DNA of 64,000 nt. It comes from Bdellovibrionota bacterium FG-1. Lineage in GTDB: Bacteria; Bdellovibrionota; UBA1018. The DNA lies in assembly GCA_051382295.1 (NCBI GenBank), contig JBBCAW010000012.1, positions 32,001 through 96,000 on the forward strand, in the 5' to 3' direction. The position numbers were made by a program, and so were the translations under genes. A model generated the notes under the pieces. That model saw only the letters and a list, made by a program, of their open reading frames with translations. It searched no databases and had not been told where the DNA came from. Each line of letters opens with the position of its first letter. Position 1 is the stretch's first letter. Shown piece after piece: positions 1-64,000 of this stretch.

Positions 1-353
1 AAGGCAGGTCTGAAACTTTCGCCCCATTCCCAGAGGCAGTGGCACTCGTCCACAACCAAAAAGTTGGGGCGCCAATGTCGTAAAGCACGGATTCGCGCTG
101 GATTAAGGAGGGATTCCGGACTGATAATCCGGATTTGATCCTGGGCGCCAGCAAGGGGTAAGTCTTTGAGTCGAGCCTGTTGTTGTCGCGCGAGCGCCAC
201 GAGCGGCGAGATAAGTAAGGTTTTTCGTCCTGATTGAACGGCGGCCCGTTCATAAATAAGGCTTTTTCCCGAGCCTGTAGGGGCAATACAAAGAACATGG
301 CCAGGTTGGGATAGGGCCGTGAGTGCCTCTTTTTGAAAAGGACGGAGTTGCAT
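1..353 (-). CDS. RecQ-family ATP-dependent DNA helicase, N-terminal part (runs off window)
   Basis: Not in ORF track; manual translation from ATG at 353: MQLRPFQKEAL...APTGSGKSL...ISPLVAL...VVDECHCLWEWGESFRPA (Walker A, DExH box, RecQ WG-x-x-FRP motif). Confidence 0.85.
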   Translation of the reverse strand, partial: MQLRPFQKEALTALSQPGHVLCIAPTGSGKSLIYERAAVQSGRKTLLISPLVALARQQQARLKDLPLAGAQDQIRIISPESLLNPARIRALRHWRPNFLVVDECHCLWEWGESFRPA

Positions 354-368
354 GAAGGCAGTGCATTG

Positions 369-1355
369 CTAGAACTGGACCGCTGGCTCATGGGATCTGA
401 AGCGCAAATAAACGAGCCCACCTATGGCACCAATAGCGATATTGACTAGTGCGAACAAGGTATATATATCCGCGCCGCGTTGGGAACCGAGTAGGCCAAA
501 CAGAAATAAAAAGGCAGCATGGCCGGTCCCCACTCCCGCAGGTGCGACGGGTACCGCGGTGACGAGTAAGCCAAGTGGTACGATCACATAGATGGCAAGG
601 AGCGCTAGATTTGTTTCACCTAGGGCCATGGCGAATCGATAGGATGCCCATCCTATGAAAAGATGAATCACAACAGACAGCGCAAGGACCTGAAGGACGG
701 TGATGCGGTGATTGTGATAGTGGCGAAGACCCTCGTAGATTCGGGTTACTGAGCTGACTTTTGGAAATCGAGCTTCGATGGATCGCAAAATTCGGAGCGC
801 GGGGTCGTGGTGCTCGCGAACCAAAAATAAATAACCATAAAAAACGAGTACACAAAGCGCCGCGCAGACCACGAAAAATCGCGTTCCCGCTAGCAGTGCT
901 GAGTGCCTGAACTCACCGAGGCCTAATAAGAGCGCCGAAGCAGAAACCAAAACGAGTGCAGAAAGGCCAGCGACTCGGTCAAAAAGAATACTTCCAAAGG
1001 CGCGAGCCCGCTGTCCGCCTATTTCTTTTCCAATATAAAAAGCTTTAACAAAATCGCCGCTCACCGCACCCGGAAGGGCGATGTTGAAAAAATTTCCGAT
1101 CAAAGTCAACTGTGTCACACGCCCTAGGCTGAGGGAGATCCCTTGGGCTCGTAACAAAAGTTGCCACCTGAGGATGCCCAAAAGAGTCGTGAAGAACATT
1201 GCTGCGATGGCCGGTCCCGATTGTTTCCAATGAGCAAAGGCCTCGCCTGTTTGGCGAAGGGAAATAAAGCCTTTTTGACTCAGGAAATAAAGCAAGCCGG
1301 CAACAAAACCGATTTTAAGGAATGTCTTGAGGTAGGACTTTTTTATGATGATCAT
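369..1355 (-). CDS. Lysylphosphatidylglycerol synthase TM / flippase-like membrane protein (UPF0104-like)
   Basis: Multi-TM protein with RWQLLL, GNFFNIALPGAVSGDFVK, DRVAGL and PVAPAGVG motifs. Confidence 0.8.
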   Translation of the reverse strand: MIIIKKSYLKTFLKIGFVAGLLYFLSQKGFISLRQTGEAFAHWKQSGPAIAAMFFTTLLGILRWQLLLRAQGISLSLGRVTQLTLIGNFFNIALPGAVSGDFVKAFYIGKEIGGQRARAFGSILFDRVAGLSALVLVSASALLLGLGEFRHSALLAGTRFFVVCAALCVLVFYGYLFLVREHHDPALRILRSIEARFPKVSSVTRIYEGLRHYHNHRITVLQVLALSVVIHLFIGWASYRFAMALGETNLALLAIYVIVPLGLLVTAVPVAPAGVGTGHAAFLFLFGLLGSQRGADIYTLFALVNIAIGAIGGLVYLRFRSHEPAVQF

Positions 1356-2053
1356 GAAGACCCCAGGGCGAGAAAGTTGTGGAAAAGAGTTTTTCCGATT
1401 TCGGTACTATAAACTTTTGGTCCTAAATCTGGATTAAGCAGTTCGATGGAAGAATGTTGATGGCGTCGGCCGGCGATAGCTTTTGTGGCCTGTTCGAGTT
1501 GGCGCTCGGGATGGAATTGAACTCCGTAAACAGCCTCACCTTCAAGTTCGAAACATTGAATATCACAAGTTTGGGAGCGAGCGAGAACCTTCGCGCCGGC
1601 TGGAAGCGAGCAAACCTCGTCGCCGTGCCATTGGAAAGTATGAAAAGACCTGGGTAACCGGCGAGTCAAGGAAGATCGAAGCCCCTCAGGGGTGAGTTCG
1701 ATCTTGCCCCACCCGAATTCACCCTGGTTGGCTTGACGAACGGTTTGCAGACCGCCGAGGGCGCGAGCAATCGACTGATGACCGTAACAAATGCCTAAAA
1801 TCGGCCGGGACTCATGAGCTGCTTTTCGAATGAGTTCGTCCAGTCTGCTAATCCAAGGGGCCTGTTCTGTTGCTTGGGTTTTGGATCCGGAGAGGATGAT
1901 GCGATCGTAGGGCAGGCAGGATCGTGGAAGATCGTCTTGAGGGGCCCTCCGTACTTCGATAATGGCACCAGGAGCTGTATGCGCCAGTTCACGAATTTCG
2001 GTGGCACCCCAGCTGTCAGTGTCGATCGTGTTGTCAATGATGAGAATTCGCAT
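1352..2053 (-). CDS. Class I glutamine amidotransferase (GMP synthase-like)
   Basis: PILGICYGHQ nucleophile motif and GVQFHPE His-Glu motif. Confidence 0.85.
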   Translation of the reverse strand: MRILIIDNTIDTDSWGATEIRELAHTAPGAIIEVRRAPQDDLPRSCLPYDRIILSGSKTQATEQAPWISRLDELIRKAAHESRPILGICYGHQSIARALGGLQTVRQANQGEFGWGKIELTPEGLRSSLTRRLPRSFHTFQWHGDEVCSLPAGAKVLARSQTCDIQCFELEGEAVYGVQFHPERQLEQATKAIAGRRHQHSSIELLNPDLGPKVYSTEIGKTLFHNFLALGSS

Positions 2054-2819
2054 TCTTTCGTATCCGGTCTTCGAGAGGGTAGGCGTACTTCAAAAAAACG
2101 CTATACGCCGCGTTGATCGAAATAATAAATCCGGCCAAACCATCTAAAAAACCACGTTTTAATAGATAGGTTTCGATAAATTTACCAAGCGGTTTGAGGC
2201 AAAGGCGAGGGAGACTCGGCTTTTTTCCGCATTGAACGAGTTGTTGGGAGCCTAGTTTAGAAAAGTTGAGATTAGTTACGACTTGATCGTAAATGCTGTC
2301 GAATGAAAAATGATCAAGCGGGTTTTGAAGGTGGAGGATCCGGCCTTGTACCTCCAAGGCCTCGTGAACGGCGGGCTCGCTCCAGCGAGAGTGCCGTCGA
2401 TCGGCAAGACGCACGAGATAATTGGGATACCAGCCACCATGGCGGATCCAGCGTCCGAGGTAGAAGGTTCGCCTGGGAATGGCAAAACCCCGGATGTCAT
2501 CATTGTCAGTGTCAACTTTTTCAAGGACTTGTTTGATTTCGTCCGCTAGGGCGGGGGGCACGACCTCATCGGCGTCAATATTAAGAACCCATGGGTGCCG
2601 GGCTTGCTGCTGTGCGTAGTTTTTTTGTTGACCGTAGCCGCCCCAGGCGTGTTCAAAAACCCGAGCGCCGAGCTTTTTGGCGATTTCGACGGTAGAGTCA
2701 GTACTTCCGGAGTCGACAACAATGATTTCATCAGCCCATCGGACGCTATGGATCGCTCGCGGGAGATGTTTCTCCTCGTCCAATGTGATGATAGTGACGG
2801 AAATAGGCAGGCGTGACAT
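2034..2819 (-). CDS. Glycosyltransferase family 2 (WaaE/KdtX-like LPS glucosyltransferase)
   Basis: IIVVDSGSTD, WVLNIDADE, RHGGWYP, VHE and RGFLDG motifs; start taken at ATG 2819. Confidence 0.85.
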   Translation of the reverse strand: MSRLPISVTIITLDEEKHLPRAIHSVRWADEIIVVDSGSTDSTVEIAKKLGARVFEHAWGGYGQQKNYAQQQARHPWVLNIDADEVVPPALADEIKQVLEKVDTDNDDIRGFAIPRRTFYLGRWIRHGGWYPNYLVRLADRRHSRWSEPAVHEALEVQGRILHLQNPLDHFSFDSIYDQVVTNLNFSKLGSQQLVQCGKKPSLPRLCLKPLGKFIETYLLKRGFLDGLAGFIISINAAYSVFLKYAYPLEDRIRKNANSHH

Positions 2820-2901
2820 GGAATTCGAAAAAACTAGCATAATGGTGCGAATTTTGGGAAGAAATGTGGAATCTGGGCAAATTTAAGGGAGATCTAAAAA
2901 C

Positions 2902-4218
2902 GTGAAAATTGCCGTCATTGGTACTGGGTACGTAGGTTTGGTCGCCGGAGCCTGTTTTGCAGATACCGGAAACACGGTTTACTGTGTGGATAAGGACCCT
3001 TCTAAAATTCAGGCACTCAAGAATGGCATCATCCCAATTTTTGAGCCCGGCTTGGAAACATTAGTGAAACGGGGTTTTGCAGAGGGGCGGCTAGTTTTCA
3101 CGACCTCCACCGCTGAAGCCGTCGCTGCGAGTGAAATTGTATTTATGGCAGTGGGCACACCGCCGCTTCCGAATGGAGAACCTGACCTTCAATATCTAAA
3201 GTCCGCTGCCGAAGAAGTCGCTCGTGCCATGACGGGCTATCGACTCGTAGTGAATAAGTCAACGGTGCCGATTGGTTCTCATCGTGTCGTGGCAGATTGG
3301 ATGGGGCCTTTTGCCAAGTTTCCGTTCGATGTAGTCAGTAATCCCGAATTTTTAAAGGAAGGCTCTGCAGTTGACGATTTTCTTAAGCCTGACCGCGTGG
3401 TGATCGGTACTGAAAAAGATGAGTGCTTTCAAAAGATGGCTGACCTGTATGCTCCTTTTGTGCGTCAGGGAAACCCCATTATTCGGATGGATCCGGTTTC
3501 GGCCGAGATCACCAAATACGCATGTAATGCGTTTCTTGCGACCCGTATCAGTTTTATGAATGAGCTTTCCGTTCTTTGTGAAAAGGTCGGGGGTGATGTC
3601 GAAGAGGTCCGCAAAGGAATGACTTCCGATGTTCGGATCGGCAAGCATTTTCTCTACGCCGGCGTCGGATATGGTGGCTCTTGCTTTCCAAAGGATGTTC
3701 AGGCGTTGATGGCGACGGGGCGTCGCAATGATGTACCGATGGGAATTGTCGGCGCAGTCGAGGATGCCAATGCTCGACAAAAACGTCGCCTTTCGGCTAA
3801 GGTTCGTGCGCGTTTTGGATCGGCCTTAGTTGGAAAAACTTTTGCGCTTTGGGGGCTGGCTTTTAAACCGAATACCGATGATATGCGTGAAGCTCCCGCT
3901 TTGACGGTCATCTCGGAGCTGACCGAGGCCGGTGCAAAAATCCGGGCGTATGATCCTGTCGCTACTGAAAATGCACGTCAGTTGATTGATGATCGCCGAG
4001 GATTAGTTACTTATTGTGATTCCGTCTATGAAGCTCTTGAAGGAGCAGATGCTCTGCTCATCGTGACGGAGTGGAATGAGTTTCGCCACCCTGATTTTGG
4101 CCAGGTTAAAACGCTCTTGCGTGGACCCGTGATTTTTGATGGCCGCAATCTCTATGCCCCAGAAAAGATGCAGGCATTAGGGTTTGAGTACCACGGGATC
4201 GGGCGTGAGCCCGTTTGA
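2902..4218 (+). CDS. ugd: UDP-glucose 6-dehydrogenase
   Basis: GTGYVG Rossmann motif, NPEFLKEG, GYGGSCFPKD catalytic Cys, GLAFKPNTDDMRE. Confidence 0.95.
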   Translation: MKIAVIGTGYVGLVAGACFADTGNTVYCVDKDPSKIQALKNGIIPIFEPGLETLVKRGFAEGRLVFTTSTAEAVAASEIVFMAVGTPPLPNGEPDLQYLKSAAEEVARAMTGYRLVVNKSTVPIGSHRVVADWMGPFAKFPFDVVSNPEFLKEGSAVDDFLKPDRVVIGTEKDECFQKMADLYAPFVRQGNPIIRMDPVSAEITKYACNAFLATRISFMNELSVLCEKVGGDVEEVRKGMTSDVRIGKHFLYAGVGYGGSCFPKDVQALMATGRRNDVPMGIVGAVEDANARQKRRLSAKVRARFGSALVGKTFALWGLAFKPNTDDMREAPALTVISELTEAGAKIRAYDPVATENARQLIDDRRGLVTYCDSVYEALEGADALLIVTEWNEFRHPDFGQVKTLLRGPVIFDGRNLYAPEKMQALGFEYHGIGREPV

Positions 4219-5013
4219 GCAGCGAATTCGGCCGCTCTGTTTGAGCTCATCCAGTCGAGACTCATTGGCTGGGGTGAAGTCACGTCGTGGATGCCAGACA
4301 TGGAATTGAAGTGCGAGTCCTTTGAGTGATTTGATTCGATAGCCGAGGTTTTGAAGCCTGAATTCGACGTCCGTGTCTTCTCTTCCATATCCTTCATACT
4401 GTTCGTCGAAGCCGTTGATGGCTTCAATCGCTTGGCGGGGTAAGGAGTAATTGCATCCCTTGAGATCAACAATGTGATTCATTTTGAGAATTTTCCGAAG
4501 TGAATGGAATGGTACTCGAACGCTTCGGTTAATAAATTCGCTATCGCCTTTGAGGGCACTGACAATCAGATCGAGATGGGGCCAATCAAAAAAGCCCTTT
4601 TGAATTTGCTCTGGGGTAAGAGTGGCACTGAGGTCAGGGCCTAATTCCATCCTGCGGCCGGCAAGGTATCTTTGGGGCTCCTGAAGCGCGAGGTGATCTC
4701 GAACAAAGTGTCGATGAGGAATGCAGTCGCCATCCAGAAAAATAAAGGTATCGGCCTGAGCGGACCGGAGTGCTTGATTGAGGATGCGGCATTTTCTGAA
4801 GCCCTGATGCTCTTGCCATAAATGGTAAGCTGGAATGGAGGACTGGGCTTTGAATTGGTCAATGACATTGTGGGTCTGGTCGCCGGAGCCGTCATCACAA
4901 AAGAGGATTTCAAAATCAGGCTCGCTTTGTCGTTGTAGGGCTGCGCAAACGAGGGCGAGGTGGCGTGGCATTTCGTAGGTGGCAATAAAAAGCGAAGCTT
5001 TGGGTTTAGGCAT
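4177..5013 (-). CDS. Glycosyltransferase family 2 with galactosyltransferase-like C-terminus
   Basis: DDGSGD, FLDGDCIPH, GCNYS, NGFDEQYEGYGREDTD motifs. Confidence 0.85.
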   Translation of the reverse strand: MPKPKASLFIATYEMPRHLALVCAALQRQSEPDFEILFCDDGSGDQTHNVIDQFKAQSSIPAYHLWQEHQGFRKCRILNQALRSAQADTFIFLDGDCIPHRHFVRDHLALQEPQRYLAGRRMELGPDLSATLTPEQIQKGFFDWPHLDLIVSALKGDSEFINRSVRVPFHSLRKILKMNHIVDLKGCNYSLPRQAIEAINGFDEQYEGYGREDTDVEFRLQNLGYRIKSLKGLALQFHVWHPRRDFTPANESRLDELKQSGRIRCSNGLTPDPVVLKP

Positions 5014-5938
5014 GGTGTTTTGGGGATGGCTGAATCAGGCGATAACTGCGGTATTCAAAAAAGCGGTGTCCGGTGATGGCTTCAATGGTGTCGAGGATGA
5101 CTTTCTTGGCATCGCGCCAGTTCCATGCTAGCGGCGAATGTTCGAGGTCCCAAGCCCATCCGTGAGAGTGGATTCGCTCGGTCATGACTTTCGGATGCGA
5201 GCCTCCATAACGTTTCAAACCCCAGAACCGTTTATAACGATAGTTGTCCCCCGTATGAGGCGTGCGTTTTTCGGCATCTTGGTCTTTTGGAGAACCATGG
5301 TAAAGTTGGTCCATAAAGAAGGTCTTCTCTTTCATGGCCTCGGGCGTTCTCACCCAACCATAATGAAAGACTCGGACTCCGGGTCGGATTACTTTGAGTT
5401 TTGATCCGTCTGTCTTTCGAAAGCTTTGGGCATCTCCAATGCTACGAGCGCCACTGGAACGCCGAAGAACGCGAACTTCACGGCGATAGGCGCTTCGGGT
5501 TTGTTGAATGACATCGAATGATCCATAAAAATGAACGTAGTCGAACAAAAGACCTTCTACTTCGGGTTCGTTGGCATAAGTCTGAAGCGCCTTTTTCAGA
5601 GTGGGCAGGTCTTGCTCATGAATGACCTCGTCGGCTTGAAGGTAGATACACCAGTCGCCCGTACAACGATCCAGGGCAAGGTTAGTTTGTTCGGAAAGAA
5701 TGAGGCCACCTTTTTTTTTCTCGGGATCATTCAAGGGCCAAAGACTCTCGAAAGTCTTAACTTTGCCTTGTCCTTCTTCCTGGGCAAATTGGGCAATTCT
5801 TTCAGCGGTATCGTCGTCACTTTTTCCAATATTGATGATCAGCTCGTCCACCAGGGGCAGTAATGACCTGAATGATTCAAGATAGGGGTAGTCGTATTGA
5901 GTGCCGTTGCGGACCAACGAAAAGCCAGAAACCTTCAT
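5006..5938 (-). CDS. Glycosyltransferase family 2-like protein
   Basis: MKVSGFSLVRNG, YLQADE DxD-like motif, FHYGWVR; lies in the GT operon; start at ATG 5938. Confidence 0.75.
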   Translation of the reverse strand: MKVSGFSLVRNGTQYDYPYLESFRSLLPLVDELIINIGKSDDDTAERIAQFAQEEGQGKVKTFESLWPLNDPEKKKGGLILSEQTNLALDRCTGDWCIYLQADEVIHEQDLPTLKKALQTYANEPEVEGLLFDYVHFYGSFDVIQQTRSAYRREVRVLRRSSGARSIGDAQSFRKTDGSKLKVIRPGVRVFHYGWVRTPEAMKEKTFFMDQLYHGSPKDQDAEKRTPHTGDNYRYKRFWGLKRYGGSHPKVMTERIHSHGWAWDLEHSPLAWNWRDAKKVILDTIEAITGHRFFEYRSYRLIQPSPKHHA

Positions 5939-6747
5939 AATCGTTTCGTTCCGCTGTTGTGAAATTCTTGTTGGATTTGCCACATTTTGATGTGTCTCAC
6001 CACCCGCGAGACCCCTTCAAGAAGTGAAATAATAAAACCGTGCATGCCGTCTTTTCGGGCGCCGTAGTAGAAGTAGTTTTTATAAAACATGGATGGAAAG
6101 GCCCCCAGCAATTTGAACCCATTGGTGCGTTGGCCTTGATTGATCCGATCGCGGGCTTCAATTGAGGTGTATTTATTCATTTTGGCCAGAAATTTTTCAG
6201 GCGAAAAATCGGGTGAATGCAAAAGAGGTTCATGAATATCTTGGGGGGGCTTTGGAAAAATCGGATACTCGTGGATATCGTTGACATACCGAACGCCGGT
6301 GCGATTGAAAAATCGGTCTTGATAGCTTGGGTTCCAGATCCCATAGTGGATCGGTCGAGCCAAGAAGTACTCGATCCGTCGAATTTTGTAGGCCGAATGG
6401 GGGGGCTGTTGTCCATTCAAAAAAAAACCGCGAATTCGCGCTTCCAATTCGGGGCTGCAGCATTCGTCAGCATCGACGACCAAGATCCAGGGATTGCGAG
6501 CTTGCTCCATCGCAAAGGTGCGTTGCTCGCGAAAGCCACTCCAAGCGCGTTGCAAAAAACGTATGCGCGGGGCCCAAGGGGCGGCGGGGTCGCGGCAAAC
6601 AGCTTCAGTCGCATCCGCGCTATGGGCATCGATGACTAAGATTTCGTCACACCAGGTGAGCGACTGCAGGCATCGTGCGATATGGGACCCCTCATTGTGC
6701 GTGATAATGGCGGCGGTGACGGGTGTCTGGCTTGTTTGAAGGTTCAT
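5935..6747 (-). CDS. Glycosyltransferase family 2 (WaaE/KdtX-like)
   Basis: WILVVDADE, IHE, KMNKYT, DGMHG motifs; ATG 6747 overlaps the upstream stop (ATGA). Confidence 0.82.
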   Translation of the reverse strand: MNLQTSQTPVTAAIITHNEGSHIARCLQSLTWCDEILVIDAHSADATEAVCRDPAAPWAPRIRFLQRAWSGFREQRTFAMEQARNPWILVVDADECCSPELEARIRGFFLNGQQPPHSAYKIRRIEYFLARPIHYGIWNPSYQDRFFNRTGVRYVNDIHEYPIFPKPPQDIHEPLLHSPDFSPEKFLAKMNKYTSIEARDRINQGQRTNGFKLLGAFPSMFYKNYFYYGARKDGMHGFIISLLEGVSRVVRHIKMWQIQQEFHNSGTKRL

Positions 6748-7847
6748 CGTGCAATTCTCAGGCATTCGGCGAGTACGGCATTAACGCCAATGCTTCGCAT
6801 GCACTTTTGCTGCTCGATGATGCAAGGCTCGGTCGCGCACCACGGCGGCATGCCGGGGTCGGCGTCTTGTCGGCAGGCGAGATTATCAAGAAAGAGAAAG
6901 GGATGGCGTTCTGGGGGATAGGGATGCCACTCAAAGGGATGTTCTGGGCCAAAAATAGTCACCGTGGGAGTATTGACGGCAACGGCTAAATGGCGAGGGC
7001 CGGAGTCATTTCCCGCAAAAACTGAAAGAAGACTAAGGACGGCCATCGTTTGTCGGAGTGAAAGTTGGCCCTCGGTGACGATTCGAGAACGGATCATTAC
7101 TCGTTCGGCTGTGTTAGGGACGGAGTGTGCCAAGGCATCATCGACGGCTTGGAGAAACTCATGAATTCGATTGGCCTCATCGGGGCCGGCTATCGCAAGC
7201 ACTCCGCCTTCTTTTTGTCTCGACCACTCGACGGCCAGCGAGGCGAAGCGATCCATCGGCCAATTTTTTGCCGGGCGACTTGCCCCTAGACCCAGGCCTA
7301 GAACAGGTTGTAAGAGCCTTAATTTTGAAAACCGTTCTTTGGCCGCGGACTGTTCAGATGCTGAAAGGTAGAGTTGGGGAAGTCTGCCGGCTGGGACATG
7401 AATTCCTAAGGCGCGAATGGTATCCATGTCGCGTTCAATGGTGGGTTTGAGTGTGCCCTTGCCTGGGACCGAAACTGTGGAGTATCGATTCTTTTGTCGA
7501 TGTCCATGAAAGTGGATCGCGCGAACCTTAGCTCCTGTTCCAAAAGACAGCATGGAACTGGATGGGCTCGCATGAAAATTGACAGCCCAATCGAAATGCT
7601 CTTTTCTGAGGCGAAAACCTAGGCCGGCGATGGCTTTAGCGCGAGCGCCACGGTCCTCGTGGCGTTCATAGGGCCAAATTCGGTCAACCGCAGGATGTCC
7701 TTCGAGAATGGATGCCCACGGGGTGTGAACAACAACGTGAATCTCGGCGCCCGGGAAAGTTTTTCGAAGTTCAGTGAGTGGAGCGGTCATTAAGACTGTA
7801 TCACCGAGTGCGCGTAATTTGACGGCCAAGATTTTGCGAGGAGGCAT
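6744..7847 (-). CDS. Glycosyltransferase family 9 (LPS heptosyltransferase-like)
   Basis: LRALGDTVL, KNWP, GNDSGPRHLAVAVNTPTVTIFGP motifs. Confidence 0.9.
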   Translation of the reverse strand: MPPRKILAVKLRALGDTVLMTAPLTELRKTFPGAEIHVVVHTPWASILEGHPAVDRIWPYERHEDRGARAKAIAGLGFRLRKEHFDWAVNFHASPSSSMLSFGTGAKVRAIHFHGHRQKNRYSTVSVPGKGTLKPTIERDMDTIRALGIHVPAGRLPQLYLSASEQSAAKERFSKLRLLQPVLGLGLGASRPAKNWPMDRFASLAVEWSRQKEGGVLAIAGPDEANRIHEFLQAVDDALAHSVPNTAERVMIRSRIVTEGQLSLRQTMAVLSLLSVFAGNDSGPRHLAVAVNTPTVTIFGPEHPFEWHPYPPERHPFLFLDNLACRQDADPGMPPWCATEPCIIEQQKCMRSIGVNAVLAECLRIAR

Positions 7848-7874
7848 TGGAACAAGACTAGCCTAGCTCGAGGC

Positions 7875-7934
7875 AAAAAAAAACCCCTGGTCGTTAGTCG
7901 AACGCTTGGCGCGCGAATAACGACCAGGGGTTTT
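7875..7934 (-). terminator. Intrinsic terminator with long stem downstream of the small secreted protein
   Basis: Inverted repeat AAAACCCCTGGTCGTTA...TAACGACCAGGGGTTTT; the A9 run at 7875-7883 gives the U-tract on the minus strand. Confidence 0.85.
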
Positions 7935-7953
7935 AAAATCGAAGATCTAAGGA

Positions 7954-8184
7954 TTACTTAGTGACATCAGCGGCTGGAGCAGTTTCTTCGGCAGCAGCTT
8001 TTTTAGCATGCTTCTTGGCGGCTTTATGATGAGCCTTCTTAGCCTTCTTAGCAGGCTTTTCAGCCTTGACTTCAGCAGCTGGGGCAGCAGCAGCTGGGGC
8101 AGCTGCTGCTGGGGCAGTGTCTTCGGCCATAGCAACAACCGAGAAAGCCATAGCAGCGATCATAGCAATAATGAATTTTTTCAT
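7954..8184 (-). CDS. Small secreted Ala/Lys/His-rich low-complexity protein (Asr-like)
   Basis: Signal peptide MKKFIIAMIAAMAFSVVAMA, PAAAA repeats, KKAKKAHHKAAKKH; AGGAG SD upstream and own terminator. Confidence 0.75.
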   Translation of the reverse strand: MKKFIIAMIAAMAFSVVAMAEDTAPAAAAPAAAAPAAEVKAEKPAKKAKKAHHKAAKKHAKKAAAEETAPAADVTK

Positions 8185-8360
8185 TTGAATCTCCTAATTA
8201 AGGGTTTTACGGCGCATGAGCTCCGTTCTCTCTATTTAGGAGGATGCGCGCGTGTGTGCAACCAAAAAAAATCAAAAAAGAGTCACTTTTCAATGGGTTG
8301 TTGAATGTTGAGACAGTGTTGCGAAATACAGCACTCATTTGACTGGGTGCGTGATCTTCA

Positions 8361-9002
8361 TTAAAACTTCGAGCTAAGTGTATAAATATGTCGAATATCG
8401 ATGTGTTGAAAGCGCAAGTGCTTGAGTTTCATGGCTGCAAGCTGGTGGATGAGCTTAGTTTGCCGGCTTTTATCTTGATAACGCACTTTTTTGATTTCGC
8501 TCACAATAAAGGATTCCATTTCGACCGGGTGGAAGCAGAAGCCCCTCGAAAATTCAAAACCGCCCTTGAATGGAATAATCCGGGCTTCAAAAATGTCTCC
8601 GCGTGCGAAGCCCTGATTGATTTCAGCATCGATGACAGTATGGGTTTTGTTGGAAAATAAATCCTGTACAACGAGGCCTTTGCGATTCCAGGTAAAGCGC
8701 TTTAACCGAAAAAGGGAGTGAATGGTTGAGCAAAAATCGCGATAGATATTGAGTTCTTCATTGCTGAAGCGCTCTTTATTCCTGCGAAAGTAGTATTTGA
8801 TCGGTGGAAGATCGACGCCAGGAAGGTCTCTCTCAAAGAGGTACCAATCCATGAAGATGCACATGCGTTGTTCAAATTCGACATCGTCTTCGTAGACCAC
8901 GCCCGCCTTTTCGAAATACTCTTGCTTGGCGTTGTATACCTCGCGGTAGTATTCGCCGGTCGTGAATTCTTCGATGATGGGTTCAAGATATTTCTGGTAC
9001 AT
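8361..9002 (-). CDS. Hypothetical protein
   Basis: 213-aa ORF with GGAG SD and globular composition; no family recognised with confidence. Confidence 0.65.
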   Translation of the reverse strand: MYQKYLEPIIEEFTTGEYYREVYNAKQEYFEKAGVVYEDDVEFEQRMCIFMDWYLFERDLPGVDLPPIKYYFRRNKERFSNEELNIYRDFCSTIHSLFRLKRFTWNRKGLVVQDLFSNKTHTVIDAEINQGFARGDIFEARIIPFKGGFEFSRGFCFHPVEMESFIVSEIKKVRYQDKSRQTKLIHQLAAMKLKHLRFQHIDIRHIYTLSSKF

Positions 9003-9061
9003 GGTCCATTCTCCGGCGGCTTCCCACCGTCAAACGTACAATACTGGGTACGCAGGTGTTT

Positions 9062-10972
9062 TTAAAGACTTTTCCGATATTTTCGGATGAGTTTAAGACT
9101 TCCCAGCACAAGGGCACTTTTTTTGGATTTACCCTTGGAATGGCGTTTCCAAGGATCTCGCTCCTGCGACAGATTGAGGGCCTTCTCCACACTGATTTGA
9201 GGTTGCTCGACTAGGGTAAAGTGTTGATGTTGCACGAGTTCACGAAAGACCTCATGAAGGGCCCGCGTCGGGATTTTTTTGTGCCAGCGGATGAGATGAT
9301 TTGTAATGACTACCGCCGCGTCTCCGGTAATCCGATCGGGCTGATTGATGAGTGAGGATCTCATCATCGTTTCCAGCAAAAGCCGCTGGGTACTGGGGGC
9401 CTTGAAGTCTTGTGACGAAAGTCGACCGAGCAAGTCTCGATAGGCGGCTTGAAATTCACTGATCCGTCGCTCGCGAAAGGGAGAAATCTGTAGATCCTCG
9501 GGCCGAGCGCTACCGGAGGCCATGAGATCGGTAAAAACTTGAGATTCGAGGGTGGGGTTCCCGCCTTGTTTGATCTGTTCGAGTAGTCGTCTGGGGTATT
9601 CACGAAGTAGATCCCGCATCGAGAAAACAACATCGCGATTTTGGCCATCGGGGACTGAGTAGACCCCTTTTTTAGAGCGAACCCGTTCTAAGTAGCTGAA
9701 AATTCTCCTGAAATTCATTACTGGTTGTAGGTGCTTTTCAAGGAGAATAGTTCTATTTTTCGCGGAGAATCCCACTTTTTTCAAAAGACATTGCAGGTAA
9801 ACGAGTTCGAATTCCCGGTCAAAGATTTTCAATGCGGGATCATGCCGAAATTTTCGGATATTTTTTTTGGAACCGGTGATTAGGAAATCTCGGATTTGGG
9901 CGAAACATTGAACGATATATCGGGCTTTGATCCGCTGTTCTGGAAGGCAGGTCGAAAACCGATCGACATCGTCGTAACGGTAGTCTCCATAATACATGCC
10001 AAATTGTCGGACGGAGCCGTAGTCGATAATGCCGCCGTTGGCGAGGACGTTGTCCCCGTCCCAATCCATCCAGCAAAAGATATATTCGCTCTCAAAAACC
10101 GCCGCTGAGCGCGCGAAAGTTCGCGCGATTTCATCTGAAAAAAACCGATATTTTTCTTCACTGCCCAGGTGTTTCGGCCATTCTGAATTTTGAATCTGTC
10201 GGGCGAAGTAATAATCCACCGTGGCCTTCAGGGATTCAAGCTGACCCTGTTTGAGGTGACAAAAGAAGTGAGAGGGTCTGATCAAGTTTTGTCCCGCGCG
10301 GACATTGATTGAAGTGCCTTTTTCAGCCCCAGAAAATCCGATAATCACAAGGGTTCGCTCGGTGGCCACGTTGTTTTGATGGAAAATTTCGCTCATGAGC
10401 GCGGCGCTCATGCCTTCGTCAAGGGTATTATAACCATTTCCGTAGCCCACTCGCTTATCGCCTGTTTTGAAGTTCTTTCCGGTGAGGGCGGCCGCGGGGC
10501 TAAGGCAGGTGGCTCCGGTGCCCGAACTCGAGATGTCCCAGGTGATTCCGCTTTTGCCTCGAAATTCAGCATTCCAAATTCCTCGGCCATCGCCGGAGGT
10601 CTTACCTTGTTTATTGGGATGTTGAAGCTGGAGGTAGCGGGTCGCCATATAACGATTGGGTCGAATGTCTTTTTCGTTAAAATGGGTATTTTTGGCGATA
10701 TCGTATTCGTTGATGATCACTAGACTAAATGTATCAAGTAGTTTTCGTTCAAGCCGTTCATTCATATGGTCTGGATGATCAGGCGGAATGAGGCCCATTT
10801 CCTTGGCGAGCGGAAAGTTAAAGAAGACCACCTGGCCTCCACGGCGGGTGCGGACCTGGTATTCAACGGCCCCTGAGGGGACCGCCCTCTTGAACGAATG
10901 CTCGCCATTGAGTTTTTCGAACTCCTGATAGGGCTGCTCCCCTTGTGAAAGATTCGATTTCTGGAGTTTCAT
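9062..10972 (-). CDS. Divergent SelO/YdiU-like pseudokinase (putative AMPylase)
   Basis: GDGRG, SEIFHQNNVATERTL, IRPSHF and DGDNVLANGGIIDYG parallel the SelO motifs GDGR, SEAM..LGIPTTRAL and NTDNM..G.TIDYG. Confidence 0.7.
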   Translation of the reverse strand: MKLQKSNLSQGEQPYQEFEKLNGEHSFKRAVPSGAVEYQVRTRRGGQVVFFNFPLAKEMGLIPPDHPDHMNERLERKLLDTFSLVIINEYDIAKNTHFNEKDIRPNRYMATRYLQLQHPNKQGKTSGDGRGIWNAEFRGKSGITWDISSSGTGATCLSPAAALTGKNFKTGDKRVGYGNGYNTLDEGMSAALMSEIFHQNNVATERTLVIIGFSGAEKGTSINVRAGQNLIRPSHFFCHLKQGQLESLKATVDYYFARQIQNSEWPKHLGSEEKYRFFSDEIARTFARSAAVFESEYIFCWMDWDGDNVLANGGIIDYGSVRQFGMYYGDYRYDDVDRFSTCLPEQRIKARYIVQCFAQIRDFLITGSKKNIRKFRHDPALKIFDREFELVYLQCLLKKVGFSAKNRTILLEKHLQPVMNFRRIFSYLERVRSKKGVYSVPDGQNRDVVFSMRDLLREYPRRLLEQIKQGGNPTLESQVFTDLMASGSARPEDLQISPFRERRISEFQAAYRDLLGRLSSQDFKAPSTQRLLLETMMRSSLINQPDRITGDAAVVITNHLIRWHKKIPTRALHEVFRELVQHQHFTLVEQPQISVEKALNLSQERDPWKRHSKGKSKKSALVLGSLKLIRKYRKSL

Positions 10973-11013
10973 GTTCGGCTTATCGGAAGATTTCGAATAA
11001 AATTAAAGTTCAG

Positions 11014-11688
11014 ATGACTCAATACTCATTGGTTCTCTATTCAGGTGGACAAAATCGGGCAAATGTTCGGCTTCATCAGGAATTGATTCGCTTGGCTCGT
11101 CAAAAAACTGACGGCCCCTTGCGAATGACCTACCTTCCGTTTTGTGCGGATGGATCCGAGACTTACTTTATGCGCTCCGTGAAACGGTATGCGCGATTCG
11201 GAGTGGATTCGTTTTGTTGCCTGCGCGCAGATCAGCGGCCATCGGCGAGTCAAATTCGAAGTGCGCTCAATACGCATATTGTCTATCTGGCAGGCGGAAA
11301 TACCTTCTATTTTTTACAAGCCTTGAGGCGTTCGGGATTGCTTTCATTTCTTAAGGACTTTGCGGACCAGGGTGGCATTTTCGCGGGCTTGAGCGCTGGC
11401 GCTCATATTCTGAGTCCGCATATTGGCTTAGCGGGGGCGGTCGGATTGGACCCTGATGAAAATGAAGTGGGCCTGAAAAATTTCAAGGCCCTAGGTTTAG
11501 TGCCATTTGAGGTGCTGCCGCATTTTGACAAATCCCCTGGCAAGTTGGCGGCGATTCAGAGGTATTCGCGCCGCAGCGTCTATCCCATCTATGCGTGTCC
11601 TGATGGTGCGGGAATTGTAGTCGAAAAAGGCAAAGTCCGCCCCCTTGGCCGAGGAGTTCGCCTTTATTTTGATGGTATGGAATTATAA
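11014..11688 (+). CDS. Peptidase S51 (PepE/dipeptidase E-like)
   Basis: YLAGGNTFY, GLSAGA nucleophile elbow, LGLVPFEVLPHF. Confidence 0.85.
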   Translation: MTQYSLVLYSGGQNRANVRLHQELIRLARQKTDGPLRMTYLPFCADGSETYFMRSVKRYARFGVDSFCCLRADQRPSASQIRSALNTHIVYLAGGNTFYFLQALRRSGLLSFLKDFADQGGIFAGLSAGAHILSPHIGLAGAVGLDPDENEVGLKNFKALGLVPFEVLPHFDKSPGKLAAIQRYSRRSVYPIYACPDGAGIVVEKGKVRPLGRGVRLYFDGMEL

Positions 11689-12831
11689 ACGCCCTTTTTG
11701 CATTTCGGCGACAAATTGGTCAAAAAGTGCCACTGAGTCGTGAGGCCCAGGGCAGGCCTCAGGATGGTACTGAACCGAAAAAGCTCTCTGGCCTGAAACT
11801 CGTAAACCTTCGACGGTTTTATCGTTGAGATTGATATGGGTGATTTCCGTGTTGGCGGGAAGGGATAGCGCATCGACGGCGTAACCATGATTGTGGGAGC
11901 TAATCTCCACCCTCCGGGTATCCTGGTTCACGACGGGTTGATTACCTCCACGATGGCCAAATTTAAGTTTATAGGTTTTAGCACCCAGGGCGAGCGCAAG
12001 GATCTGATGACCCATGCATACCCCAAATAAGGCGACCTTGCCCAGCACTGCTCGGACAGTTTCTGCAACATATAATGCGGCAGAGGGATCGCCCGGACCG
12101 TTGGAGAGAAACACTCCGTCTGGATGTCGGGCTAAAATTTCTTGAGCTGAAGTTTTGGCTGGCACGACTTCGATATCGCAGCCGAGGACCTCAAGGCTGC
12201 GCAGCAAATTCCATTTGATACCCAAATCGAGCGCCACTACTTTGTAGCGCTTTCCCGTCGCAGTGGGCTGCGGGTGAGTTTTGCTAATGCTGCTCCAAAA
12301 GTAGGGCTTTTGAGTGGTCACTTCGTCGATCAGGTCACGTCCCTCGAATAAGGGCAGTTCGGCAAATAACTCTTTGGCTTTGTCCCGTTCCTGAATGGGA
12401 AGGATCATTCCGCGTAGCGCTCCCTGTGAGCGCAAGTGCTGGGTAAGGGCCCGCGTATCCACATTCATGAGACCAGGAATACCCTGTTTGATGAGGTAGG
12501 AATGGAGATCGCTCTCTGAACGCCAATGTTGACTTGTTTCAGAGTTTTCTTGAATCACAAAGCCAGCGCACCAGGGGTGAGCGCTTTCGGCATCTTGGGC
12601 ATTCACGCCCGTATTGCCGACGTGGGAAGCGGTCATGCAAACAATTTGTCCGTAATACGAGGGATCCGTGAGAATCTCTTGATAACCCGTCATCGAGGTA
12701 TTGAAAACAACTTCGCCGTAACCTCGGTCTCGGATGTTTGAAGCTGTAGCAGCTCCAAACATCAAACCTTCGAAGGAAGAGCCGTCCTCGAGGATGAGGA
12801 TGCCCGGACAAAACGGGGCCACCGCGGTCAT
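11683..12831 (-). CDS. carA: Carbamoyl-phosphate synthase small subunit
   Basis: GEVVFNTSMTGYQEILTDPSY, LSNGPGDP, GVCMGHQ, SVQYHPEACPGPHD. Confidence 0.97.
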   Translation of the reverse strand: MTAVAPFCPGILILEDGSSFEGLMFGAATASNIRDRGYGEVVFNTSMTGYQEILTDPSYYGQIVCMTASHVGNTGVNAQDAESAHPWCAGFVIQENSETSQHWRSESDLHSYLIKQGIPGLMNVDTRALTQHLRSQGALRGMILPIQERDKAKELFAELPLFEGRDLIDEVTTQKPYFWSSISKTHPQPTATGKRYKVVALDLGIKWNLLRSLEVLGCDIEVVPAKTSAQEILARHPDGVFLSNGPGDPSAALYVAETVRAVLGKVALFGVCMGHQILALALGAKTYKLKFGHRGGNQPVVNQDTRRVEISSHNHGYAVDALSLPANTEITHINLNDKTVEGLRVSGQRAFSVQYHPEACPGPHDSVALFDQFVAEMQKGRL

Positions 12832-14114
12832 GGATAAACCAGCCTTCCGCCCACAATGGTGTGGGCTACCTGGGTATTGAATTTTGAATTCAAAAATGGG
12901 GAGTTATGACTTTTAGAACAGATTTGATTCTTGGTGAAAACCCATTCGGTTCCCGTGCGTAAAATCGTGATATCGGCTTCCGATCCGATACGAAGAGTTC
13001 CATAAGGGAGGTTGAGGAGTTTCGCTGGAGCTCGAGTGAGGGAGTCGATCCAGCGATTCAGGGAGATCACGCCGTCTTCGACCAGTTGAAAGGTAACGGG
13101 CACTGCCGTCTGAAGGCCAATAATCCCATTAGCTGCCTGATCAAACTCGACCGCTTTATCAATCACTCCGTGGGGGGCATGGTCGGTGGCGATGATATCG
13201 ACTAGACCGCTAGCAACGGCTTGGACGAGAGCTTCGACATCTTGCGCCGAGCGAAGTGGCGGGCACATTTTGAATTGAGTGTCATATCCGCGCACGTGGC
13301 TTTCGTTGAGTGTGAGATGGTGAGGGGATGCCTCGGCTGTGACAGGAAGTCCCGCTTCTTTAGCGCGTCTCACATGTTCTAAGCCCACGATCGTAGAGAT
13401 ATGGGCGATATGAATCGGCGCACGGGTCAATCGACAGAGGGCCACTTCTCGGGCAACCATGATTTCTTCTGCGGCGGCGGGATTTCCCCTGAGGCCAAGC
13501 TCACTGGAAAGCGCACTTTCGTTGACCACCCCTTGGCCGACCAGATGAGCATCTTCGGCATGGCTGATAATCGGAATTCCAAAAGCCTTGGAGTAGTCCA
13601 TGGCCTTTCGCATGAGGTACGAATTCATGATGGACAGGCCATCGTCGCTGATTGCTTTGGCGCCTTCTGCAACCATTCCACCGATTTCGGCGAGCTCCTC
13701 ACCTTTGAGGCCTTTGGTGACGGCTCCAATAATATGAACGCGGCAAAGAGCGGACGCTCGTGCCTTTTCGCGAATGAAGGCAGTGACATAGGCGTTGTCA
13801 TTTACGGGATGGGTATTGGCCATGCAAGCAACACTGGTAAAGCCACCCGCCACTGCCGCCCTTGTTCCCGTTTCAATCGTTTCTTTGTATTCCAGGCCAG
13901 GTTCACGCAAGTGAACATGGATATCGATTAGGCCAGGGATGACGAGCAAACCCTTTGCTTCAATCACTTGTCCAGCCCGGGAAAGAGGGATTTTCCCCGG
14001 GCCGTCGATCGCGACAATTTTGCCATCTTCGACCAAAAGATCGCCCGGCGAATCGTAGTTTTGGGAAGGATCAACGATCCGGCCTTCGCGGATCAGGATA
14101 CGGGTGTCAGCCAT
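12828..14114 (-). CDS. pyrC: Dihydroorotase
   Basis: PGLIDIHVHLREPG, EASPHHL, IATDHAPH; lies between pyrB and carA. Confidence 0.95.
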   Translation of the reverse strand: MADTRILIREGRIVDPSQNYDSPGDLLVEDGKIVAIDGPGKIPLSRAGQVIEAKGLLVIPGLIDIHVHLREPGLEYKETIETGTRAAVAGGFTSVACMANTHPVNDNAYVTAFIREKARASALCRVHIIGAVTKGLKGEELAEIGGMVAEGAKAISDDGLSIMNSYLMRKAMDYSKAFGIPIISHAEDAHLVGQGVVNESALSSELGLRGNPAAAEEIMVAREVALCRLTRAPIHIAHISTIVGLEHVRRAKEAGLPVTAEASPHHLTLNESHVRGYDTQFKMCPPLRSAQDVEALVQAVASGLVDIIATDHAPHGVIDKAVEFDQAANGIIGLQTAVPVTFQLVEDGVISLNRWIDSLTRAPAKLLNLPYGTLRIGSEADITILRTGTEWVFTKNQICSKSHNSPFLNSKFNTQVAHTIVGGRLVYP

Positions 14115-15049
14115 TGGTTTAGCCCTTCGGGATTGCAGACCGCCGCTAAGACGGCCATACGCACAAGTACTCCATTAAACACTTGATCTAAAATGACAGA
14201 ATGCGGACCATCAGCGACCTCAGGATCGAGTTCGACCCCGCGATTGACTGGGCCGGGATGCAACAAGATAGCCCCGGGTTTGAGAAGTTTGGCGCGTTCT
14301 TTATTGATACCCCAAAAATGCGCATATTCGGCCACGGACGGCACCTGCATCTTGTTTTGGCGTTCGAGTTGAATTCGAAGCGCCATGACTACGTCGGCCT
14401 CAGGGAGGAGTTCTTCCGGACGGTAGGCAAAATCGACGCCTAAACACTCAGGCTGAGGCGGCAAGAGAGTCGGTGGTCCACAAACGGCCACGCGAGCGCC
14501 GAGTTTTTTTAAAATATGAATGTTGGAGCGAGCCACCCGCGAGTGGGCGATGTCACCCAAAATGACGACGCGTTTTCCCTTGAGATCGCCCAATTTTTCT
14601 TCCATCGTAAAAGCGTCGAGCAGTCCTTGGGTCGGATGTTCGTGAAAACCATCGCCGGCATTGACCACCGGGACACGCTGGTTTTTGGCTAAAAAAAGAG
14701 GACTCCCGGCTGAAGAATGCCTTACGACAAAGCAATGAGCCCGCATCGCTTCGATATTTTTGGCCGTATCGATCAAGGTTTCTCCCTTGGCGACGCTGGA
14801 GTTCGCGACGGCGATCGAGAGCGTAGAGCCCCCCAGTCGGCGTGCTGCGAGGTCAAAGGAGTTTCGAGTGCGGGTGGAGTTTTCAAAAAACAGGGTAACC
14901 ACCGTTTTTCCCTGGAGCAGGGGGACGGTTTCTCCCCGTTCCACAAAGGGAGAAAACTTTTTTGCGGCCATCAGAAGATATCGAATCTCATTTTTGCTCA
15001 GGTCTGCGGCGGCAATTAACTGTGAGAGGCGAATAGGGGTAGGGGTCAC
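14093..15049 (-). CDS. pyrB: Aspartate carbamoyltransferase catalytic subunit
   Basis: FFENSTRTR, HEHPTQGLLD, GDIAHSRVARSN, HPGPVNRGVE. Confidence 0.97.
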   Translation of the reverse strand: MTPTPIRLSQLIAAADLSKNEIRYLLMAAKKFSPFVERGETVPLLQGKTVVTLFFENSTRTRNSFDLAARRLGGSTLSIAVANSSVAKGETLIDTAKNIEAMRAHCFVVRHSSAGSPLFLAKNQRVPVVNAGDGFHEHPTQGLLDAFTMEEKLGDLKGKRVVILGDIAHSRVARSNIHILKKLGARVAVCGPPTLLPPQPECLGVDFAYRPEELLPEADVVMALRIQLERQNKMQVPSVAEYAHFWGINKERAKLLKPGAILLHPGPVNRGVELDPEVADGPHSVILDQVFNGVLVRMAVLAAVCNPEGLNQWLTPVS

Positions 15050-15693
15050 TCAATCCTCCTAAACATACGGTCCAAACGAAGGGTGGGAAAATGAGCTGTC
15101 GTGATATTGGGGGCACTGGGTTGAATCGACAGCCAAATCCATTGCGCACGGCCTTTTATGTTCTCGATGCGAATCATGCCCCAGCTTCGCCGCTTTTTGA
15201 GATCCGATGGGCTCTGGGTTCTTAAATCACCGATCACAAAAACGGATCCATCGGGCACCTTCTCGGGGCCAAAGTCTTCGACTAACGGTTGTTCCCAACA
15301 AACAGGATAGGTTCGAGCGGCGATGATTTCTTGACCGCAGGGAGCGAGGGGGCGATCTCCAGCGGCGGCAAGCGGTTTGCCATTGAGCGATACGCGACCT
15401 TTGCGCACTTCGATCAAATCGCCCGCAAGGCCGACGACTCTTTTGATGTATTCGCGAGGAGGTTCGCCGGATCCCGCAAAAATCACGACATCGCCCGCCT
15501 TAACTTTGCGGTCAAAACCGATGGGCCACTTAAGTACAAATATAGTGTCACCGGGTTCAAGGGTGGGTCGCATCGCAGGGGTTGGGATACGATAGGCTTC
15601 GATAATAAAACCACGAATGAACAGCGCGACGATCACAGCCGCGAAGATCGCGATCCCGTAGTCTCGAAAGATTTTCCGGGTCGATGGTCTCAC
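15046..15693 (-). CDS. lepB: Signal peptidase I homologue with substituted catalytic Ser
   Basis: TM anchor, AYRIPTPAMRPTL (box B), YIKRVVGLAGD (box D), VIGD (box E); directly downstream of lepA; start GTG 15693 inferred. Confidence 0.8.
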   Translation of the reverse strand: MRPSTRKIFRDYGIAIFAAVIVALFIRGFIIEAYRIPTPAMRPTLEPGDTIFVLKWPIGFDRKVKAGDVVIFAGSGEPPREYIKRVVGLAGDLIEVRKGRVSLNGKPLAAAGDRPLAPCGQEIIAARTYPVCWEQPLVEDFGPEKVPDGSVFVIGDLRTQSPSDLKKRRSWGMIRIENIKGRAQWIWLSIQPSAPNITTAHFPTLRLDRMFRRIE

Positions 15694-15706
15694 GTTTGTG
15701 CCCTCG

Positions 15707-17503
15707 TTATTCCACCTTAAGAACCGCAAGGAATGCCTCTTGCGGTATTTCAACGTTACCGATCTGCTTCATTCGTTTTTTGCCCTCTTTTTGTTTTTCG
15801 AGGAGTTTGCGTTTACGCGAGATATCGCCGCCGTAGCACTTGGCTGTCACATTTTTGCGAAGGGCGGAGATACTCTCTCGAGCGATAATCTTGGAGCCGA
15901 TAGCGGCTTGAATTGCGATTTCGAACATTTGTCGGTCGATCAACTCTTTCATTTTTTTGACGAGTTCTCGTCCACGGTGAGCAGCTTTGTCTCTGTGGAT
16001 AATCAACGAAAGGGCATCCACCGGCTCGCCATTGACCAGGATATCTAACTTGATCAGATTAGATTCACGGTAATCCGCCAGTTCGTAATCCATCGACGCA
16101 TAGCCTTTGGTGGTGCTTTTGAGGCGGTCAAAAAAGTCAAAAACCATCTCATTGAGTGGCATTTCATAATGGAGGGCCACTCGATCGGCGGTGATATAAT
16201 CCATCTTAATTTGGATTCCTCGCCGGTCGTTCAGGAGCGTCATGACCGCACCGACGTATTCCGAAGGCATATGAATGGTCATCTTGATGAAGGGCTCTTC
16301 AATTGTAACGATTTTAGTTTGATCGGGCAGCTTGGCAGGATTGTCGATCCAGATTTCCAAGCCATCCGTCTGGGTGACTTTGTAAATCACGGAGGGCGCG
16401 GTTGTGATGAGATTGAGATTGTATTCGCGTTCCAGGCGCTCCTGAACCACATCCATGTGAAGCAGACCCAAAAAGCCACATCGAAAGCCGAAGCCTAGAG
16501 CATTTGAGGTCTCGGGTTCCCAGCTGATGGCAGCATCGTTGAGTCGCAGTTTTTCGAGCGCCTCTTTGAGATCCCCGTATTGGTCCGCGTCAATGGGGTA
16601 GACGCCACAAAATACCATGGGTTTGACTTCCTTAAACCCTTCGAGCGGTTTCTGAGAAAGCTCGGCAGCATCCATGATTGTATCGCCGACACGCATATCC
16701 CGAACATCTTTGATACCGGTGACAATCGCGCCAACTTCGCCGCTCGTGAGTTCGGCCACATCGGTGTATTTGGGTGTAAAGGTTCCCACGCGTTGGACTT
16801 CAAATTCTTTTCCGACGTGAAAAAGACGGATTTTTGTGCCCTTTTTTACGCGTCCCTCCATGATCCGGCAAAGTGCGACCACACCCTGATAAGGATCAAA
16901 CCAACTATCGTAGATCATGGCTCGTAAAGGCTCGTCGTCCGCATCCTTAGGTGGAGGAAAATGATGAACAATCGCTTCAAGAATTTCGTCGATACCGATT
17001 CCAGACTTGGCGCTGCAAAAAACGGCATGGCTCGTATCCACTAGCCCTATCATTTCATCAATGTCTTTAAGGACCCGTTGGGGGTCGGCGCTCGGGAGGT
17101 CAATTTTATTAATGGCTGGAAAAACTTCGAGATTGTTGTCGAGGGCCAAGAAGACATTGGCGAGCGTTTGGGCTTCCACCCCTTGTGAAGCGTCCACAAC
17201 GAGGATGGCGCCTTCGCAGGCGGCAAGTGAGCGGGAGACTTCATAGGTGAAGTCAACATGACCCGGTGTGTCGATCAAATTGAGGACGTATTTTTGTCCA
17301 TTTTTAGCCGTATAATTGAGTCTGACGCTTTGAGCTTTGATGGTAATTCCGCGTTCGCGCTCAATATCCATATTGTCGAGGTATTGGGATTCCATCTCAC
17401 GGGCGGTGACAGTTCCCGTTCGTTCCAAAAGCCGGTCGGCTAAAGTGGATTTACCGTGGTCGATATGTGCGATAATGCAGAAATTACGGATATTTTTAGC
17501 CAT
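15707..17503 (-). CDS. lepA: Elongation factor 4
   Basis: [60 protein letters not shown]. Confidence 0.99.
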
Positions 17504-17595
17504 GTGAGAGTTTCCGGCAAACTAGCAGAGCGGGTCTGTGTTCCGCAAGGATTTCTATTATTGACTTTGGCGTTCCGCTTGAGGATAGATTCAGT

Positions 17596-18744
17596 GTGTC
17601 AAATTTGAATGAAAATACCATGATTGTCAAAATTCAAGATCTTGCCCGCGGTGGAGCTGGGGTTTCCCGAGATGGGACAGGGCGCGTTGTTTTTGTGCCA
17701 TTTACGGCCCCCGGCGACGAGGTCCGAATTAGAATCGTCGAAGAAAAGAAAAATTACGCCCAAGGTGACCTGGTGGAGGTGCTCCAGCCTTCTTCAATCC
17801 GTCAAACCCCTCCCTGTCCCGTTTTTGGGCATTGTGGTGGGTGCCAATGGCAGCATCTCCCTTATGAGCTTCAGTGGAAAACCAAGTTCGAAGGGGTTTT
17901 GCACGCTCTATCACGTGCCGGGATAGAGCGCCCGTCTCAGGTCGAGTTGCTTCCGGCCGAGCAAATTTGGGAATATCGCAATCGGATCCAACTGAGAGGG
18001 TTGGGTGATCAAATTGGCTTTTATGCGGCGGGATCCAATCAACGTATTGCAGTGGATCGATGCGCCATTGCGCGGCCTGAAATTAATGCGGTTTGGGAAG
18101 ACACTCGCGAACAGGGGCGGCGGTATTCAGCGCCCTATAAGGTCGAAGTGGAGGTTCTCGAAAATGGCGAAATTCGACGAACTTGGAACTCTCCTCATGC
18201 GGCAGCCGGGTTTAGGCAAGTTCACGATGAGCAAAACCAAAAACTTCGAGCCTGGGTTCAGGGAGCGCTGACTCCCGGGAATGCTGTTTTGGATCTCTAC
18301 GGTGGTGCTGGAAATTTGTCGCTCGGTTTAGGAGCGATCGCAACCGAGGTGCGTTGTGTGGATATGGGCGCTCCCCAAAAGGAGAGAGCCGCTCAACTCG
18401 TCCCCCAATGGACCGGAACTCCTGGCTCTTACCATTTTGAGCGCGAATCCGTGGTTCGTTGGTTGGTGCGGCAGGCGGGGTCGACGCCGCGAGCCCGGTT
18501 TTCTTCAGCCTTATTAGATCCCCCACGCGAGGGGATTTCTGCGGATTTTGTGGCGATTTCGGAATCTTTGGAAACTCTAGGGGTTTCTGAGTTGGTGGCT
18601 GTCGGATGTGATCCGGACTCGTGGGTGAGGGATTTGTCGAGATTTTTGCAACGCGGCTGGAAGCTCGAAAAAGTGGCATTTTTGGACTTGTTTCCTCAAA
18701 CTCCGCATGTCGAAAGTTTGGCGCACCTGAAGCGGCTATCATAA
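17596..18744 (+). CDS. TRAM-domain RNA m5U methyltransferase (RlmD/TrmA family)
   Basis: TRAM N-terminus, CPVFGHCGGCQWQ Fe-S motif, DLYGGAGN SAM motif, DPPREG, catalytic GCDP, DLFPQTPHVE. Confidence 0.9.
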   Translation: MSNLNENTMIVKIQDLARGGAGVSRDGTGRVVFVPFTAPGDEVRIRIVEEKKNYAQGDLVEVLQPSSIRQTPPCPVFGHCGGCQWQHLPYELQWKTKFEGVLHALSRAGIERPSQVELLPAEQIWEYRNRIQLRGLGDQIGFYAAGSNQRIAVDRCAIARPEINAVWEDTREQGRRYSAPYKVEVEVLENGEIRRTWNSPHAAAGFRQVHDEQNQKLRAWVQGALTPGNAVLDLYGGAGNLSLGLGAIATEVRCVDMGAPQKERAAQLVPQWTGTPGSYHFERESVVRWLVRQAGSTPRARFSSALLDPPREGISADFVAISESLETLGVSELVAVGCDPDSWVRDLSRFLQRGWKLEKVAFLDLFPQTPHVESLAHLKRLS

Positions 18745-18819
18745 GATCTTCCACTATAATGAGTTTGGCCTTTGACACCGAACGAAATGCCTTTTACCCT
18801 GATAATACAGGGGAATGCG

Positions 18820-19605
18820 ATGAGACGTTGGGTTTCAAAATCCATGGCTGCCGTGTTCGGCGTGATGCTCTTCGGTGCGCAGTTGGGTTGCGCGACCACG
18901 AACTCTGAGAAAAAAGTTTTGAGTCACACTGAGCGTGCTCAGATGTTGATTGAAATCGCTAATGGAGCGCTCGCTGAAAATGATCCTACCGGCGCACTCC
19001 AGAGTCTCATGGCGGCTGAAAAAGAAGACAATCAATTGCCTGAACTTTATCATTCAAAAGGCCTCGCCTTTTATGGCAAGCACGATTTAAATTCGGCAAT
19101 TGTTGCGGTCAGAAGAGCGGTGGAGCTGAAGTCGGATTATTCAGACGCCAACAGTACTCTGGGAAAACTCTTGATTGATGCGGGCAAAGGGAGCGAAGCC
19201 GAGCCTTTTCTGAATCAAGCGGCGAACGATCCGCTCTATCGGGAGGCTTACAAGCCCCTCACTAACTTGGGTGTTCTTTATTATCGTCGCGGCGAATTGA
19301 CTCGCGCCGAAGGGTTTCTTTCGCGAGCGATCGAGTCGGCACCGATGGTTGCCTGCGTGGCCTTTTACTATCGGGGACATATTCGTTTGAGCGAATCACG
19401 TCTTCAGGATGCCGTTAAGGATTATGATAATGCGGCTAAGCGAGTGTGCGCCAATTTTGCCGATGCTCATCTGGCGATGGGGATTGCTTACGAACGTGGC
19501 AAACAATACGACCTCGCCCGCAAAAAATATCTGGAAATCCAAAACCGTTACCCCAACACGAAAGTAGCCGAACAAGCGGTGACTCATTTGAGGTTATTAC
19601 CCTGA
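18820..19605 (+). CDS. TPR lipoprotein, PilF/PilW/Tgl-like secretin pilotin
   Basis: Lipobox LGC, tandem TPR helices, A..DPLY motif; immediately upstream of a rodZ-like gene, as for pilF in many proteobacteria. Confidence 0.7.
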   Translation: MRRWVSKSMAAVFGVMLFGAQLGCATTNSEKKVLSHTERAQMLIEIANGALAENDPTGALQSLMAAEKEDNQLPELYHSKGLAFYGKHDLNSAIVAVRRAVELKSDYSDANSTLGKLLIDAGKGSEAEPFLNQAANDPLYREAYKPLTNLGVLYYRRGELTRAEGFLSRAIESAPMVACVAFYYRGHIRLSESRLQDAVKDYDNAAKRVCANFADAHLAMGIAYERGKQYDLARKKYLEIQNRYPNTKVAEQAVTHLRLLP

Positions 19606-20655
19606 ATGTCAGCTGACGCAATTCTCAGCTTAGGTGAGTTTCTCCGGCAAGAGCGTGAAAAACGCGGAATTACTATTGAGCAAGTGGCCTCAGCCACTAA
19701 GGTAGGCATCAAAACCTTGCATGCCCTGGAGGGGGATCATTACGCGGATTTGCCTGCTAAGCCTTTTATACGAGGTTTTGTAAAATCTTATGCCCGCTTT
19801 ATCGGCGTGGACGCTGAAGAAGTCCTGACCCGTTTCGGGGATTTTCTTGATCTCAAGGCGCATGATCGACCTAATCGCGAATCCGGCCATAGCGGTTATG
19901 CTTTTGAGAAGCGCGAAGGCGATCAAAGTCGTACCTTGCTTTGGATCGTCATGGGAGCGTTTGTCGTTGCTGGGGGGGTGGCTGCGATCTTTATTAAAAA
20001 GCCGCTCGGTGGGCGTCATCATGGTTCTCATGCGGAGAAGTTGAGGGCGGCCTATGGGGTAGCCCCTAGTCCTGGTGTTTCGGTAAGTCCTACTCCAACA
20101 CTCAGTGTGGCGGCCATTGTGACAGTGCCTACACCGACGCCCAGTGTTGTTTTGGCGGTGATTTCGAGTCCAAGCCCAAATCCGAGCTCCACTGAAGTTG
20201 ACAATGAAGCTGTGAATGAAGCAATCGAGGAGGCTTCGCCGGATGATCCGCTGAATTCGGGCATTAAGTTGAAGTCTTCGGAGATTCACCAGCGAGTAGT
20301 GTTTAGAGCCTTGGATAGTGTTTGGGTGAGGTATCAGTGCGATCATCGTCCGGTTACCCAGTTTATCATTCGTTCTGGCAATGCTTTGGTTTTACGGGCT
20401 CGCGAGGGGATTCGATTTCAGGTTTCAGCGCCCAAATCGATTACGTTCAGTTACAAAGGCAGTTCCTTTAAGCCGATGTTAGGTGATCAAAATCTCACTA
20501 CGCGTCAAGGCGATGCGACACTCTTTTTTCCGTTTGAACTAGCTGATTCTATTAAGGAACCTTTTCCAACCTGGCGGCCAATAGCTGGGCGCGTCATACC
20601 TTCCCCTCGTCCGTCTCCATCCCCCTCTGTTTCTTTACCCCCAGTAAGCCCATAA
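19606..20655 (+). CDS. rodZ: RodZ-like HTH membrane protein
   Basis: N-terminal LGEFLRQEREKRGIT...LPAKPFIRGFVKSYARFIG HTH, single TM, Pro/Ser linker, C-terminal beta domain. Confidence 0.8.
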   Translation: MSADAILSLGEFLRQEREKRGITIEQVASATKVGIKTLHALEGDHYADLPAKPFIRGFVKSYARFIGVDAEEVLTRFGDFLDLKAHDRPNRESGHSGYAFEKREGDQSRTLLWIVMGAFVVAGGVAAIFIKKPLGGRHHGSHAEKLRAAYGVAPSPGVSVSPTPTLSVAAIVTVPTPTPSVVLAVISSPSPNPSSTEVDNEAVNEAIEEASPDDPLNSGIKLKSSEIHQRVVFRALDSVWVRYQCDHRPVTQFIIRSGNALVLRAREGIRFQVSAPKSITFSYKGSSFKPMLGDQNLTTRQGDATLFFPFELADSIKEPFPTWRPIAGRVIPSPRPSPSPSVSLPPVSP

Positions 20656-20656
20656 G

Positions 20657-20764
20657 TTATCCACACGGAAACAGGAGTTATCCACAGCTGTTAAGTTATT
20701 GTTTTTGTTAAATATTTTTCCTTATATCCCCATTTTTGATGCATCGGTTAGAAAGTTATCCCCA
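20657..20764 (+). promoter_or_regulatory. DnaA-box cluster with AT-rich tract and IHF-like site
   Basis: Perfect TTATCCACA at 20657-20665 and 20678-20686; TTATCCCCA at 20756-20764; ATATCCCCA at 20724-20732; minus-strand AAACAATAACTTA at 20692-20704. Confidence 0.7.
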
Positions 20765-20891
20765 AAAGCCCGCCCAGAGCGGTTTGAGTGATTTTATTCA
20801 TGACACTGTCATAAAATTGTCAGAATAGGAGCGGGGTTTAACGATGGCTTCATCGATATGTATTTAAAAATAAGGACGAGCGTTACTGCTC

Positions 20892-22013
20892 TCACCAGGC
20901 CGCACGCCTAAAACTGACCACTGCGCCGGCCAGCATCAAAAGATTCGGGATTTCCATGGCAAACCACGGCGGAAGCCAGCCCCTTTGCATCCAAACGCTC
21001 GCTACAGTCTGTGAACCCCAGTAGCAGACAAAAACCGTAAAAGCGGTCAGGGCAGCGCCGGCGCGGACTGCGCGCGTACGAACGGTTCCAAACCCAATGC
21101 CTAGAAAGACAAAAAGAAGCGGAGCCAGGGCTGCTGCGTATCGACGCCAATACTCGCCACGCGATTCGCGACCGTCAAAGTTTTCGAGTTTTGTATTTGA
21201 GATCCACTTGAGAAGTTCCGCGTGCGAATACATGTGCGGCTTCATCGAGGTGTTTCCGGCACCTTCGTCAATTTTGAGATAAAGATTATATTCTCCGAAA
21301 TCAATCTTTTGATAGGTGCTCTCTTTTTGATTATTTTGATGAATACTGCCGTCATAAAGTTTGAGCATGACGGCATTGGCGAGGTCAGATTCGGTTTTAA
21401 CCTGAACGATTTCACCCCATTGTGCAACCACGGTGAGCGGGTTTTTGGGTTCCCGTTCGTCAAAAATAAAGACCCGTTCCAGACGATTACTTTTGGCATC
21501 CACTTTGTCGGCAAAAATTAAAAGGTCAAAAAATCCAGAGTTGAAAGTTCCTTGTTTGATGGACGAAACCACTTTTGTGTTGCTGACTCGAATCAGCGTA
21601 TCCTTAAACGCGCGTTCTCCCCAGGGAACCCATTCTTGGTTAAGGGCGATCGACCCCATTGAAACCAAAATCGCGAGAAAAAGAGGAGGGCCCGCTAGGC
21701 GGTATAAGCTAAAGCCGCTGGCCTTCATCGCCACTAATTCGCTATCCGCTGAAAGTCGCCCAAAGCCGATCAGTACGGCGATTAAAAAAGCCACTGGCAA
21801 AGCATTGGGAATAAACGAAAGCGCCATGAGTCCGGCCATTTTACCCAGGAGCGGGAGGGAGACGCCGTGAATAATAAAAAAATCGGCGAGTCGTAAAGCC
21901 TGGAACATCATGAATACGAAGATAAAGAAGATCGTGCCTCCCAAAAAGGGAGCGGCGACCTCGGTCAAGACGTAGCGATCAATGCGACTGGTGAAGATTC
22001 TTTTTTTTGGCAT
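20892..22013 (-). CDS. LptF/LptG LPS export permease
   Basis: IDRYVLTE, GRLSADSELVAMKASGFS, three N- and three C-terminal TMs around a periplasmic domain. Confidence 0.9.
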   Translation of the reverse strand: MPKKRIFTSRIDRYVLTEVAAPFLGGTIFFIFVFMMFQALRLADFFIIHGVSLPLLGKMAGLMALSFIPNALPVAFLIAVLIGFGRLSADSELVAMKASGFSLYRLAGPPLFLAILVSMGSIALNQEWVPWGERAFKDTLIRVSNTKVVSSIKQGTFNSGFFDLLIFADKVDAKSNRLERVFIFDEREPKNPLTVVAQWGEIVQVKTESDLANAVMLKLYDGSIHQNNQKESTYQKIDFGEYNLYLKIDEGAGNTSMKPHMYSHAELLKWISNTKLENFDGRESRGEYWRRYAAALAPLLFVFLGIGFGTVRTRAVRAGAALTAFTVFVCYWGSQTVASVWMQRGWLPPWFAMEIPNLLMLAGAVVSFRRAAW

Positions 22014-22015
22014 GG

Positions 22016-23416
22016 TTAATAGGCGTTCTTGTTAATGAAGCCTTTCCAAAGGGTCAGAAACATGATTTTCCAGTCTAACGAGTAGGACCAGTTTCGAATA
22101 TAATAGAGGTCGCACTCGATGCGTCGGTCTAAAGACGTATTACCACGCCAGCCGTTGATCTGGGCCCAGCCTGTGAGGCCGGCTTTGACTTTGTGACGCA
22201 ACATGTAGCCCGGAATGTCCTTGCGAAACTGCTGCACAAAGATGGGGCGTTCGGGGCGGGGACCTACGAGCGACATTTCTCCGATCAGGATATTCCAGAG
22301 TTGAGGAAGTTCGTCTAAGCTCGTCGAACGCAGGAAGGTCCCGATTGGGGTGCGGCGGTCATCACCGGATTTTGCCCAGACCGCGCCAGAGTGGGTTTCG
22401 GCATGGGTGCCCATCGAGCGAAATTTCAGAATGTTGAAAGTGCGGCCGTCCATTCCCATGCGTTCCTGACGGTAGAGAACGGGCCCTCGCGATGTAATCT
22501 TGATTGCTAAGGCAATGAGAAGCAGGAGGGGGGAGAGCAGGATGAGAGCGACCGCCGCGAGAAATAGGTCGGTGGCTCGCTTGGCATAGGCGCCCCAGCC
22601 ATCCAAGGGAGAGTCGTTGAGGTTGACGATGGGTAAGCCGTCAAAGTCTTCAATCTCGCAACCCAGGGTGACGTACTCATGAATATCCGGAACTAAGAGA
22701 AGGTCGATCGTTTCATCTTTGAGCGCGACCAAAACACGATCCAGTTCGTCGGCCTGCCGACGCGGGAGCGAAATCAACACTTGGTCGACTTGCATTTTTC
22801 GAACAAGGTCTCGGAGTTCGTTCAGGTGGCCGAGCACGGGTTTGCCCGCAACTGTTTTGGCCTCGGATTGCTCATGGACCACAACCCCGATGACGCGGAG
22901 GCCGAGTTCTGGAAATTTATCCAATCGATAGACGAGGGTGTCGACGGCGCTTCCTTCGCCCACAATCAGTACATGACGGAGATTGTAGCCGCTCCGCCTG
23001 AGATATCGCAGGGAATTGCGAAGCGCCAATCGAAAACACACGAGAGAGATGGCCCCTAGAATTCCAAAATAGATCATCACGCCGCGGGAGTACTTGTACT
23101 CACTAAAAAGATAGGTGAGCGCGATAAACAAAAGCATCGCCGCAAAGTGGGCTTTCAGGAGAAGATGGGCCTCATGAGTGCGTCGGAGCATTCGCTTGGA
23201 TTGGTAAACTCGCATGAAGGAAAAGACCCACGCCCAGAGTAACATCACCAAAGGCGTGAGTGCCGCGTAGGTGCTGAATCCAGGGAAGCCCTTGGTGACC
23301 TCAATGAGGGGAAGTGAGAATCTGAGCCAATAGGAAAGGATCCAAGCTGCGCCAATGACGCAGATGTCTACCATTCGGAAGATGCCGCCGACGATGTGGT
23401 GATAGCGCTTCAACAT
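22016..23416 (-). CDS. Undecaprenyl-phosphate glucose phosphotransferase (WcaJ-like)
   Basis: KFRSM, SLDELPQLWNILIGEMSLVGPRPE, KAGLTGWAQINGWRG, DLYYIRNWS. Confidence 0.92.
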   Translation of the reverse strand: MLKRYHHIVGGIFRMVDICVIGAAWILSYWLRFSLPLIEVTKGFPGFSTYAALTPLVMLLWAWVFSFMRVYQSKRMLRRTHEAHLLLKAHFAAMLLFIALTYLFSEYKYSRGVMIYFGILGAISLVCFRLALRNSLRYLRRSGYNLRHVLIVGEGSAVDTLVYRLDKFPELGLRVIGVVVHEQSEAKTVAGKPVLGHLNELRDLVRKMQVDQVLISLPRRQADELDRVLVALKDETIDLLLVPDIHEYVTLGCEIEDFDGLPIVNLNDSPLDGWGAYAKRATDLFLAAVALILLSPLLLLIALAIKITSRGPVLYRQERMGMDGRTFNILKFRSMGTHAETHSGAVWAKSGDDRRTPIGTFLRSTSLDELPQLWNILIGEMSLVGPRPERPIFVQQFRKDIPGYMLRHKVKAGLTGWAQINGWRGNTSLDRRIECDLYYIRNWSYSLDWKIMFLTLWKGFINKNAY

Positions 23417-23466
23417 GTTTGAGGCCTATGTTATCGAGAAGTGATTCATTTTATAAGGAAAACTTC

Positions 23467-25041
23467 ATGGCAATTCAGGCAAAACACGTCAAGACCCTGG
23501 TTTTTGAGGTTCGATCAGCGTCGGATGGGGCCCGTGGTGCTGCCCGTGGTGCACCACGTACAATAGACACCGATGTGATCGTCGTTCTTCAGGATAACGC
23601 CAAGAAGGCGATCGTCCCACGAACCATTTATGCTCAAACCATTGAAAAGCTTCGAAAAACAGAGGTCTTCACGGCTCGATCCGGATCTGTGCAGTGGGTC
23701 AGGCTAGGAGGCAAGGCGCAGGCAGACAACGTCCTATTCGTAGGGCTAGGGAGCGCCACAGAACTCACGGAAGAACGAGTCCGGCAGGCTGGCGCGCAGG
23801 CTTGGGCAAAGCTTTTGGCTGAAAAGAGCAAGGGGGCTGCCATTTCGGTGGACGCTTTGCTGGGTATTCGAGGGATGAGTGCCCAGCTCACCGCTCCTCG
23901 GTTAATCAAGGCCTTTGCCGAAGGCTTTGCTTTGAGCGCCTATCAGTTTGATAAACATAAATCCTCAGACAAAAATCCAACCCCACCGGGGAGGATTCTC
24001 TTTGTGACGGGGAATCCGTCACTGAAGGCGCAAATCGAAAGAGAGCTCGAAGCTGTCCGTGCTATCGCTGCGGCGGTTCATGTGACCCGGGATTGGTCGA
24101 ACGAGCCTTCTAATTTTGGAACTCCGGAGTATTTTGCCGATGAAGCCAAAAAATTAGCTCGTCAATATGGGCTGAAGTGCACGATTTTGGGCGAGCGAGA
24201 AGCTAAGCGTCAAAAAATGGGGTTATTTTTGGGAGTGGGGCAAGGGGCGGAGCGAGAGTCAAAAATCGTGATTCTTGAGTATCAACCTTCGAAGGCGGTC
24301 AATGCCAGGGGCGCGAAAACCATCGCTTTTGTAGGCAAGGGTGTGACTTTTGATAGCGGCGGGATTTCCATCAAGCCTTCGGCACGCATGGAAGAAATGA
24401 AGCATGATATGACGGGCGCGGCTACTGTCATGGGCGCCACCCTCCTTGCGGCTGCCCTGAAAGTTCGCAATCGAATTGTGACAGTCATGGCCTTCACTGA
24501 AAACATGCCCGATGGAAAAGCCATTCAACCGGGCAATGTTTTGACTTCACGTTCCGGAAAAACGGTTGAAATTATTAACACGGATGCCGAGGGGCGTTTG
24601 GTTTTGGCCGATGTTCTAGATTTTGTCCAAGATTTTAAGCCGGATGTGGTGATCGACGCGGCTACTTTGACGGGTGCAGTGGGTATAGCGTTGGGTAAGC
24701 AATGTTGCGCGGTGCTTGGCAATGATGATGCGTTGATTGATTCGGTTCGACGAGCAGGGGATGCCTGTGGCGAAAAACTTTGGCAATTGCCGCTTTTTGA
24801 CGAGTATTTTGAAGACATGAAGTCCGATACCGCAGACATGAAAAACTCTTGTAATGACGCTTACGGGGGGGTGATTCGAGGTGCGATTTTCTTGAAGCAG
24901 TTTATCAAAAAAGGACTGCCTTGGGCACATCTGGATATTGCCGCGATGGCGGCCAATGTCCCTCATTTTCCCTATTTTCCTCGTCGAGGCGCGACCGGCG
25001 CTTATGTGCGCACGCTGGCTCAATTTGCGGCCGATTTTTAG
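23467..25041 (+). CDS. pepA: Leucyl aminopeptidase (M17)
   Basis: GKGVTFDSGGISIKP, MKHDMTGAA, NTDAEGRL, DAATLTGA, WAHLDIA. Confidence 0.95.
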   Translation: MAIQAKHVKTLVFEVRSASDGARGAARGAPRTIDTDVIVVLQDNAKKAIVPRTIYAQTIEKLRKTEVFTARSGSVQWVRLGGKAQADNVLFVGLGSATELTEERVRQAGAQAWAKLLAEKSKGAAISVDALLGIRGMSAQLTAPRLIKAFAEGFALSAYQFDKHKSSDKNPTPPGRILFVTGNPSLKAQIERELEAVRAIAAAVHVTRDWSNEPSNFGTPEYFADEAKKLARQYGLKCTILGEREAKRQKMGLFLGVGQGAERESKIVILEYQPSKAVNARGAKTIAFVGKGVTFDSGGISIKPSARMEEMKHDMTGAATVMGATLLAAALKVRNRIVTVMAFTENMPDGKAIQPGNVLTSRSGKTVEIINTDAEGRLVLADVLDFVQDFKPDVVIDAATLTGAVGIALGKQCCAVLGNDDALIDSVRRAGDACGEKLWQLPLFDEYFEDMKSDTADMKNSCNDAYGGVIRGAIFLKQFIKKGLPWAHLDIAAMAANVPHFPYFPRRGATGAYVRTLAQFAADF

Positions 25042-25648
25042 TGGGTTGATCTGGTTCGGGTGTTGCGGAGGGTTGGCGTGGGGGGATGAGCCTCCTCGTT
25101 TTTTTGTGGGAGGTGGAGTTTTAGCCCATAACTTGGGTCAGTACTCAACCCAGCCGAGTGGGATGACCTCCTTGGTTTCCTCTGTCTTTCCTGAGCTTGT
25201 GCTTTCAGCTTGGCTGCCTGTGGATGAGGGCCCGTGGAGTCTGTCGCCTTTTTTGGCGCTCACGCCCGGGATTCCATTCACTGGCGCGACTGTTTTTGCG
25301 CATACTACCGCTGACGGAGGCGAAAAAACGCAGCTCTTGCGATTGGCGGTTCGGGCTCAAAGGGATCTAGGCCTTGAACCCTGGAGCGTGGGGCTTTTTG
25401 GTGGGTTAGGCGTGTTGGCTTGGACGATCCGAGGAATGGGGGGCACGATTGAACTCAATAATGGTAATTCGAAGAGTATTTTCGGTCTGCCCTCCGAGAC
25501 TTCCACTTCACGTGTTTTTTACGGTGAGCTGGGAGTAGGGGTGCAACGGTGGCGTTTCAGGTGGGAGAGCTCAATTTTGATGACGGGGGCCTTGTCCCCC
25601 CGACGAGCGGTGAGCGTTACAACGCAGCTCAGTTTTGGGGTGTTTTGA
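25004..25648 (+). CDS. Hypothetical outer-membrane beta-barrel-like protein
   Basis: Alternating beta-strand pattern and C-terminal Phe; start uncertain. Confidence 0.5.
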   Translation: MCARWLNLRPIFSGLIWFGCCGGLAWGDEPPRFFVGGGVLAHNLGQYSTQPSGMTSLVSSVFPELVLSAWLPVDEGPWSLSPFLALTPGIPFTGATVFAHTTADGGEKTQLLRLAVRAQRDLGLEPWSVGLFGGLGVLAWTIRGMGGTIELNNGNSKSIFGLPSETSTSRVFYGELGVGVQRWRFRWESSILMTGALSPRRAVSVTTQLSFGVF

Positions 25649-26497
25649 ATGCGAAGACGACTGTTTTTGGCATGGTTTAGCACGTTTTTGATTTCTATTT
25701 GGGGGAGCGTGGGTGCCTTCGCTTTTACGATTCAAGTCGAGGACGGAACCTCCGCTCAGATTTTGGCTTGGGTGTCTCCTGAGATCACGGTCGATGTTAA
25801 TTCCAAGGATTGTGTTGCCGCGGGCGTGTCTGCCGAAACGCTGAATGCCGCGATTGATCGGGGTTTTGCGGTCTGGAATTCCTCTCCGGCATCGGCGCTC
25901 AAACTCATTCGAGGGGGTGAGGTGACAAAAACTTCGGATGAGATCACCAGCCAGGCTTCGCAGGGCAATCCTTTGATTCTTTGTGATGCCAATATGGGCA
26001 AGGATCTGGGTTACGAGAGTTCTGAGACCAGTAATATTCCAGCGGTGACGAGAATTCTTCGGCTGGATTCTCAGCGGCACATTGCATTGGCCGCGATGTA
26101 TATCAATGCCGATACCGCTCAGGCTGCCAACGTCAAGCGAGTGAATGAATTTCCGGACCTTTTGGCTTTGATCATCGCGCATGAGGTGGGCCATGTTTTT
26201 GGGCTGGGGCATTCGGTCGATCCCAATACCCTGATGTATTACGATGCTACGGCTAAAAAACAACTTTCGCTCGGGCAGGATGATATCGAGGGGGTGACCT
26301 ACCTCTATCCCCGCCATGAAATCGGCAACTCGCTTCCTTTGGGGTGCGGGACGATCACGCAGTCGGGCCCTCGATCGAGGGGGGGCAAGGGAGGGGCAGG
26401 GAGCACTGGTATTGTAATGGAGTGGTTTACGCTGCTGTGCGTGGTTCTTGTTTTCGACCGGTACTCCGCATATAAGTTTTCGAGGAGAACTTCCTGA
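25649..26497 (+). CDS. Secreted matrixin-family (M10) zinc metalloprotease
   Basis: Signal peptide, [12 protein letters not shown], Met-turn (TLMYY), C-terminal GCG plus TM tail. Confidence 0.85.
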
Positions 26498-27813
26498 TGA
26501 CCCCTGATCGCTTTTATATCGAAAATGCCTCTCAACATGTCGGCCAGACTGTCACCGTGCGCGGTTGGGTCTATAACAAACGAAGTTCAGGCAAAATTAA
26601 GTTTTTGATTTTACGAGATGGAACAGGCCTGATTCAGGGCGTTCTCTTTAAGGGGGAATGCACCGATGAGGCCTTTGATCAGTTTGAGCAGGTGACTCAA
26701 GAGTCATCGGTGGAAGTGGTGGGGCAATTGCGCGCCAATCCCCGCGGTGGTTTTGAATTAGGGGTGAAGTCTTTTAAAGTTTTTCAGAAGGCCGAAGCTT
26801 ATCCCATTTCTCTTAAAGACCATGGAGTCGAATTTTTGATGGAGAAACGGCATCTCTGGATTCGGAGTCAGCGCCAGTGGGCGGCTCTACGCGTCCGTCA
26901 TGAGATCATGCGTTCGATTAACGAGTTTTTCGATAAGCAGGGCTTTATTCGTTTTGATGCGCCGATTTTGACCCCCAGTGCTTGCGAAGGGACATCGACG
27001 TTATTTGGTACAAACTATTTTGACGAAAAGGCGTTTCTTACGCAGTCCGGCCAGCTTTATGGCGAAGTCGGCGCGATGGCGTTCGGTAAAATCTATGTTT
27101 TCGGGCCTACTTTTCGGGCTGAAAAATCGAAAACGCGCAAGCATTTGACCGAGTTTTGGATGGTGGAGCCGGAGATGGCCTTTTACGACCTCGAAGACAA
27201 TATGGGGCTGGCCGAAAAATTCATGGAGCACATTGTGCAGTCCGTGCTCGCCAATCGGGCGCCCGAACTCAAAATTCTTGAACGCGATCTGAGTAAACTT
27301 GAAGTGATTCGAGGCCCCTTTCCACGTCTCAGCTATGACGAGGCTCTTAAAGTGCTCGAAAAGCGGGGGGTATCCATTCCTTGGGGCGAAGATTTTGGTG
27401 CACCTCATGAGACCGCTTTGGGCGAAGAATTTGGCAAGCCAGTGTTTGTTCATCACATGCCTTCGCAGATCAAGGCGTTCTACTTTAAGCAATCCGATAC
27501 GGTCGGGGGACCTGGCGTTACCGGAACGGGTAAGTATGCACTGGGTTGTGATTTGATTGCGCCGGATGGTTACGGTGAAATTATCGGGGGCGGTCAGCGC
27601 GAAGAAAGCGTTGAGGTGCTGCAGCGTCGTATTGCCGAACATGAGTTGAATGAAGCGGATTACAATTGGTACTTGGATCTGAGGCGGTTTGGGTCGGTTC
27701 CTCATTCCGGGTTTGGCTTGGGTGTGGAACGCACGGTTGCTTGGATGACGGGCGTTGAACATGTTCGTGAGACGATTCCGTTTCCACGCATGCTCAATAC
27801 GTTGCGACCGTAG
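26497..27813 (+). CDS. asnS: Asparagine--tRNA ligase
   Basis: [53 protein letters not shown]. Confidence 0.96.
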
Positions 27814-27825
27814 GAATTTGATTCT

Positions 27826-28290
27826 GTGCCGCATGATTTAAAGGTTGTTTTAGTTAATCCACAAATTCCGCAAAATACGGGTTCGATCGGGCGTCTTTGT
27901 CTGGCGACGGGGACGACACTCCATCTGGTTCATCCGCTGGGGTTTGAAATTACTCATTCGAGACTTCGGCGTGCGGGCCTGGATTATTGGGAGCATCTCA
28001 AAGTCGTCGAGCACAAGAGTGTCGAAGAGTTTATCGCAGGTCTCGCGCCTGATGCACCTAAGGTCTTTTTTTCAAAAAAATCGGGTCATACTCTTTTTGC
28101 ACATGAATTTGAACCAGGGACTTATTTGATTTTTGGGCACGAAGTAACCGGATTGCCCGACTGGATCGTCAACCGTTATCCGATGGATACTGTGCGGATC
28201 CCGATGTACGACGCACGGGTGCGGTCGTTGAATCTCGCAAATTCGGCGAGTGTCGGGGTTTACGAGGCGATTCGGCAATTGGGGGCGTGA
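27826..28290 (+). CDS. trmL: tRNA (cytidine/uridine-34-2'-O)-methyltransferase
   Basis: PQIPQNTGSIGRLC, RRAGLDYW, RSLNLANS SPOUT motifs. Confidence 0.93.
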   Translation: MPHDLKVVLVNPQIPQNTGSIGRLCLATGTTLHLVHPLGFEITHSRLRRAGLDYWEHLKVVEHKSVEEFIAGLAPDAPKVFFSKKSGHTLFAHEFEPGTYLIFGHEVTGLPDWIVNRYPMDTVRIPMYDARVRSLNLANSASVGVYEAIRQLGA

Positions 28291-28321
28291 AAACCGTCCT
28301 AATAACCACAGGCGCTCAAGG

Positions 28322-29056
28322 TTACTGGGGGGTGGGTCTGACCCAGAGTTCTAGGTCGTCGATAGTTTCGAGTAGCTGAAAGTTGAATTTCTTCAGTAGA
28401 CTTCGAGTTTTATCAGCCTTTGAGGACTTCGGAAATAAATCATGAGTGAGCGTGATTCCGGCTACGTCTGCGTCACCACAGATACGGACGAGTAGCTCCG
28501 ATGCCAATCCTACATTTTCCTGGGAAACTGAAATGGATTCGATTCGGTACTCCTTTGCGCTGATTTGACTTAAATGAAGATGCCCGTCGGCTCGCTCGAC
28601 GTTATTATTCAATGTCTTCGTATAGCTCGCGTAGATAACGGGGGTAGTCCACGCTCCATGCAGGATATATTTTCGTTCTGGTTCTTGAGGTGGCTGATAT
28701 GTTTCAATCTCTCTACACTCAACCATTTTGCGGAAAACTTCGTAGCAGTCATCAGGCTTTCCAGTTCGGTGGAGTGAGTCTTCTGCGTTAATCCATACAA
28801 AGTGAACAACTGAATCTTGGGTAAGTGGGGCATCGATAACCTTGAAAAATAAACGATACTGTTGAAGAACGTCTACGGCTTTATAGTTTTCAGGCAGATT
28901 TTTGCTGAAGTCGCGCGAAATCGGATTCGCCATCACTTTGAGAATGGCATTCGTAGCGTTGTGCGAACGCTGTTGTTCCAGTTTCGTGCCTGATTCGAGA
29001 CGAATGAGTTCTGCTCGGAGTGAGGGGGCGAGACTACGCCGATATTGCCTTGGCAT
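28322..29056 (-). CDS. YhaV-like (RelE superfamily) toxin domain fused to a GNAT-like C-terminal domain
   Basis: QYRLFFK...HFVWINAEDSLHRTGKPDDCYEVFRKMV resembles YhaV (RYRLFFR...GWMNDENTLR.YG...DAY.VF.KML); C-terminal IESISVS..NVGLASELL...LLKKFNF resembles GNAT motifs. Confidence 0.6.
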   Translation of the reverse strand: MPRQYRRSLAPSLRAELIRLESGTKLEQQRSHNATNAILKVMANPISRDFSKNLPENYKAVDVLQQYRLFFKVIDAPLTQDSVVHFVWINAEDSLHRTGKPDDCYEVFRKMVECREIETYQPPQEPERKYILHGAWTTPVIYASYTKTLNNNVERADGHLHLSQISAKEYRIESISVSQENVGLASELLVRICGDADVAGITLTHDLFPKSSKADKTRSLLKKFNFQLLETIDDLELWVRPTPQ

Positions 29057-29450
29057 TGGAAATCGGTATCTCTTTCTCAGCGATTTTCTCTTGGTACTTT
29101 TTTAGGGAAAGTTCGGCGATGTGGGAAAGTGTTTCGATGGGATACTTGTCTTGCTGGAGTGCAGACACTACTGAATCCATACGATCTTGTAGGTCAGGAA
29201 AAACATGAGTTTGAATAATCGCATAGATCGCTTGTGGGCGGAGAATTCCAAGTTTTGAAACGACGACGTAATAAAGTCCAGTTAAGCGTTGGCGAGTGCG
29301 GGGGGTCAGTTCTTCGATGGATTTATTTTGATTTTTGGAGAGAGTGTGCGGTTCCAATCCCATGAGATTAGCGATCACTCGCTGAGGGCAATCAAGGGTT
29401 TCGCAGATGCTCTGAATGAGCTGTGACGCTGTAGCGGTTTGGTTCAGCAT
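29034..29450 (-). CDS. Putative antitoxin with Xre-like HTH
   Basis: LDCPQRVIANLMGLEPHTLSK HTH-like segment; overlaps the downstream toxin-like gene; GAGG SD. Confidence 0.55.
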   Translation of the reverse strand: MLNQTATASQLIQSICETLDCPQRVIANLMGLEPHTLSKNQNKSIEELTPRTRQRLTGLYYVVVSKLGILRPQAIYAIIQTHVFPDLQDRMDSVVSALQQDKYPIETLSHIAELSLKKYQEKIAEKEIPISNAKAISA

Positions 29451-29755
29451 GTGACCTCTTATATTTTAAAGATGCCACAAAGTTCATGCCACGTCAATAA
29501 ATATGAATAATTTATATAAATAGATCATATAACAGATTGAAATATGAACTTTATGCGTGATTTTTGGTCTTGAGTGGGTCGTTTTGGGACCCCGGCAAAG
29601 GGATTGATGATTTTTTGCCACTTTCTGAGTATTCAAAATACAAACTTAATAAAAATACACCAGTAATAACGTAGTGTTACGTATTTATTTGCAGATGCTG
29701 GCACAAAGTATACAATAATACTCAGGTATTAAGATTAAGAAATGAGTACTTTATT

Positions 29756-32700
29756 ATGATTACCCCACGTTTTTCTCCTCACCTTGCCGTGCGAGCGCTT
29801 CTTGTGCTCGGCCTCCTTTCTCTGGGGACTATCGGAACTACAGGCTGTGGTCAGAGCGGCATCACGACGACGGCAACGATTGATCAGAGTGGTGTGCTGT
29901 CTGGAGTCGCGGTTCCGTTTCAGGGCGTTATTGCCCAACAAAATTTTAAATTCTCCAGTCCGTTTGCACAGGATGTCTTTCAGTTTTTCACGCCTCCCGA
30001 CGCTTACGGCGCGGCTTGCGGGCCGGTGTATGCCTCACTTTTTGCGATCGACGGTACGGGGGGGATCTCAAGCACCGCTTTGGCGACGAGCCTGCTCAAG
30101 ACCAATGATGGTGCGTACTCATTTGGCGAGGTCCGCTCTTCACTGGGCGTAGACATTCGCGAGGATCCGAACGTGAGGTACGTGGTGCAGGTCGCCGGCT
30201 GCAATTTTCTGTACACCAGACCCGTGACGGAATTTTGGGCCCAAACGGTAACGGCTGGCACTTCGTTGGTCAGTTTTGCGCTCAATACAACCCAGATGTC
30301 CCATACGTTGCGCCAGATCAATCGCGGGGCCTTGAATGATTTTATGGCAAAGCTCTCGGATACGACGATTTACAATGCGTATACGGCGGTTTCGAACAGC
30401 CCCACGCTAGGTGCGGCTTTTACAGATCTGTTTGGTGCGGACGTCACTGTTTTGGAAGATGCGGCGCCTAACATTGTAGAGATCAACGCCCCCACGGGCA
30501 CGGACGAAGGAGTAGGGGCACTCTATCAAGTCAGCGCCTCGCACTGGTCGCCGGTATATCCGAAAGCGTATCAGTGGAAAAAAGACGACGTCAATGTTTC
30601 TACGAATGCCAATTGGACCTACACGCCTGGAGCTAATGATCAGGGGTTGCACACGATTGATTTACTGGTCGGCAAAGATAATGGTCACGGGGTACCTGAT
30701 CTGACTAAGTCCTACGTGTACAAGACCTACTCGTTGCTGGTCCATGATACGGTGATGGCCACGCCGCTGAATCTGACACTGGGTACGCCCGCCAGCGCTC
30801 CGGTGAACACCCGACAACTGGTGTTGAATTTGGAGACGGGAGTGGGGCTTGGTAACTGTGCCAGCTTCACCGGTCTTGCGCTCACTGAAAACACGCTGAC
30901 GGCTCCCACCTCGCCCAGCGCATATACTCTTTTGTGCGCGACTGCGCCGGTACAGTCGGTCCCCTACAATTTAGCGACCATCGGGGATGGCGTGAAGACT
31001 TTAAGACTTTGGGCGATGGATGCCTCTGGTAACATTGGCCCCGTCCCGAGTTCGCTCTCCATCCTGTTTGATAGCACCGCTCCTACCGTTTCGATCACAA
31101 CTCCCACGGGCCCGCTTAAAGGCGGCAATACGGTGAGTTTAAATTTTGCGGCCTTAGACGCCGGAGCAGGCCTGACGTCAGGATCGGTCACGATTCAATA
31201 CGCCTCAAATGGCACGACGTTTGTGGACGTCGCTACGGTTGCAGGCAGCGCTATTTCATACTCCTGGACGATCCCGAGTGATTCGGTCGCGACGGCCAAG
31301 TTAAAACTGATTGCGGTGGACGCAGCCGGAAACTCAAACTCGGCCACAACCTCTGCTTTCACAATTGATAGCACCGCTCCTACCGTTTCGATCACAACCC
31401 CGACTGGCCCGTTTAAAGGCGGCAACACAGTGAGTTTAAGTTTTGCGGCCTCGGACGCCGGCGCGGGCATGACATTAGGATCGCTCACGATTCAATACGC
31501 CTCAAATGGCACGACGTTTGTGGACGTCGCCACTGTTGCGACGAGCGCTACGACGTACACTTGGACGATCCCGAGTGATTCGGTCGCGACGGCCAAGTTA
31601 AAACTCGTTGCGGTTGACGCAGCCGGAAACTCAAACTCGGCAACAACTTCTGCTTTCACAATTGATAGCACCGCCCCCACCGCCTCGATCACTACCCCTG
31701 GGTCACTCAAGGGTGGGAGCACTTATTCGATCGCGTTTTCAGCAAGCGCCGGGGGTAGCGGCCTAGCGAGTCTCACCATCAAATACGCAAGCGACGGCTC
31801 AACTTTCAGCACGACCGTAGCCACGCCTGCCACCAATGCAACGAGCTATAGTTGGACCGTGCCAAGCGACAATGTCGCAACCGCCAAACTCGAAATCATC
31901 GCAGTCAACAATGTCGGAGTTTCAACAACCACGGTGACGTCAGCATTCGTTGTCGATTCTACGGTGCCCACCGCTTCGATCACAACGCCCGGATCGTTAC
32001 AAGGTGGGAGCACGTATTCGATCGCGTTTTCGGCAAGTGATGGCGGTACCGGCCTGGCGAGTCTCACCATCAAATACGCAAGCGATGGCTCGACTTTCAG
32101 TACCACGGTAGCCACACCCGCCACCAGTGCAACGAGCTATAGCTGGACTGTACCGAGCGATAACGTTGCAACCGCAAAACTTGAAATCATCGCGGTCGAT
32201 AACGTCGGCAACTCCACCACCACGCTGACCTCTGCGTTTATGATCGATAGCACCGCACCTACCGCCTCGATCACGACGCCTGGGTCACTCAAGGGTGGGA
32301 GCACGTATTCTATCGCGTTTTCAGCAAGCGCCGGGGGTAGCGGCCTAGCGAGTCTCACGATCAAATACGCAAGCGATGGCTCGACTTTCAGCACGACCGT
32401 AGCCACGCCTGCCACCAGTGCGACGAGCTATAGCTGGACCGTGCCAAGCGACAATGTCGCAACCGCAAAACTTGAAATCATCGCAGTCAACAATGTCGGC
32501 GTTTCAACAACCACGGTGACGACAGCATTCACAATTGATAGCACCGTACCCACCGCCTCAATCACAACGCCCGGGTCACTCAAAGGCGGAAGCACTTATT
32601 CGATCGCATTTTCGGCAAGTGACGGCGGTAGCGGCCTGTCGAGTCTCACGATTAAATACGCAAGCGACGGCTCAACTTTCAGTACCACGGTAGCCACGCC

Positions 32701-35700
32701 CGCCACCAGTGCGACGAGCTATAGCTGGACGGTGCCGAGCGACAATGTCGCAACCGCAAAACTCGAAATCATCGCGGTCGATAACGTCGGAAATTCCACC
32801 ACCACGGTGACCTCTGCGTTTGTCGTCGACTCCACCGGTCCCACCGCCTCGATCACCACCCCTGGTTCGCTCAAGGGTGGCAGCACCTATTTTATTGCGT
32901 TTTCGGCGGGTGACGCTGGCAGCGGTTTGGCGAGTCTCACGATTAAGTACGCAAGTGATGGCTCGACTTTCAGCACGACCGTGGCCACACCTGCCATCAC
33001 CGACACCAGCTATAGCTGGACCGTGCCGAGCGACAATGTCGCAACCGCCAAACTTGAAATCATCGTGGTCGATAGCGTCGGAAACTCCACCACCTCAAGC
33101 GCCACTTCAGCCTTCATCATCGACAGCACCGCTCCTACCGTTTCAATCACAACCCCGACTGGCCCGCTCAAAGGCGGCAATACGGTGGGTTTAAGTTTTG
33201 CGGCCTCAGACGCCGGCGCGGGCATGACGTCAGGATCGCTCACGATTCAATACGCCTCAGACGGCACGACGTTTGTGGACGTCACCACGGTTGCGACGAG
33301 CGCTACGACGTACACCTGGACGATCCCGGGTGATGCGGTCGCGACGGCCAAGTTAAAACTCGTTGCGGTGGACGCCGTCGGAAACTCAAACTCGGCAACA
33401 ACTTCTGCTTTCATGATTGATAGCACGGCACCCGTACTCACGGCTGGCCAGATGAGTATTAATGGGGGAGCCGCCAGTACGACCAGCAACTACGTGCAGG
33501 TTTCTCTTAGGGCGACTGACTCGTTGACGAATATCACCCAGTTTTGCCTCAAGACAAACAGCACGACTCAACCCACGAGCTCGGATGCCTGTTGGGTGTT
33601 GGTCAACGCACCTACTCCAGGGCTCACGGCAGCCTTAAGTCTCAATCTGACGAATTTTTCTTACCTGCTTGGATTTGTCACAGGGAATTACACCTTTTAT
33701 GCTTGGGTGCAAGATCAACTCGGCAACATCTCCTCTCTCACCAGTGCTGGCGCAGGCACGGCGGGCGTGGATAAAGCCACAATTACCTACAGTCCGGGGC
33801 AGCCTCCGTCGGTGATTAACGTCAGTGCGACGAGCACCGATGTGCCAGCCTCTCCTTTCGCCTCGACCGATCTCTATGTCACAGCGGGCAGCACGGTCTA
33901 TATTCGTTGGGATGTCGCCACCGCTGCCAATGGTCTGGGCGCCAATCCCGTCACTCTTGCTTACACGACCAACGACAGCACCTTCACGGAAATTGCCTCT
34001 AACGTCGCCAATGCCGCCAATGGCTGCACGGTCGATGGGTCGCATACGGGTTGCTATGTCTGGACGAATGGCTCACCGACGAGCAGTTATTATAAAGTTC
34101 GAGTGTCGGTCCTGGATTCAAGCGGGATGGCCACGGTCGCGACGTCCAACCCGCTGAATGTATTTCCGCCCCTCAATATTCTTGCCGGAAACACCGACCC
34201 CGGCACCAACGGCAGCGCAAGCGCGGCGATGTTTTTTAACGTAGAAACTATACAAAGCGCAGATCCTCAAAGTTTTGTGGTGACCCCCTCTGGGGTGGTT
34301 TACTTTCGCGACAAAAATCGAGGTATTCTGGTGGTTGATCCCAGTAACGGTATTCAGAAAATACTAGTAGCGATGGATTCGACCCAAGCCTCGAATAATG
34401 GAGATGGGGGCCCCGTGAGCAGTGCCACCGTCAAGCAGCCGAACAAGATCGCGCTTGATTATCAAAATAGGCTTCTGGTGTTTGATTATGATCGCATTCG
34501 TCTGATCGACCTGAATGCCTCACCGATCACCATCAATACCTTCATCGGGGGGGGCGGCTCCACGTTAGACGGCGTCGCGCCCACCAATGTTTTGATTACA
34601 TCGCCGGGTGTCATGGGCGCCATAAATACTACTGCGGCGATGCCTTTTTTCCCGCTGCCCAATGGCGACCTTTACTTTCAATCTGAAAATTATCACGCTC
34701 TGATTAGCGCTGGCGCCCGCGTGCGCGTCTATCACGCCCCGAGTACTCCGGCCAAGGCTCAGGATAATACAGTGACGAGTATCACGCCCTCGGGTACTGG
34801 TATTTACGGTAATCCGGCATTTGCCCTTGCGGGTTGCTTACTCGAGCATTTTGGATTCACCTTCGATCCGCTCACCTCGAACATTCTTTCCGTGCAAATG
34901 ATTTGCTATGACGCTAATAGTGATCCGAACGTGAGTTTAAATCCAAGCACTTTTGTTTCGACGGCACCGCATCCGCCTACGGTATTTACCTATGGTAGAG
35001 TCACTTATAAGACACTTTCGCGAACAGGCGACATTTGGATCACCAGTGATTTCTCTGGAAATATCGCAAAATATATCCCGAGCACCAATACCTGGACCAC
35101 TGTGGTCGGCACAGGCACTGTCGGGGTGTGCGAGGATGGTACCGCCGCACTGTCTTGTAATATTGATCCAAAAGATACGTTTGTGACGGCCACGGGCCAG
35201 GTTTACTTCATGGATCGTGGCCGACTAAGAACACTGGATAGTTCGAACCAGGTCGTCACGATCATTGGGCAGTTGAGGTCCTTTGGCGATGGGGGTAACC
35301 CGCTCTCGGCTAGATTCAACAGCATCTACTCGCTGGACAAAACCACCGCCGATGACATCATCGTTTATGATAGTGGCGAAAACCGACTGCGCCAATTGAC
35401 GATTGGCGGAACGATTCAAACCATCGCCGGAAATGGCAATCCTCAGACTCAAAACACAACCGCTGCCGCGACCACGCAAGGAATATATGCAGCTAGTACG
35501 GCTGCTGGTTTGATCAGGGTAAATCCGTCAACTGGCGACGTATTTTCCACAATCAACGGTTACATCATGAAGCTTGATCGCAGCACCAGTAAATGGGTTG
35601 CTCTTGTTGGCGGCGGGGCTACTTCATATTCTTTGGCGGACAGCCTCACCGGAACCAACATCAGCATGGGAAGTTATACCGGTGGTATTCTCGGATTTGA

Positions 35701-36529
35701 CGGCACAAATCTCTTGATGGTGCAAGGTCGCTATAGCGCCGGAGTGTTCGACTGTTTCCTTAAGAACTACACCATTACTAATGGCACGCAATCGCATGTT
35801 GCGGGATTTGTGGGGAGTTCATGCGGCGGGTTGAATGCCGATACCACTCCCGTCACGAGCAGTGGCACGCACGCCAATACCTCAGGAACTCTTAATATGA
35901 TTCCAGCGTACTGGGACGGCCCTAATAATAGGTGGCTTTCGGTGGACAGGGCGGTGGCGCAGACCACTGTGCGCGCTCTCAATATCGGCGGCAACCTCGG
36001 CCCCCTCACGACCACTACCTATGGCATTGGGGCGTTTACCTATCGCAAAGAGGGTTCGAACGAATACCTGTATTATTGCAAGAACTCCACCTCCGGTACT
36101 TTACAGAGAAAAAATATCACGGCAGGCACGGAAAGTTCGCTGGCGTGGCCCATCTCCTCGCTCTTCTGTAGTGGTTACAGCCTTCTCTATGATAGCACTC
36201 GCAACTCACTGATTTTTCCGTTCACGCAAAATGGCTTGGGCGGCGTGGCAGAGTACATCCTGCCTGGCCCGATCGCGATTTCAAATGGCACGCAAAATAC
36301 CGCGAGCGGAGTCAACACCGTGACCTTTAACGGCACGTGTGGCGCCAACGTCAGCACGATCTCCGTGACCGGCACCTCGACGGGCACCACCGCATGTACC
36401 AATGGGAGTTGGTCTTACGCGACACCTACGCAAACTGGCGCGAACGTCTATAATTATACTTTCACCGGTGTCGATGGCGCGGGCAACTTGGGTGATACCG
36501 TAGTTGCGGGGGCTTGGACTCACAATTAG
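29756..36529 (+). CDS. Giant surface lipoprotein/adhesin-like protein with tandem Ig-like repeats and NHL/beta-propeller region
   Basis: 2257 aa; lipobox-like TGC; eight 97-99-aa DSTxPT repeats; NHL-like motifs (GDGGPVSSATVKQPNKIALD, GDGGNPLSARFN, TIAGNG); Thr/Ser/Gly rich. Confidence 0.85.
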   Translation: MITPRFSPHLAVRALLVLGLLSLGTIGTTGCGQSGITTTATIDQSGVLSGVAVPFQGVIAQQNFKFSSPFAQDVFQFFTPPDAYGAACGPVYASLFAIDGTGGISSTALATSLLKTNDGAYSFGEVRSSLGVDIREDPNVRYVVQVAGCNFLYTRPVTEFWAQTVTAGTSLVSFALNTTQMSHTLRQINRGALNDFMAKLSDTTIYNAYTAVSNSPTLGAAFTDLFGADVTVLEDAAPNIVEINAPTGTDEGVGALYQVSASHWSPVYPKAYQWKKDDVNVSTNANWTYTPGANDQGLHTIDLLVGKDNGHGVPDLTKSYVYKTYSLLVHDTVMATPLNLTLGTPASAPVNTRQLVLNLETGVGLGNCASFTGLALTENTLTAPTSPSAYTLLCATAPVQSVPYNLATIGDGVKTLRLWAMDASGNIGPVPSSLSILFDSTAPTVSITTPTGPLKGGNTVSLNFAALDAGAGLTSGSVTIQYASNGTTFVDVATVAGSAISYSWTIPSDSVATAKLKLIAVDAAGNSNSATTSAFTIDSTAPTVSITTPTGPFKGGNTVSLSFAASDAGAGMTLGSLTIQYASNGTTFVDVATVATSATTYTWTIPSDSVATAKLKLVAVDAAGNSNSATTSAFTIDSTAPTASITTPGSLKGGSTYSIAFSASAGGSGLASLTIKYASDGSTFSTTVATPATNATSYSWTVPSDNVATAKLEIIAVNNVGVSTTTVTSAFVVDSTVPTASITTPGSLQGGSTYSIAFSASDGGTGLASLTIKYASDGSTFSTTVATPATSATSYSWTVPSDNVATAKLEIIAVDNVGNSTTTLTSAFMIDSTAPTASITTPGSLKGGSTYSIAFSASAGGSGLASLTIKYASDGSTFSTTVATPATSATSYSWTVPSDNVATAKLEIIAVNNVGVSTTTVTTAFTIDSTVPTASITTPGSLKGGSTYSIAFSASDGGSGLSSLTIKYASDGSTFSTTVATPATSATSYSWTVPSDNVATAKLEIIAVDNVGNSTTTVTSAFVVDSTGPTASITTPGSLKGGSTYFIAFSAGDAGSGLASLTIKYASDGSTFSTTVATPAITDTSYSWTVPSDNVATAKLEIIVVDSVGNSTTSSATSAFIIDSTAPTVSITTPTGPLKGGNTVGLSFAASDAGAGMTSGSLTIQYASDGTTFVDVTTVATSATTYTWTIPGDAVATAKLKLVAVDAVGNSNSATTSAFMIDSTAPVLTAGQMSINGGAASTTSNYVQVSLRATDSLTNITQFCLKTNSTTQPTSSDACWVLVNAPTPGLTAALSLNLTNFSYLLGFVTGNYTFYAWVQDQLGNISSLTSAGAGTAGVDKATITYSPGQPPSVINVSATSTDVPASPFASTDLYVTAGSTVYIRWDVATAANGLGANPVTLAYTTNDSTFTEIASNVANAANGCTVDGSHTGCYVWTNGSPTSSYYKVRVSVLDSSGMATVATSNPLNVFPPLNILAGNTDPGTNGSASAAMFFNVETIQSADPQSFVVTPSGVVYFRDKNRGILVVDPSNGIQKILVAMDSTQASNNGDGGPVSSATVKQPNKIALDYQNRLLVFDYDRIRLIDLNASPITINTFIGGGGSTLDGVAPTNVLITSPGVMGAINTTAAMPFFPLPNGDLYFQSENYHALISAGARVRVYHAPSTPAKAQDNTVTSITPSGTGIYGNPAFALAGCLLEHFGFTFDPLTSNILSVQMICYDANSDPNVSLNPSTFVSTAPHPPTVFTYGRVTYKTLSRTGDIWITSDFSGNIAKYIPSTNTWTTVVGTGTVGVCEDGTAALSCNIDPKDTFVTATGQVYFMDRGRLRTLDSSNQVVTIIGQLRSFGDGGNPLSARFNSIYSLDKTTADDIIVYDSGENRLRQLTIGGTIQTIAGNGNPQTQNTTAAATTQGIYAASTAAGLIRVNPSTGDVFSTINGYIMKLDRSTSKWVALVGGGATSYSLADSLTGTNISMGSYTGGILGFDGTNLLMVQGRYSAGVFDCFLKNYTITNGTQSHVAGFVGSSCGGLNADTTPVTSSGTHANTSGTLNMIPAYWDGPNNRWLSVDRAVAQTTVRALNIGGNLGPLTTTTYGIGAFTYRKEGSNEYLYYCKNSTSGTLQRKNITAGTESSLAWPISSLFCSGYSLLYDSTRNSLIFPFTQNGLGGVAEYILPGPIAISNGTQNTASGVNTVTFNGTCGANVSTISVTGTSTGTTACTNGSWSYATPTQTGANVYNYTFTGVDGAGNLGDTVVAGAWTHN
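31070..33418 (+). repeat. Eight in-frame tandem repeats (order A-A-B-B-B-B-B-A)
   Basis: Units start at 31070, 31367, 31664, 31955, 32246, 32537, 32828, 33122; A = 297 bp, B = 291 bp (last B 294 bp). Confidence 0.95.
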
Positions 36530-36583
36530 TGTCGCAGTTATGCTCGGGCGCTGCCGTTGTCGGATCTCCAGGGCGGCGTTATT

Positions 36584-37882
36584 TCACTTTTCAGAACTAC
36601 TCGCGGGCTGCTCGTCAAAAAGAGGAAGGGATGATGGGGCATTGCTAAGTGCTTTGATCCATGCAGCGAAGGACTTAGTTGGAAGGCGATAGCTGCCCTT
36701 AATGGTATCGTTGACCACAATAATATTCCGACCCTTTAGCGCCTGAATAGCATTGTTTACCGTGTGCTCCTTCAGTCCTGATGACTGAATGATGTGCGAC
36801 CGGGTAACCCACTGATCAGAGTTCTCGGCCATGACCCTAAGCACCTTTCGGTAATCATCTGATCCCACCTGATCGAAGAACATCTCTTGAAAAAACTTAC
36901 GACCGAGCTGTTTCAATGCACCGTTCTTTCCATACGCGCCTTCTTCAACATCAACGGTCGAGAGGCTTCCATCGAAATCTGCGTCGAATGCGCTGTATCC
37001 GAACTGTTGAATGAAATGCGGGTAGCCCTCGGACAAGGCACAAAGTTGCTTTCTGGCGTCCTGGTCGATAGTCGTTTGGTCTTTGTTTTTGCTGTTTGCA
37101 TCCCTGATGCAGGCGTCGACGACCGCGGCACTGTCTTCTTCGGACAGCGGCCCTAGCGTGAAAATCTGAAAGAGTCGCGGAGAAGATTCGTGAGATGCTT
37201 TGAGCTTCTCTAGAACAACGGGCAATCCCGCCATCGCAACCGCCAGGTTTTCGCAGTCAAGGCGCGTCATCTTCTCTGTGAGCAACTTGATAATTTCTCC
37301 GAGGCGTGCGGAGGGGTCCGGTTTGTCTGCCTCGTCAATCAAAAGAATAACACCATCGACTCGCGTTGCTGAAGATGCCTGAGAAGCGGCGCCCTTGAGG
37401 AAGTCTGCGACGGTCTCGCAAAATTTATCAAGAACGGGGAACGGTTCACTTTCCATCTGCGCGCCGGGTCCGTGATACCGGACGCCAAGGACTTCCCACT
37501 TGCTAAGAAATTCCCAGGCCTTTTTGGCCGCACTTTTTAGTTCGGAATTTTTGTCGACTTGTTCACGAAACTTCGTGGCCAGAGTAACGACCACGTCTAG
37601 TGCGGTCATGTTTGCCGTCAGCTCAACGGGAACGACAAGAAACGAGGCTCTGAATTTCGGATCTTGCACAAAGGGAAGGGCTCCTTTGGCGAGGTGTTCG
37701 ATATATAGCATCAGTGAGGACTTGCCGATTCCCCGCTCCCCTTCGATTACAAAATGCTGCGGATTTCCGTGCTTTGTTTGGAACAGAATTTTTTCGATGC
37801 CCAATAATTCCTGCGCTCGGCCTTTGAACATGCCTGGATGAATCAGGTTGTTGGGTCTGAACGGGTTGTATTTCAGTGACAT
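36584..37882 (-). CDS. AAA/STAND-like ATPase with C-terminal winged helix
   Basis: NPF..FKGRAQEL, Walker A GERGIGKSS, Walker B ILLIDEAD, SEGYPHFIQ, C-terminal wHTH-like segment. Confidence 0.8.
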   Translation of the reverse strand: MSLKYNPFRPNNLIHPGMFKGRAQELLGIEKILFQTKHGNPQHFVIEGERGIGKSSLMLYIEHLAKGALPFVQDPKFRASFLVVPVELTANMTALDVVVTLATKFREQVDKNSELKSAAKKAWEFLSKWEVLGVRYHGPGAQMESEPFPVLDKFCETVADFLKGAASQASSATRVDGVILLIDEADKPDPSARLGEIIKLLTEKMTRLDCENLAVAMAGLPVVLEKLKASHESSPRLFQIFTLGPLSEEDSAAVVDACIRDANSKNKDQTTIDQDARKQLCALSEGYPHFIQQFGYSAFDADFDGSLSTVDVEEGAYGKNGALKQLGRKFFQEMFFDQVGSDDYRKVLRVMAENSDQWVTRSHIIQSSGLKEHTVNNAIQALKGRNIIVVNDTIKGSYRLPTKSFAAWIKALSNAPSSLPLFDEQPASSSEK

Positions 37883-38274
37883 GAGGCGCGCTCCATTTGC
37901 GATTACTGCGCGGAATTACCGACCGCGCTTGGGCAATATCGAGCACTAGGCGTCATTAGTCAATATTAGCCCTTATTAGTCACCACTAGGACCAAAGGCG
38001 CCGAAACCCCAGCCACTATTTGCCATTTTTTGAGCATTCAAAATAGGGAAAACAACGGAAAACACAAGTCATAACGTAGTGTTACATATTTAAGAAGATT
38101 CAGGGTTATGTCTTATTGTTGACTGAAGAAGTCGGGAAATCGGCAACGCATTGATGACCCCCCATTACGTCAATCAACCCTGCATGATCTGGCCGCCCAT
38201 CTTATGACCTTGGTCATGTACACATACCGGTGTACGCTTTAAAAGTGAAGAAACGGGACACAAGGAGAACCCCG

Positions 38275-38697
38275 ATGAAAGTTGAAGGCAAGGTGACTCC
38301 TCCTCGTGGAGCTAAGAACAAGTATTGGGGTGTTGAAATTCCACTTTTGGAGATCTACACCCAAGGTAAAACCAAAGCGGACGCCTATTTAATGGCGAAA
38401 GACGCAATTGAATCCTTGATAGATAAGAAGGGTTTTGAGGCGTTTTGTGTGCCGAGCAAGGGAAACCGCTTCATGATGACTGCTAACGATTCGGCCACTT
38501 TCGTGGCATTCATTCTTGGACGCCTTCGTGTGGCCCACAACTTAACCGCTCGGCAGATGTCTGAGCGGTTGCAGTCTTCCTCGCCCAACGCCTATGCTCG
38601 TTATGAACAGGGCCGGGCAATGCCAAAACTGGATAAGCTCGAAGAACTACTACATGCCATAGACCCAACCTTGGGCTTGGTCTTGGTCGCTGGCTGA
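38275..38697 (+). CDS. HicB-like antitoxin with C-terminal Xre HTH (orphan)
   Basis: YWGVEIPLLEIYTQGKTKADAYLMAKDAI HicB-type motif; YARYEQGRAMP HTH; AGGAG SD before ATG 38275. Confidence 0.75.
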   Translation: MKVEGKVTPPRGAKNKYWGVEIPLLEIYTQGKTKADAYLMAKDAIESLIDKKGFEAFCVPSKGNRFMMTANDSATFVAFILGRLRVAHNLTARQMSERLQSSSPNAYARYEQGRAMPKLDKLEELLHAIDPTLGLVLVAG

Positions 38698-38841
38698 GGT
38701 CGCAGGCGCGGCTTCGGCTGGGGCAAGCCTAAATTCGGCAGAATACGCCGTGAAGGCGAGTCTTCGACTCAAGCAGCGCAAGCAGTTTTCCGTTTTTAAC
38801 GCCGGCCCATCCCATCTCCGGGACCGTAAAAGCTTCACGGT

Positions 38842-39057
38842 TCAAGCCACATCGGAGATTTGTTTGCGAATATATTCCATGACTTCGAGAACCTGATCTT
38901 TGGTTACGGTCGGAAAATCTAAAAGAAACTCGTTAATCGTATCTCCAGCTTCTAGGAAATCGAAAAGAGCTTGAATAGGAACCCGAGTGTTTTCAAAAAC
39001 TGGCGTTCCACCCATAACTTCTGCGGATTTTTGAATGACCTTGAGTTTTGCTTCCAT
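38842..39057 (-). CDS. DUF433-family antitoxin-like protein (orphan)
   Basis: VMGGTPVFENTRVPIQALFDFLEAGDTINEFLLDFPTV is a typical DUF433 pattern. Confidence 0.88.
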   Translation of the reverse strand: MEAKLKVIQKSAEVMGGTPVFENTRVPIQALFDFLEAGDTINEFLLDFPTVTKDQVLEVMEYIRKQISDVA

Positions 39058-39154
39058 TTGTAGTCCTTCTTTTTAAGTAAGTTACGCATCGCACCAGACT
39101 GGTGGCGCCTCTTAAGGAAGATACCACAGCCAGGAGACCAGAACAAACCGGGGG

Positions 39155-39414
39155 CTGTGCGCGCGCTCAATATCGGCGGCAACCTCAGTACCCTCACGAT
39201 CACTACCTATCAGATTGGGGCGTTTACCTATCGCAAAGAGGGTTCGAACGAATACCTGTATTATTGCCAGAACTCCAATTCCGGTACTTTACAGAGAAAA
39301 AATATCACGGCAGGCACGGAAAGCTCGCTGGCGTGGCCCATCGCCTCGATCTTCTGCAGTGGTTACAGCCTTCTCTATGATAACACTCGCAACTCACTGA
39401 TTTTTCCGTTCACA
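39155..39414 (+). pseudogene. Diverged ~260-bp duplicate of the 3' part of the giant lipoprotein gene (about 35967-36225)
   Basis: Near-identical DNA encoding VRALNIGGNL...RNSLIFPFT; no signal peptide; ends abruptly. Confidence 0.9.
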
Positions 39415-39470
39415 GTGCGGCTGGTTCAAATATTTAGGGCATCAAGTATATCTCCCCGCTGTTCATGGCT

Positions 39471-39752
39471 CTAGGGCATCCCCCAGATCACGCCATCTTT
39501 ACTGGTGGTGCAAACACGGTAGCCACGAGCCAAGAGCTTTTTCATGGGAATGCCGGCCGCCTCAAAAAGATTTTTGATGAGATAGCGGCCCATGCCTTCG
39601 AAATCGCGCCCAAATTGAACGATCCGAGAGAAAGCTAGGTGATCCCAAAATCCGCGTCCGGTTTTGTTTCGGGCTAATGCGGCGCCCTTTTTGGCACCCG
39701 TGACGATGATCGCGATGCCGCCGGCAAGCTCGCGCAGAAATCCTCCTGGCAA
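39471..39752 (-). mobile_element. C-terminal fragment of a Y1 HUH transposase (IS200/RAYT-like)
   Basis: FLRELAGGIA...FWDHLAFSRIVQFGRDF...RYLIKN resembles the Y1 transposase catalytic-Tyr region; the HUH-containing N-terminus is absent. Confidence 0.6.
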
Positions 39753-40978
39753 TTGAGCAGATCCGCAGTGTTGGCTGGAAATAAGTCAAGGGGATCTAGG
39801 TCGTTTGTCGTGGCGGCGGAAGGTATGCTTTTCGAACAGTAATTCACGAGTTCGTTCTGATTCGGCGCCGGACAAGGCTGCAGCAGCATTTGCAGGCTCG
39901 CGCGATTCTTTTGAACCGAAAGTAAATCGGGATTGATTTTTGGATCGCTTAATTTGGTGCATACGTTGCGATTCGAGCTATTGGTCTGAGCGGCCTCGAT
40001 AAAGTATTCCGGGCAGGCGAGATTGCCGCGCAAGTTTGGATTATCATTCCATACATAGCTGTTTGGTGAGCAGACTTCGCAATTCGTCGTGTCGGTATAG
40101 TCAAGGTTTGCTCCCCATGAGTCGCTGTAGCCGGGGCGAAATGCGACAAACTCTAACGTGGCGTTGTACTTGACCTTAAGCAGGGCAGTCTTGCGCTCAA
40201 GTTCGGTTAGGTAGGTGTCTAATTTGCAAACTCTCTTTCCGATCGGACCGCTTGCAATGTAGTTTGGATGATTATTCACGTCTAACCGATAAGCGGCATA
40301 AAGGTCGTAAAGATAGAGCGTCGCCATGGTGTTCGCGTTGTAATCACCGAACCACCAGTCACAGCTGCCTTTACTAGTTGGGTCCGCGCATTTTCCCTCT
40401 CCGTCGTGCGATTTTCCATGGGCGTGAACGATCTCATGGACGTAAATTGCGGCACGCTCTGCGACGGTCTCGCCTCTCAATTTCTGCCCGGGAAGATTCG
40501 GATTTGGCATGTCGAATCCAAACAAGACGGACAATTTCACGGCGGGTATATAACCCGAAGTGCCGGTTTTTGCGACAAAAGTCATATCGCAGGTGGGCGT
40601 ATAGCCCTCAGTGGACTCTTCCTTTACGTAATCAAAGGCGGTGAGTACCTTGGGGTCCGTGTTTGTGTGCCAAACATGCGCATGTTGGAAGTCATACAAT
40701 AGATATGCGCCGTTCATGGCACGCGTGAGGAGATAGTTGTTGTCCCAAGGGTTGTCAGCTCCCCAGCCATGGTGCCAGTCGCCCTTTCCGAAATTGAAAC
40801 TGCTCCACAGGTTGGTTATCATGGCTTGGTTATAGGTCCATTTGGGCGTATACAATGACTCAAAGCTACCGGATTGGGCATTCAGGTCGATTTGACAGGT
40901 ATCCGCGCGACCTGTTTCAGCAGCGAGAACACCCATGCAAAACAGGATGCAGATGAAAGTGGGGAGCTGACGCAACAT
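39674..40978 (-). CDS. Secreted Cys-rich protein with HExxH zinc-metallopeptidase motif, probably 3'-truncated
   Basis: Signal peptide, IYVHEIVHAHG, many Cys; last codons run into the transposase fragment. Confidence 0.65.
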   Translation of the reverse strand: MLRQLPTFICILFCMGVLAAETGRADTCQIDLNAQSGSFESLYTPKWTYNQAMITNLWSSFNFGKGDWHHGWGADNPWDNNYLLTRAMNGAYLLYDFQHAHVWHTNTDPKVLTAFDYVKEESTEGYTPTCDMTFVAKTGTSGYIPAVKLSVLFGFDMPNPNLPGQKLRGETVAERAAIYVHEIVHAHGKSHDGEGKCADPTSKGSCDWWFGDYNANTMATLYLYDLYAAYRLDVNNHPNYIASGPIGKRVCKLDTYLTELERKTALLKVKYNATLEFVAFRPGYSDSWGANLDYTDTTNCEVCSPNSYVWNDNPNLRGNLACPEYFIEAAQTNSSNRNVCTKLSDPKINPDLLSVQKNRASLQMLLQPCPAPNQNELVNYCSKSIPSAATTNDLDPLDLFPANTADLLNCQEDFCASLPAASRSSSRVPKRAPH

Positions 40979-41846
40979 AGTGTGTCCCTTCTACTGATAC
41001 AGAAGATACAATTCGTTTTCCGGCAGATACTTGCTCATCACGGTTGCGGATGAGGCGATAGTTATATGCAATCGCACCTCTCCGGACGCCCGGATCCGGG
41101 TTGCTCACCGATTGAAGGACTATCTGTCTTGCAGCAATCATTGCCTCGGTGGGCTTGCTTGGTCCCGACCGGTTGGGGTTTCTCGTGGCAATCATGAAAA
41201 GATCATTTATAGCATTGGTTTTTTTGAGGGCGATTACGTCAACACGGCCGCAATTTTGGGTTTCGGACTCACTTTTGGAATCCGAAGGCGATGCGGCACT
41301 CACTGGCTCGTTGAGTACATTTGCAAGGTAGTTCACCGCCTTGATGTTCCCTACCTCGGCAAGAACGGAAGTAAGGGCGACATGGCGAATGTATTCACTA
41401 TTTATGGGGTTATTGAGCTCAGAGATTACTGTTTCGGTGGCTTTGTCGCTGTTCTCGCTGATGAGCAAATAAGTCCTGCTCTTTTCCAATTCAGTCAGAT
41501 CACCTGGCGTCGGATGTTTGAAGAGCCCCTCGTAAAGCGCGGCAAGTGCCTTGTCGCCGGGCTCATCATTTTTTTGAAATGACATGGTTGGCACCGAGGA
41601 ATTCTCTCCTGCCTCGCTGGCTGTCTTGGCAAGAAAAAAAGGCCTCTCGCTGTCAGGTGCCAGCTCAGCCGGAGTGAGCGAAATGACTTTTTCTCAGGAG
41701 ACGAAAAGCTCCGTTCGCTCAGAGGTGTTGCTCGGCGACAGGAATGATGAGAGTTTTTGATGAGTCGTTAATGCCAAATGGAGAGACGCCACAAGAAGGG
41801 TCGTTGCAACGATGCCGGTCAGGACGATTTTAGAAACTTTCCGCAT
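40917..41846 (-). pseudogene. Membrane-anchored HEAT-like helical protein interrupted by an in-frame TGA
   Basis: ATG 41846 (MRKVSKIVLTGIVATTLLV...) is in frame with ORF 40917-41594; single TGA at 41694-41696. Confidence 0.6.
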
Positions 41847-41983
41847 GGGATTACCCATCCTTCCCCCTGTGTGTCAGCTCAGACCCTCGTGTTTTCTGCA
41901 GATCGGAGCCACATCTTATTGTTGACTGGAAAAGTCAAGAAGTCAACGGCGCGTTGATGCTCCCCTGATCAGTGGGAACCCGA

Positions 41984-43018
41984 TTAAAGACGGAGTCCCA
42001 GACTCAGGCCGAACCATTCGCCTGAAAGCGTAGCGTCTCCGCCTAACCGAATGATTTTTGTGGTCATGCTGCCAAAGAGATGGGGGGTCAATCCTACGTT
42101 CAGCGTAAGCGTTCCGCGAAACCCATTTAACGAAATAGGCACGGCACCGACAGCATCTGACGAGGATTTTATAAGAGGCGAATACGAGATTCCAGCCTTC
42201 GTCTCGACCCATTGCCCACCCAAGGTTGTCGTAAAAACTCCCCCCAGTTCGGGCCAAAATGCAGTGGTGCTGCGCACTTGATAGGCCACCACGGTTTGCG
42301 AAATGCTCACCGTCGCTTGTACAAATTTTTCGACCTCAACAAGGGCATACGGCGAAAACACCCCGTCAGCCGCATAAGTCACGTGCGCCCCCACGGCCCA
42401 GGTCATTGGAAAACTGACGTCATCGAGCGCCGCCACGCGAGCGAGCGCGAATTGCCCCCCGGGCCGCCAAGAGGAAGCTTCGTTAAATCTTTCGATTTCG
42501 AATGCAAAAGAGGGCAGAGTCCACAGCCCCCCTGTTTCGGTGACGGCATCGGCGACGGTCTCGCTTAAATGAGCGCGTTCGGCCCCCATCCTAAAACGGG
42601 TGTGAAAGTACGCCTGGGTATTGTCTATCGATACCTCTACTGTGGGCGTAGGCGTGGGTATCGGCAGAGGCGCCGGCGTTGGCAGAACCTCCGGGGGTGG
42701 TATGACAACTGGGCTCTCGAGTTTAGGAATAACCGGCAGCTCTAATTTCAGAGTGGTACCCGGGCGGAGGTGGCGCCAATTTTTTACTTTTGGATTGAGT
42801 TTCTGGTTGCGCGCGACCAGACCCTTTTCACCATAAAGTCGAATAGCAGGGTTATTGACTTTCTTCTCCAGCACTTCCGAAAGAGTATCCGTCTCCGTCA
42901 CTTCGTATGGCTCAACCTGATATTCAAAGGCCAATGCGGACGCAGCCACCGCACCCACCGCGACGAACACGACGATAGGCCAAAGAGCAATCCATTTTCG
43001 ACGAAACTGATTCTTCAC
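41984..43018 (-). CDS. Secreted protein with LysM-like N-terminus, Pro linker and beta-barrel-like C-terminus
   Basis: Signal peptide; YEVTETDTLSEVL...LNP...LRPGTTLKL LysM-like; PTPAP linker; terminal GLSLGLRL strand. Confidence 0.6.
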   Translation of the reverse strand: MKNQFRRKWIALWPIVVFVAVGAVAASALAFEYQVEPYEVTETDTLSEVLEKKVNNPAIRLYGEKGLVARNQKLNPKVKNWRHLRPGTTLKLELPVIPKLESPVVIPPPEVLPTPAPLPIPTPTPTVEVSIDNTQAYFHTRFRMGAERAHLSETVADAVTETGGLWTLPSFAFEIERFNEASSWRPGGQFALARVAALDDVSFPMTWAVGAHVTYAADGVFSPYALVEVEKFVQATVSISQTVVAYQVRSTTAFWPELGGVFTTTLGGQWVETKAGISYSPLIKSSSDAVGAVPISLNGFRGTLTLNVGLTPHLFGSMTTKIIRLGGDATLSGEWFGLSLGLRL

Positions 43019-43020
43019 TA

Positions 43021-43479
43021 TTAAGGTTCTTCCGACTCGCCATCTTTTTTGCCCCTTTCGGAAGGGGTGACTGGATGCTCCTCGACCGGAGGTGTCTCTG
43101 CGGATTCTGCCTCGACGGTATTGTGCTGAAGGCGGCGGATCGTTTCGTCCGCTTTTCTGAGTCGTTCGGATACCGAGGCCATGATGGTTTTGAGGTAGTC
43201 CGGCACGGTTTTATAGATCTTGTCGAGGGATTCAAACGTGATTTCTTGGACATCCGTGGGAGAGGTGGCGATCGCGGCGGCACTTCGAGGTTGGCGGTCA
43301 AAAAACGAAAGCTCGCCTACAACTTCATTCGTGTAGGCGCGGGCTAGCTCCACAAAGGCAGACCCTTTAGCCTTCCGAATGGCGATCGTGCCTTTTTTAA
43401 TCAGGTACATGCTGTGGGATGCATCTCCCTCATGAAACAGGTATTCGCCGGATTTCAAGGAGCGGATGGGAGATGACAT
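43021..43479 (-). CDS. Cyclic nucleotide-binding (Crp/Fnr-type cNMP) domain protein
   Basis: LFHEGDASHSMYLIKKG, VVGELSFFDRQPRSAAA; no HTH evident. Confidence 0.88.
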   Translation of the reverse strand: MSSPIRSLKSGEYLFHEGDASHSMYLIKKGTIAIRKAKGSAFVELARAYTNEVVGELSFFDRQPRSAAAIATSPTDVQEITFESLDKIYKTVPDYLKTIMASVSERLRKADETIRRLQHNTVEAESAETPPVEEHPVTPSERGKKDGESEEP

Positions 43480-43531
43480 ACCTTCTATGGTGCCAGGGGT
43501 TCGTCGGATTGGAAAGGTCAGAATGTTGACG

Positions 43532-44056
43532 TTAAATGTGCCTCCGATAGGCACGAAGCAATAGTCCCGCTCCCAGGACTTCCGAAATCAGCGAGATCGG
43601 ATTCAAGGAAGCCCGCGCGTGCTCTCCAATGTCGACAAAGGGGGCCGCTGAAAATCGCGCTTGATAAAAAGGGAAGGCGAGCGCAATGAGGGCTGAGCTT
43701 TCTTGGGGGCGTTCGGTGATGGGGCCAATGCACATGGCCAAGCCATCGGCGAGTACGTCCAAAGCAAGGTGAGAAGCCAGTCCCCATGAAATCGCCTTAA
43801 GGACCGTGGACTGACGAAAAATTCCGGCAGCGATGACCAGCAAAAGCACGATGCCGCTATGGCCAAACGTGCGCGTACAGCTGATCAAGCCTAAATCTGT
43901 TCCAGATAATCCTCGGGACCAAGAAAGGCCGTAATACAGGGGCTTGTCGATGAGATCAGGTAAAATGGCTCCAAAGATCACCCAGGATTGGCGAAGGTGA
44001 CGCGTGGCTGGAGTGACTAGCCATGACCCCACGCCCATGTGGCCGAGTGGGAGCAT
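43532..44056 (-). CDS. Membrane-bound metal-dependent hydrolase (YdjM-like)
   Basis: GH near N-terminus, LPDLIDKP, RTFGHS, SHLALD motifs. Confidence 0.75.
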   Translation of the reverse strand: MLPLGHMGVGSWLVTPATRHLRQSWVIFGAILPDLIDKPLYYGLSWSRGLSGTDLGLISCTRTFGHSGIVLLLVIAAGIFRQSTVLKAISWGLASHLALDVLADGLAMCIGPITERPQESSALIALAFPFYQARFSAAPFVDIGEHARASLNPISLISEVLGAGLLLRAYRRHI

Positions 44057-44057
44057 G

Positions 44058-45110
44058 CTAGGAGCGCCCCGTACTCAAAACCACTTTACCAAAGGCTTGG
44101 CGTGTTTCAAGGTATTGGTGGGCCTCGGCAATTTGATCCAAATCATATACCGAATCGACGACCGCTTTCAGTTTTCCTCGCGAAACAAGCTCAATGATCT
44201 TCAATAAATCGGCTTTGCTTCCCATCGTGGAGCCAACAATCGAGATATTTTTGAAAAAGATTCCTTTGAGATCGACCTCAATCTGGGAACCCGAGGTAGC
44301 GCCACAAGTCACTAGGCGGCCTCCCCAGCTGAGCGATTTGATACTGTCTGTAAAGGTCTCTTTACCGACGTGATCGATGACAACGTCACAGCCTTTTTTC
44401 CCTAAGGCGCTGAGAATCGATTTGAGTTCCTGTCGAAAAGGCTTTTCTCGGTACAAAATCACGTGATCAGCGCCGAGGGCGCGAGCTTTTTGAGCCTTTT
44501 CGGCGTTACCCACAGTTGTGATCACGGTGGCGCCAACCAGCTTGGCCATTTGAATCGCGGCAACAGAGACGCCGCTTCCTCCCGCTTGAATCAGGCAAAC
44601 CTCACCGGGCTTGAGTCGGGCTTTTTCGAAAAGCATGGTCCATGCTGTGAGATAGGGGATCGGGAGTGCTGCTGCGTCGATTGCGCTTAGGCCCATTGGT
44701 CGAGCAATGACGTTTGCCGCTGGTACCACGATCATGTCAGCGCAACCGCCATCTCGAGTTTCGCCCAAAATCCCGTATTGTAGACAAAGCGGATCAAAGC
44801 CGCCAAGACAGGCTACACAATGGCCGCAGGAAATTCCGGGATTGAGAACCACTGGCGAACCTTCGATCAAAGGCTCGGTTTTGGCACCCGGTCCAAAAGC
44901 CGCAATGGTACCAGCGACATCACAACCTGGGGTCAAGGGAAGTGGAAAGCGATGTCCTTCAACGCCTTTTCTGACCCACAGATCCAAATGGTTGAGACCC
45001 ACGGCCTCCACATGGACGAGCACTTCCATGGGGCCGGGCACGGGCGTGGCAATGTCCCTGGATACAAGAGTGTCCAAACCACCGTGTTTTTCAATCCGCC
45101 AGGCACGCAT
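44058..45110 (-). CDS. Zinc-binding alcohol dehydrogenase / quinone oxidoreductase (MDR family)
   Basis: LNHLDLW, PGCDVAG, CGHCVAC..C structural zinc site, AGGSGVS, GKVVL. Confidence 0.9.
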   Translation of the reverse strand: MRAWRIEKHGGLDTLVSRDIATPVPGPMEVLVHVEAVGLNHLDLWVRKGVEGHRFPLPLTPGCDVAGTIAAFGPGAKTEPLIEGSPVVLNPGISCGHCVACLGGFDPLCLQYGILGETRDGGCADMIVVPAANVIARPMGLSAIDAAALPIPYLTAWTMLFEKARLKPGEVCLIQAGGSGVSVAAIQMAKLVGATVITTVGNAEKAQKARALGADHVILYREKPFRQELKSILSALGKKGCDVVIDHVGKETFTDSIKSLSWGGRLVTCGATSGSQIEVDLKGIFFKNISIVGSTMGSKADLLKIIELVSRGKLKAVVDSVYDLDQIAEAHQYLETRQAFGKVVLSTGRS

Positions 45111-46035
45111 GCGCCACCGTTTTTGCGATGGCTTGAGCAGAAATGCCATGCTTGTCGTAGAGTTCAGCCGCTTCTCCGCTTTCGCCAAAGGTGTCTTGAA
45201 TTCCTAATTTCAGCAGCCGGGCTTGGGCCTTTCCCGTTGAAGCTAAGGCTTCAGCAATGCAACTGCCGAGTCCGCCAATGACGGAGTGATCTTCTATTGA
45301 GACCATCAGCTTTGCCTTACCGGCCAATTCAAGCGTGGTTCGATCATCAAAGGGTTTGAGTGAATGAGCATTCCACACAGCCATCCGAATGCCCTTGGCA
45401 GCCAGAATTTTTGCCGCACCCACGGCTTCAGCGACCGTGGCTCCCGAGGCAATCGCAATGACCTCGGGGTTGGGTGCTGAGAGGATTTCCATGAGTTTGC
45501 CGGGCCGAAAGGGCGCCCCCGAGGGATAAAGGTCTGGAAGGTTTTGGCGAGTCAGCCGAATATAGGCCGGTCCCTTCCATTCATTGACTAAGTAATCCAT
45601 TAAAAGCTGAGTTTCGCGGCCATCCATGGGCTGAAAAACACCCATCGTGGGAAGCGAGCGCATCAGCGAAAGGTCCTCGAGTCCCATTTGGCTGTGGCCA
45701 TCATCACCGATTCCGATGCCGGCGTGGGTGCCGACCAGGCGAACATTGGCCTGCGCATAAGCTACACTGAGCCGGATAGTATCGTAACGGCCCGTGAGAA
45801 ATGCGCCAAAACTGCAGAGGAAGGGGAGTTTTCCTGTAAAAGCGAGTCCGGCGGCGGTTCCGATCATATTGGCTTCGGTAATGCCCATTTCAAAAAATCG
45901 AGCCGGATATTTCTTGGCAAAAATTTCTGACTTAGTGGATTTGGCAAGATCGGCGTCTAGGACCACAATTTCGGGGTGATTTTCGCCGAGTTGAGCAAGG
46001 GCTTCACCGAAGGCTTGGCGTGTCGATTGAGACAT
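45091..46035 (-). CDS. Transketolase C-terminal subunit
   Basis: LDADLAKST, GITEANMIG, GDDGHSQMGLED, EDHSVIGGLG. Confidence 0.92.
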   Translation of the reverse strand: MSQSTRQAFGEALAQLGENHPEIVVLDADLAKSTKSEIFAKKYPARFFEMGITEANMIGTAAGLAFTGKLPFLCSFGAFLTGRYDTIRLSVAYAQANVRLVGTHAGIGIGDDGHSQMGLEDLSLMRSLPTMGVFQPMDGRETQLLMDYLVNEWKGPAYIRLTRQNLPDLYPSGAPFRPGKLMEILSAPNPEVIAIASGATVAEAVGAAKILAAKGIRMAVWNAHSLKPFDDRTTLELAGKAKLMVSIEDHSVIGGLGSCIAEALASTGKAQARLLKLGIQDTFGESGEAAELYDKHGISAQAIAKTVAHACLAD

Positions 46036-46041
46036 AAAAAA

Positions 46042-46893
46042 TTACTCCTGACCTTGAGAAAGGGTTTTCAAAATTTCAGCTTTGGCGCGAGCGGCTTCTT
46101 CAGCTTTAGGTGCTACCCCGTGCCATTCGATCTTGTTCTCCATAAAGGAGACGCCTTTGCCTTTGATTGTTTTTGCGAGAATAAAGACTGGTTTTTTGGA
46201 TCCACCGTCCCGAAGTTTACGGGCTTGCGCATAGGCTTGGGTAATTTCATCCATATTGTGGCCGTCGATTTTAATGACTTCCCAATTAAAGGTGCGCCAT
46301 TTGTCCGCAATGGGCTCAAGCGGCATGACTTTTTCAACGGGGCCGTCAATCTGTCCGCCGTTGTTATCCAAAATGACGACGAGGTTGGAAAGCTCAAATT
46401 TGGGGGCCGACAGGGCGCATTCCCAGATTTGGCCTTCTTGCATTTCACCGTCGCCGATCATGCAGAAGACCATCGATTTTTTGCCGTCCATTCGCAGTCC
46501 AAGTGCAAGGCCTTGGGCGACCGACATTCCTTGCCCCAGGGAACCCGTCGAGGCTTCTACAATAGGTAAGCGCACGCGGTCGGGGTGTCCCTGAAGGAGG
46601 GCCCCAGTTCTTCGGAGTTTGTGAAGTTCTTCGACGGGAAAGAACCCTTTTTTAGCGAGTGCGACATAAAGGGCGGGAGCAGCATGTCCTTTGGAGAGGA
46701 CAAAACGATCACGATCTGGCGCCAAAGCATTGGCGTTTTCTACGCCGCGCATTTCGTGAAACCAAAGTGCCGTAATCAAATCGATGGCGGAAAGGCTCCC
46801 ACCCGGGTGTCCCGATTTGGCTTCGGTAATCATATCAATGATCCAGGTGCGAAGTTCTGCGGCAATACCTATGAGCGGGGTTGGGTTGGCCAT
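46042..46893 (-). CDS. Transketolase N-terminal subunit
   Basis: SGHPGGSLS, DRFVLSKGHA, STGSLGQG, GDGEMQEGQIWE TPP motif. Confidence 0.94.
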   Translation of the reverse strand: MANPTPLIGIAAELRTWIIDMITEAKSGHPGGSLSAIDLITALWFHEMRGVENANALAPDRDRFVLSKGHAAPALYVALAKKGFFPVEELHKLRRTGALLQGHPDRVRLPIVEASTGSLGQGMSVAQGLALGLRMDGKKSMVFCMIGDGEMQEGQIWECALSAPKFELSNLVVILDNNGGQIDGPVEKVMPLEPIADKWRTFNWEVIKIDGHNMDEITQAYAQARKLRDGGSKKPVFILAKTIKGKGVSFMENKIEWHGVAPKAEEAARAKAEILKTLSQGQE

Positions 46894-47001
46894 GAAAGTC
46901 TCCTTGGCGCACTCTACCAATGACTGCCCCAAGGTAAAAGCGATCTTTTGAGAGCTACGCATTGCATCTTTCCCGTAATTCTTGATACAATTTGTCTCAT
47001 T

Positions 47002-48378
47002 ATGTCGCGGAAATGGTGGGTCCTCGCGGCCGTGGCCTGTGGCACTTTCATGGCTACCTTGGACTCCAGCATCGTCAATATTGCCCTTCCCACTCTGACC
47101 AAAGAGTTAGGTCCCGATCTCCCCCGAGTGAAATGGGTGATCGTCATTTATCTCCTTTTGCTGACTTGTTTACTTCTTCCTTTTGGGCGCCTTTCGGACG
47201 AATTTGGCCGTAAAAAGGTGTTTCAGCTCGGTTTCTTAACTTTTGTGGCCGGTTCGGTTTGTGGGGGTTTCTCCCCAACGCTGGGATGGTTGGTTTTTTC
47301 CAGAATGATTCAGGCGGTGGGTGCCGCCATGCTGATGGCCAATGGTCCCGCTATTATTACAGCGACGTTCCCTTCGACTGAAAGAGGAGGCGCATTAGGA
47401 ACTCTTGCGATGGTCGTGAGCGTCGGTTTGCTATCAGGACCTGGTGCAGGGGGTTTTTTGATCTCCCATTTTGGTTGGCGCAGCATTTTTTTTGTGAACA
47501 TCCCGATTGGTTTGTTGGGCGCTTTTTTGGTTCAATATCACGTGTCTTACGATTCTAAAATTCGCATGCGCGCCCCTTTTGATTGGGCCGGGGCTGTTTT
47601 ACAGACACTCTTATTACTTTTCTTTATCATTATTTTCGCTCCTCCCAGTATTTCAATTTCGGGTGGGCTTCCCTTTACCGTTTCGCGCTTTTGGGTGGCG
47701 GTGGTGACGTTATTGATTGGTGTGGCTTTTATCAAAGTCGAGGCGAATGTCCAGGCACCTCTTTTTGACCTGTCTTTACTCAAAATCCGCACGTTTTGGA
47801 CCGCAAATTTAGCGGGGTTTTTGACGGTCGTGGCTTTTTCGTCGGTTTCGGTACTGATGCCGTTTTTTTTGGAAGGCGTGATGAAGTATCACACCCACCA
47901 GGCCGGTTTGTTTATGACCGCCATGCCTGTTGCGATTTTGATCATTGCGCCGATCGCCGGACGTCTTTCCGATCGTTTTGGGAGTCATGAACTGAGTTTT
48001 ATGGGAACCCTGATTGGTGCGGTGGGTCTGTTCGGGATGGCGGGGCTATTCGGGGCTGGATTGCATGGAGAAGTGGCCGGTTTTTGGATCGTGCTGGGTT
48101 TGCTCTCTATTGGCATCGCCACAGGGTTGTTTCAGTCTCCTAATAATAACGCCATCATGGGTGCGGTCCCCTATGAAAAGCTCAGTGTCGCGTCGGCGGT
48201 GTTAGCGACGGTGAGAAATTTGGGTTTAGTGACCGGCACGGGGTTGGCCACAACGTTGTTTACCTTGCGGTTCGAATTGACCAAGGACTTTGTGGATTCA
48301 TTGCATCTGACCTTTCGGGTAGCGGGGGTTCTGGCATTGGGGGCCATGGTAGCGGCTTTGAGTAAGCGGAGAGGTTGA
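47002..48378 (+). CDS. MFS transporter, DHA2 (EmrB/QacA-like)
   Basis: LDSSIVNIALP, GRLSDEFGRKK, WRSIFFVNIPIG; about 14 TMs. Confidence 0.92.
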   Translation: MSRKWWVLAAVACGTFMATLDSSIVNIALPTLTKELGPDLPRVKWVIVIYLLLLTCLLLPFGRLSDEFGRKKVFQLGFLTFVAGSVCGGFSPTLGWLVFSRMIQAVGAAMLMANGPAIITATFPSTERGGALGTLAMVVSVGLLSGPGAGGFLISHFGWRSIFFVNIPIGLLGAFLVQYHVSYDSKIRMRAPFDWAGAVLQTLLLLFFIIIFAPPSISISGGLPFTVSRFWVAVVTLLIGVAFIKVEANVQAPLFDLSLLKIRTFWTANLAGFLTVVAFSSVSVLMPFFLEGVMKYHTHQAGLFMTAMPVAILIIAPIAGRLSDRFGSHELSFMGTLIGAVGLFGMAGLFGAGLHGEVAGFWIVLGLLSIGIATGLFQSPNNNAIMGAVPYEKLSVASAVLATVRNLGLVTGTGLATTLFTLRFELTKDFVDSLHLTFRVAGVLALGAMVAALSKRRG

Positions 48379-48379
48379 G

Positions 48380-49357
48380 ATGGCGTGGAAAAAGAAGGAA
48401 AAACTCATCAGCCGTGAGGAGGCGGTGGCCGCGGCCAAAAAAGAATTTGCGCCGTATTGGGTCGGGTCTGAGCCGCTCGTGGCCGGAGTCGTGACGCCTG
48501 AGGGGGGGGTGAGTGTTCATCCGCTGGACCTGACTTTTGAAAAGAGTGCTTGGATCTTTATACTGGTCGATTTAACGACTTTTTCCGGCGAGTCCGCTTT
48601 AGATATCGCGCGGGACTGGCATCGGCGCTATTCAGGTTACAGCGTTAATTTTGTTTTGATCACTCGTTCGACTTACAAATTTTTAGATACCATTGCGACT
48701 TTTCAGCCGATGTTCAAAAAACATGGGTTGATTTTTCCGGCAGTATTGGATCACGAGGGGCTTTTGTATCGTGCTTTCAATGCTTCTCCCGCCATTCCCA
48801 AAGTTGTTCTTCATGCTAAAGGTAAAATTATTTTTGAAAAAGTTGGACCTCAATGGTTTGAAGGTGCTGAAAGTCTGCTTCAACATTATTTGCGGGAGTC
48901 GGATCCGGGCTTGCCGTTTAACCTGCCTTTTGAGGGAACCCATGAATTGCCGGCTGATCAACTTCGAGTGGAGCTGGGTCGCTCCACTCGCCCCAAAGGT
49001 TTGGCTTTTGGTGGAAAATGGACCCAAGAGCAGGACTGTATCGTCGCTCGCGATGGCACAGCCGTGATGCGGTTTAAGAGTCCCTCCGCTCGGATCTCGT
49101 TCGTAGCGGAGCGTCTTTCGACGGAAGACCGGCGTTCGCGAATTAAGATCGAGGCCAATCGGGATTCGGCTTTCGAGGCGATCTCCGGTGCGGATTTGAC
49201 GATGGCCGAAGATGGTTCGTCTGAGCTCAAGGTGGCTGGACCCATGATTTATCACGCGCTCGTGAACCTGCCGGAGCGTTTGCGGGAAATAACTCTTAAA
49301 TTTCCCGATGCCGAGCGGTTTCCTGTAGCGCTTTATGGGATCAGGTTAGGTTCTTAA
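48380..49357 (+). CDS. DipZ-like thioredoxin-fold protein lacking CxxC
   Basis: FILVDLTTFSGE..RDWHRRY, FPAVLD and a C-terminal GKW..QD.I beta domain resemble DipZ soluble domains. Confidence 0.5.
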   Translation: MAWKKKEKLISREEAVAAAKKEFAPYWVGSEPLVAGVVTPEGGVSVHPLDLTFEKSAWIFILVDLTTFSGESALDIARDWHRRYSGYSVNFVLITRSTYKFLDTIATFQPMFKKHGLIFPAVLDHEGLLYRAFNASPAIPKVVLHAKGKIIFEKVGPQWFEGAESLLQHYLRESDPGLPFNLPFEGTHELPADQLRVELGRSTRPKGLAFGGKWTQEQDCIVARDGTAVMRFKSPSARISFVAERLSTEDRRSRIKIEANRDSAFEAISGADLTMAEDGSSELKVAGPMIYHALVNLPERLREITLKFPDAERFPVALYGIRLGS

Positions 49358-50285
49358 GAACTTTTGCTACGGAGTCTCGCGGTTTTTTTGGCAGTCCTGC
49401 TTCGTCGGCAAATTTGCAGAACTGGCCAATAGCATCCCGCACTTCATCGATGATTTGAGGTGAATGTTTTAATCCGACCTCTAGCGCGAGGGTTTTTAGA
49501 TGGTCTCGAGTAGGATTGCGTCCTTCGCCTGCAACCAGCATCATATGTTCCCCGCCCGGCCCTGTTGAGTAGGTCAAATCGTAGGCGGGACTAGGGTGCC
49601 AAATCCCTTTTTCATTCATGAGAAATGCAAAATTTCGAGCATGATCATCGCGGTTTCTGCTGAAAACATTGAAACAGGCACGTCGAAACATTTCTGAAAC
49701 GTCAGCTTCATTTCGAGTCAGCTTGCGAGTCACTAATAAAAGTTCGCGATAGCCAAGAGCAGGGTAGGTGTGCCCCTTGAGGGGATCCACCGAGGGCAAT
49801 CAAATGGTCGAGGTCCTGACCCTCCACCTGATCTAGAACCATTTGGATCTCTGAAGCGACCTCGTCGAGATCAACGACTGAGGGCTGGTCTTGTTCGAAT
49901 TCTGGCTCATAAGTGAGAGCGCCCATTCCGTGCGACCCAACGTAGGCTAGACGATCCAGGGGCCCCAAAGATCCCGACGGAGGCGCCCGGCCCTTGCGAT
50001 TCGTCGTTCCAGCAACAAACGCCCCCAGCCGTCTGGCAGGCTGTCTTCGAAAACCCCCATTAAGCCCTGAAAAATAGCTGGATCACCGACCTTCACCCCG
50101 GAAGCAAGAGGTAGATTGAACGGCGAAAGTTCGAGGCCACGGTTTATAAAATCGGCGTCGTATTCGAAGAGAATTTCTCGATTTTTTTGTGCGAGCCTTC
50201 CAACTTTTTGCTGAACTCCTTCTTGGAGTTCTAAAAAGACTGTAAGGAGTTGGATAGGTGCGCGGTTTTTTTTGAGTATCATCAT
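49341..50285 (-). pseudogene. hipA: hipA toxin pseudogene (frameshift plus internal deletion)
   Basis: Three frames give the HipA N-domain (FEDSLPDGWG), LDRLAYVGSHGMGAL...GGSPQGA and C-terminal NRDDHARNF...SPAYDL; the central kinase region is missing. Confidence 0.88.
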
Positions 50286-50614
50286 TCCACTCCGGTCCCT
50301 CCGGTTCTTATGGCCCGTTTCCGTGAGGTGACTTTGTTCTGTCCCAGTGCCTCATCCAGGGAGGTATATTTGGGCGTTTCAAAGAGGCGCTCGAATGTGC
50401 TTTCGGCCCCAAGTGCGGTGGCGATCCGCAAGGCATTTTCAACAGAGACGTGCCCCGTTTTTTCAAAGCGGTGAAGCGTTGCAACACCGATGCCGGAGCG
50501 GTCCGCATGCTCCTGTTGGGTCCAGTTTCGAGAGAGTCGTAGAGCCTGAGTGCGTTGACCAATCGCTAAAAGGATATTTGAATAGGATTCAAGGCCTGTC
50601 CTAGAATTGATCAT
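50282..50614 (-). CDS. HipB-like Xre antitoxin
   Basis: LRLSRNWTQQEHADRSGIGVATLHRFEKTG HTH; 4-bp overlap with hipA. Confidence 0.8.
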   Translation of the reverse strand: MINSRTGLESYSNILLAIGQRTQALRLSRNWTQQEHADRSGIGVATLHRFEKTGHVSVENALRIATALGAESTFERLFETPKYTSLDEALGQNKVTSRKRAIRTGGTGVE

Positions 50615-50668
50615 TAATGATAGATTATAATCACTTTATGGCAATAGTTAATCAAAATTGATCGGTTA

Positions 50669-51673
50669 TTAGTTGTGGTTTTGGGTGATGTTTTGTCGAG
50701 AAATTTCTAAATTTCGTCTAAAATCGGCTGGTTTCACGCGGTTCAGTGCCGAGTGGGCGACGCGGGCTTTATAGGCGGCTGCGTCCTCCGCGAGGAGCGC
50801 ATCCCAATCCTGCAACAACCTTGGAGGTTCGTTACGAGATGATCCCCCGTCTTGTTCTAATTCCCGCCGAACTGGCTTTATGTTGAACGGACAGGCTTCT
50901 TGGCATAGGTCGCAGCCTGCGACCCACGGGCCAATCGCTTTTTGATCTTGCTCAGAAAGGCCAAGTTCGCCTCGCATTTCAAGAGTCCAATAGCTGATGC
51001 AACGTTCAGAGTTTAGCCAGTGAGGGTCTCGAAGTGCGCCTGTTGGGCAGCCCTGAATGCATCGAGTGCAGCTGCCGCAATAATCGGGCAAAGGTGTGGG
51101 GCCTCGTCCGGTTTTTTGGTTGATCAGCACGACGCCGATAAAAAAATAACTTCCTAGTTTAGGATGAATCAAAAGCGTATTTTTGCCAATCCAACCGAGT
51201 CCGGCCAGCGCAGCCCAACTTCGCTCGAGCACCGCACTAGTATCGACACAGATTTTCCAACGAAGTTCGGGGTAGTTTTGTTTGGTCTGCTCCATCATTC
51301 GTTCCAAGCGTTGCGCCAGCGAATCGTGATAGTCGAGGCCATCTGTTCCGGTTAAGCCGCGAAGGTATCTTGCGTACCTTGGACCCTCGCTGATTTCTGC
51401 TGCCCCGTACGGACGCCGAGGATAAGGCGCTAGTACGCAGAAAATGCTCTGAGTCTCTGGAAACATTAGGCGCGGATCAGCTCGCCGGTCACGGCCACGC
51501 TCGAGGTATTGCATGCGGCCTGGGTAGCCGCGTGCAAGCCACTCGTCGTAACGTGCAACATGGGGGGCAATGGCTTCGAGGCTGAGGTCACGATCTACCG
51601 CGCCCGCGCATGAAAAGCCCTCAGTCTGGGCGCTTGCGAGCAAAAGGGAGTAAAAATCAGCAGCAGCTTCCAT
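50669..51673 (-). CDS. queG: Epoxyqueuosine reductase
   Basis: DYHD, VDTSAVLERSWA..AGLGWIGKN, CGSCTRCIQGCPT, CISYWT, GCDLCQEACP. Confidence 0.93.
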   Translation of the reverse strand: MEAAADFYSLLLASAQTEGFSCAGAVDRDLSLEAIAPHVARYDEWLARGYPGRMQYLERGRDRRADPRLMFPETQSIFCVLAPYPRRPYGAAEISEGPRYARYLRGLTGTDGLDYHDSLAQRLERMMEQTKQNYPELRWKICVDTSAVLERSWAALAGLGWIGKNTLLIHPKLGSYFFIGVVLINQKTGRGPTPLPDYCGSCTRCIQGCPTGALRDPHWLNSERCISYWTLEMRGELGLSEQDQKAIGPWVAGCDLCQEACPFNIKPVRRELEQDGGSSRNEPPRLLQDWDALLAEDAAAYKARVAHSALNRVKPADFRRNLEISRQNITQNHN

Positions 51674-51691
51674 CGTGTAATCTAGGATGAT

Positions 51692-53089
51692 TTAGGGTGA
51701 TTTGAGAATACGACCGATGAGGTCATGTCCTTGGGCTTCAGTGAGAAGCACCTGCACAAAGTCCCCCGGTTTCAGAGTTTCTAAGGCATTGCTGTCCCCG
51801 AGATCATTGATCAACACATGACCATCGATTTCTTGCGCCTGTGTGGGCATCCGGCCTTGAATGAGGAGTTCGGTTTCGTCGCTCGGACCTTCGATCATCA
51901 CCTGCACAGTTTGGCCGACAAGTTTTTCGTTTCGAACCTGGGCCTGCTTCTGCAAAATGTCCGCAAGCTTTTTAGCGCGTTTTCGTTTAGTGGCCGGATG
52001 GACTTGGTCCGGCATATCATTGGCTTTGGTGCCTTCTTCTTTCGAGTAGCGAAACACGCCGACAAAATCGAGGTTGAGGTCCTCGAGATCGCGCGCCATC
52101 TCTTCGAACTGCTCCTCGGTTTCGCCCGGAAAGCCCACGATCATCGACGTACGAAACACCATTCCAGGAACTTTGGCTCTGAGCTTACTGATCAACTCAA
52201 AAAGCTTAGTTTTGGTAAGTCGTCGACCCATCGCCTTGAGAACGTCGTTATTGGTATGCTGAATGGGCATGTCGAGGTATTTGACGATTTTGGGCTCGCG
52301 TGCGACGATATCGATCAGTTCATCGCTAAAATCATCAGGATACACGTAGTGCAGTCGGATCCACTCGATGCCGTCGATTTTGCACAGAGCAGGCAGTAGG
52401 GTGAGCAGGCTGTCTTTGTAGCGGCCCTCGATTCCATAATGGGTGAGATCTTGCGCGACCAGGTTGAGTTCGCGGACTCCGCGTTTGGCCATGCCTTGCG
52501 CTTCTTCGACGAGCGACTCGACGGTGCGAGATCGAACATTGCCTCGGAGGGTCGGGATAATACAAAATGCGCAACGTCGGTTACAACCTTCTGAAAGTTT
52601 GAGAAAGCCCGTATAGCTCGGGCCGGTGTGCATGCGCGGATCTTTTTCAGAATGAATAAAGGCCGGTTGGTCGATGTAAGAGCGTTTGGGAAGGGGAGAC
52701 CCAAATTCTACCGATTTGGCGCGGGCATCTAAAAGCTCGGTGATGCGATGGTACTGGCCAGTGCCGATAAAAAGGTCGACTTCGGGCATCTCGAGTTCGA
52801 GTTGTTTGGAGTAACGTTGCGGCAAGCAGCCTGCGGCTACGAGAACTTTGCACCGCGCGCTTTGCTTGAGTTCGGCCATGTCGAGGATGGTCTCGATGGA
52901 TTCTTCTTTGGAAGCCTGGATGAATGAGCACGTGTTGACGATGATGACTTCGGCTTCTTGGGGATTGGTGGTGATCGAGTAACGATCCTTTTGAAGAAGT
53001 CCGAGCATGACCTGCGAATCAACGAGGTTTTTGGGACAACCCAAACTGATAAAATGAACTGGGGACTTCGATTTTGGGGTACTGCTCAT
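51692..53089 (-). CDS. rimO: Ribosomal protein uS12 methylthiotransferase
   Basis: SLGCPKNLVDS, NTCSFI, EGCNRRCAFCIIP radical SAM motif, C-terminal TRAM (QEIDG). Confidence 0.95.
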   Translation of the reverse strand: MSSTPKSKSPVHFISLGCPKNLVDSQVMLGLLQKDRYSITTNPQEAEVIIVNTCSFIQASKEESIETILDMAELKQSARCKVLVAAGCLPQRYSKQLELEMPEVDLFIGTGQYHRITELLDARAKSVEFGSPLPKRSYIDQPAFIHSEKDPRMHTGPSYTGFLKLSEGCNRRCAFCIIPTLRGNVRSRTVESLVEEAQGMAKRGVRELNLVAQDLTHYGIEGRYKDSLLTLLPALCKIDGIEWIRLHYVYPDDFSDELIDIVAREPKIVKYLDMPIQHTNNDVLKAMGRRLTKTKLFELISKLRAKVPGMVFRTSMIVGFPGETEEQFEEMARDLEDLNLDFVGVFRYSKEEGTKANDMPDQVHPATKRKRAKKLADILQKQAQVRNEKLVGQTVQVMIEGPSDETELLIQGRMPTQAQEIDGHVLINDLGDSNALETLKPGDFVQVLLTEAQGHDLIGRILKSP

Positions 53090-53096
53090 ACTTCGA

Positions 53097-53594
53097 TTAA
53101 TCCCTGAAATTTCCGAATTGCATCGGGACTTTGAGTTTGTCCTGGATTCCGCGAAGGTGGGCGATTGCGGCTTGGAGGTCATCTCGGTTTTTGCCGGTGA
53201 CCCGGACTTGCTCATCTTGAATTTGGGCCTGGACCTTTAGCTTAGATTCTTTGATCGCGGCGATGATTTCTTTGCCCTTTTCTTTGGAAACGCCGGCTTG
53301 GACGAGGACCACTTGGCGCACGCTGCTGCCGAATGCTGGCTCAAGGTCTTTGTATTCCAAGGACAAGAGCGAGATGCCTCGTTTGATGAGCTTGTTTTGA
53401 AGGATGTCGTTCACGGCCTCGAGTTTGCCTTCTTCGCTGCACCAAAGGGTGATGGTTTTTTCTTTTTGGTCGAGCTTGATTTCGGATTTAACGCCTTTGA
53501 AATCAAAACGTTGGCCGACTTCTTTGGTGGCCTGGTTGATCGCGTTATCCATTTCTTGCCAGTTCATTTCAGCAGAGACATCAAAAGAAGGCAT
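53097..53594 (-). CDS. yajQ: YajQ family nucleotide-binding protein
   Basis: [41 protein letters not shown]. Confidence 0.96.
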
Positions 53595-53710
53595 AAAAGG
53601 TCGATTCTCCTCGTTAAAATGGAATTTCCACGGAAATCGGTAATCTAATACAGAAATGGTCGGATAAAGGCAACTGGAAAAAACCGTCGCTGTTTTTAGT
53701 CGGAAAATTG

Positions 53711-54098
53711 AACCAAATCGAGCAGAACTCTCGTCCTGAGATCTCCGGTTAAACGCTGTACCCGGATCACCTCAGAGCTGTCCTAAGCAGTCGGCAATTG
53801 TTTTGACTAGAAAAACCAAGAGCTTGGCGAGGACAAAAAGACGCCAAATTCTAAATTTAAGTTTTTCGAGTCGGATCCGATGAGCATAATAGATGGTTCT
53901 ATTACTTTTCATAGGATGCCTCCTTTCTTTTTAGTGAAGAAGGGAGGTATTTCCGTCTACTCTGCGCGGTTTGGCAGGAACTTCAAAAGCAAAATTAATG
54001 CCGATGCCTGCTGGAACTTACAAAGGTTTTATCCCGTGGTCCGTCCGGATTTCGGTGAGGGTATTCGAAATTGGGACCAATAGGGTGTGCACAAGTCG
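53711..54098. repeat. Long direct repeat copy 1 (388 bp)
   Basis: Colinear without indels with 57313-57700 and with 54621-54971; most diverged copy in the 53980-54040 segment. Confidence 0.95.
53772..53912 (-). CDS. 46-aa basic/hydrophobic peptide, putative type I toxin (copy 1)
   Basis: Manual translation MKSNRTIYYAHRIRLEKLKFRIWRLFVLAKLLVFLVKTIADCLGQL; AAAGGAGG SD 6 nt before ATG; below the ORF-track cutoff. Confidence 0.8.
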   Translation of the reverse strand: MKSNRTIYYAHRIRLEKLKFRIWRLFVLAKLLVFLVKTIADCLGQL

Positions 54099-54120
54099 TG
54101 GATGATGTTATATAACGTCG

Positions 54121-54648
54121 ATGAATATTGATCTGCGCCCCATCCATGTCAAAGATTGGAAATTGCTTTTGAAGTGGCGCAATGATCCTCAAGTGACGCG
54201 TGACCTTGCTTTTCAAGCGATGTCTGAGGAAAGGGTCAGGCAGTTCATTCAGGAGAAGGTTGACTCGACGACAGATCGGACTTTTGTGATTGAATGTGAC
54301 GGGCAGGTGATCGGATATACTTTGATTGAGTCAGACGTTCTGAATAAAAAATGCGAAGTCGGCATCATTATTGGTGAGAAAGGATATTGGGGAAAGGGGA
54401 TCGGAAAGCAAGTTTGTCGAAAGATCACCGACATTGCCATTTCGGAGATGGGTTTACACCGGGTTTTGGCCGTGGCTTCTGAAAGAAATCTCGGATCAAT
54501 TCGTTGTTTTTTGTCTCAAGGATATCGCGAAGAGGGGCGTCTGCGGCACGCCAACTATCGCGACGGTAAGTTTTATGATCTTGTGCTGTTGTCTATGTTG
54601 TCCCACGAGTGGAATCATATACCAAACCGAGCAGAATTCTCTTCCTGA
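54121..54648 (+). CDS. RimJ/RimL-family GNAT N-acetyltransferase
   Basis: EVGIIIGEKGYWGKGIG acetyl-CoA motif, GLHRV, NLGSIRC, GYREEGRLR; last codons read into repeat copy 2. Confidence 0.9.
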   Translation: MNIDLRPIHVKDWKLLLKWRNDPQVTRDLAFQAMSEERVRQFIQEKVDSTTDRTFVIECDGQVIGYTLIESDVLNKKCEVGIIIGEKGYWGKGIGKQVCRKITDIAISEMGLHRVLAVASERNLGSIRCFLSQGYREEGRLRHANYRDGKFYDLVLLSMLSHEWNHIPNRAEFSS

Positions 54649-54971
54649 GATCTCCGGTTAAATGCTGTACCCAGATCAACTCAGATTTGTCCTAAGTAGT
54701 CGGCTGCAGTTTTGACTAGAAAAACCAGAATCTTGACGAGGACATAAAGACGCCAAGATTTAAATTTGAGTTTTTCAAGTCGGATCCGATGAGCATAATA
54801 GTTGTTTCTATTACTTTTCATAGGATGCCTCCTTTCTTTTTGACGAAGAAGGGAGGTATTTCCGTCTACTCTGCGCGGTTTGGCAGGGACCTCAAAAGCA
54901 AATTTGATGCCGACGCAACCTCGAAATTACGAGGCTTCAGGGCTGTTACCCGTCCGGATTTCGGTGAGGGT
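54621..54971. repeat. Long direct repeat copy 2 (351 bp, lacks last ~36 bp)
   Basis: Colinear with copies 1 and 3 up to TTCGGTGAGGGT, then unrelated sequence. Confidence 0.95.
54681..54821 (-). CDS. 46-aa basic/hydrophobic peptide, putative type I toxin (copy 2)
   Basis: MKSNRNNYYAHRIRLEKLKFKSWRLYVLVKILVFLVKTAADYLGQI; same SD and stop position as copy 1. Confidence 0.8.
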   Translation of the reverse strand: MKSNRNNYYAHRIRLEKLKFKSWRLYVLVKILVFLVKTAADYLGQI

Positions 54972-55055
54972 GACTAGAATCCGGACCCGGAAAGTTCAAA
55001 AGCCCCTCCTCCCTTCCCAGCCCAAAAGCAGCGACCAGGAAGGAGGGGCGCAGTT

Positions 55056-56333
55056 TTAGTTTTTGTAAATCGGCAAAATTCCAAAGGGAGCAGCAGGGGC
55101 TTTTGAATAAAATAACCGACGTCCCCAAGGTGCTTTTTGTTTGCTGACGATTTTACCGTCACAGCTGACTTCGGTGCGAAATCCACCCTGATCAAATATC
55201 CCACCCAATGGCCAATCTTCCGGAGTATCGGTACATGAGGTGGCTGAGCATTCAATAGGCCAAAAGGGTCCCCCGGCCTCTTTCTGTCCTGGGGCGAATT
55301 GAGTGAAACAAACCAATCCGAAAGTTCGGCACTCAGGATTCGAGAATTCGACGTGAAGATGGTCAACGACTCCAATCGCTTTCACGGTTTTGGTGAGGAG
55401 GGCGTTTCCAAAAAAATCACGACAAACAGCGACGCATTGATTGTTCATATCCTTTTCGGTATTCGGGACTCCCGAAGGATAGGCATCACTTTCTTTTTCC
55501 TCCCAATATCTAATAAAATCTAAGCCAATGGTTTTACAGGCGCCGCCGGTTGAGACTGGCTGATAAATGACGGGTAATGGCTGATTGCCGGATTTTTCCA
55601 CAGAAACCTGCCAGCTGAAATGGGGCGCAATGGGTTGAAGTTTGTTTCAGTCAGAGGTGGGGGCGAATAAAAAGCCGACCATCTTTCGGGCTTCTTCGGA
55701 GTCATGAGCTTCGTAGTAAAGACGAGCTAGGCCATAAAGCACTTCGTGAACAAAAAAGGCGGCTTGATCGGTAGGTGTGAATTTATCAAATACGGTTTTA
55801 GAGATCCGGAGTGTGCCATCCGATTCGTAAAATCCTGCGTATTGGAGCTCGCACCCTTCTGGGATCACAGCGGGAAAGTGCGAGCCTAAATCAGAAACCC
55901 CGGGCATCGTGACACCAGCAGGTAGGAAATTGACCTGGGTCTTGAATTTTATGAGGAGATCCACAAAGTCCTGTCCGATGTATGGATTCCACTGGGCTAA
56001 TCGTGCTTGGATTTGATTGATTTGCGCATCAGCGCTGTCTTGAGATTGCGGAATCGTCAGGCCAAAACGAATTTCGGCTTCATAGAGGTCGAGAAGGTGA
56101 GCGGAAACGACCTTGCGATCAGTTCCTAGGCAGACCACCGACGCTCCGCCTCCGCTCGAGCCCGGCCCTGTTGAAGTGCTCGTTCTGCCTCCGCCGATTT
56201 TTTCGGTTACTACTGAGGTACCCAGAGCGGGTGGGCGATCGGATGGGGAGGGCGTGGTCCCTTGTTTACTGCAGGCGCAAAACACCAAAAGGAATCCGAC
56301 GGTTGAAAGAAATTTTAGGGCAGAGGATTTCAT
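55056..56333 (-). pseudogene. Hypothetical lipoprotein split by one in-frame TGA
   Basis: ORFs 55647-56333 and 55056-55601 share a frame (...FAPTSD*NKLQPIAPHFSWQVSVEKSG...); lipobox CAC; GGGASVVC...LLDLYEA and HEVLY motifs. Confidence 0.7.
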
Positions 56334-56476
56334 ACATTTTTCCGTTTCCGCTGCGATTTAACAAGAGGAGCATCATTTAGCAGCGTTTCGCCACGTAAAA
56401 AATGGCTGATTTTTAGGAGCTAAACTAGATAATAATTATGTTTTTATTACCTTAATTGTTATAAATTATTACTCAT

Positions 56477-57286
56477 ATGGGTGAGCAAAGTGTTTTTTCT
56501 TTTTCAGACTATAAGCAGTTTCTTTGTCATTATGTGGATGTTCACAAAAAAGAGCGGGGCAGTATCCGGCGGATGGCTGAAGCGGCGGGTTGTCAGCGAT
56601 CCTACATGTCCCAAGTTTTAGGCACTCATGTGCATTTAACACGGGAGCAGGCGTGGGGTCTGTGTTCTTTGTTTGGTTTTAAGGATCTTGAGTCGCAATA
56701 TTTTATGGTGTTGATCGATCTCGCGCGCGCGGGAAGCAAAAAATATCGGGAAAATTTGGAGTCGCAGCGAAAAATGTTAAAACAAAGGTCCGAGGATCTT
56801 TCGGAACGCACCACGCGTAAGCGGATCGAGTCTGAGGATTTTGCGATGGAGTATTATTCGGCGTGGTATTGGAGCGCGATCCATATTTTAGTTTCTATTC
56901 CGGGCTTTCAGACTGTGAAGTCAATTGCGGCAAAGTTGTTTCTTGATGAAAAAACAGTCGAAAACAGCCTTAAACGATTGGCTGTGATGAAATTGGTCAC
57001 TCAAGAAAAAGATCGATGGTGTTTCAGGCAAGAAAGTATTCATGTGCCAAAGGATTCGCCTTATGTGGTCTTTCATCATCGGAATTGGCGAGATCGGTCG
57101 GTTTTATCTTCACAGGCCTCGGATCACGAGGGGATTCATTACACGATGGTTCAATCCGTGAGTCGAGACGTGTTGCCTCGAGTTCGTCAGCTTTTTCTGG
57201 ATGCTATAGAGCAAGCCAATCGTATTGCTGGCCCTTCTGCTCCTCAAGAGTTGGTCGCGATTAACTGTGACATTTTTTCAGTATGA
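56477..57286 (+). CDS. TIGR02147/DUF4423-like HTH regulatory protein
   Basis: VFSFSDYKQFL, MAEAAGCQRSYMSQVL HTH, YYSAWYWSAIHIL, FHHRNWR, terminal INCDIF; pattern of the family expanded in Bdellovibrio and Fibrobacter. Confidence 0.8.
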   Translation: MGEQSVFSFSDYKQFLCHYVDVHKKERGSIRRMAEAAGCQRSYMSQVLGTHVHLTREQAWGLCSLFGFKDLESQYFMVLIDLARAGSKKYRENLESQRKMLKQRSEDLSERTTRKRIESEDFAMEYYSAWYWSAIHILVSIPGFQTVKSIAAKLFLDEKTVENSLKRLAVMKLVTQEKDRWCFRQESIHVPKDSPYVVFHHRNWRDRSVLSSQASDHEGIHYTMVQSVSRDVLPRVRQLFLDAIEQANRIAGPSAPQELVAINCDIFSV

Positions 57287-57312
57287 ATAAGAAACCCAGC
57301 ATAGGGTTTTAA

Positions 57313-57700
57313 AACCAAACCGAGCAGAATTCTCATCCTGAGATCTCCGGTTAAATGCTGTACCCGGATCACCTCAGATTTGTCCTAAATAGTCGGCTAT
57401 TGTTTTGACCAGAAAAACCAAGATCTTGGCGAGGACAAAAAGACGCCAAGATTTAAATTTCAGTTTTTCAAGTCGCGTCCGATGAGCATAATAGGTTGCT
57501 CTATTATTTTTCATAGGATGCCTCCTTTCTTTTTGACGAAGAAGGGAGGTATTTCCGTCTACTCTGCGCGGTTTGGCAGGGACCTCAAAAGCAAATCTAG
57601 TGCCGATGCTACCTCGAAATTACGAGGCTTCAGGGCCGTTACCCGTCCGGATTTCGGTGAGGGTATTCGAAATTGGGACCAATAGGGTGTGCACAAGTCG
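57313..57700. repeat. Long direct repeat copy 3 (388 bp)
   Basis: Colinear with copy 1 over its full length. Confidence 0.95.
57374..57514 (-). CDS. 46-aa basic/hydrophobic peptide, putative type I toxin (copy 3)
   Basis: MKNNRATYYAHRTRLEKLKFKSWRLFVLAKILVFLVKTIADYLGQI; same SD and stop position as copy 1. Confidence 0.8.
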   Translation of the reverse strand: MKNNRATYYAHRTRLEKLKFKSWRLFVLAKILVFLVKTIADYLGQI

Positions 57701-57704
57701 CAGG

Positions 57705-58070
57705 TCAGTCAAAGCGGCAAAATACATCCAGATCTTTGCCCCCTCGGGTATAACTCAATTGCTGGTATCGCTTCCTCTCAGTAACAAGCGTCGTAGATAC
57801 TGCTTTTGTTATCGTATCCGTGATTCCCATAGTCATTACTTTTGAGCCGTCTGACATGGCGGCATAGACAAAGACGCCGTTAATTTCCTTTTCGACGGAA
57901 TTTTTATTTTCCTTGGAAATGGCCCCTTCAATCTGTTGTTCGGGAGTATCGGTACCTCGAATCATGCACTTAACTTTCTTTGGAGGCGGGCTTGTCTTCT
58001 GCGCCGTAGCGTAGGATGCGCCGAAAAGAATTTCGGAAATACAGAATAAACCGATAGAAAGTAGCTTCAT
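57705..58070 (-). CDS. Small secreted hypothetical protein
   Basis: Signal-like MKLLSIGLFCISEILFGASYA from ATG 58070; two Cys near the mature termini. Confidence 0.6.
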   Translation of the reverse strand: MKLLSIGLFCISEILFGASYATAQKTSPPPKKVKCMIRGTDTPEQQIEGAISKENKNSVEKEINGVFVYAAMSDGSKVMTMGITDTITKAVSTTLVTERKRYQQLSYTRGGKDLDVFCRFD

Positions 58071-58264
58071 AAATCCAATGATACAGGCAAGCCTGATAAC
58101 TTTGTCAACCCACCGCTCATAGTGCACCAAGTCGCACAGCCTTGTTCGTTGCTTGCCCCACGTAAAAATTCCTGCTCTTGCCTTTTTGAGTTCCCTTGCT
58201 AGAGTCGGGTGCTTCACAACTCGATCATCCACGGCTACGACGACTCTGGGAGAATTTAGAGACG

Positions 58265-61200
58265 ATGCGCATTAAAAGACTCGAAATTCAAGGCTTTAAG
58301 TCCTTTAAAGACAAGACTTTGATCCATTTTGATCATGGCATTACAGGGATCGTGGGGCCGAACGGCTGCGGTAAATCCAACGTCGTTGACGCCTTCTTTT
58401 GGGTCATGGGCGAGCAGTCTTATAAGCATATGCGCGGCAGCTCGAGCGACGATTTGATCTTTAACGGTAGCTCCAAATATAACCCGCTCGGTATGGCCGA
58501 AGCGACGCTCGTGCTTGAAACGGACGCAGCGGATACCGAAAGCGCACCCGCAGGCGCCAGCGCTGCCGATATTCCGGTTCATCTGCGTTCAAAAGAGATC
58601 TCTGTGACTCGCCGCCTCTATCGCGGGGGCGAGGGCGAATATTTTATTAACGGTGTCCCGGCGCGTCTTAAAGACATCCACGACCTGTTCATGGATACCG
58701 GCGTGGGCGCCAAAGGTTATTCCGTCATCGAACAAGGCCAAATCGGCAAGATTGTGCAAGCCAAGCCTGAGGAACGCCGTCTTTTGATTGAGGAAGCGGC
58801 CGGAATCGCCAAGTACAAAGCACGCAAAAAAGAATCTCTGCGCAAAATGGAAGCCACCCAGGGCAATCTTTCGCGCCTCACGGATGTCATCCAAGAAATC
58901 GAGCGCAGTTTAGGTTCTTTGGATCGGCAGGCTCAAAAGGCCCGCCAGTACAAAAAGTATAAAGAGGAGTTGCTCGATAAGGAAATGACCTGGGGTCGTC
59001 GTAAAAACACGGTTTTACGGCAAAAACTCGAGATGCTCGCCAAACAAAAAGAGCAGCTGGAGCAAGAGTTAGTGGGTCTTCGAGCTGAACTTCAAACTGC
59101 TGAAAACACCATCGAAACCGATCGGGTGGATCAAGTCACTGATACCAAGGCCGCTGAAGAACTCCAAGCCCAGATCAATCACTGTTCGAGTGAACTGGCG
59201 CACGAGCGCAGTGCTTTGGAGCTTTCTCGGCAACGGCAAAGTGATCTGCATCAACAACTCAGCGCACTCGATCACGAAAAGTCCGAGCTTAAAAACTCCA
59301 TCGAAGAGGAGCGTCTCAAGCTCGAAAACCGAGAAATCGAAGCCTCCGAATCAAACGACCTCTACCAAGAGGCTTCTGTTCAAGCTCAATCGGCCGACCA
59401 AAAAGCTCGTCAGGCACGTAATGAGGCTGACGGACTTCGGCGTGACCTCGAAAATCGCAAGCGCGAGCTCATGAAGGGAATTTCGCAGGCTTCGGACCTC
59501 ACTTCACGTGCCGCTTCCTTGGCTTCTCGTATTGAATCAGCCCAGGCTCAGGCCGAACGTCTGAAAGCTCAAGTCAGTGAGCAACACGAAAAATTAGCCG
59601 TCACTCGCGAAGAAACTCAGCGGGCTTCTGAAAACGCCGAGTCGGTCAAAATGAAGCGAGAAGAGCTGCAAGTCGAAAAAAGGGCCCAAGCGGATCGTGT
59701 TCAAGGATCTGATCAAAACACGAGAAAACTCGATCGCGAACGTGACGACAGTCATCGCAAACTGACTCAGCTTAAGTCTAAATTGCAATCGCTCGAAGAG
59801 CTTGCTGCCGCCTATGAAGGACTGGGTGATGGCCCTAAGGCCGCCCTCGAATGGGCACGCGATAATGGCCAGGCCGATCAGCTCTTGGCGCTGACCGACG
59901 CTTTGGATGTCACCGGAGAGTTCGAAACCGCACTCGGTGGCCTTCTCGAAAAACGGCTCGAAAATCTCATTGCCCGCGATACCAACGCTGCGCTGGGCGC
60001 GATTCAACATGTCGCTCATGCTAAGCAAGGCCGAATTGCCATTCAAGTGGCTTCGGGGCTTGAGGGGCGTCAAGCTGGCGCTTGGGATGCTGTTCGGGAT
60101 GCCCTCACTCAATCTGGATTTGAGGTTCTGGGTCAGCTCACTGATCAGGTGACGATTAACGCCAAACTCGATTCAAAGGTTCAGGCCATCGCCAGTGGTT
60201 TGATTGCTCACGTGGCTGTGGTCCGATCATTCGAACCCATGGCGCGGTTTATTTCGGGGTCTGCGGGTGGAACTGCAATGGAGCAGTTGGCCGGTTGGTC
60301 CGTTGTCAGCCAAGAGGGTGATGCCCTGGATTATGACGGCACTCTTCGCGGCGGTAGCACCGAGTCCGATGGGGCCGCAACCGTTCTCAAACGCAAGCGA
60401 GCCATCACGGATTTGCAGGCCCAGGTGGAACAAGCGGAATTAGCGCATCAGTCCGTTGAAAACGCAGCCATGACCGCTAAAGTCGAACTGGAAGAAGCGC
60501 GAACTCGGCTTCAAACCGTTCAGACCGAACTTCAACAGGCTGAAATTCAAGGCGCTGCCTTTGAACGAGATGTTCATCAAATGAGTCGGGCCTTGCGCGA
60601 GGCGGAGAATCACGCAGAGCGGTTACAAAGCGATCTTTTGCAGATGGAAGAACAGGGGCAATCGGCCCGTATCGAACGCGAAAATATTGAAGATGAACTA
60701 GCCGCGATCGTTTCTTCGCGCTCGGATTTGGAGGCCCAGATTTCGGCCGGAGATGACGAAATGGCGCTTCGGGACACCGAAGTCCGCGCGCAAGAGGTCG
60801 AAGCGCAAGCGCTTAAAATGAACGAGGTCACGCTTCGGGAGCGAGCCCAAAGTTTGAAGCGCGAGCTTGAAACGGGGCGCACGCTCATTGCGGATCGCGC
60901 ACGACGCTTGGCGGAAATTGACCGCACCCTGGACCGCGCTACCCGCGAACGAGAGCAGCATACCGGTGGTGAGGGCGGGATTGAAGAAAAGATCGAAGAG
61001 CTGACGATTCAATTATCAACGGCACGTGAGCAGCTTTCTGAGGTGAAGGATCGGCTTGAAAAGTCCGGTGCCGAGCTCAATCGCACTTTGGAGCGCATCA
61101 AGCAGTTCCATAAAACCGGTGACCACAAAACGTCTGAAAGTAATCAGGTCGGCCTCGAAATCGAACGTATTTCTGGGGATTTACAACATCTTGTGCAAAA

Positions 61201-61960
61201 TCTGGAAGAAAAATACGGTCCAGGTTGTCTTGAGCTTCCGGTGACCTCTCCGATTCAGGAAGAAATGACCGATCCTGTCGTCACGCACGAAATGACGGCG
61301 GAGGAGGAACAAGTTTTGGGCGAGGAAGTCGAACGTCTTCGCGAACGCATTCGGCGTCTGGGCGAAGTGAACGTGGGAGCCATCGAAGAATTCGAAAATA
61401 CGAAAAAGCGCTTTGATCATCTTGAAAGTGAAAAGCTCGATTTGGAGCGTTCTCTGGAAAATCTTCAGGATGCCATTGAGCATATCAACAAGACTTCCGA
61501 AGAGCGTTTTGTGCGAGCCTTTGAGGCCATCAAAGATCGGTTTGAGCGTCTCTTCCCTATCGTTTTTGGGGGAGGCAAGGCCGAACTTACGTTGGTTTAT
61601 CCGGAAGGCTCCAAAGATGTGTTAGAGGCCGGTGTCGACATTTTGGCCCAACCGCCGGGCAAAAAGGTCGTCAATATGACGTTGCTCTCCGGGGGTGAAA
61701 AGGCCCTCACCGCAGTCGCCTTTATTTTCGCGATCTTCATGGTCAAACCTTCTCCGTTTTGTTTATTGGATGAGGTTGACGCCCCGTTGGATGATGCGAA
61801 TATTGGAAAGTTTAATGCACTTTTGCGCGAGATGTCGGCGAAGAGCCAGTTCATTGTGATCACGCATAATAAAAAAACCATGGAGCTCAATGACACTCTG
61901 TACGGGGTAACGATGGAAGAGCCTGGTGTTTCCAAAATGATTTCGATTGAACTTCAATGA
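58265..61960 (+). CDS. smc: Chromosome partition protein Smc
   Basis: GFKSF, GPNGCGKSN Walker A, long coiled coils with hinge, LSGGEK signature, LLDEVDAPLD Walker B. Confidence 0.97.
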   Translation: MRIKRLEIQGFKSFKDKTLIHFDHGITGIVGPNGCGKSNVVDAFFWVMGEQSYKHMRGSSSDDLIFNGSSKYNPLGMAEATLVLETDAADTESAPAGASAADIPVHLRSKEISVTRRLYRGGEGEYFINGVPARLKDIHDLFMDTGVGAKGYSVIEQGQIGKIVQAKPEERRLLIEEAAGIAKYKARKKESLRKMEATQGNLSRLTDVIQEIERSLGSLDRQAQKARQYKKYKEELLDKEMTWGRRKNTVLRQKLEMLAKQKEQLEQELVGLRAELQTAENTIETDRVDQVTDTKAAEELQAQINHCSSELAHERSALELSRQRQSDLHQQLSALDHEKSELKNSIEEERLKLENREIEASESNDLYQEASVQAQSADQKARQARNEADGLRRDLENRKRELMKGISQASDLTSRAASLASRIESAQAQAERLKAQVSEQHEKLAVTREETQRASENAESVKMKREELQVEKRAQADRVQGSDQNTRKLDRERDDSHRKLTQLKSKLQSLEELAAAYEGLGDGPKAALEWARDNGQADQLLALTDALDVTGEFETALGGLLEKRLENLIARDTNAALGAIQHVAHAKQGRIAIQVASGLEGRQAGAWDAVRDALTQSGFEVLGQLTDQVTINAKLDSKVQAIASGLIAHVAVVRSFEPMARFISGSAGGTAMEQLAGWSVVSQEGDALDYDGTLRGGSTESDGAATVLKRKRAITDLQAQVEQAELAHQSVENAAMTAKVELEEARTRLQTVQTELQQAEIQGAAFERDVHQMSRALREAENHAERLQSDLLQMEEQGQSARIERENIEDELAAIVSSRSDLEAQISAGDDEMALRDTEVRAQEVEAQALKMNEVTLRERAQSLKRELETGRTLIADRARRLAEIDRTLDRATREREQHTGGEGGIEEKIEELTIQLSTAREQLSEVKDRLEKSGAELNRTLERIKQFHKTGDHKTSESNQVGLEIERISGDLQHLVQNLEEKYGPGCLELPVTSPIQEEMTDPVVTHEMTAEEEQVLGEEVERLRERIRRLGEVNVGAIEEFENTKKRFDHLESEKLDLERSLENLQDAIEHINKTSEERFVRAFEAIKDRFERLFPIVFGGGKAELTLVYPEGSKDVLEAGVDILAQPPGKKVVNMTLLSGGEKALTAVAFIFAIFMVKPSPFCLLDEVDAPLDDANIGKFNALLREMSAKSQFIVITHNKKTMELNDTLYGVTMEEPGVSKMISIELQ

Positions 61961-62619
61961 AAAAAATTCAGCTGTATTCATTAGGTCTGCTATTGGCTTT
62001 GAGTGGGATGGCTCAAGGGCAAGTCGTAAAAGCTCAACCCAAGCACTTGCCTGCCTTGCTCGAAGAAGTGGAGGCTAAGTATACCAAGGCCGCCACGCTA
62101 CAGGCTGATTTTACGCAGGTCATCGAGGTAGCCGCTCTTAAGTCTAAAAAGACCACCACGGGTGTGATCATGGTTAAAAGGCCGGACAAGCTGAGATGGG
62201 AAACGCTGCACCCCGAAATGAATCTCCTCGTGAGTGATGGCCACAAATTTTGGTTTTATACGCCACCGTTTGATGAAGGCGAACACGGGCAGGTCATTGA
62301 GAAAAAGACCGATGAGATTAACTCCAAGCTGGCGAAAGCCTTACTTTCGGGGCGATTTTCGGTAGCTAGGGATATGAAGATTCGCCAAAAAAATTCTTCG
62401 CGGTTTATTCTTACTCCCCGGCGCGGCACCGCAGGGACCGTCGAGCATGCTGAAATTGAAGTCAGCCCTGGAAAAAAACTCATTCAAAAGGTGATTTTGG
62501 TTCATGAAGGTGGAAATCGCGCGGAAATTTCGCTCTCAAAAATCGAGCTTGGCAAATCGATTGGAGATGAAGCCTTTGTTTTTGTGGCCCCCCCTCATAC
62601 TGACAAGGTGACGCAATAA
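61957..62619 (+). CDS. lolA: Outer-membrane lipoprotein carrier protein
   Basis: Signal peptide, LQADFTQ, KRPDKLRWE, LLVSDGHKFWFY, FVFVAP. Confidence 0.85.
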   Translation: MKKIQLYSLGLLLALSGMAQGQVVKAQPKHLPALLEEVEAKYTKAATLQADFTQVIEVAALKSKKTTTGVIMVKRPDKLRWETLHPEMNLLVSDGHKFWFYTPPFDEGEHGQVIEKKTDEINSKLAKALLSGRFSVARDMKIRQKNSSRFILTPRRGTAGTVEHAEIEVSPGKKLIQKVILVHEGGNRAEISLSKIELGKSIGDEAFVFVAPPHTDKVTQ

Positions 62620-62657
62620 AAAAAAGCCCCCGAGTGTCGATCAAACCCTCGGGGGCG
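62618..62657 (-). terminator. Intrinsic terminator oriented for a minus-strand transcript
   Basis: GCCCCCGAG...CTCGGGGGC stem; the adjoining A run gives a U-tract on the minus strand only. Confidence 0.75.
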
Positions 62658-63015
62658 ATACTACGCCGGTCGTGATAAAACCACCGGCTCTATTTGGGAC
62701 GACACGTTAAAGTGCCGTTATATTTTGCCCGGTCGGAGATTTCGGGGCACTTTATGAACCCCTGCGGGCACGCCTCACGGCGACCTGACATCTCGTAATA
62801 AACCCGGGACAGAGTAGATTTTAATTTTTTTACTGCTTTTTTCCGACGCAGTCTTAAGTGGCCACTTAAGATTCGGCGGCTCATGAGCTCCGCAGACGCC
62901 TGAGGGCGGTTTGGCTCACGCTTTCACTGGCGTGGTGGACCGATATCATGAAACTCAATCAAAGAGATGTAAACGTACGACTTTCTTAGCATTCCTAGTT
63001 GCCCTCCGTTTCATA
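62618..63015 (-). ncRNA. Candidate structured non-coding RNA (~400 nt), family unassigned
   Basis: Sigma70-like promoter upstream, several stem-loops and own terminator; no convincing CDS. Confidence 0.4.
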
Positions 63016-63021
63016 ATTAAT

Positions 63022-63050
63022 AGACTATATTGGTATGGTATTAATTGCAA
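63022..63050 (-). promoter_or_regulatory. Sigma70-like promoter
   Basis: Minus strand TTGCAA-N17-TAGTCT in an AT-rich tract. Confidence 0.45.
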
Positions 63051-63137
63051 TAGACAAAGTTTATGCAATTTAACTTTTTTTAAAGTCGACTAACAACAGA
63101 GAGTTAAAAGGGTAAGTGTCGAATATTTAAGCTTTCT

Positions 63138-64000
63138 TCACCGTTTCTTGGCTTTTTTTTCGACCTTTTTAGGGGCGGGTTTTGCCTTTTTTTGTGCGGC
63201 TCGTGGGTTCCGAAGCGCTGCCTGGGCGGCTGCCAAAAGGGCGATGGGCACTCGATAGGGCGAACAACTCACGTAATCCAGTCCGGCGCGGTGGCAAAAC
63301 TCCACAGATTGGGGATCGCCACCGTGTTCACCACAAATTCCTACCTTCAGATCAGGACGGGTTGCCCGACCCTCTTTGATGGAAAACGCCATCAGTCGGC
63401 CTACGCCTATTTGGTCGAGCGAGGCAAAAGGGTCGCGATCATAAATTTTTGCGTCGATATAATCCTTTAAAAAGATGCCCGAATCATCCCGCGATAAACC
63501 GTACGTGGTTTGTGTGAGGTCATTGGTGCCGAAGCTGAAAAAGTCGGCGTATTTTGCGATTTCAGCGGAGGTCAGGGCCGCTCGCGGGAGTTCAATCATT
63601 GTGCCGATTTTATAATCGACGTTTCCTTTGAGACCACTGGCCTTGTAGTATTTGACGATCGTGTCCGCTTCGTCGCGACAGTAGTCTCCGACAAACTTCA
63701 GTTCACGCCAATCGCCAATCAGAGGGATCATGATCTCAGGCACGATCTTAAACCCCTCTTCCTTCATGAGCTCACAGGCCGCATCCATGATGGCATGGAT
63801 CTGGGTGCGATAGATTTCGGGATAACTGACGCCCAGCCGGCAGCCACGATGACCGAGCATGGGATTGAACTCATGCAAGCTTTCAGCTTTTCGTTTAATT
63901 CGATCAAAGGATACTCCGATTTTAGCTGCGAGTTCCTGAAGGTCAGAATCTTTTTGTGGAATGAACTCATGAAGGGGCGGATCCAAAAGTCGAATCGTTA
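63138..64000 (-). CDS. ppdK: Pyruvate, phosphate dikinase, C-terminal part (starts outside window)
   Basis: DPPLHEF, EFNPMLGHRGCRLG, GTMIELPRAAL, FSFGTNDLTQ, GICGEHGGDP, YVSCSPYRVP. Confidence 0.97.
   Translation of the reverse strand, partial: TIRLLDPPLHEFIPQKDSDLQELAAKIGVSFDRIKRKAESLHEFNPMLGHRGCRLGVSYPEIYRTQIHAIMDAACELMKEEGFKIVPEIMIPLIGDWRELKFVGDYCRDEADTIVKYYKASGLKGNVDYKIGTMIELPRAALTSAEIAKYADFFSFGTNDLTQTTYGLSRDDSGIFLKDYIDAKIYDRDPFASLDQIGVGRLMAFSIKEGRATRPDLKVGICGEHGGDPQSVEFCHRAGLDYVSCSPYRVPIALLAAAQAALRNPRAAQKKAKPAPKKVEKKAKKR

What the first reader, a model, noticed from the sequence alone, without database searches (positions are those of the whole stretch)
53711..57700. Three long direct repeats each hide a 46-aa membrane-type peptide: candidate unassigned type I toxin-antitoxin family
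Seen: three colinear repeats (53711-54098, 54621-54971, 57313-57700), each with a 141-bp minus-strand ORF (53772-53912, 54681-54821, 57374-57514) missed by the ORF track. Consensus MK(S/N)NRxxYYAHR(I/T)RLEKLKF(K/R)xWRL(F/Y)VL(A/V)K(I/L)LVFLVKT(I/A)AD(Y/C)LGQ(I/L). Frame, start, stop and an AAAGGAGG SD are conserved, and many differences are synonymous (CTC/CTT, CTT/CTC/CTG, CTA/CTG, TTG/CTG, TAC/TAT) or conservative, suggesting selection on the peptide. Established: a basic N-terminus plus one hydrophobic helix in multi-copy long direct repeats is the layout of type I toxins such as E. coli Ldr and Ibs and H. pylori AapA. Inference: this is a type I TA family; I do not recognise the peptide as a named family.
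Basis: partly seen in the sequence, partly recalled or inferred. Interest (0 to 1): 0.92.

Follow-up and report, generated by a model that had tools for sequence, protein, structure and literature searches.

The report
Sigma-54-driven small toxin-like peptide repeats
The three repeats are copies of a self-contained gene unit, present about 26 times in this genome. Each unit has a sigma-54 switch promoter and a tightly folded messenger RNA for a conserved, positively charged 43-53-residue membrane-type peptide; this looks like a new family of RNA-locked small toxins, but no antidote RNA was found.

Summary
The three window repeats (86-88% identical to each other) each carry the 46-aa minus-strand ORF. 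The genome holds 25 intact copies, 1 decayed copy and 1 fragment, in six divergent subfamilies. Relatives occur, patchily and often in several copies, in one order of Bdellovibrionota only.

The peptide is under purifying selection: dN/dS is 0-0.61 in 47 of 47 computable pairs. It is predicted to be one long helix with a cationic N-terminal half and a hydrophobic C-terminal half.

- An invariant sigma-54 -24/-12 promoter lies 12-15 nt before the RNA (43 of 46 elements).
- The ~265-nt mRNA structure is supported by covariation. It has a 14-bp helix joining the 5' and 3' ends, an anti-SD/SD hairpin (SD unpaired probability 0.006) and a 3'-UTR hairpin with a near-invariant loop.
- A candidate activator-binding dyad lies about 100 nt upstream of the predicted start.

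These are the published hallmarks of type I toxin mRNAs. No antisense antitoxin is shown: the only candidate antisense promoter is weak and absent from 14 of 46 elements. The peptide matches nothing in Pfam, NCBIfam, PADLOC, PHROGs, PDB or Rfam.

Verdict: a new, sigma-54-gated, type-I-toxin-like family. Toxicity and the antitoxin are untested.

The parts
53711..54098 (-). Unit R1 (subfamily A): whole repeat, from upstream dyad to RNA 3' end
54043..54077 (-). R1 candidate activator (EBP) binding region: GTCCCAATTTCG ... CCGAAATCCGGAC, an imperfect inverted repeat about 75 nt upstream of the -24 GG
   Evidence: function inferred
53989..54002 (-). R1 sigma-54 promoter GGCAT-N5-TTGC (-24/-12); predicted start near 53977
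53712..53977 (-). R1 predicted structured mRNA (~266 nt)
   Evidence: ends inferred from promoter position and the 5'-3' helix
53962..53975 (-). R1 5' arm of the end-to-end helix P1 (GCCAAACCGCGCAG)
53712..53725 (-). R1 3' arm of P1 (CTGCTCGATTTGGT)
53919..53947 (-). R1 anti-SD (53937-53947) / SD (53919-53929) hairpin sequestering AAAGGAGG
53772..53912 (-). R1 ORF, 46 aa
53755..53763 (-). R1 near-invariant loop GGGTACAGC of the 3'-UTR hairpin
53863..53890 (+). R1 candidate antisense sigma-70-like promoter TTTTCG-16-CATAAT (weak, unproven)
54620..54986 (-). Unit R2 (subfamily A): dyad 54952-54986, sigma-54 promoter 54898-54911, RNA 54621-54886, P1 arms 54871-54884 and 54621-54634, anti-SD/SD 54828-54856, loop 54664-54672
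54681..54821 (-). R2 ORF, 46 aa
54772..54799 (+). R2 candidate antisense promoter TTTTCA-16-CATAAT
57313..57700 (-). Unit R3 (subfamily A): dyad 57645-57679, sigma-54 promoter 57591-57604, RNA 57314-57579, P1 arms 57564-57577 and 57314-57327, anti-SD/SD 57521-57549, loop 57357-57365
57374..57514 (-). R3 ORF, 46 aa
57465..57492 (+). R3 candidate antisense promoter TTTTCA-16-CATAAT

Best explanation
Each repeat is an autonomous ~390-450-bp gene unit. (1) A candidate enhancer site about 100 nt upstream and a sigma-54 -24/-12 promoter keep transcription off until an unidentified enhancer-binding ATPase is activated [promoter shown by conservation; activator inferred]. (2) The ~265-nt transcript folds into a closed form. 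Its first nucleotides pair with its last ones (14-bp helix P1), a nearby anti-SD sequence buries the Shine-Dalgarno, and the start codon sits in a further helix, so the primary transcript should be stable but untranslatable [structure shown by covariation; consequence inferred]. (3) Translation would need a remodelling step. In silico the SD opens only when the 5' ~30-45 nt carrying the anti-SD are removed, as recalled for the tisB, zorO and dinQ mRNAs [inferred]. (4) The product is a 43-53-aa single helix with a strongly cationic N-terminal half (net +6) and a hydrophobic C-terminal half carrying a conserved Lys/Arg. It is predicted to insert N-in as a tail anchor and, like type I toxins, to damage or depolarise the cell's own membrane [inferred, untested]. 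The many copies, tandem arrays, decayed copies and patchy distribution fit a toxin-like, semi-selfish family. An RNA antitoxin may exist, but none is shown.
For: Coding: 25 intact copies, 1 decayed copy and 1 fragment in the genome. All 47 within-subfamily pairs with a defined dS have dN/dS <1 (0-0.61; 2 further pairs were saturated). Entropy by codon position is 0.95/0.69/1.14. Lengths of 43-53 aa are all kept in frame. A strong SD and ATG are present in every copy. Promoter: GG-N10-GC lies 12-15 nt before P1 in 43 of 46 elements with upstream sequence, 25/25 from this genome and 18/21 from other genomes. The genome has 1 rpoN and 25 strong activator genes. Structure: on 47 RNAs, 61 pairs are 87.3% paired against 40-53% when partners are slid. 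The covariation score is 0.273 against 0.085-0.125, and no shuffle of 500 reached the observed value on 4 of the 5 measures (1 of 500 on the count of pairs changed on both sides). P1 is 90.4% paired, with 10 of 14 pairs changed on both sides. G-U outnumbers A-C 262 to 135, so the ORF strand is the one that folds. MFE is -86.3 kcal/mol, z -4.1. The SD core has a median unpaired probability of 0.006. Peptide: 66 of 69 members have a 19-aa window with Kyte-Doolittle mean >=1.6 starting near residue 24, and median net charge is +8. AlphaFold2 gives one helix over residues 3-45, pLDDT 85. Family behaviour: found in 19 of 400 other genomes of the phylum, all in one order, often in several copies. 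No conserved neighbouring gene. Anti-SD hairpins and 5'-3' long-distance pairing are the determinants T1TAdb uses to find type I toxin mRNAs (PMC8594479, passages read).
Against: No antitoxin is demonstrated. The only recurrent antisense promoter-like site has a poor -35 (TTTTCN; >=4/6 in only 7 of 46) and lacks the essential -10 bases in 14 of 46 elements. I saw no antisense terminator when reading the antisense strand by eye in two subfamilies; this was not a scan of all elements. That -10 also coincides with Tyr codons and an RNA helix, which could explain its conservation. Toxicity, membrane insertion, transcript ends and sigma-54 dependence are all unmeasured. The hydrophobic segment carries one or two conserved charged residues, and in subfamily E it is short (minimum KD 1.02). 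No sigma-54-controlled type I toxin came up in my four literature searches, so the analogy is incomplete. Single-sequence folding is just as good on the opposite strand.
Confidence: 0.55

Rival explanations
1. A benign sigma-54-regulated small membrane protein family (a stress-response or regulatory micro-protein that modulates a transporter or sensor). Its mRNA is structured for stability or signal-dependent translation. It is neither toxic nor paired with an antitoxin.
For: Everything shown here (coding selection, tail-anchor-like helix, sigma-54 promoter, structured mRNA) fits equally well. No antitoxin was found.
Against: Known modulatory micro-proteins are, as far as I recall, usually single-copy genes in stable synteny. 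This family has 26 copies in six diverged subfamilies, with tandem arrays, decayed copies and a patchy distribution (13 of 57 genomes of its own family), and no conserved partner gene. The double translational lock suggests that production is dangerous.
Confidence: 0.2
2. Chiefly a regulatory RNA: a multi-copy sigma-54-dependent sRNA, comparable in unit design to the Qrr sRNAs, or a dual-function RNA such as RNAIII/delta-lysin. It would act by base-pairing through its conserved loop GGGURCAGC, with the peptide secondary.
For: Unit design of enhancer site + sigma-54 promoter + short RNA in many copies. The 3'-UTR loop and 5'-UTR stretches are near-invariant and non-coding. The structure is extensive and supported by covariation.
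Against: The peptide is itself under purifying selection and is detectable by a protein profile where the DNA has diverged. SD and ATG are invariant. No Rfam family matches at E<=1. No target was identified.
Confidence: 0.12
3. An exported cationic membrane-active peptide used against other cells (a bacteriocin- or phenol-soluble-modulin-like weapon, plausible in a largely predatory phylum). It would be diversified by an arms race.
For: Net charge +8, one long helix with a hydrophobic half, many diverged paralogues, lineage-restricted.
Against: No signal peptide or double-glycine leader is evident. No exporter, immunity or processing gene is linked to any of the 26 copies. The tight translational lock is not a known feature of exported peptides (recalled).
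Confidence: 0.08
4. A non-coding repeat or miniature mobile element whose ORF is an accident; the inverted arms would be terminal inverted repeats.
For: It is a dispersed repeat with 14-nt inverted arms. Several copies lie at contig ends.
Against: dN/dS <1 in 47 of 47 pairs and the frame kept in 25 of 26 copies. The arms lie inside the conserved unit, because the promoter and dyad upstream are conserved too. The G-U over A-C bias shows pairing at the RNA level. By my own reading of the unit edges in the alignments I saw no target-site duplications.
Confidence: 0.02

Closest known systems
hok/Sok (plasmid R1 and chromosomal homologues), type I toxin-antitoxin
   Same: Small membrane peptide. 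Very structured mRNA whose 5' and 3' ends pair, giving a stable, translationally inert full-length form. Multi-copy chromosomal loci with decayed copies. (5'-3' pairing as a family determinant: PMC8594479 passages; hok details recalled.)
   Different: No sequence or Pfam relationship. No mok-like leader ORF. In silico, 3' trimming does not open the SD here. The promoter is sigma-54, not sigma-70. No Sok-like antisense RNA is shown, and there is no Rfam hit.
AapA/IsoA of Helicobacter pylori
   Same: Peptide layout: basic N-terminus followed by a hydrophobic helix. SD sequestration by anti-SD sequences and 5'-3' long-distance interaction. Several chromosomal copies. In that family the antisense RNA overlaps the 5' part of the ORF, which is where the candidate antisense promoter lies here.
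   Different: No detectable homology. Here the SD is locked by a local upstream anti-SD in the final fold rather than by the 3' end. Antisense RNA unproven. Sigma-54 control.
tisB/IstR-1, zorO/OrzO, dinQ/AgrB (5'-processed type I toxins of E. coli)
   Same: Transcription is gated by a dedicated signal (SOS for tisB and dinQ). The primary transcript is inert and becomes translatable after removal of the 5' segment (recalled). Here too only a 5' truncation opens the SD in silico. The nearest named Atlas cluster was TisB, but at a chance-level score of 0.75.
   Different: Those antitoxins are divergent sRNAs upstream of the toxin gene. Here the conserved upstream region looks like an enhancer dyad, and it does not covary with the mRNA (my comparison of the sequences printed). 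No homology.
Qrr1-5 sRNA genes of Vibrio (sigma-54 + LuxO)
   Same: Multi-copy short transcription units, each with its own upstream activator site and sigma-54 promoter (recalled).
   Different: Qrr RNAs are non-coding Hfq-dependent regulators. No Rfam match here, and this RNA encodes a selected peptide.

Membership tests
Type I toxin-antitoxin system (class definition) | Small (<60 aa) hydrophobic, membrane-type toxin peptide | tested here: met
   41-53 aa. 66 of 69 members have a 19-aa window with KD mean >=1.6. Single helix over residues 3-45, pLDDT 85. Membrane insertion itself was not tested.
Type I toxin-antitoxin system (class definition) | Toxin mRNA with SD sequestered by an anti-SD sequence | tested here: met
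   Helix 4 (10 pairs, 84% paired, 4 pairs changed on both sides). SD unpaired probability median 0.006 in 47 RNAs.
Type I toxin-antitoxin system (class definition) | 5'-3' long-distance interaction or another fold making the primary transcript inert | tested here: met
   P1: 14 pairs, 90.4% paired, 10 pairs with compensatory changes. Arms listed per element. That the transcript is inert is inferred.
Type I toxin-antitoxin system (class definition) | Antisense RNA antitoxin (own promoter, terminator, complementarity to the toxin mRNA) | tested here: inconclusive
   One recurrent antisense -10-like hexamer in 32 of 46 elements. Its -35 reaches >=4/6 in 7 of 46, and 14 of 46 lack essential bases. 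No antisense terminator seen by eye in two subfamilies (not a scan of all elements). No Rfam antitoxin family at E<=1. No RNA run listed.
Type I toxin-antitoxin system (class definition) | Toxicity on expression, neutralised by the RNA | not testable with these tools
   Needs induction experiments.
Named type I toxin families in Pfam (Hok_Gef, Ldr_toxin, TisB_toxin, Ibs_toxin, etc.) | Profile match to the toxin peptide | tested here: not met
   20 members scanned against Pfam-A at E<=10: only four unrelated single-member DUF/SopE hits with E 0.03-0.27. NCBIfam 0, PADLOC 0, PDB 0.
Sigma-54 (RpoN)-dependent promoter | -24 GG and -12 GC elements with fixed 10-nt spacing, TGGCAC-N5-TTGCW-like | tested here: met
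   43 of 46 elements have GG-N10-GC 12-15 nt before the RNA's first helix, and 40 of 46 fit GGYHY-N5-TWGC. The three exceptions differ by one base.
Sigma-54 (RpoN)-dependent promoter | rpoN and enhancer-binding ATPases present in the genome | tested here: met
   1 Sigma54_DBD gene (219 bits) and 25 Sigma54_activat matches of >=179 bits.
Sigma-54 (RpoN)-dependent promoter | Upstream activator site | tested here: inconclusive
   A GTCCG-like pentamer lies exactly 74-75 nt upstream of the GG in 15 of 26 copies. GTCCG-N5-CGGAC-like dyads occur upstream in other genera. The dyad is not specific to these units in the genome. No binding data.
Qrr and other Rfam sRNA families | Covariance-model match | tested here: not met
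   cmscan of 50000-64000 at E<=1 gave only CopA-like (E 0.79), anti-hemB (E 0.75) and tmRNA (E 0.3), all far below their gathering scores.

The most novel reading that the evidence does not exclude
This is a new class of chromosomal toxin module with no dedicated RNA antidote. Safety would come instead from two stacked locks: an enhancer-dependent sigma-54 promoter that is silent without its ATPase activator, and an mRNA clamped end to end with a buried ribosome-binding site that needs 5' processing. The module has expanded to ~26 diverged copies per genome in one order of Bdellovibrionota. It would give the cell a signal-triggered, graded way to depolarise its own membrane (dormancy, abortive infection or a developmental switch). 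The end-to-end helix followed by a U-rich tail may also serve as a long-range terminator.
Probability: 0.22. Interest if true: 0.82.

Novelty: new variant of a known kind. Interest (0 to 1): 0.66.

Why it matters
T1TAdb lists type I toxin systems in 24 families and 218 species, and the text does not mention Bdellovibrio (PMC8594479). From memory, most of those species are Proteobacteria and Firmicutes. This family would extend the kind to Bdellovibrionota. It would also give the first example I could find of a toxin-type structured mRNA under sigma-54/enhancer control; four searches found no such link.

The unit is small and self-contained, and it comes with about 50 natural sequence variants that already map its helices. 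It is therefore a ready test bed for how mRNA folding locks translation.

The family supplies 12 of the 54 strict TGGYAY-N5-TTGCW matches in this genome, so it may be a large share of the sigma-54 promoters. If the peptides are not toxic, they are still an unannotated, strongly selected micro-protein family that gene callers mostly miss: only 31 hits among 5.8 billion proteins, all unnamed or called hypothetical.

Tried and rejected
- **Rfam**, scan of 50000-64000 at E<=1: nothing meaningful.
- **Protein libraries**: no family in Pfam, NCBIfam, PADLOC, PHROGs or PDB sequences.
- **ESM Atlas**: best score 0.83, to unnamed clusters. The nearest named cluster was TisB at 0.75, which is chance level and was not used as evidence.
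- **The search for related loci** with the 20-sequence alignment failed for lack of a conserved stretch. It was repeated with a 9-sequence alignment.
I used the count of structure pairs on a MAFFT alignment instead. In that alignment the B and D3 rows are shifted by one column at the 5' end, which lowers the P1 counts slightly.
- **Public sequencing runs**: none was listed and no RNA holder was listed, so no expression or strand data.
- **Antisense 67-aa and 62-aa + strand ORFs in the repeats**: rejected. The longest antisense M-started ORF varies from 1 to 74 aa among the 47 elements.
- **Conserved partner gene**: rejected. Among 50 flanking ORFs, the only non-trivial recurrence is a DUF4423 paralogue beside two copies.
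- **MITE with terminal inverted repeats**: rejected (see rivals).
- **Link between the upstream dyad and the P1 arms** (they look alike in subfamilies C and E): rejected, because the dyad stays constant while P1 covaries (my comparison of the sequences printed).
- **3' trimming as activator** (hok-like): not supported in silico.
- **Failed scripts**: one timed out and one crashed. Both were rewritten.
- **Earlier scan notes**: no look-alike by sequence, and nothing related by words.

Full report
**1.

The repeat finder reports one family of three direct repeats at 53711-54010, 54620-54919 and 57313-57612, 88-89% identical. A BLAST of the first copy against the whole assembly extends them to 53711-54098, 54621-54971 and 57313-57700 at 86-88% identity. 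Each is preceded by AAAGGAGG and a 6-nt spacer before the ATG. The window is C12:32001-96000 of a 4.44-Mb, 158-contig assembly with 51% G+C.

**2. The family is much larger than three copies**

A protein search of the assembly found 20 open frames. A profile HMM over all six-frame stop-to-stop frames found 27. These resolve into 25 intact ORFs, one decayed copy and one 25-aa fragment next to it.
- The intact ORFs form six subfamilies: A (the three window copies plus C3:108821), B x6, C x5, D x3, E x6 and F x1.
- The decayed copy is C9:1686, whose C-terminal half is out of register and whose 3' region is lost.
- Several copies form head-to-tail arrays with 430-450-bp spacing, on C5, C22 and C62.
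- Between subfamilies the DNA is only 66-73% identical, yet the peptide profile still recognises them.

**3. The ORF is coding**

Nei-Gojobori estimates were made on 49 within-subfamily pairs. In 47 of them dS is defined, and every one has dN/dS below 1 (0.00-0.61). The other two pairs are saturated at synonymous sites (pS 0.81-0.82, pN 0.21-0.24). Between subfamilies pS is 0.50-0.85 against pN 0.24-0.45. Mean column entropy is 0.95, 0.69 and 1.14 bits for codon positions 1, 2 and 3. Peptide length ranges from 43 to 53 aa, with every length difference kept in frame. An antisense reading frame is not conserved.

**4. The peptide**

- No family matched in Pfam (four unrelated single-member hits, E 0.03-0.27), NCBIfam, PADLOC, PHROGs (E >=0.04) or PDB sequences.
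- In 5.8 billion clustered proteins the profile finds 31 entries, all unnamed or 'hypothetical protein'.
- In 1.84 billion 50%-identity representatives it finds 64 entries at E<=1e-3, nearly all 40-50 aa.
- The consensus over 69 members is MK..(5-9 polar/basic)..YYSxRIRLEKLKxKxW-L-VLA(K/R)-L-FL........L.
- 66 of 69 members have a 19-residue window with Kyte-Doolittle mean >=1.6, starting at about residue 24.
- Median net charge is +8, of which +6 lies N-terminal to that window.
- AlphaFold2 on the 69-sequence alignment gives a single helix over residues 3-45 with mean pLDDT 85.

By the positive-inside rule (established knowledge) this predicts an N-in, tail-anchored single-pass peptide with a conserved basic residue about 7 positions into the hydrophobic stretch. 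Membrane insertion and toxicity are inferences.

**5. What the rest of the repeat is**

I aligned all 26 copies in ORF orientation with their flanks. Conservation has sharp edges and a clear anatomy.

(a) *Sigma-54 promoter.* A TGGCA(C/T)-N5-TTGC(T) motif lies 71-78 nt before the ATG, in the ORF's direction. I tested 46 elements with enough upstream sequence: 25 from this genome and 21 from other genomes. GG-N10-GC lies 12-15 nt before the first RNA helix in 43 of them, and the three exceptions differ by one base. The genome has one rpoN gene and 25 strong sigma-54 activator genes. The strict motif TGGYAY-N5-TTGCW occurs only 54 times in the genome, and 12 of those are in these units.

(b) *Candidate activator site.* A GTCCG-like pentamer lies exactly 74-75 nt upstream of the GG in 15 of 26 copies. 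It is part of an imperfect inverted repeat (GTCCGnATTTCG ... CGAAATnCGGAC). Units from other genera carry GTCCG-N5-CGGAC-type dyads in the same region. The position (about -100) and the symmetry fit an enhancer site for a sigma-54 activator, but this is inference. The dyad is not confined to these units: I counted 9 perfect copies in the list, against about 4 expected by chance.

(c) *Structured RNA.* The RNA is predicted to start 11-13 nt after the GC element, a rule recalled from the sigma-54 literature. Its first nucleotides (GCCAAAYYnnGCAG) are complementary to the last conserved nucleotides of the repeat (CTGCnnRRTTTGGT). The two arms change together between subfamilies and genera. Examples are CCAAATCGGACAG/CTGTCCGATTTGG, CCAAACTAAGCGGC/GCCGCTTAGTTTGG, CCAGACCGGGCAG/CTGCCCGGTCTGG and CCCAACCGAGGCGCGCG/CGCGCCTCGGTTGGG.

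**6. Test of the RNA structure**

I aligned 47 distinct RNAs, 25 from this genome and 22 from other genomes. The set left out elements with a weak or missing end helix or a missing loop motif:
- the decayed A5x;
- L067, L046, L071, both L038 units and L039;
- L055, L075, L078, L079, L077 and L050.

RNAalifold gave a 61-pair consensus. The count of structure pairs on that structure gave these results:

| Measure | Observed | Control |
|---|---|---|
| Cells paired | 87.3% | 39.7-53.4% with 3' partners slid by 1-3 columns |
| Covariation score | 0.273 | 0.085-0.125 when slid |
| Shuffles reaching the observed value | 0 of 500 on four measures, 1 of 500 on the fifth | |

Helix by helix:
- The end-to-end helix P1 has 14 pairs, is 90.4% paired, and 10 of its pairs change on both sides.
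- The anti-SD/SD hairpin has 10 pairs.
- A helix holds the start-codon region (UGA/UCG columns invariant).
- A 9-pair helix inside the ORF has 6 compensatory pairs.
- The 3'-UTR hairpin has a near-invariant loop, GGGURCAGC.

The structure was derived from the same alignment. That favours it over the slid controls to some degree, but the margin is large. G-U cells outnumber A-C cells 262 to 135, so the ORF-bearing strand is the one that folds. Single-sequence energies cannot tell the strands apart (z -4.1 sense, -4.5 antisense).

**7. Consequence for translation (in silico)**

In the 47 RNAs the SD core has a median unpaired probability of 0.006. Removing 15-60 nt from the 3' end leaves it closed (0.002-0.003). 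Removing the first 30 or 45 nt, which carry the anti-SD, raises it to 0.20 and 0.43. If the fold is a lock, the key is therefore more likely 5' processing or unwinding than hok-like 3' trimming.

**8. Is there an antitoxin?**

A consensus scan of both strands found one promoter-like site that recurs at the same alignment column, in 13 of 26 copies at my threshold. It lies on the antisense strand inside the ORF: TTTTCA-16-CATAAT at 54772-54799 and 57465-57492, and TTTTCG-16-CATAAT at 53863-53890. An RNA from it would cover codons 1-6, the start codon and the SD, which is the AapA/IsoA arrangement.

The evidence for this site is weak.
- Across 46 elements the -10 is acceptable in 32, including six perfect TATAAT.
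- The -35 is TTTTCN throughout (>=4/6 in 7 elements).
- 14 elements lack the essential A or T of the -10.
- The hexamer is the complement of two Tyr codons that also sit in an RNA helix, so its conservation has other possible causes.
- I saw no antisense terminator when I read the antisense strand downstream of the SD hairpin by eye in two subfamilies. This was not a scan of all elements.
- No Rfam antitoxin family matched, and no RNA-seq run could be listed.

The antitoxin is unresolved.

**9. Context and distribution**

The units sit in short intergenic gaps in every orientation relative to their neighbours. The window neighbours are ordinary genes: DUF520/YajQ, a GNAT acetyltransferase, a DUF4423 protein, RimO-like and SMC. 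Among 50 flanking ORFs the only recurrence other than shared neighbours of tandem copies is a DUF4423 paralogue beside two units. The unit is therefore self-contained.

- Among 40 close relatives, 9 carry the family, with up to 18 matches per genome.
- Among 400 genomes sampled across the phylum, 19 carry it. All are in four families of one order: 13/57, 4/7, 1/1 and 1/1. It was not found in the other 334 genomes (at most 17 candidates per genome were scored, so copy numbers are lower bounds).
- Named records with hits are MAGs labelled Bdellovibrionia, Oligoflexia, Bacteriovoracaceae and 'Bdellovibrionota bacterium FG-2', plus a few bins with other labels.
- Some copies elsewhere are truncated inside the hydrophobic region and have lost the 3' part (L075, L077, L078, L079).

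**10. Comparison with what is known**

The T1TAdb paper (PMC8594479; I read passages, not the whole text or its supplements) says type I toxin mRNAs are 150-400 nt. It says their key determinants are SD/anti-SD pairs (either a nearby sequestering stem-loop or a 5'-3' long-distance interaction), 5' stem-loops and 3' terminators. It lists 24 families from 218 species, and the text does not mention Bdellovibrio. This RNA has both kinds of determinant.

It is not a member of any named family: there is no peptide or RNA profile match. It also differs in its sigma-54 promoter. Searches for 'type I toxin-antitoxin' + 'sigma-54', 'Bdellovibrio' + 'type I toxin', 'type I toxin' + 'enhancer-binding protein' and 'Bdellovibrio' + 'RpoN' + 'small RNA' returned nothing relevant. 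That covers only the open-access library.

Details of hok, tisB, zorO, dinQ, Qrr and RNAIII used in the comparison are recalled, not read here. The scan's earlier notes hold no look-alike of this peptide.

**11. Verdict**

The repeats are real and the peptide is real and selected. The unit is a sigma-54-promoted, fold-locked small-peptide gene that behaves like a type I toxin gene family.
- 'Works like a type I toxin mRNA': well supported on the RNA side.

Noticed in passing
window 54621-54648: The GNAT acetyltransferase ORF (54121-54648, + strand) runs about 28 nt into the 3' end of unit R2 on the opposite strand. Its last residues are therefore encoded by repeat sequence, which suggests the unit's arrival or duplication reshaped the gene's C-terminus.
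   Followed up: no
window 56477-57286 and G000:C130:11717-12784: A DUF4423-family protein (269 aa; Pfam E 1.7e-19) lies convergent to unit R3. A 30%-identical paralogue (355 aa) lies convergent to the C5 copy on another contig. This is the only recurring neighbour among 50 flanking ORFs and may be chance in a large paralogous family.
   Followed up: partly
window 53880-54083, 54789-54977, 57482-57685 (+ strand): ORFs of 67, 62 and 67 aa run antisense to the peptide gene inside the three repeats. They are shared only within subfamily A and are not conserved in other subfamilies, so they are probably accidental.
   Followed up: yes
window 57483-57558 (+ strand): Weak CopA-like Rfam match (25 bits against gathering 60, E 0.79) on the antisense of the start-codon/SD hairpin region. 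It is below any threshold, but it is where an antisense RNA would lie.
   Followed up: partly
window 56382-56466 (+ strand): Fragmentary tmRNA-model match (11.8 bits, E 0.3) in an AT-rich spacer between a hypothetical lipoprotein gene and the DUF4423 gene. Almost certainly chance.
   Followed up: no
G000:C9:1412-1862: A decayed A-type copy (promoter, SD and N-terminal half intact; C-terminal half and 3' UTR lost) lies directly downstream of a 25-aa fragment and 3' end of a D-type copy. This looks like the remnant of a mixed tandem array.
   Followed up: partly
whole genome G000: Only 54 strict TGGYAY-N5-TTGCW motifs occur in the genome, and 12 of them belong to this family. By my count from the list, perfect GTCCG-N5-CGGAC palindromes with AT-rich spacers occur 9 times elsewhere (about 4 expected). 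An earlier scan note on this genome also mentions a palindrome next to a sigma-54 promoter.
   Followed up: partly
window 55647-56333 (-) and 57705-58232 (-): Two ORFs (228 and 175 aa) between and beside the repeats have no Pfam family. The first has a lipoprotein-like N-terminus (my reading of the sequence).
   Followed up: no

Follow-up and report, generated by a model that had tools for sequence, protein, structure and literature searches.

A repeated small gene of uncultured Bdellovibrionota bacteria: a type-I-toxin-like peptide mRNA with a predicted sigma-54 promoter and ribosome-site lock

Copies, spread and peptide of the gene family

The window, by which we mean the whole stretch of 64,000 nucleotides analysed here, carries on its minus strand three copies of a repeat of about 300 nt (D1; 53711-54010, 54620-54919 and 57313-57612), which are 88–89% identical and each contain a 46-aa ORF. 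We conclude that each repeat is a copy of a small gene, so far unannotated, of uncultured Bdellovibrionota bacteria, and that the copies belong to a family of mRNAs of about 265 nt that encode cationic, hydrophobic peptides of 41–53 aa. The element looks wired to sigma-54 and flagellar controls and not to a partner antisense RNA, and we would give an even chance to the reading that it is a type-I-toxin-like, locked membrane-peptide mRNA run by life-cycle regulators of the host. Predicted features of the copies and of related loci are collected in Table 1.

Table 1. Features of the three window copies and of loci elsewhere that share the loop motif (window positions unless a locus is named).
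Feature	Position	Strand	Basis or details
Copy 1, two candidate enhancer (bEBP) dyads, centred about -93 and -73	54043-54077	.	Gibbs motif GTCCGAAWTTCGGAC
Copy 1, sigma-54 -24/-12 promoter, predicted start about 53977	53989-54003	-	consensus; RpoN in genome
Copy 1, 5' arm of 14-bp closing helix P1	53962-53975	-	fold, arm pairing, covariation
Copy 1, hairpin P2, ANGGAN hexaloop, overlapping the foot of the anti-SD strand	53947-53960	-	covariation, loop census
Copy 1, SD-locking hairpin (anti-SD 53937-53947, SD 53919-53929)	53916-53950	-	fold, covariation
Copy 1, ORF of the 46-aa cationic/hydrophobic peptide	53772-53912	-	coding signal, helix model
Copy 1, codon 3-9 hairpin P4	53886-53906	-	fold; covariation; NN versus YY/CC codon pairs
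Copy 1, stop-codon stem, loop carrying GGGUACAGC at 53755-53763	53736-53775	-	fold
Copy 1, 3' arm of P1, end of homology	53712-53725	-	repeat alignment, arm pairing
Copy 2, whole element	54621-54986	-	dyads 54952-54986, sigma-54 site 54898-54912
Copy 2, parts	P1 arms 54871-54884 and 54621-54634; ORF 54681-54821; loop motif 54664-54672	-	
Copy 3, whole element	57314-57679	-	dyads 57645-57679, sigma-54 site 57591-57605
Copy 3, parts	P1 arms 57564-57577 and 57314-57327; ORF 57374-57514; loop motif 57357-57365	-	
Weak antisense sigma-70-like site within copy 2 ORF	54772-54799	+	9/12 score; not conserved family-wide
Weak antisense sigma-70-like site, copy 3 counterpart	57465-57492	+	not conserved family-wide
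Flagellin motif loci	L230 (G000 C62, 105360 and 104272)	-	orthologues L238, L245, L247, L249, L260, L270, L278, L281, L289
Two-hairpin ncRNA (sigma-28 sRNA)	L120:1404-1540 = G000 C3 about 25603-25740	+	

A sequence-only reading of this region had let the repeat homology end at the 3' arm of a helix that joins the two ends of the RNA. This boundary was borne out, the homology stopping sharply there in all three copies, but the repeat had been drawn too short at its other end. Homology among the window copies goes on for about 80–120 nt further 5' and covers a promoter and enhancer region that had been left undescribed. As to the surroundings, a GNAT acetyltransferase gene (54121-54648, plus strand) sits between copies 1 and 2, and its last codons overlap the opposite-strand 3' arm of copy 2. 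The interval between copies 2 and 3 (55056-57286) holds two minus-strand ORFs of 181 and 228 aa without family match, together with a divergent DUF4423 gene with an HTH-like stretch. At 49341-50614 on the minus strand an HTH gene is followed by HipA N-terminal and HipA C-terminal pieces as separate ORFs, which is a split or degraded hipBA-like module.

An iterated profile detected 28 family loci in the genome, 25 intact and 3 broken, and a separate profile count of the same genome gave 26. The peptide profile matched in 18 of 75 genomes of the taxonomic family and 24 of 116 of the order, and in a sample across the phylum in 21 of 401 genomes, every one of them within the same order. No relatives were found in viral contigs, plasmids or phages; neither peptide nor RNA had a match above threshold in Pfam, NCBIfam, PADLOC or Rfam, and a search of the window region with Rfam gave nothing near a gathering score. 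Searches of the peptide with Foldseek against the PDB and in the ESM Atlas assigned no family, the nearest named Atlas cluster being TisB (0.77; a lead only), and the only hits of protein searches were unnamed or hypothetical proteins, in 58 representatives (10 of which were looked up) and 69 clusters. Broken or internally deleted copies lie at G000 C9:1413-1862, C9:3815-3889 and C96:5044-5106 and at L085, L089, L105, L109, L111 and L112. A group II intron splits the peptide ORF near its KLK codons in L107, L110, L203 and L206; scores against RF00029 (gathering score 40) were 42.6 bits for L110 and 38.4 for L107; L203 matched weakly at D1-D4 and L206 not at all.

For the comparative analysis 102 candidate loci were collected, 28 from the genome itself and 74 from relatives. 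Of these, 73 had an ORF of 40–54 aa together with a -12 box and the 3' loop motif and were kept; five loci were dropped for lack of the -12 box, five for lack of the motif, one because its 3' DNA was short, and the others because of ORF length, a missing SD anchor or too little upstream DNA. Two further loci lacked a usable 5' or 3' arm and were taken out, which gave 71 members, with 67 in alignment A4 and 70 in the anchored scans; the arms of P1 were located by ungapped anchoring. Because a locus needed the -12 box and the loop motif to enter the 71-member set, counts of those two features within it are circular, and since family members are kin, the counts are not independent samples. Twelve full-length loci, mostly from other taxonomic families, served as a later check set. 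P1 has at least 13 of 14 pairs in 10 of them, the promoter regex matches in 8 and the motif regex in 10, one of these matches being spurious.

The ORF carries a coding signal. Identity at codon positions 1–3 is 0.56, 0.69 and 0.48, and pN is 0.36 against a pS of 0.61 (57 sequences): the ORF is a gene under purifying selection. The peptide has a median net charge of +7 and a hydrophobic C-terminal half, with a median 19-aa hydropathy of 2.0, and was modelled as one helix with a pLDDT of 82; the modelled helix found no match among PDB structures. A short hydrophobic helical peptide under coding selection has the build of type I membrane toxins, and a toxin role is putative. Two other readings were set aside. 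A SECIS reading is out as the stop codons are mixed (TGA 41, TAG 15, TAA 14), and a T-box/tRNA reading as the loop triplet does not follow the peptide's Tyr/Cys codons.

RNA helices and the ribosome-site lock

The sequence-only reading had proposed four pairings in the minus-strand RNA. In copy 1, CCUCCCUUCUU would pair with AAGAAAGGAGG at 10 of 11 positions and bury the SD, by a stem that is constant in all three copies around a variable loop; a 5' element at 53961-53974 would pair with 53713-53726 at 12 of 14 positions (13 of 14 in copies 2 and 3); and further stems would form at the stop codon and at codons 3-9. We found all of these as described, the loop of the SD hairpin differing between copy 1 and copies 2 and 3, and all are present in the minimum free energy folds. 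These folds have z-scores of -4.2, -5.2 and -6.1 for the three copies, with 0 of 200 shuffles as stable for each. When G.U pairs are counted, the 5'-3' helix grows to 15–16 of 17. Among 1500 random 330-nt genome windows, in which 50x80 registers were searched, an end-to-end match of at least 12 of 14 Watson-Crick pairs occurred in 1.0% and of at least 13 of 14 in 0.13%.

Comparison across the family indicates that the 5'-3' helix P1 is under strong structural selection. Over 67 sequences, 98.1% of its cells are paired and 13 of its 14 pairs show two-sided changes, while pairing falls to 33–50% in slid-register controls. The two arms match each other better within a member than between members (cognate 13.7/14, non-cognate 11.6/14). 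P1 was also recovered by RNAalifold on aligned homologues, one of the checks that had been suggested together with the original claim. Like aapA/IsoA, the RNA has a 5'-3' long-distance helix. For P1 as a possible terminator, the U bias that follows it is only moderate, with 3.7 versus 1.7 T per 8 nt.

The SD hairpin is paired in 87.9% of cells, with two-sided changes at 4 of 8 pairs, including GGAGG/GGGGG with CCUCC/CCCCC; in this alignment MAFFT puts the window-type rows one column off. An unbiased covariation scan over 70 members ranked at its top P1, P2 (z 11.9), P4 (z 9.1), a small 3' hairpin (z 7.7) and the SD/anti-SD pairing (z 7.1). In P4, the stem at codons 3-9, Asn codons covary with Tyr/Cys codons and pairing is preserved. 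Helix 5 of the 67-sequence count was 57.5% paired, a value affected by alignment slippage. A spacer/GGGU pairing offered by RNAalifold was not adopted, as two-sided changes are nearly absent from it and other stems compete for its bases.

In folding models the SD is closed in every form of the RNA. Its mean unpaired probability is 0.07 in the full-length RNA and 0.07–0.08 in all six shorter forms (70 members), and it stays at 0.07 when the 3' arm is removed. Opening the ribosome site costs 18.8 kcal/mol in the full-length RNA versus 2.5–12.4 for the comparison set of 9 ordinary window genes; these energies describe equilibrium folding, which can miss kinetic switches. The cost is 20.2 kcal with the 3' arm removed, 19.0 after trimming to the 3' loop and 13.4 in the nascent RNA. 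A drop of more than 2 kcal was seen in 0 of 38 runs (36 distinct members) on arm removal and in 6 of 38 on trimming to the 3' loop. Once freed, the 5' arm offers the anti-SD no conserved complementary stretch, and in the folds the arm did not move there. Folding and covariation thus both point to cis-encoded sequestration of the SD.

It had been suggested that the control logic of hok and aapA operates here, with the full-length mRNA kept inert by 5'-3' pairing and activated by 3' trimming. The buried SD and the selected helix fit this suggestion, but the activation step is not supported, because the SD lock is local and lies outside the long-range helix. In aapA3, according to the descriptions in PMC6733600 and PMC5416894, the SD is held within the long-range helix itself, and translation takes place from the truncated form; here, in silico, the helix does not hold the SD and 3' truncation does not free it. 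In these models P1 would not be the switch.

In its overall build the element otherwise resembles aapA/IsoA of Helicobacter pylori. As described in PMC5416894 and PMC6733600, those loci also have several chromosomal copies, a short membrane peptide, an upstream anti-SD hairpin, a 5'-3' long-distance helix and structure inside the ORF. There is, however, no sequence match, the promoter here is of the sigma-54 type with an enhancer, and no conserved antisense RNA was found. With hok/Sok the element shares 5'-3' pairing and a transient 5' hairpin (partly from PMC6733600), and while chromosomal hok copies are often insertion-broken, truncated copies and a group II intron occur here. Here, in contrast, no conserved leader ORF was seen and the 5' arm lacks an alternative anti-SD partner; the Sok antitoxin model RF01794 gave 17.5 bits, below its gathering score of 59. 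The element thus appears to work like a type I toxin mRNA, with a putative toxin role, without belonging to either aapA/IsoA or hok/Sok.

Type I systems are defined by their antisense antitoxin in the account of PMC8594479. We looked for a conserved antisense antitoxin across family members and found none, and none emerged among trans candidates from complement sites and co-folding. The element cannot yet be classed as a toxin-antitoxin system. A canonical aapA/IsoA-type arrangement, in which a sigma-70 -10 within the ORF drives a cis-antisense RNA and 3' trimming activates the message, would match the shared build as those two papers present it (multiple copies, membrane peptide, 5'-3' helix, antisense promoter inside the ORF), and antisense promoter matches do pile up, 25 at Arg-6 and 9 at Arg-9, with sites in window copies 2 and 3. 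A score of 8/12 or more for the antisense -10 over the Tyr codons is found in 30 of 70 members, which leaves room for an antitoxin. However, only 13 members reach 9/12 or more, and the 8 Cys-Cys members read AACAAC there. The codons at this -10 are accounted for by hairpin P4. Antisense sigma-54 sites occur in 0 of 70 members and sigma-28 sites in 2 of 70, and the window scan for antisense promoters was no richer than shuffles, with 4 sites against 5.4 expected. Together with the position of the SD outside the long-range helix and its behaviour on trimming, this makes the arrangement unlikely. In the part of the literature that was searched, no type I system with a sigma-54 promoter or in Bdellovibrionota came up, and the combination found here appears undescribed.

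Predicted promoter, candidate enhancer dyads and a candidate CsrA hairpin

Sigma-54 promoters follow a -24/-12 consensus. In a view unfiltered for the -12 box, the best sigma-54 site ends in TGC at 79 of the 86 loci with upstream DNA; GG stands at -25/-24 in 61 of 71 members, and P1 begins 13–15 nt past the -12 C in 65 of 71. The genome encodes one copy of RpoN and has 31 matches to the activator domain PF00158, 25 of them strong, so that a -24 GG/-12 GC box at fixed spacing occurs together with RpoN and bEBPs. As the box lies at a fixed distance before P1, the two arms would mark the ends of the RNA, with a predicted start 1–3 nt before the 5' arm and an end at the 3' arm, the limit of homology.

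Upstream of the promoter, the palindrome GTCCGAAWTTCGGAC was found in 55 of 71 members versus 6% of random windows, but in 3 of the 12 later loci, mostly from other taxonomic families; binding by a bEBP is putative. The dyads cluster at -63, -73, -83 and -93, one helical turn apart (period 10.2–10.4), and each window copy has two, at -93 and -73. Genome-wide, 88 strong palindrome sites were counted versus 25 in a shuffled genome, and 22 of the 25 sites that combine box and dyad are family members, the matrices having been trained on the family. Strong palindrome sites also lie 250–340 nt upstream of two sigma-54 activator genes (G000 C12:221315 and C39:12500), whose products are candidates for possible autoregulated cognates. 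Elsewhere, a 90-aa ORF without Pfam match stands behind a sigma-54-like box (L119:1410-1840; G000 C14 about 7409-7840), with near-perfect copies of the enhancer-like palindrome on both flanks.

A sigma-54, activator-dependent, small structured RNA from a lineage with a complex life cycle is known in Pxr of Myxococcus xanthus (PMC10217877). Pxr is described there as non-coding, whereas the present RNA encodes a peptide under selection.

Hairpin P2 had been left out of the sequence-only reading. Its covariation indicates a hairpin in competition with the lock: bases at the foot of the anti-SD strand also belong to P2, which often forms in models that force the ribosome site to open. An ANGGAN loop caps P2 in 59 of 70 members, and P2 with this loop matched in only 4 of the 12 later loci, which are mostly from other taxonomic families. 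The genome has a csrA gene within a flagellar cluster, after flgL, next to a gene that we take to be fliW. An ANGGAN hairpin loop and csrA thus occur in the same genome. CsrA usually represses, and as csrA is near-universal in the order (108 of 116 genomes), its co-occurrence with the element is uninformative. According to PMC7652899, the ANGGAN hexaloop is the loop bound by RsmE, and CsrA opens the SD hairpin of ymdA, a precedent for activation; PMC13443453 describes CsrA of Bdellovibrio bacteriovorus as repressing a GGA-bearing hag leader. In the leaders of E. coli ymdA and P. aeruginosa phz2, both activated by CsrA, a GGA site likewise lies beside or within an SD-sequestering hairpin (PMC7652899). 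The present RNA differs in having one clear hexaloop and a lock extended by ORF-internal stems, and CsrA binding is putative here.

In a test of 18 members, holding P2 lowered the opening cost of the nascent RNA from 13.1 to 10.1 kcal but was of little help in the full-length RNA (19.1 to 18.2 kcal). The loop GGA may instead pair with the SD-AUG spacer (89% paired), which could account for its conservation without CsrA, and the closing pair of P2 is G-C, unlike the ACA/UGU stem of the SELEX ligand given in PMC7652899. Gating by P2 and CsrA is the least certain step of the model presented below.

The GUACAGC loop, a proposed model and its rivals

The stop-codon stem displays GGGUACAGC, in which GUACAGC is largely unpaired. 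The motif holds its place in the 3' loop while the stop codon shifts 2–36 nt from it, and changes within it are nearly all transitions. Outside the family the exact motif has 16 sites in the genome, including two hairpin loops at a flagellin gene, of which one lies in its sigma-28 leader and the other in its trailer, and a bulge of an RNA encoded between genes. Among 60 flagellin genes gathered with PF00669, it occurs in the leader hairpin of 10 (0.41 expected), one each in 10 of 11 genomes; the hairpin with the GUACAGCA loop thus belongs to one paralogue per genome.

The motif is also present, as GGTACAGC, in 42 of 42 homologues of a sigma-28 sRNA, which were collected via a 5'-half pattern that does not contain it. 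This sRNA is essentially single-copy and has matches in 70 of 116 genomes of the order at E<1e-4. It has a conserved FliA-type promoter (TTAAG-N16-CCGATA; consensus as given in PMC3627812), a U-tail and covarying stems, usually lies upstream of a glyoxalase/VOC-family gene, and has no Rfam match near a gathering score. Its promoter is of the same type as that of the FliA-driven attack-phase sRNAs that PMC3627812 describes in B. bacteriovorus, promoter type being the basis of the comparison.

Co-folding of sRNA and mRNA gave -4.1 kcal against -8.1 for shuffles (8 members), so direct pairing is not predicted, and neither Hfq nor FlbT was found in the genome, which is 97.7% complete. The simplest reading of these results is that a shared RNA-binding factor, for now a candidate, reads GUACAGC in the mRNA, the flagellin leader and the sRNA. 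The shared loop would then point to a new post-transcriptional regulator of flagellin, and it gives ready substrates for testing.

In the reading to which we gave an even chance, each repeat would be transcribed on its own and encode a short membrane peptide that is cationic and hydrophobic, and one enhancer-binding activator may fire the copies together on a life-cycle or stress signal. The ribosome site would be easiest to open in the nascent RNA with P2 held, CsrA bound to the ANGGAN loop being the most plausible holder. Once complete, the RNA would fold closed and inert, with P1 as an end clamp for stability and definition of the 3' end instead of a switch, and a host RNA-binding factor of the flagellar regulon may read the GUACAGC loop. 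On-demand transcription and the lock would replace a dedicated antisense antitoxin, and the peptide would most likely depolarise or remodel the cell's own inner membrane. A fuller version is possible, if doubtful: up to about 25 locked copies would form an antitoxin-free life-cycle toxin module fired by a dedicated sigma-54 activator, its gates being a CsrA-FliW switch and a GUACAGC factor that also marks the flagellin leader and a sigma-28 decoy sRNA.

If the locked toxin-like mRNA is run in this way, a membrane toxin would be silenced by another route, through an enhancer-dependent promoter and RNA-binding proteins of the host, and a toxin-like mRNA would be tied to the motile/sessile cycle of a lineage, UBA1018, that PMC13200544 describes as potentially predatory. 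Since every element has natural compensatory variants, the model is testable in a laboratory host.

Other readings of the loop and the lock fare worse. The closed form could act as a dual-function RNA that titrates CsrA through P2 and the GUACAGC factor, with the peptide as a non-lethal modulator of a membrane protein, e.g. of the flagellar machinery. This would suit a motif that keeps its position relative to a moving stop codon and is common to the single-copy sRNA and the flagellin leader, and sigma-54-driven sRNAs do exist in myxobacteria (Pxr; PMC10217877). We regard it as decidedly unlikely: a single ANGGAN loop per RNA makes a poor sponge, the family is patchy (24 of 116 genomes) next to a near-core sRNA, and several independent SD locks suggest a harmful product. 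That a trans-encoded RNA opens or silences the message through the anti-SD or the GUACAGC loop is highly improbable. The transitions in the loop could be tolerated by a fixed RNA partner through G.U pairs and the sigma-28 sRNA has SD-like stretches, but the co-folding energies given above speak against pairing, none of 28 intergenic sites complementary to the loop motif stood out, and Hfq is among the genes not found. Largely refuted, and the least probable of all, is a MITE-like non-autonomous mobile repeat with the 5'-3' complement as terminal inverted repeats, since, for all the dispersal of copies in variable neighbourhoods and the sharp end of homology at the 3' arm, homology runs about 100 nt beyond the 5' arm so that inverted repeats do not bound the element, the preserved G.U pairs of P1 point to RNA and not DNA symmetry, the ORF shows coding selection, and viral contigs, plasmids and phages yielded no relative.

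Apart from the family, a run of short GC-rich palindromic repeats lies downstream of a thioesterase-like gene (G000 C78:25300-25560).
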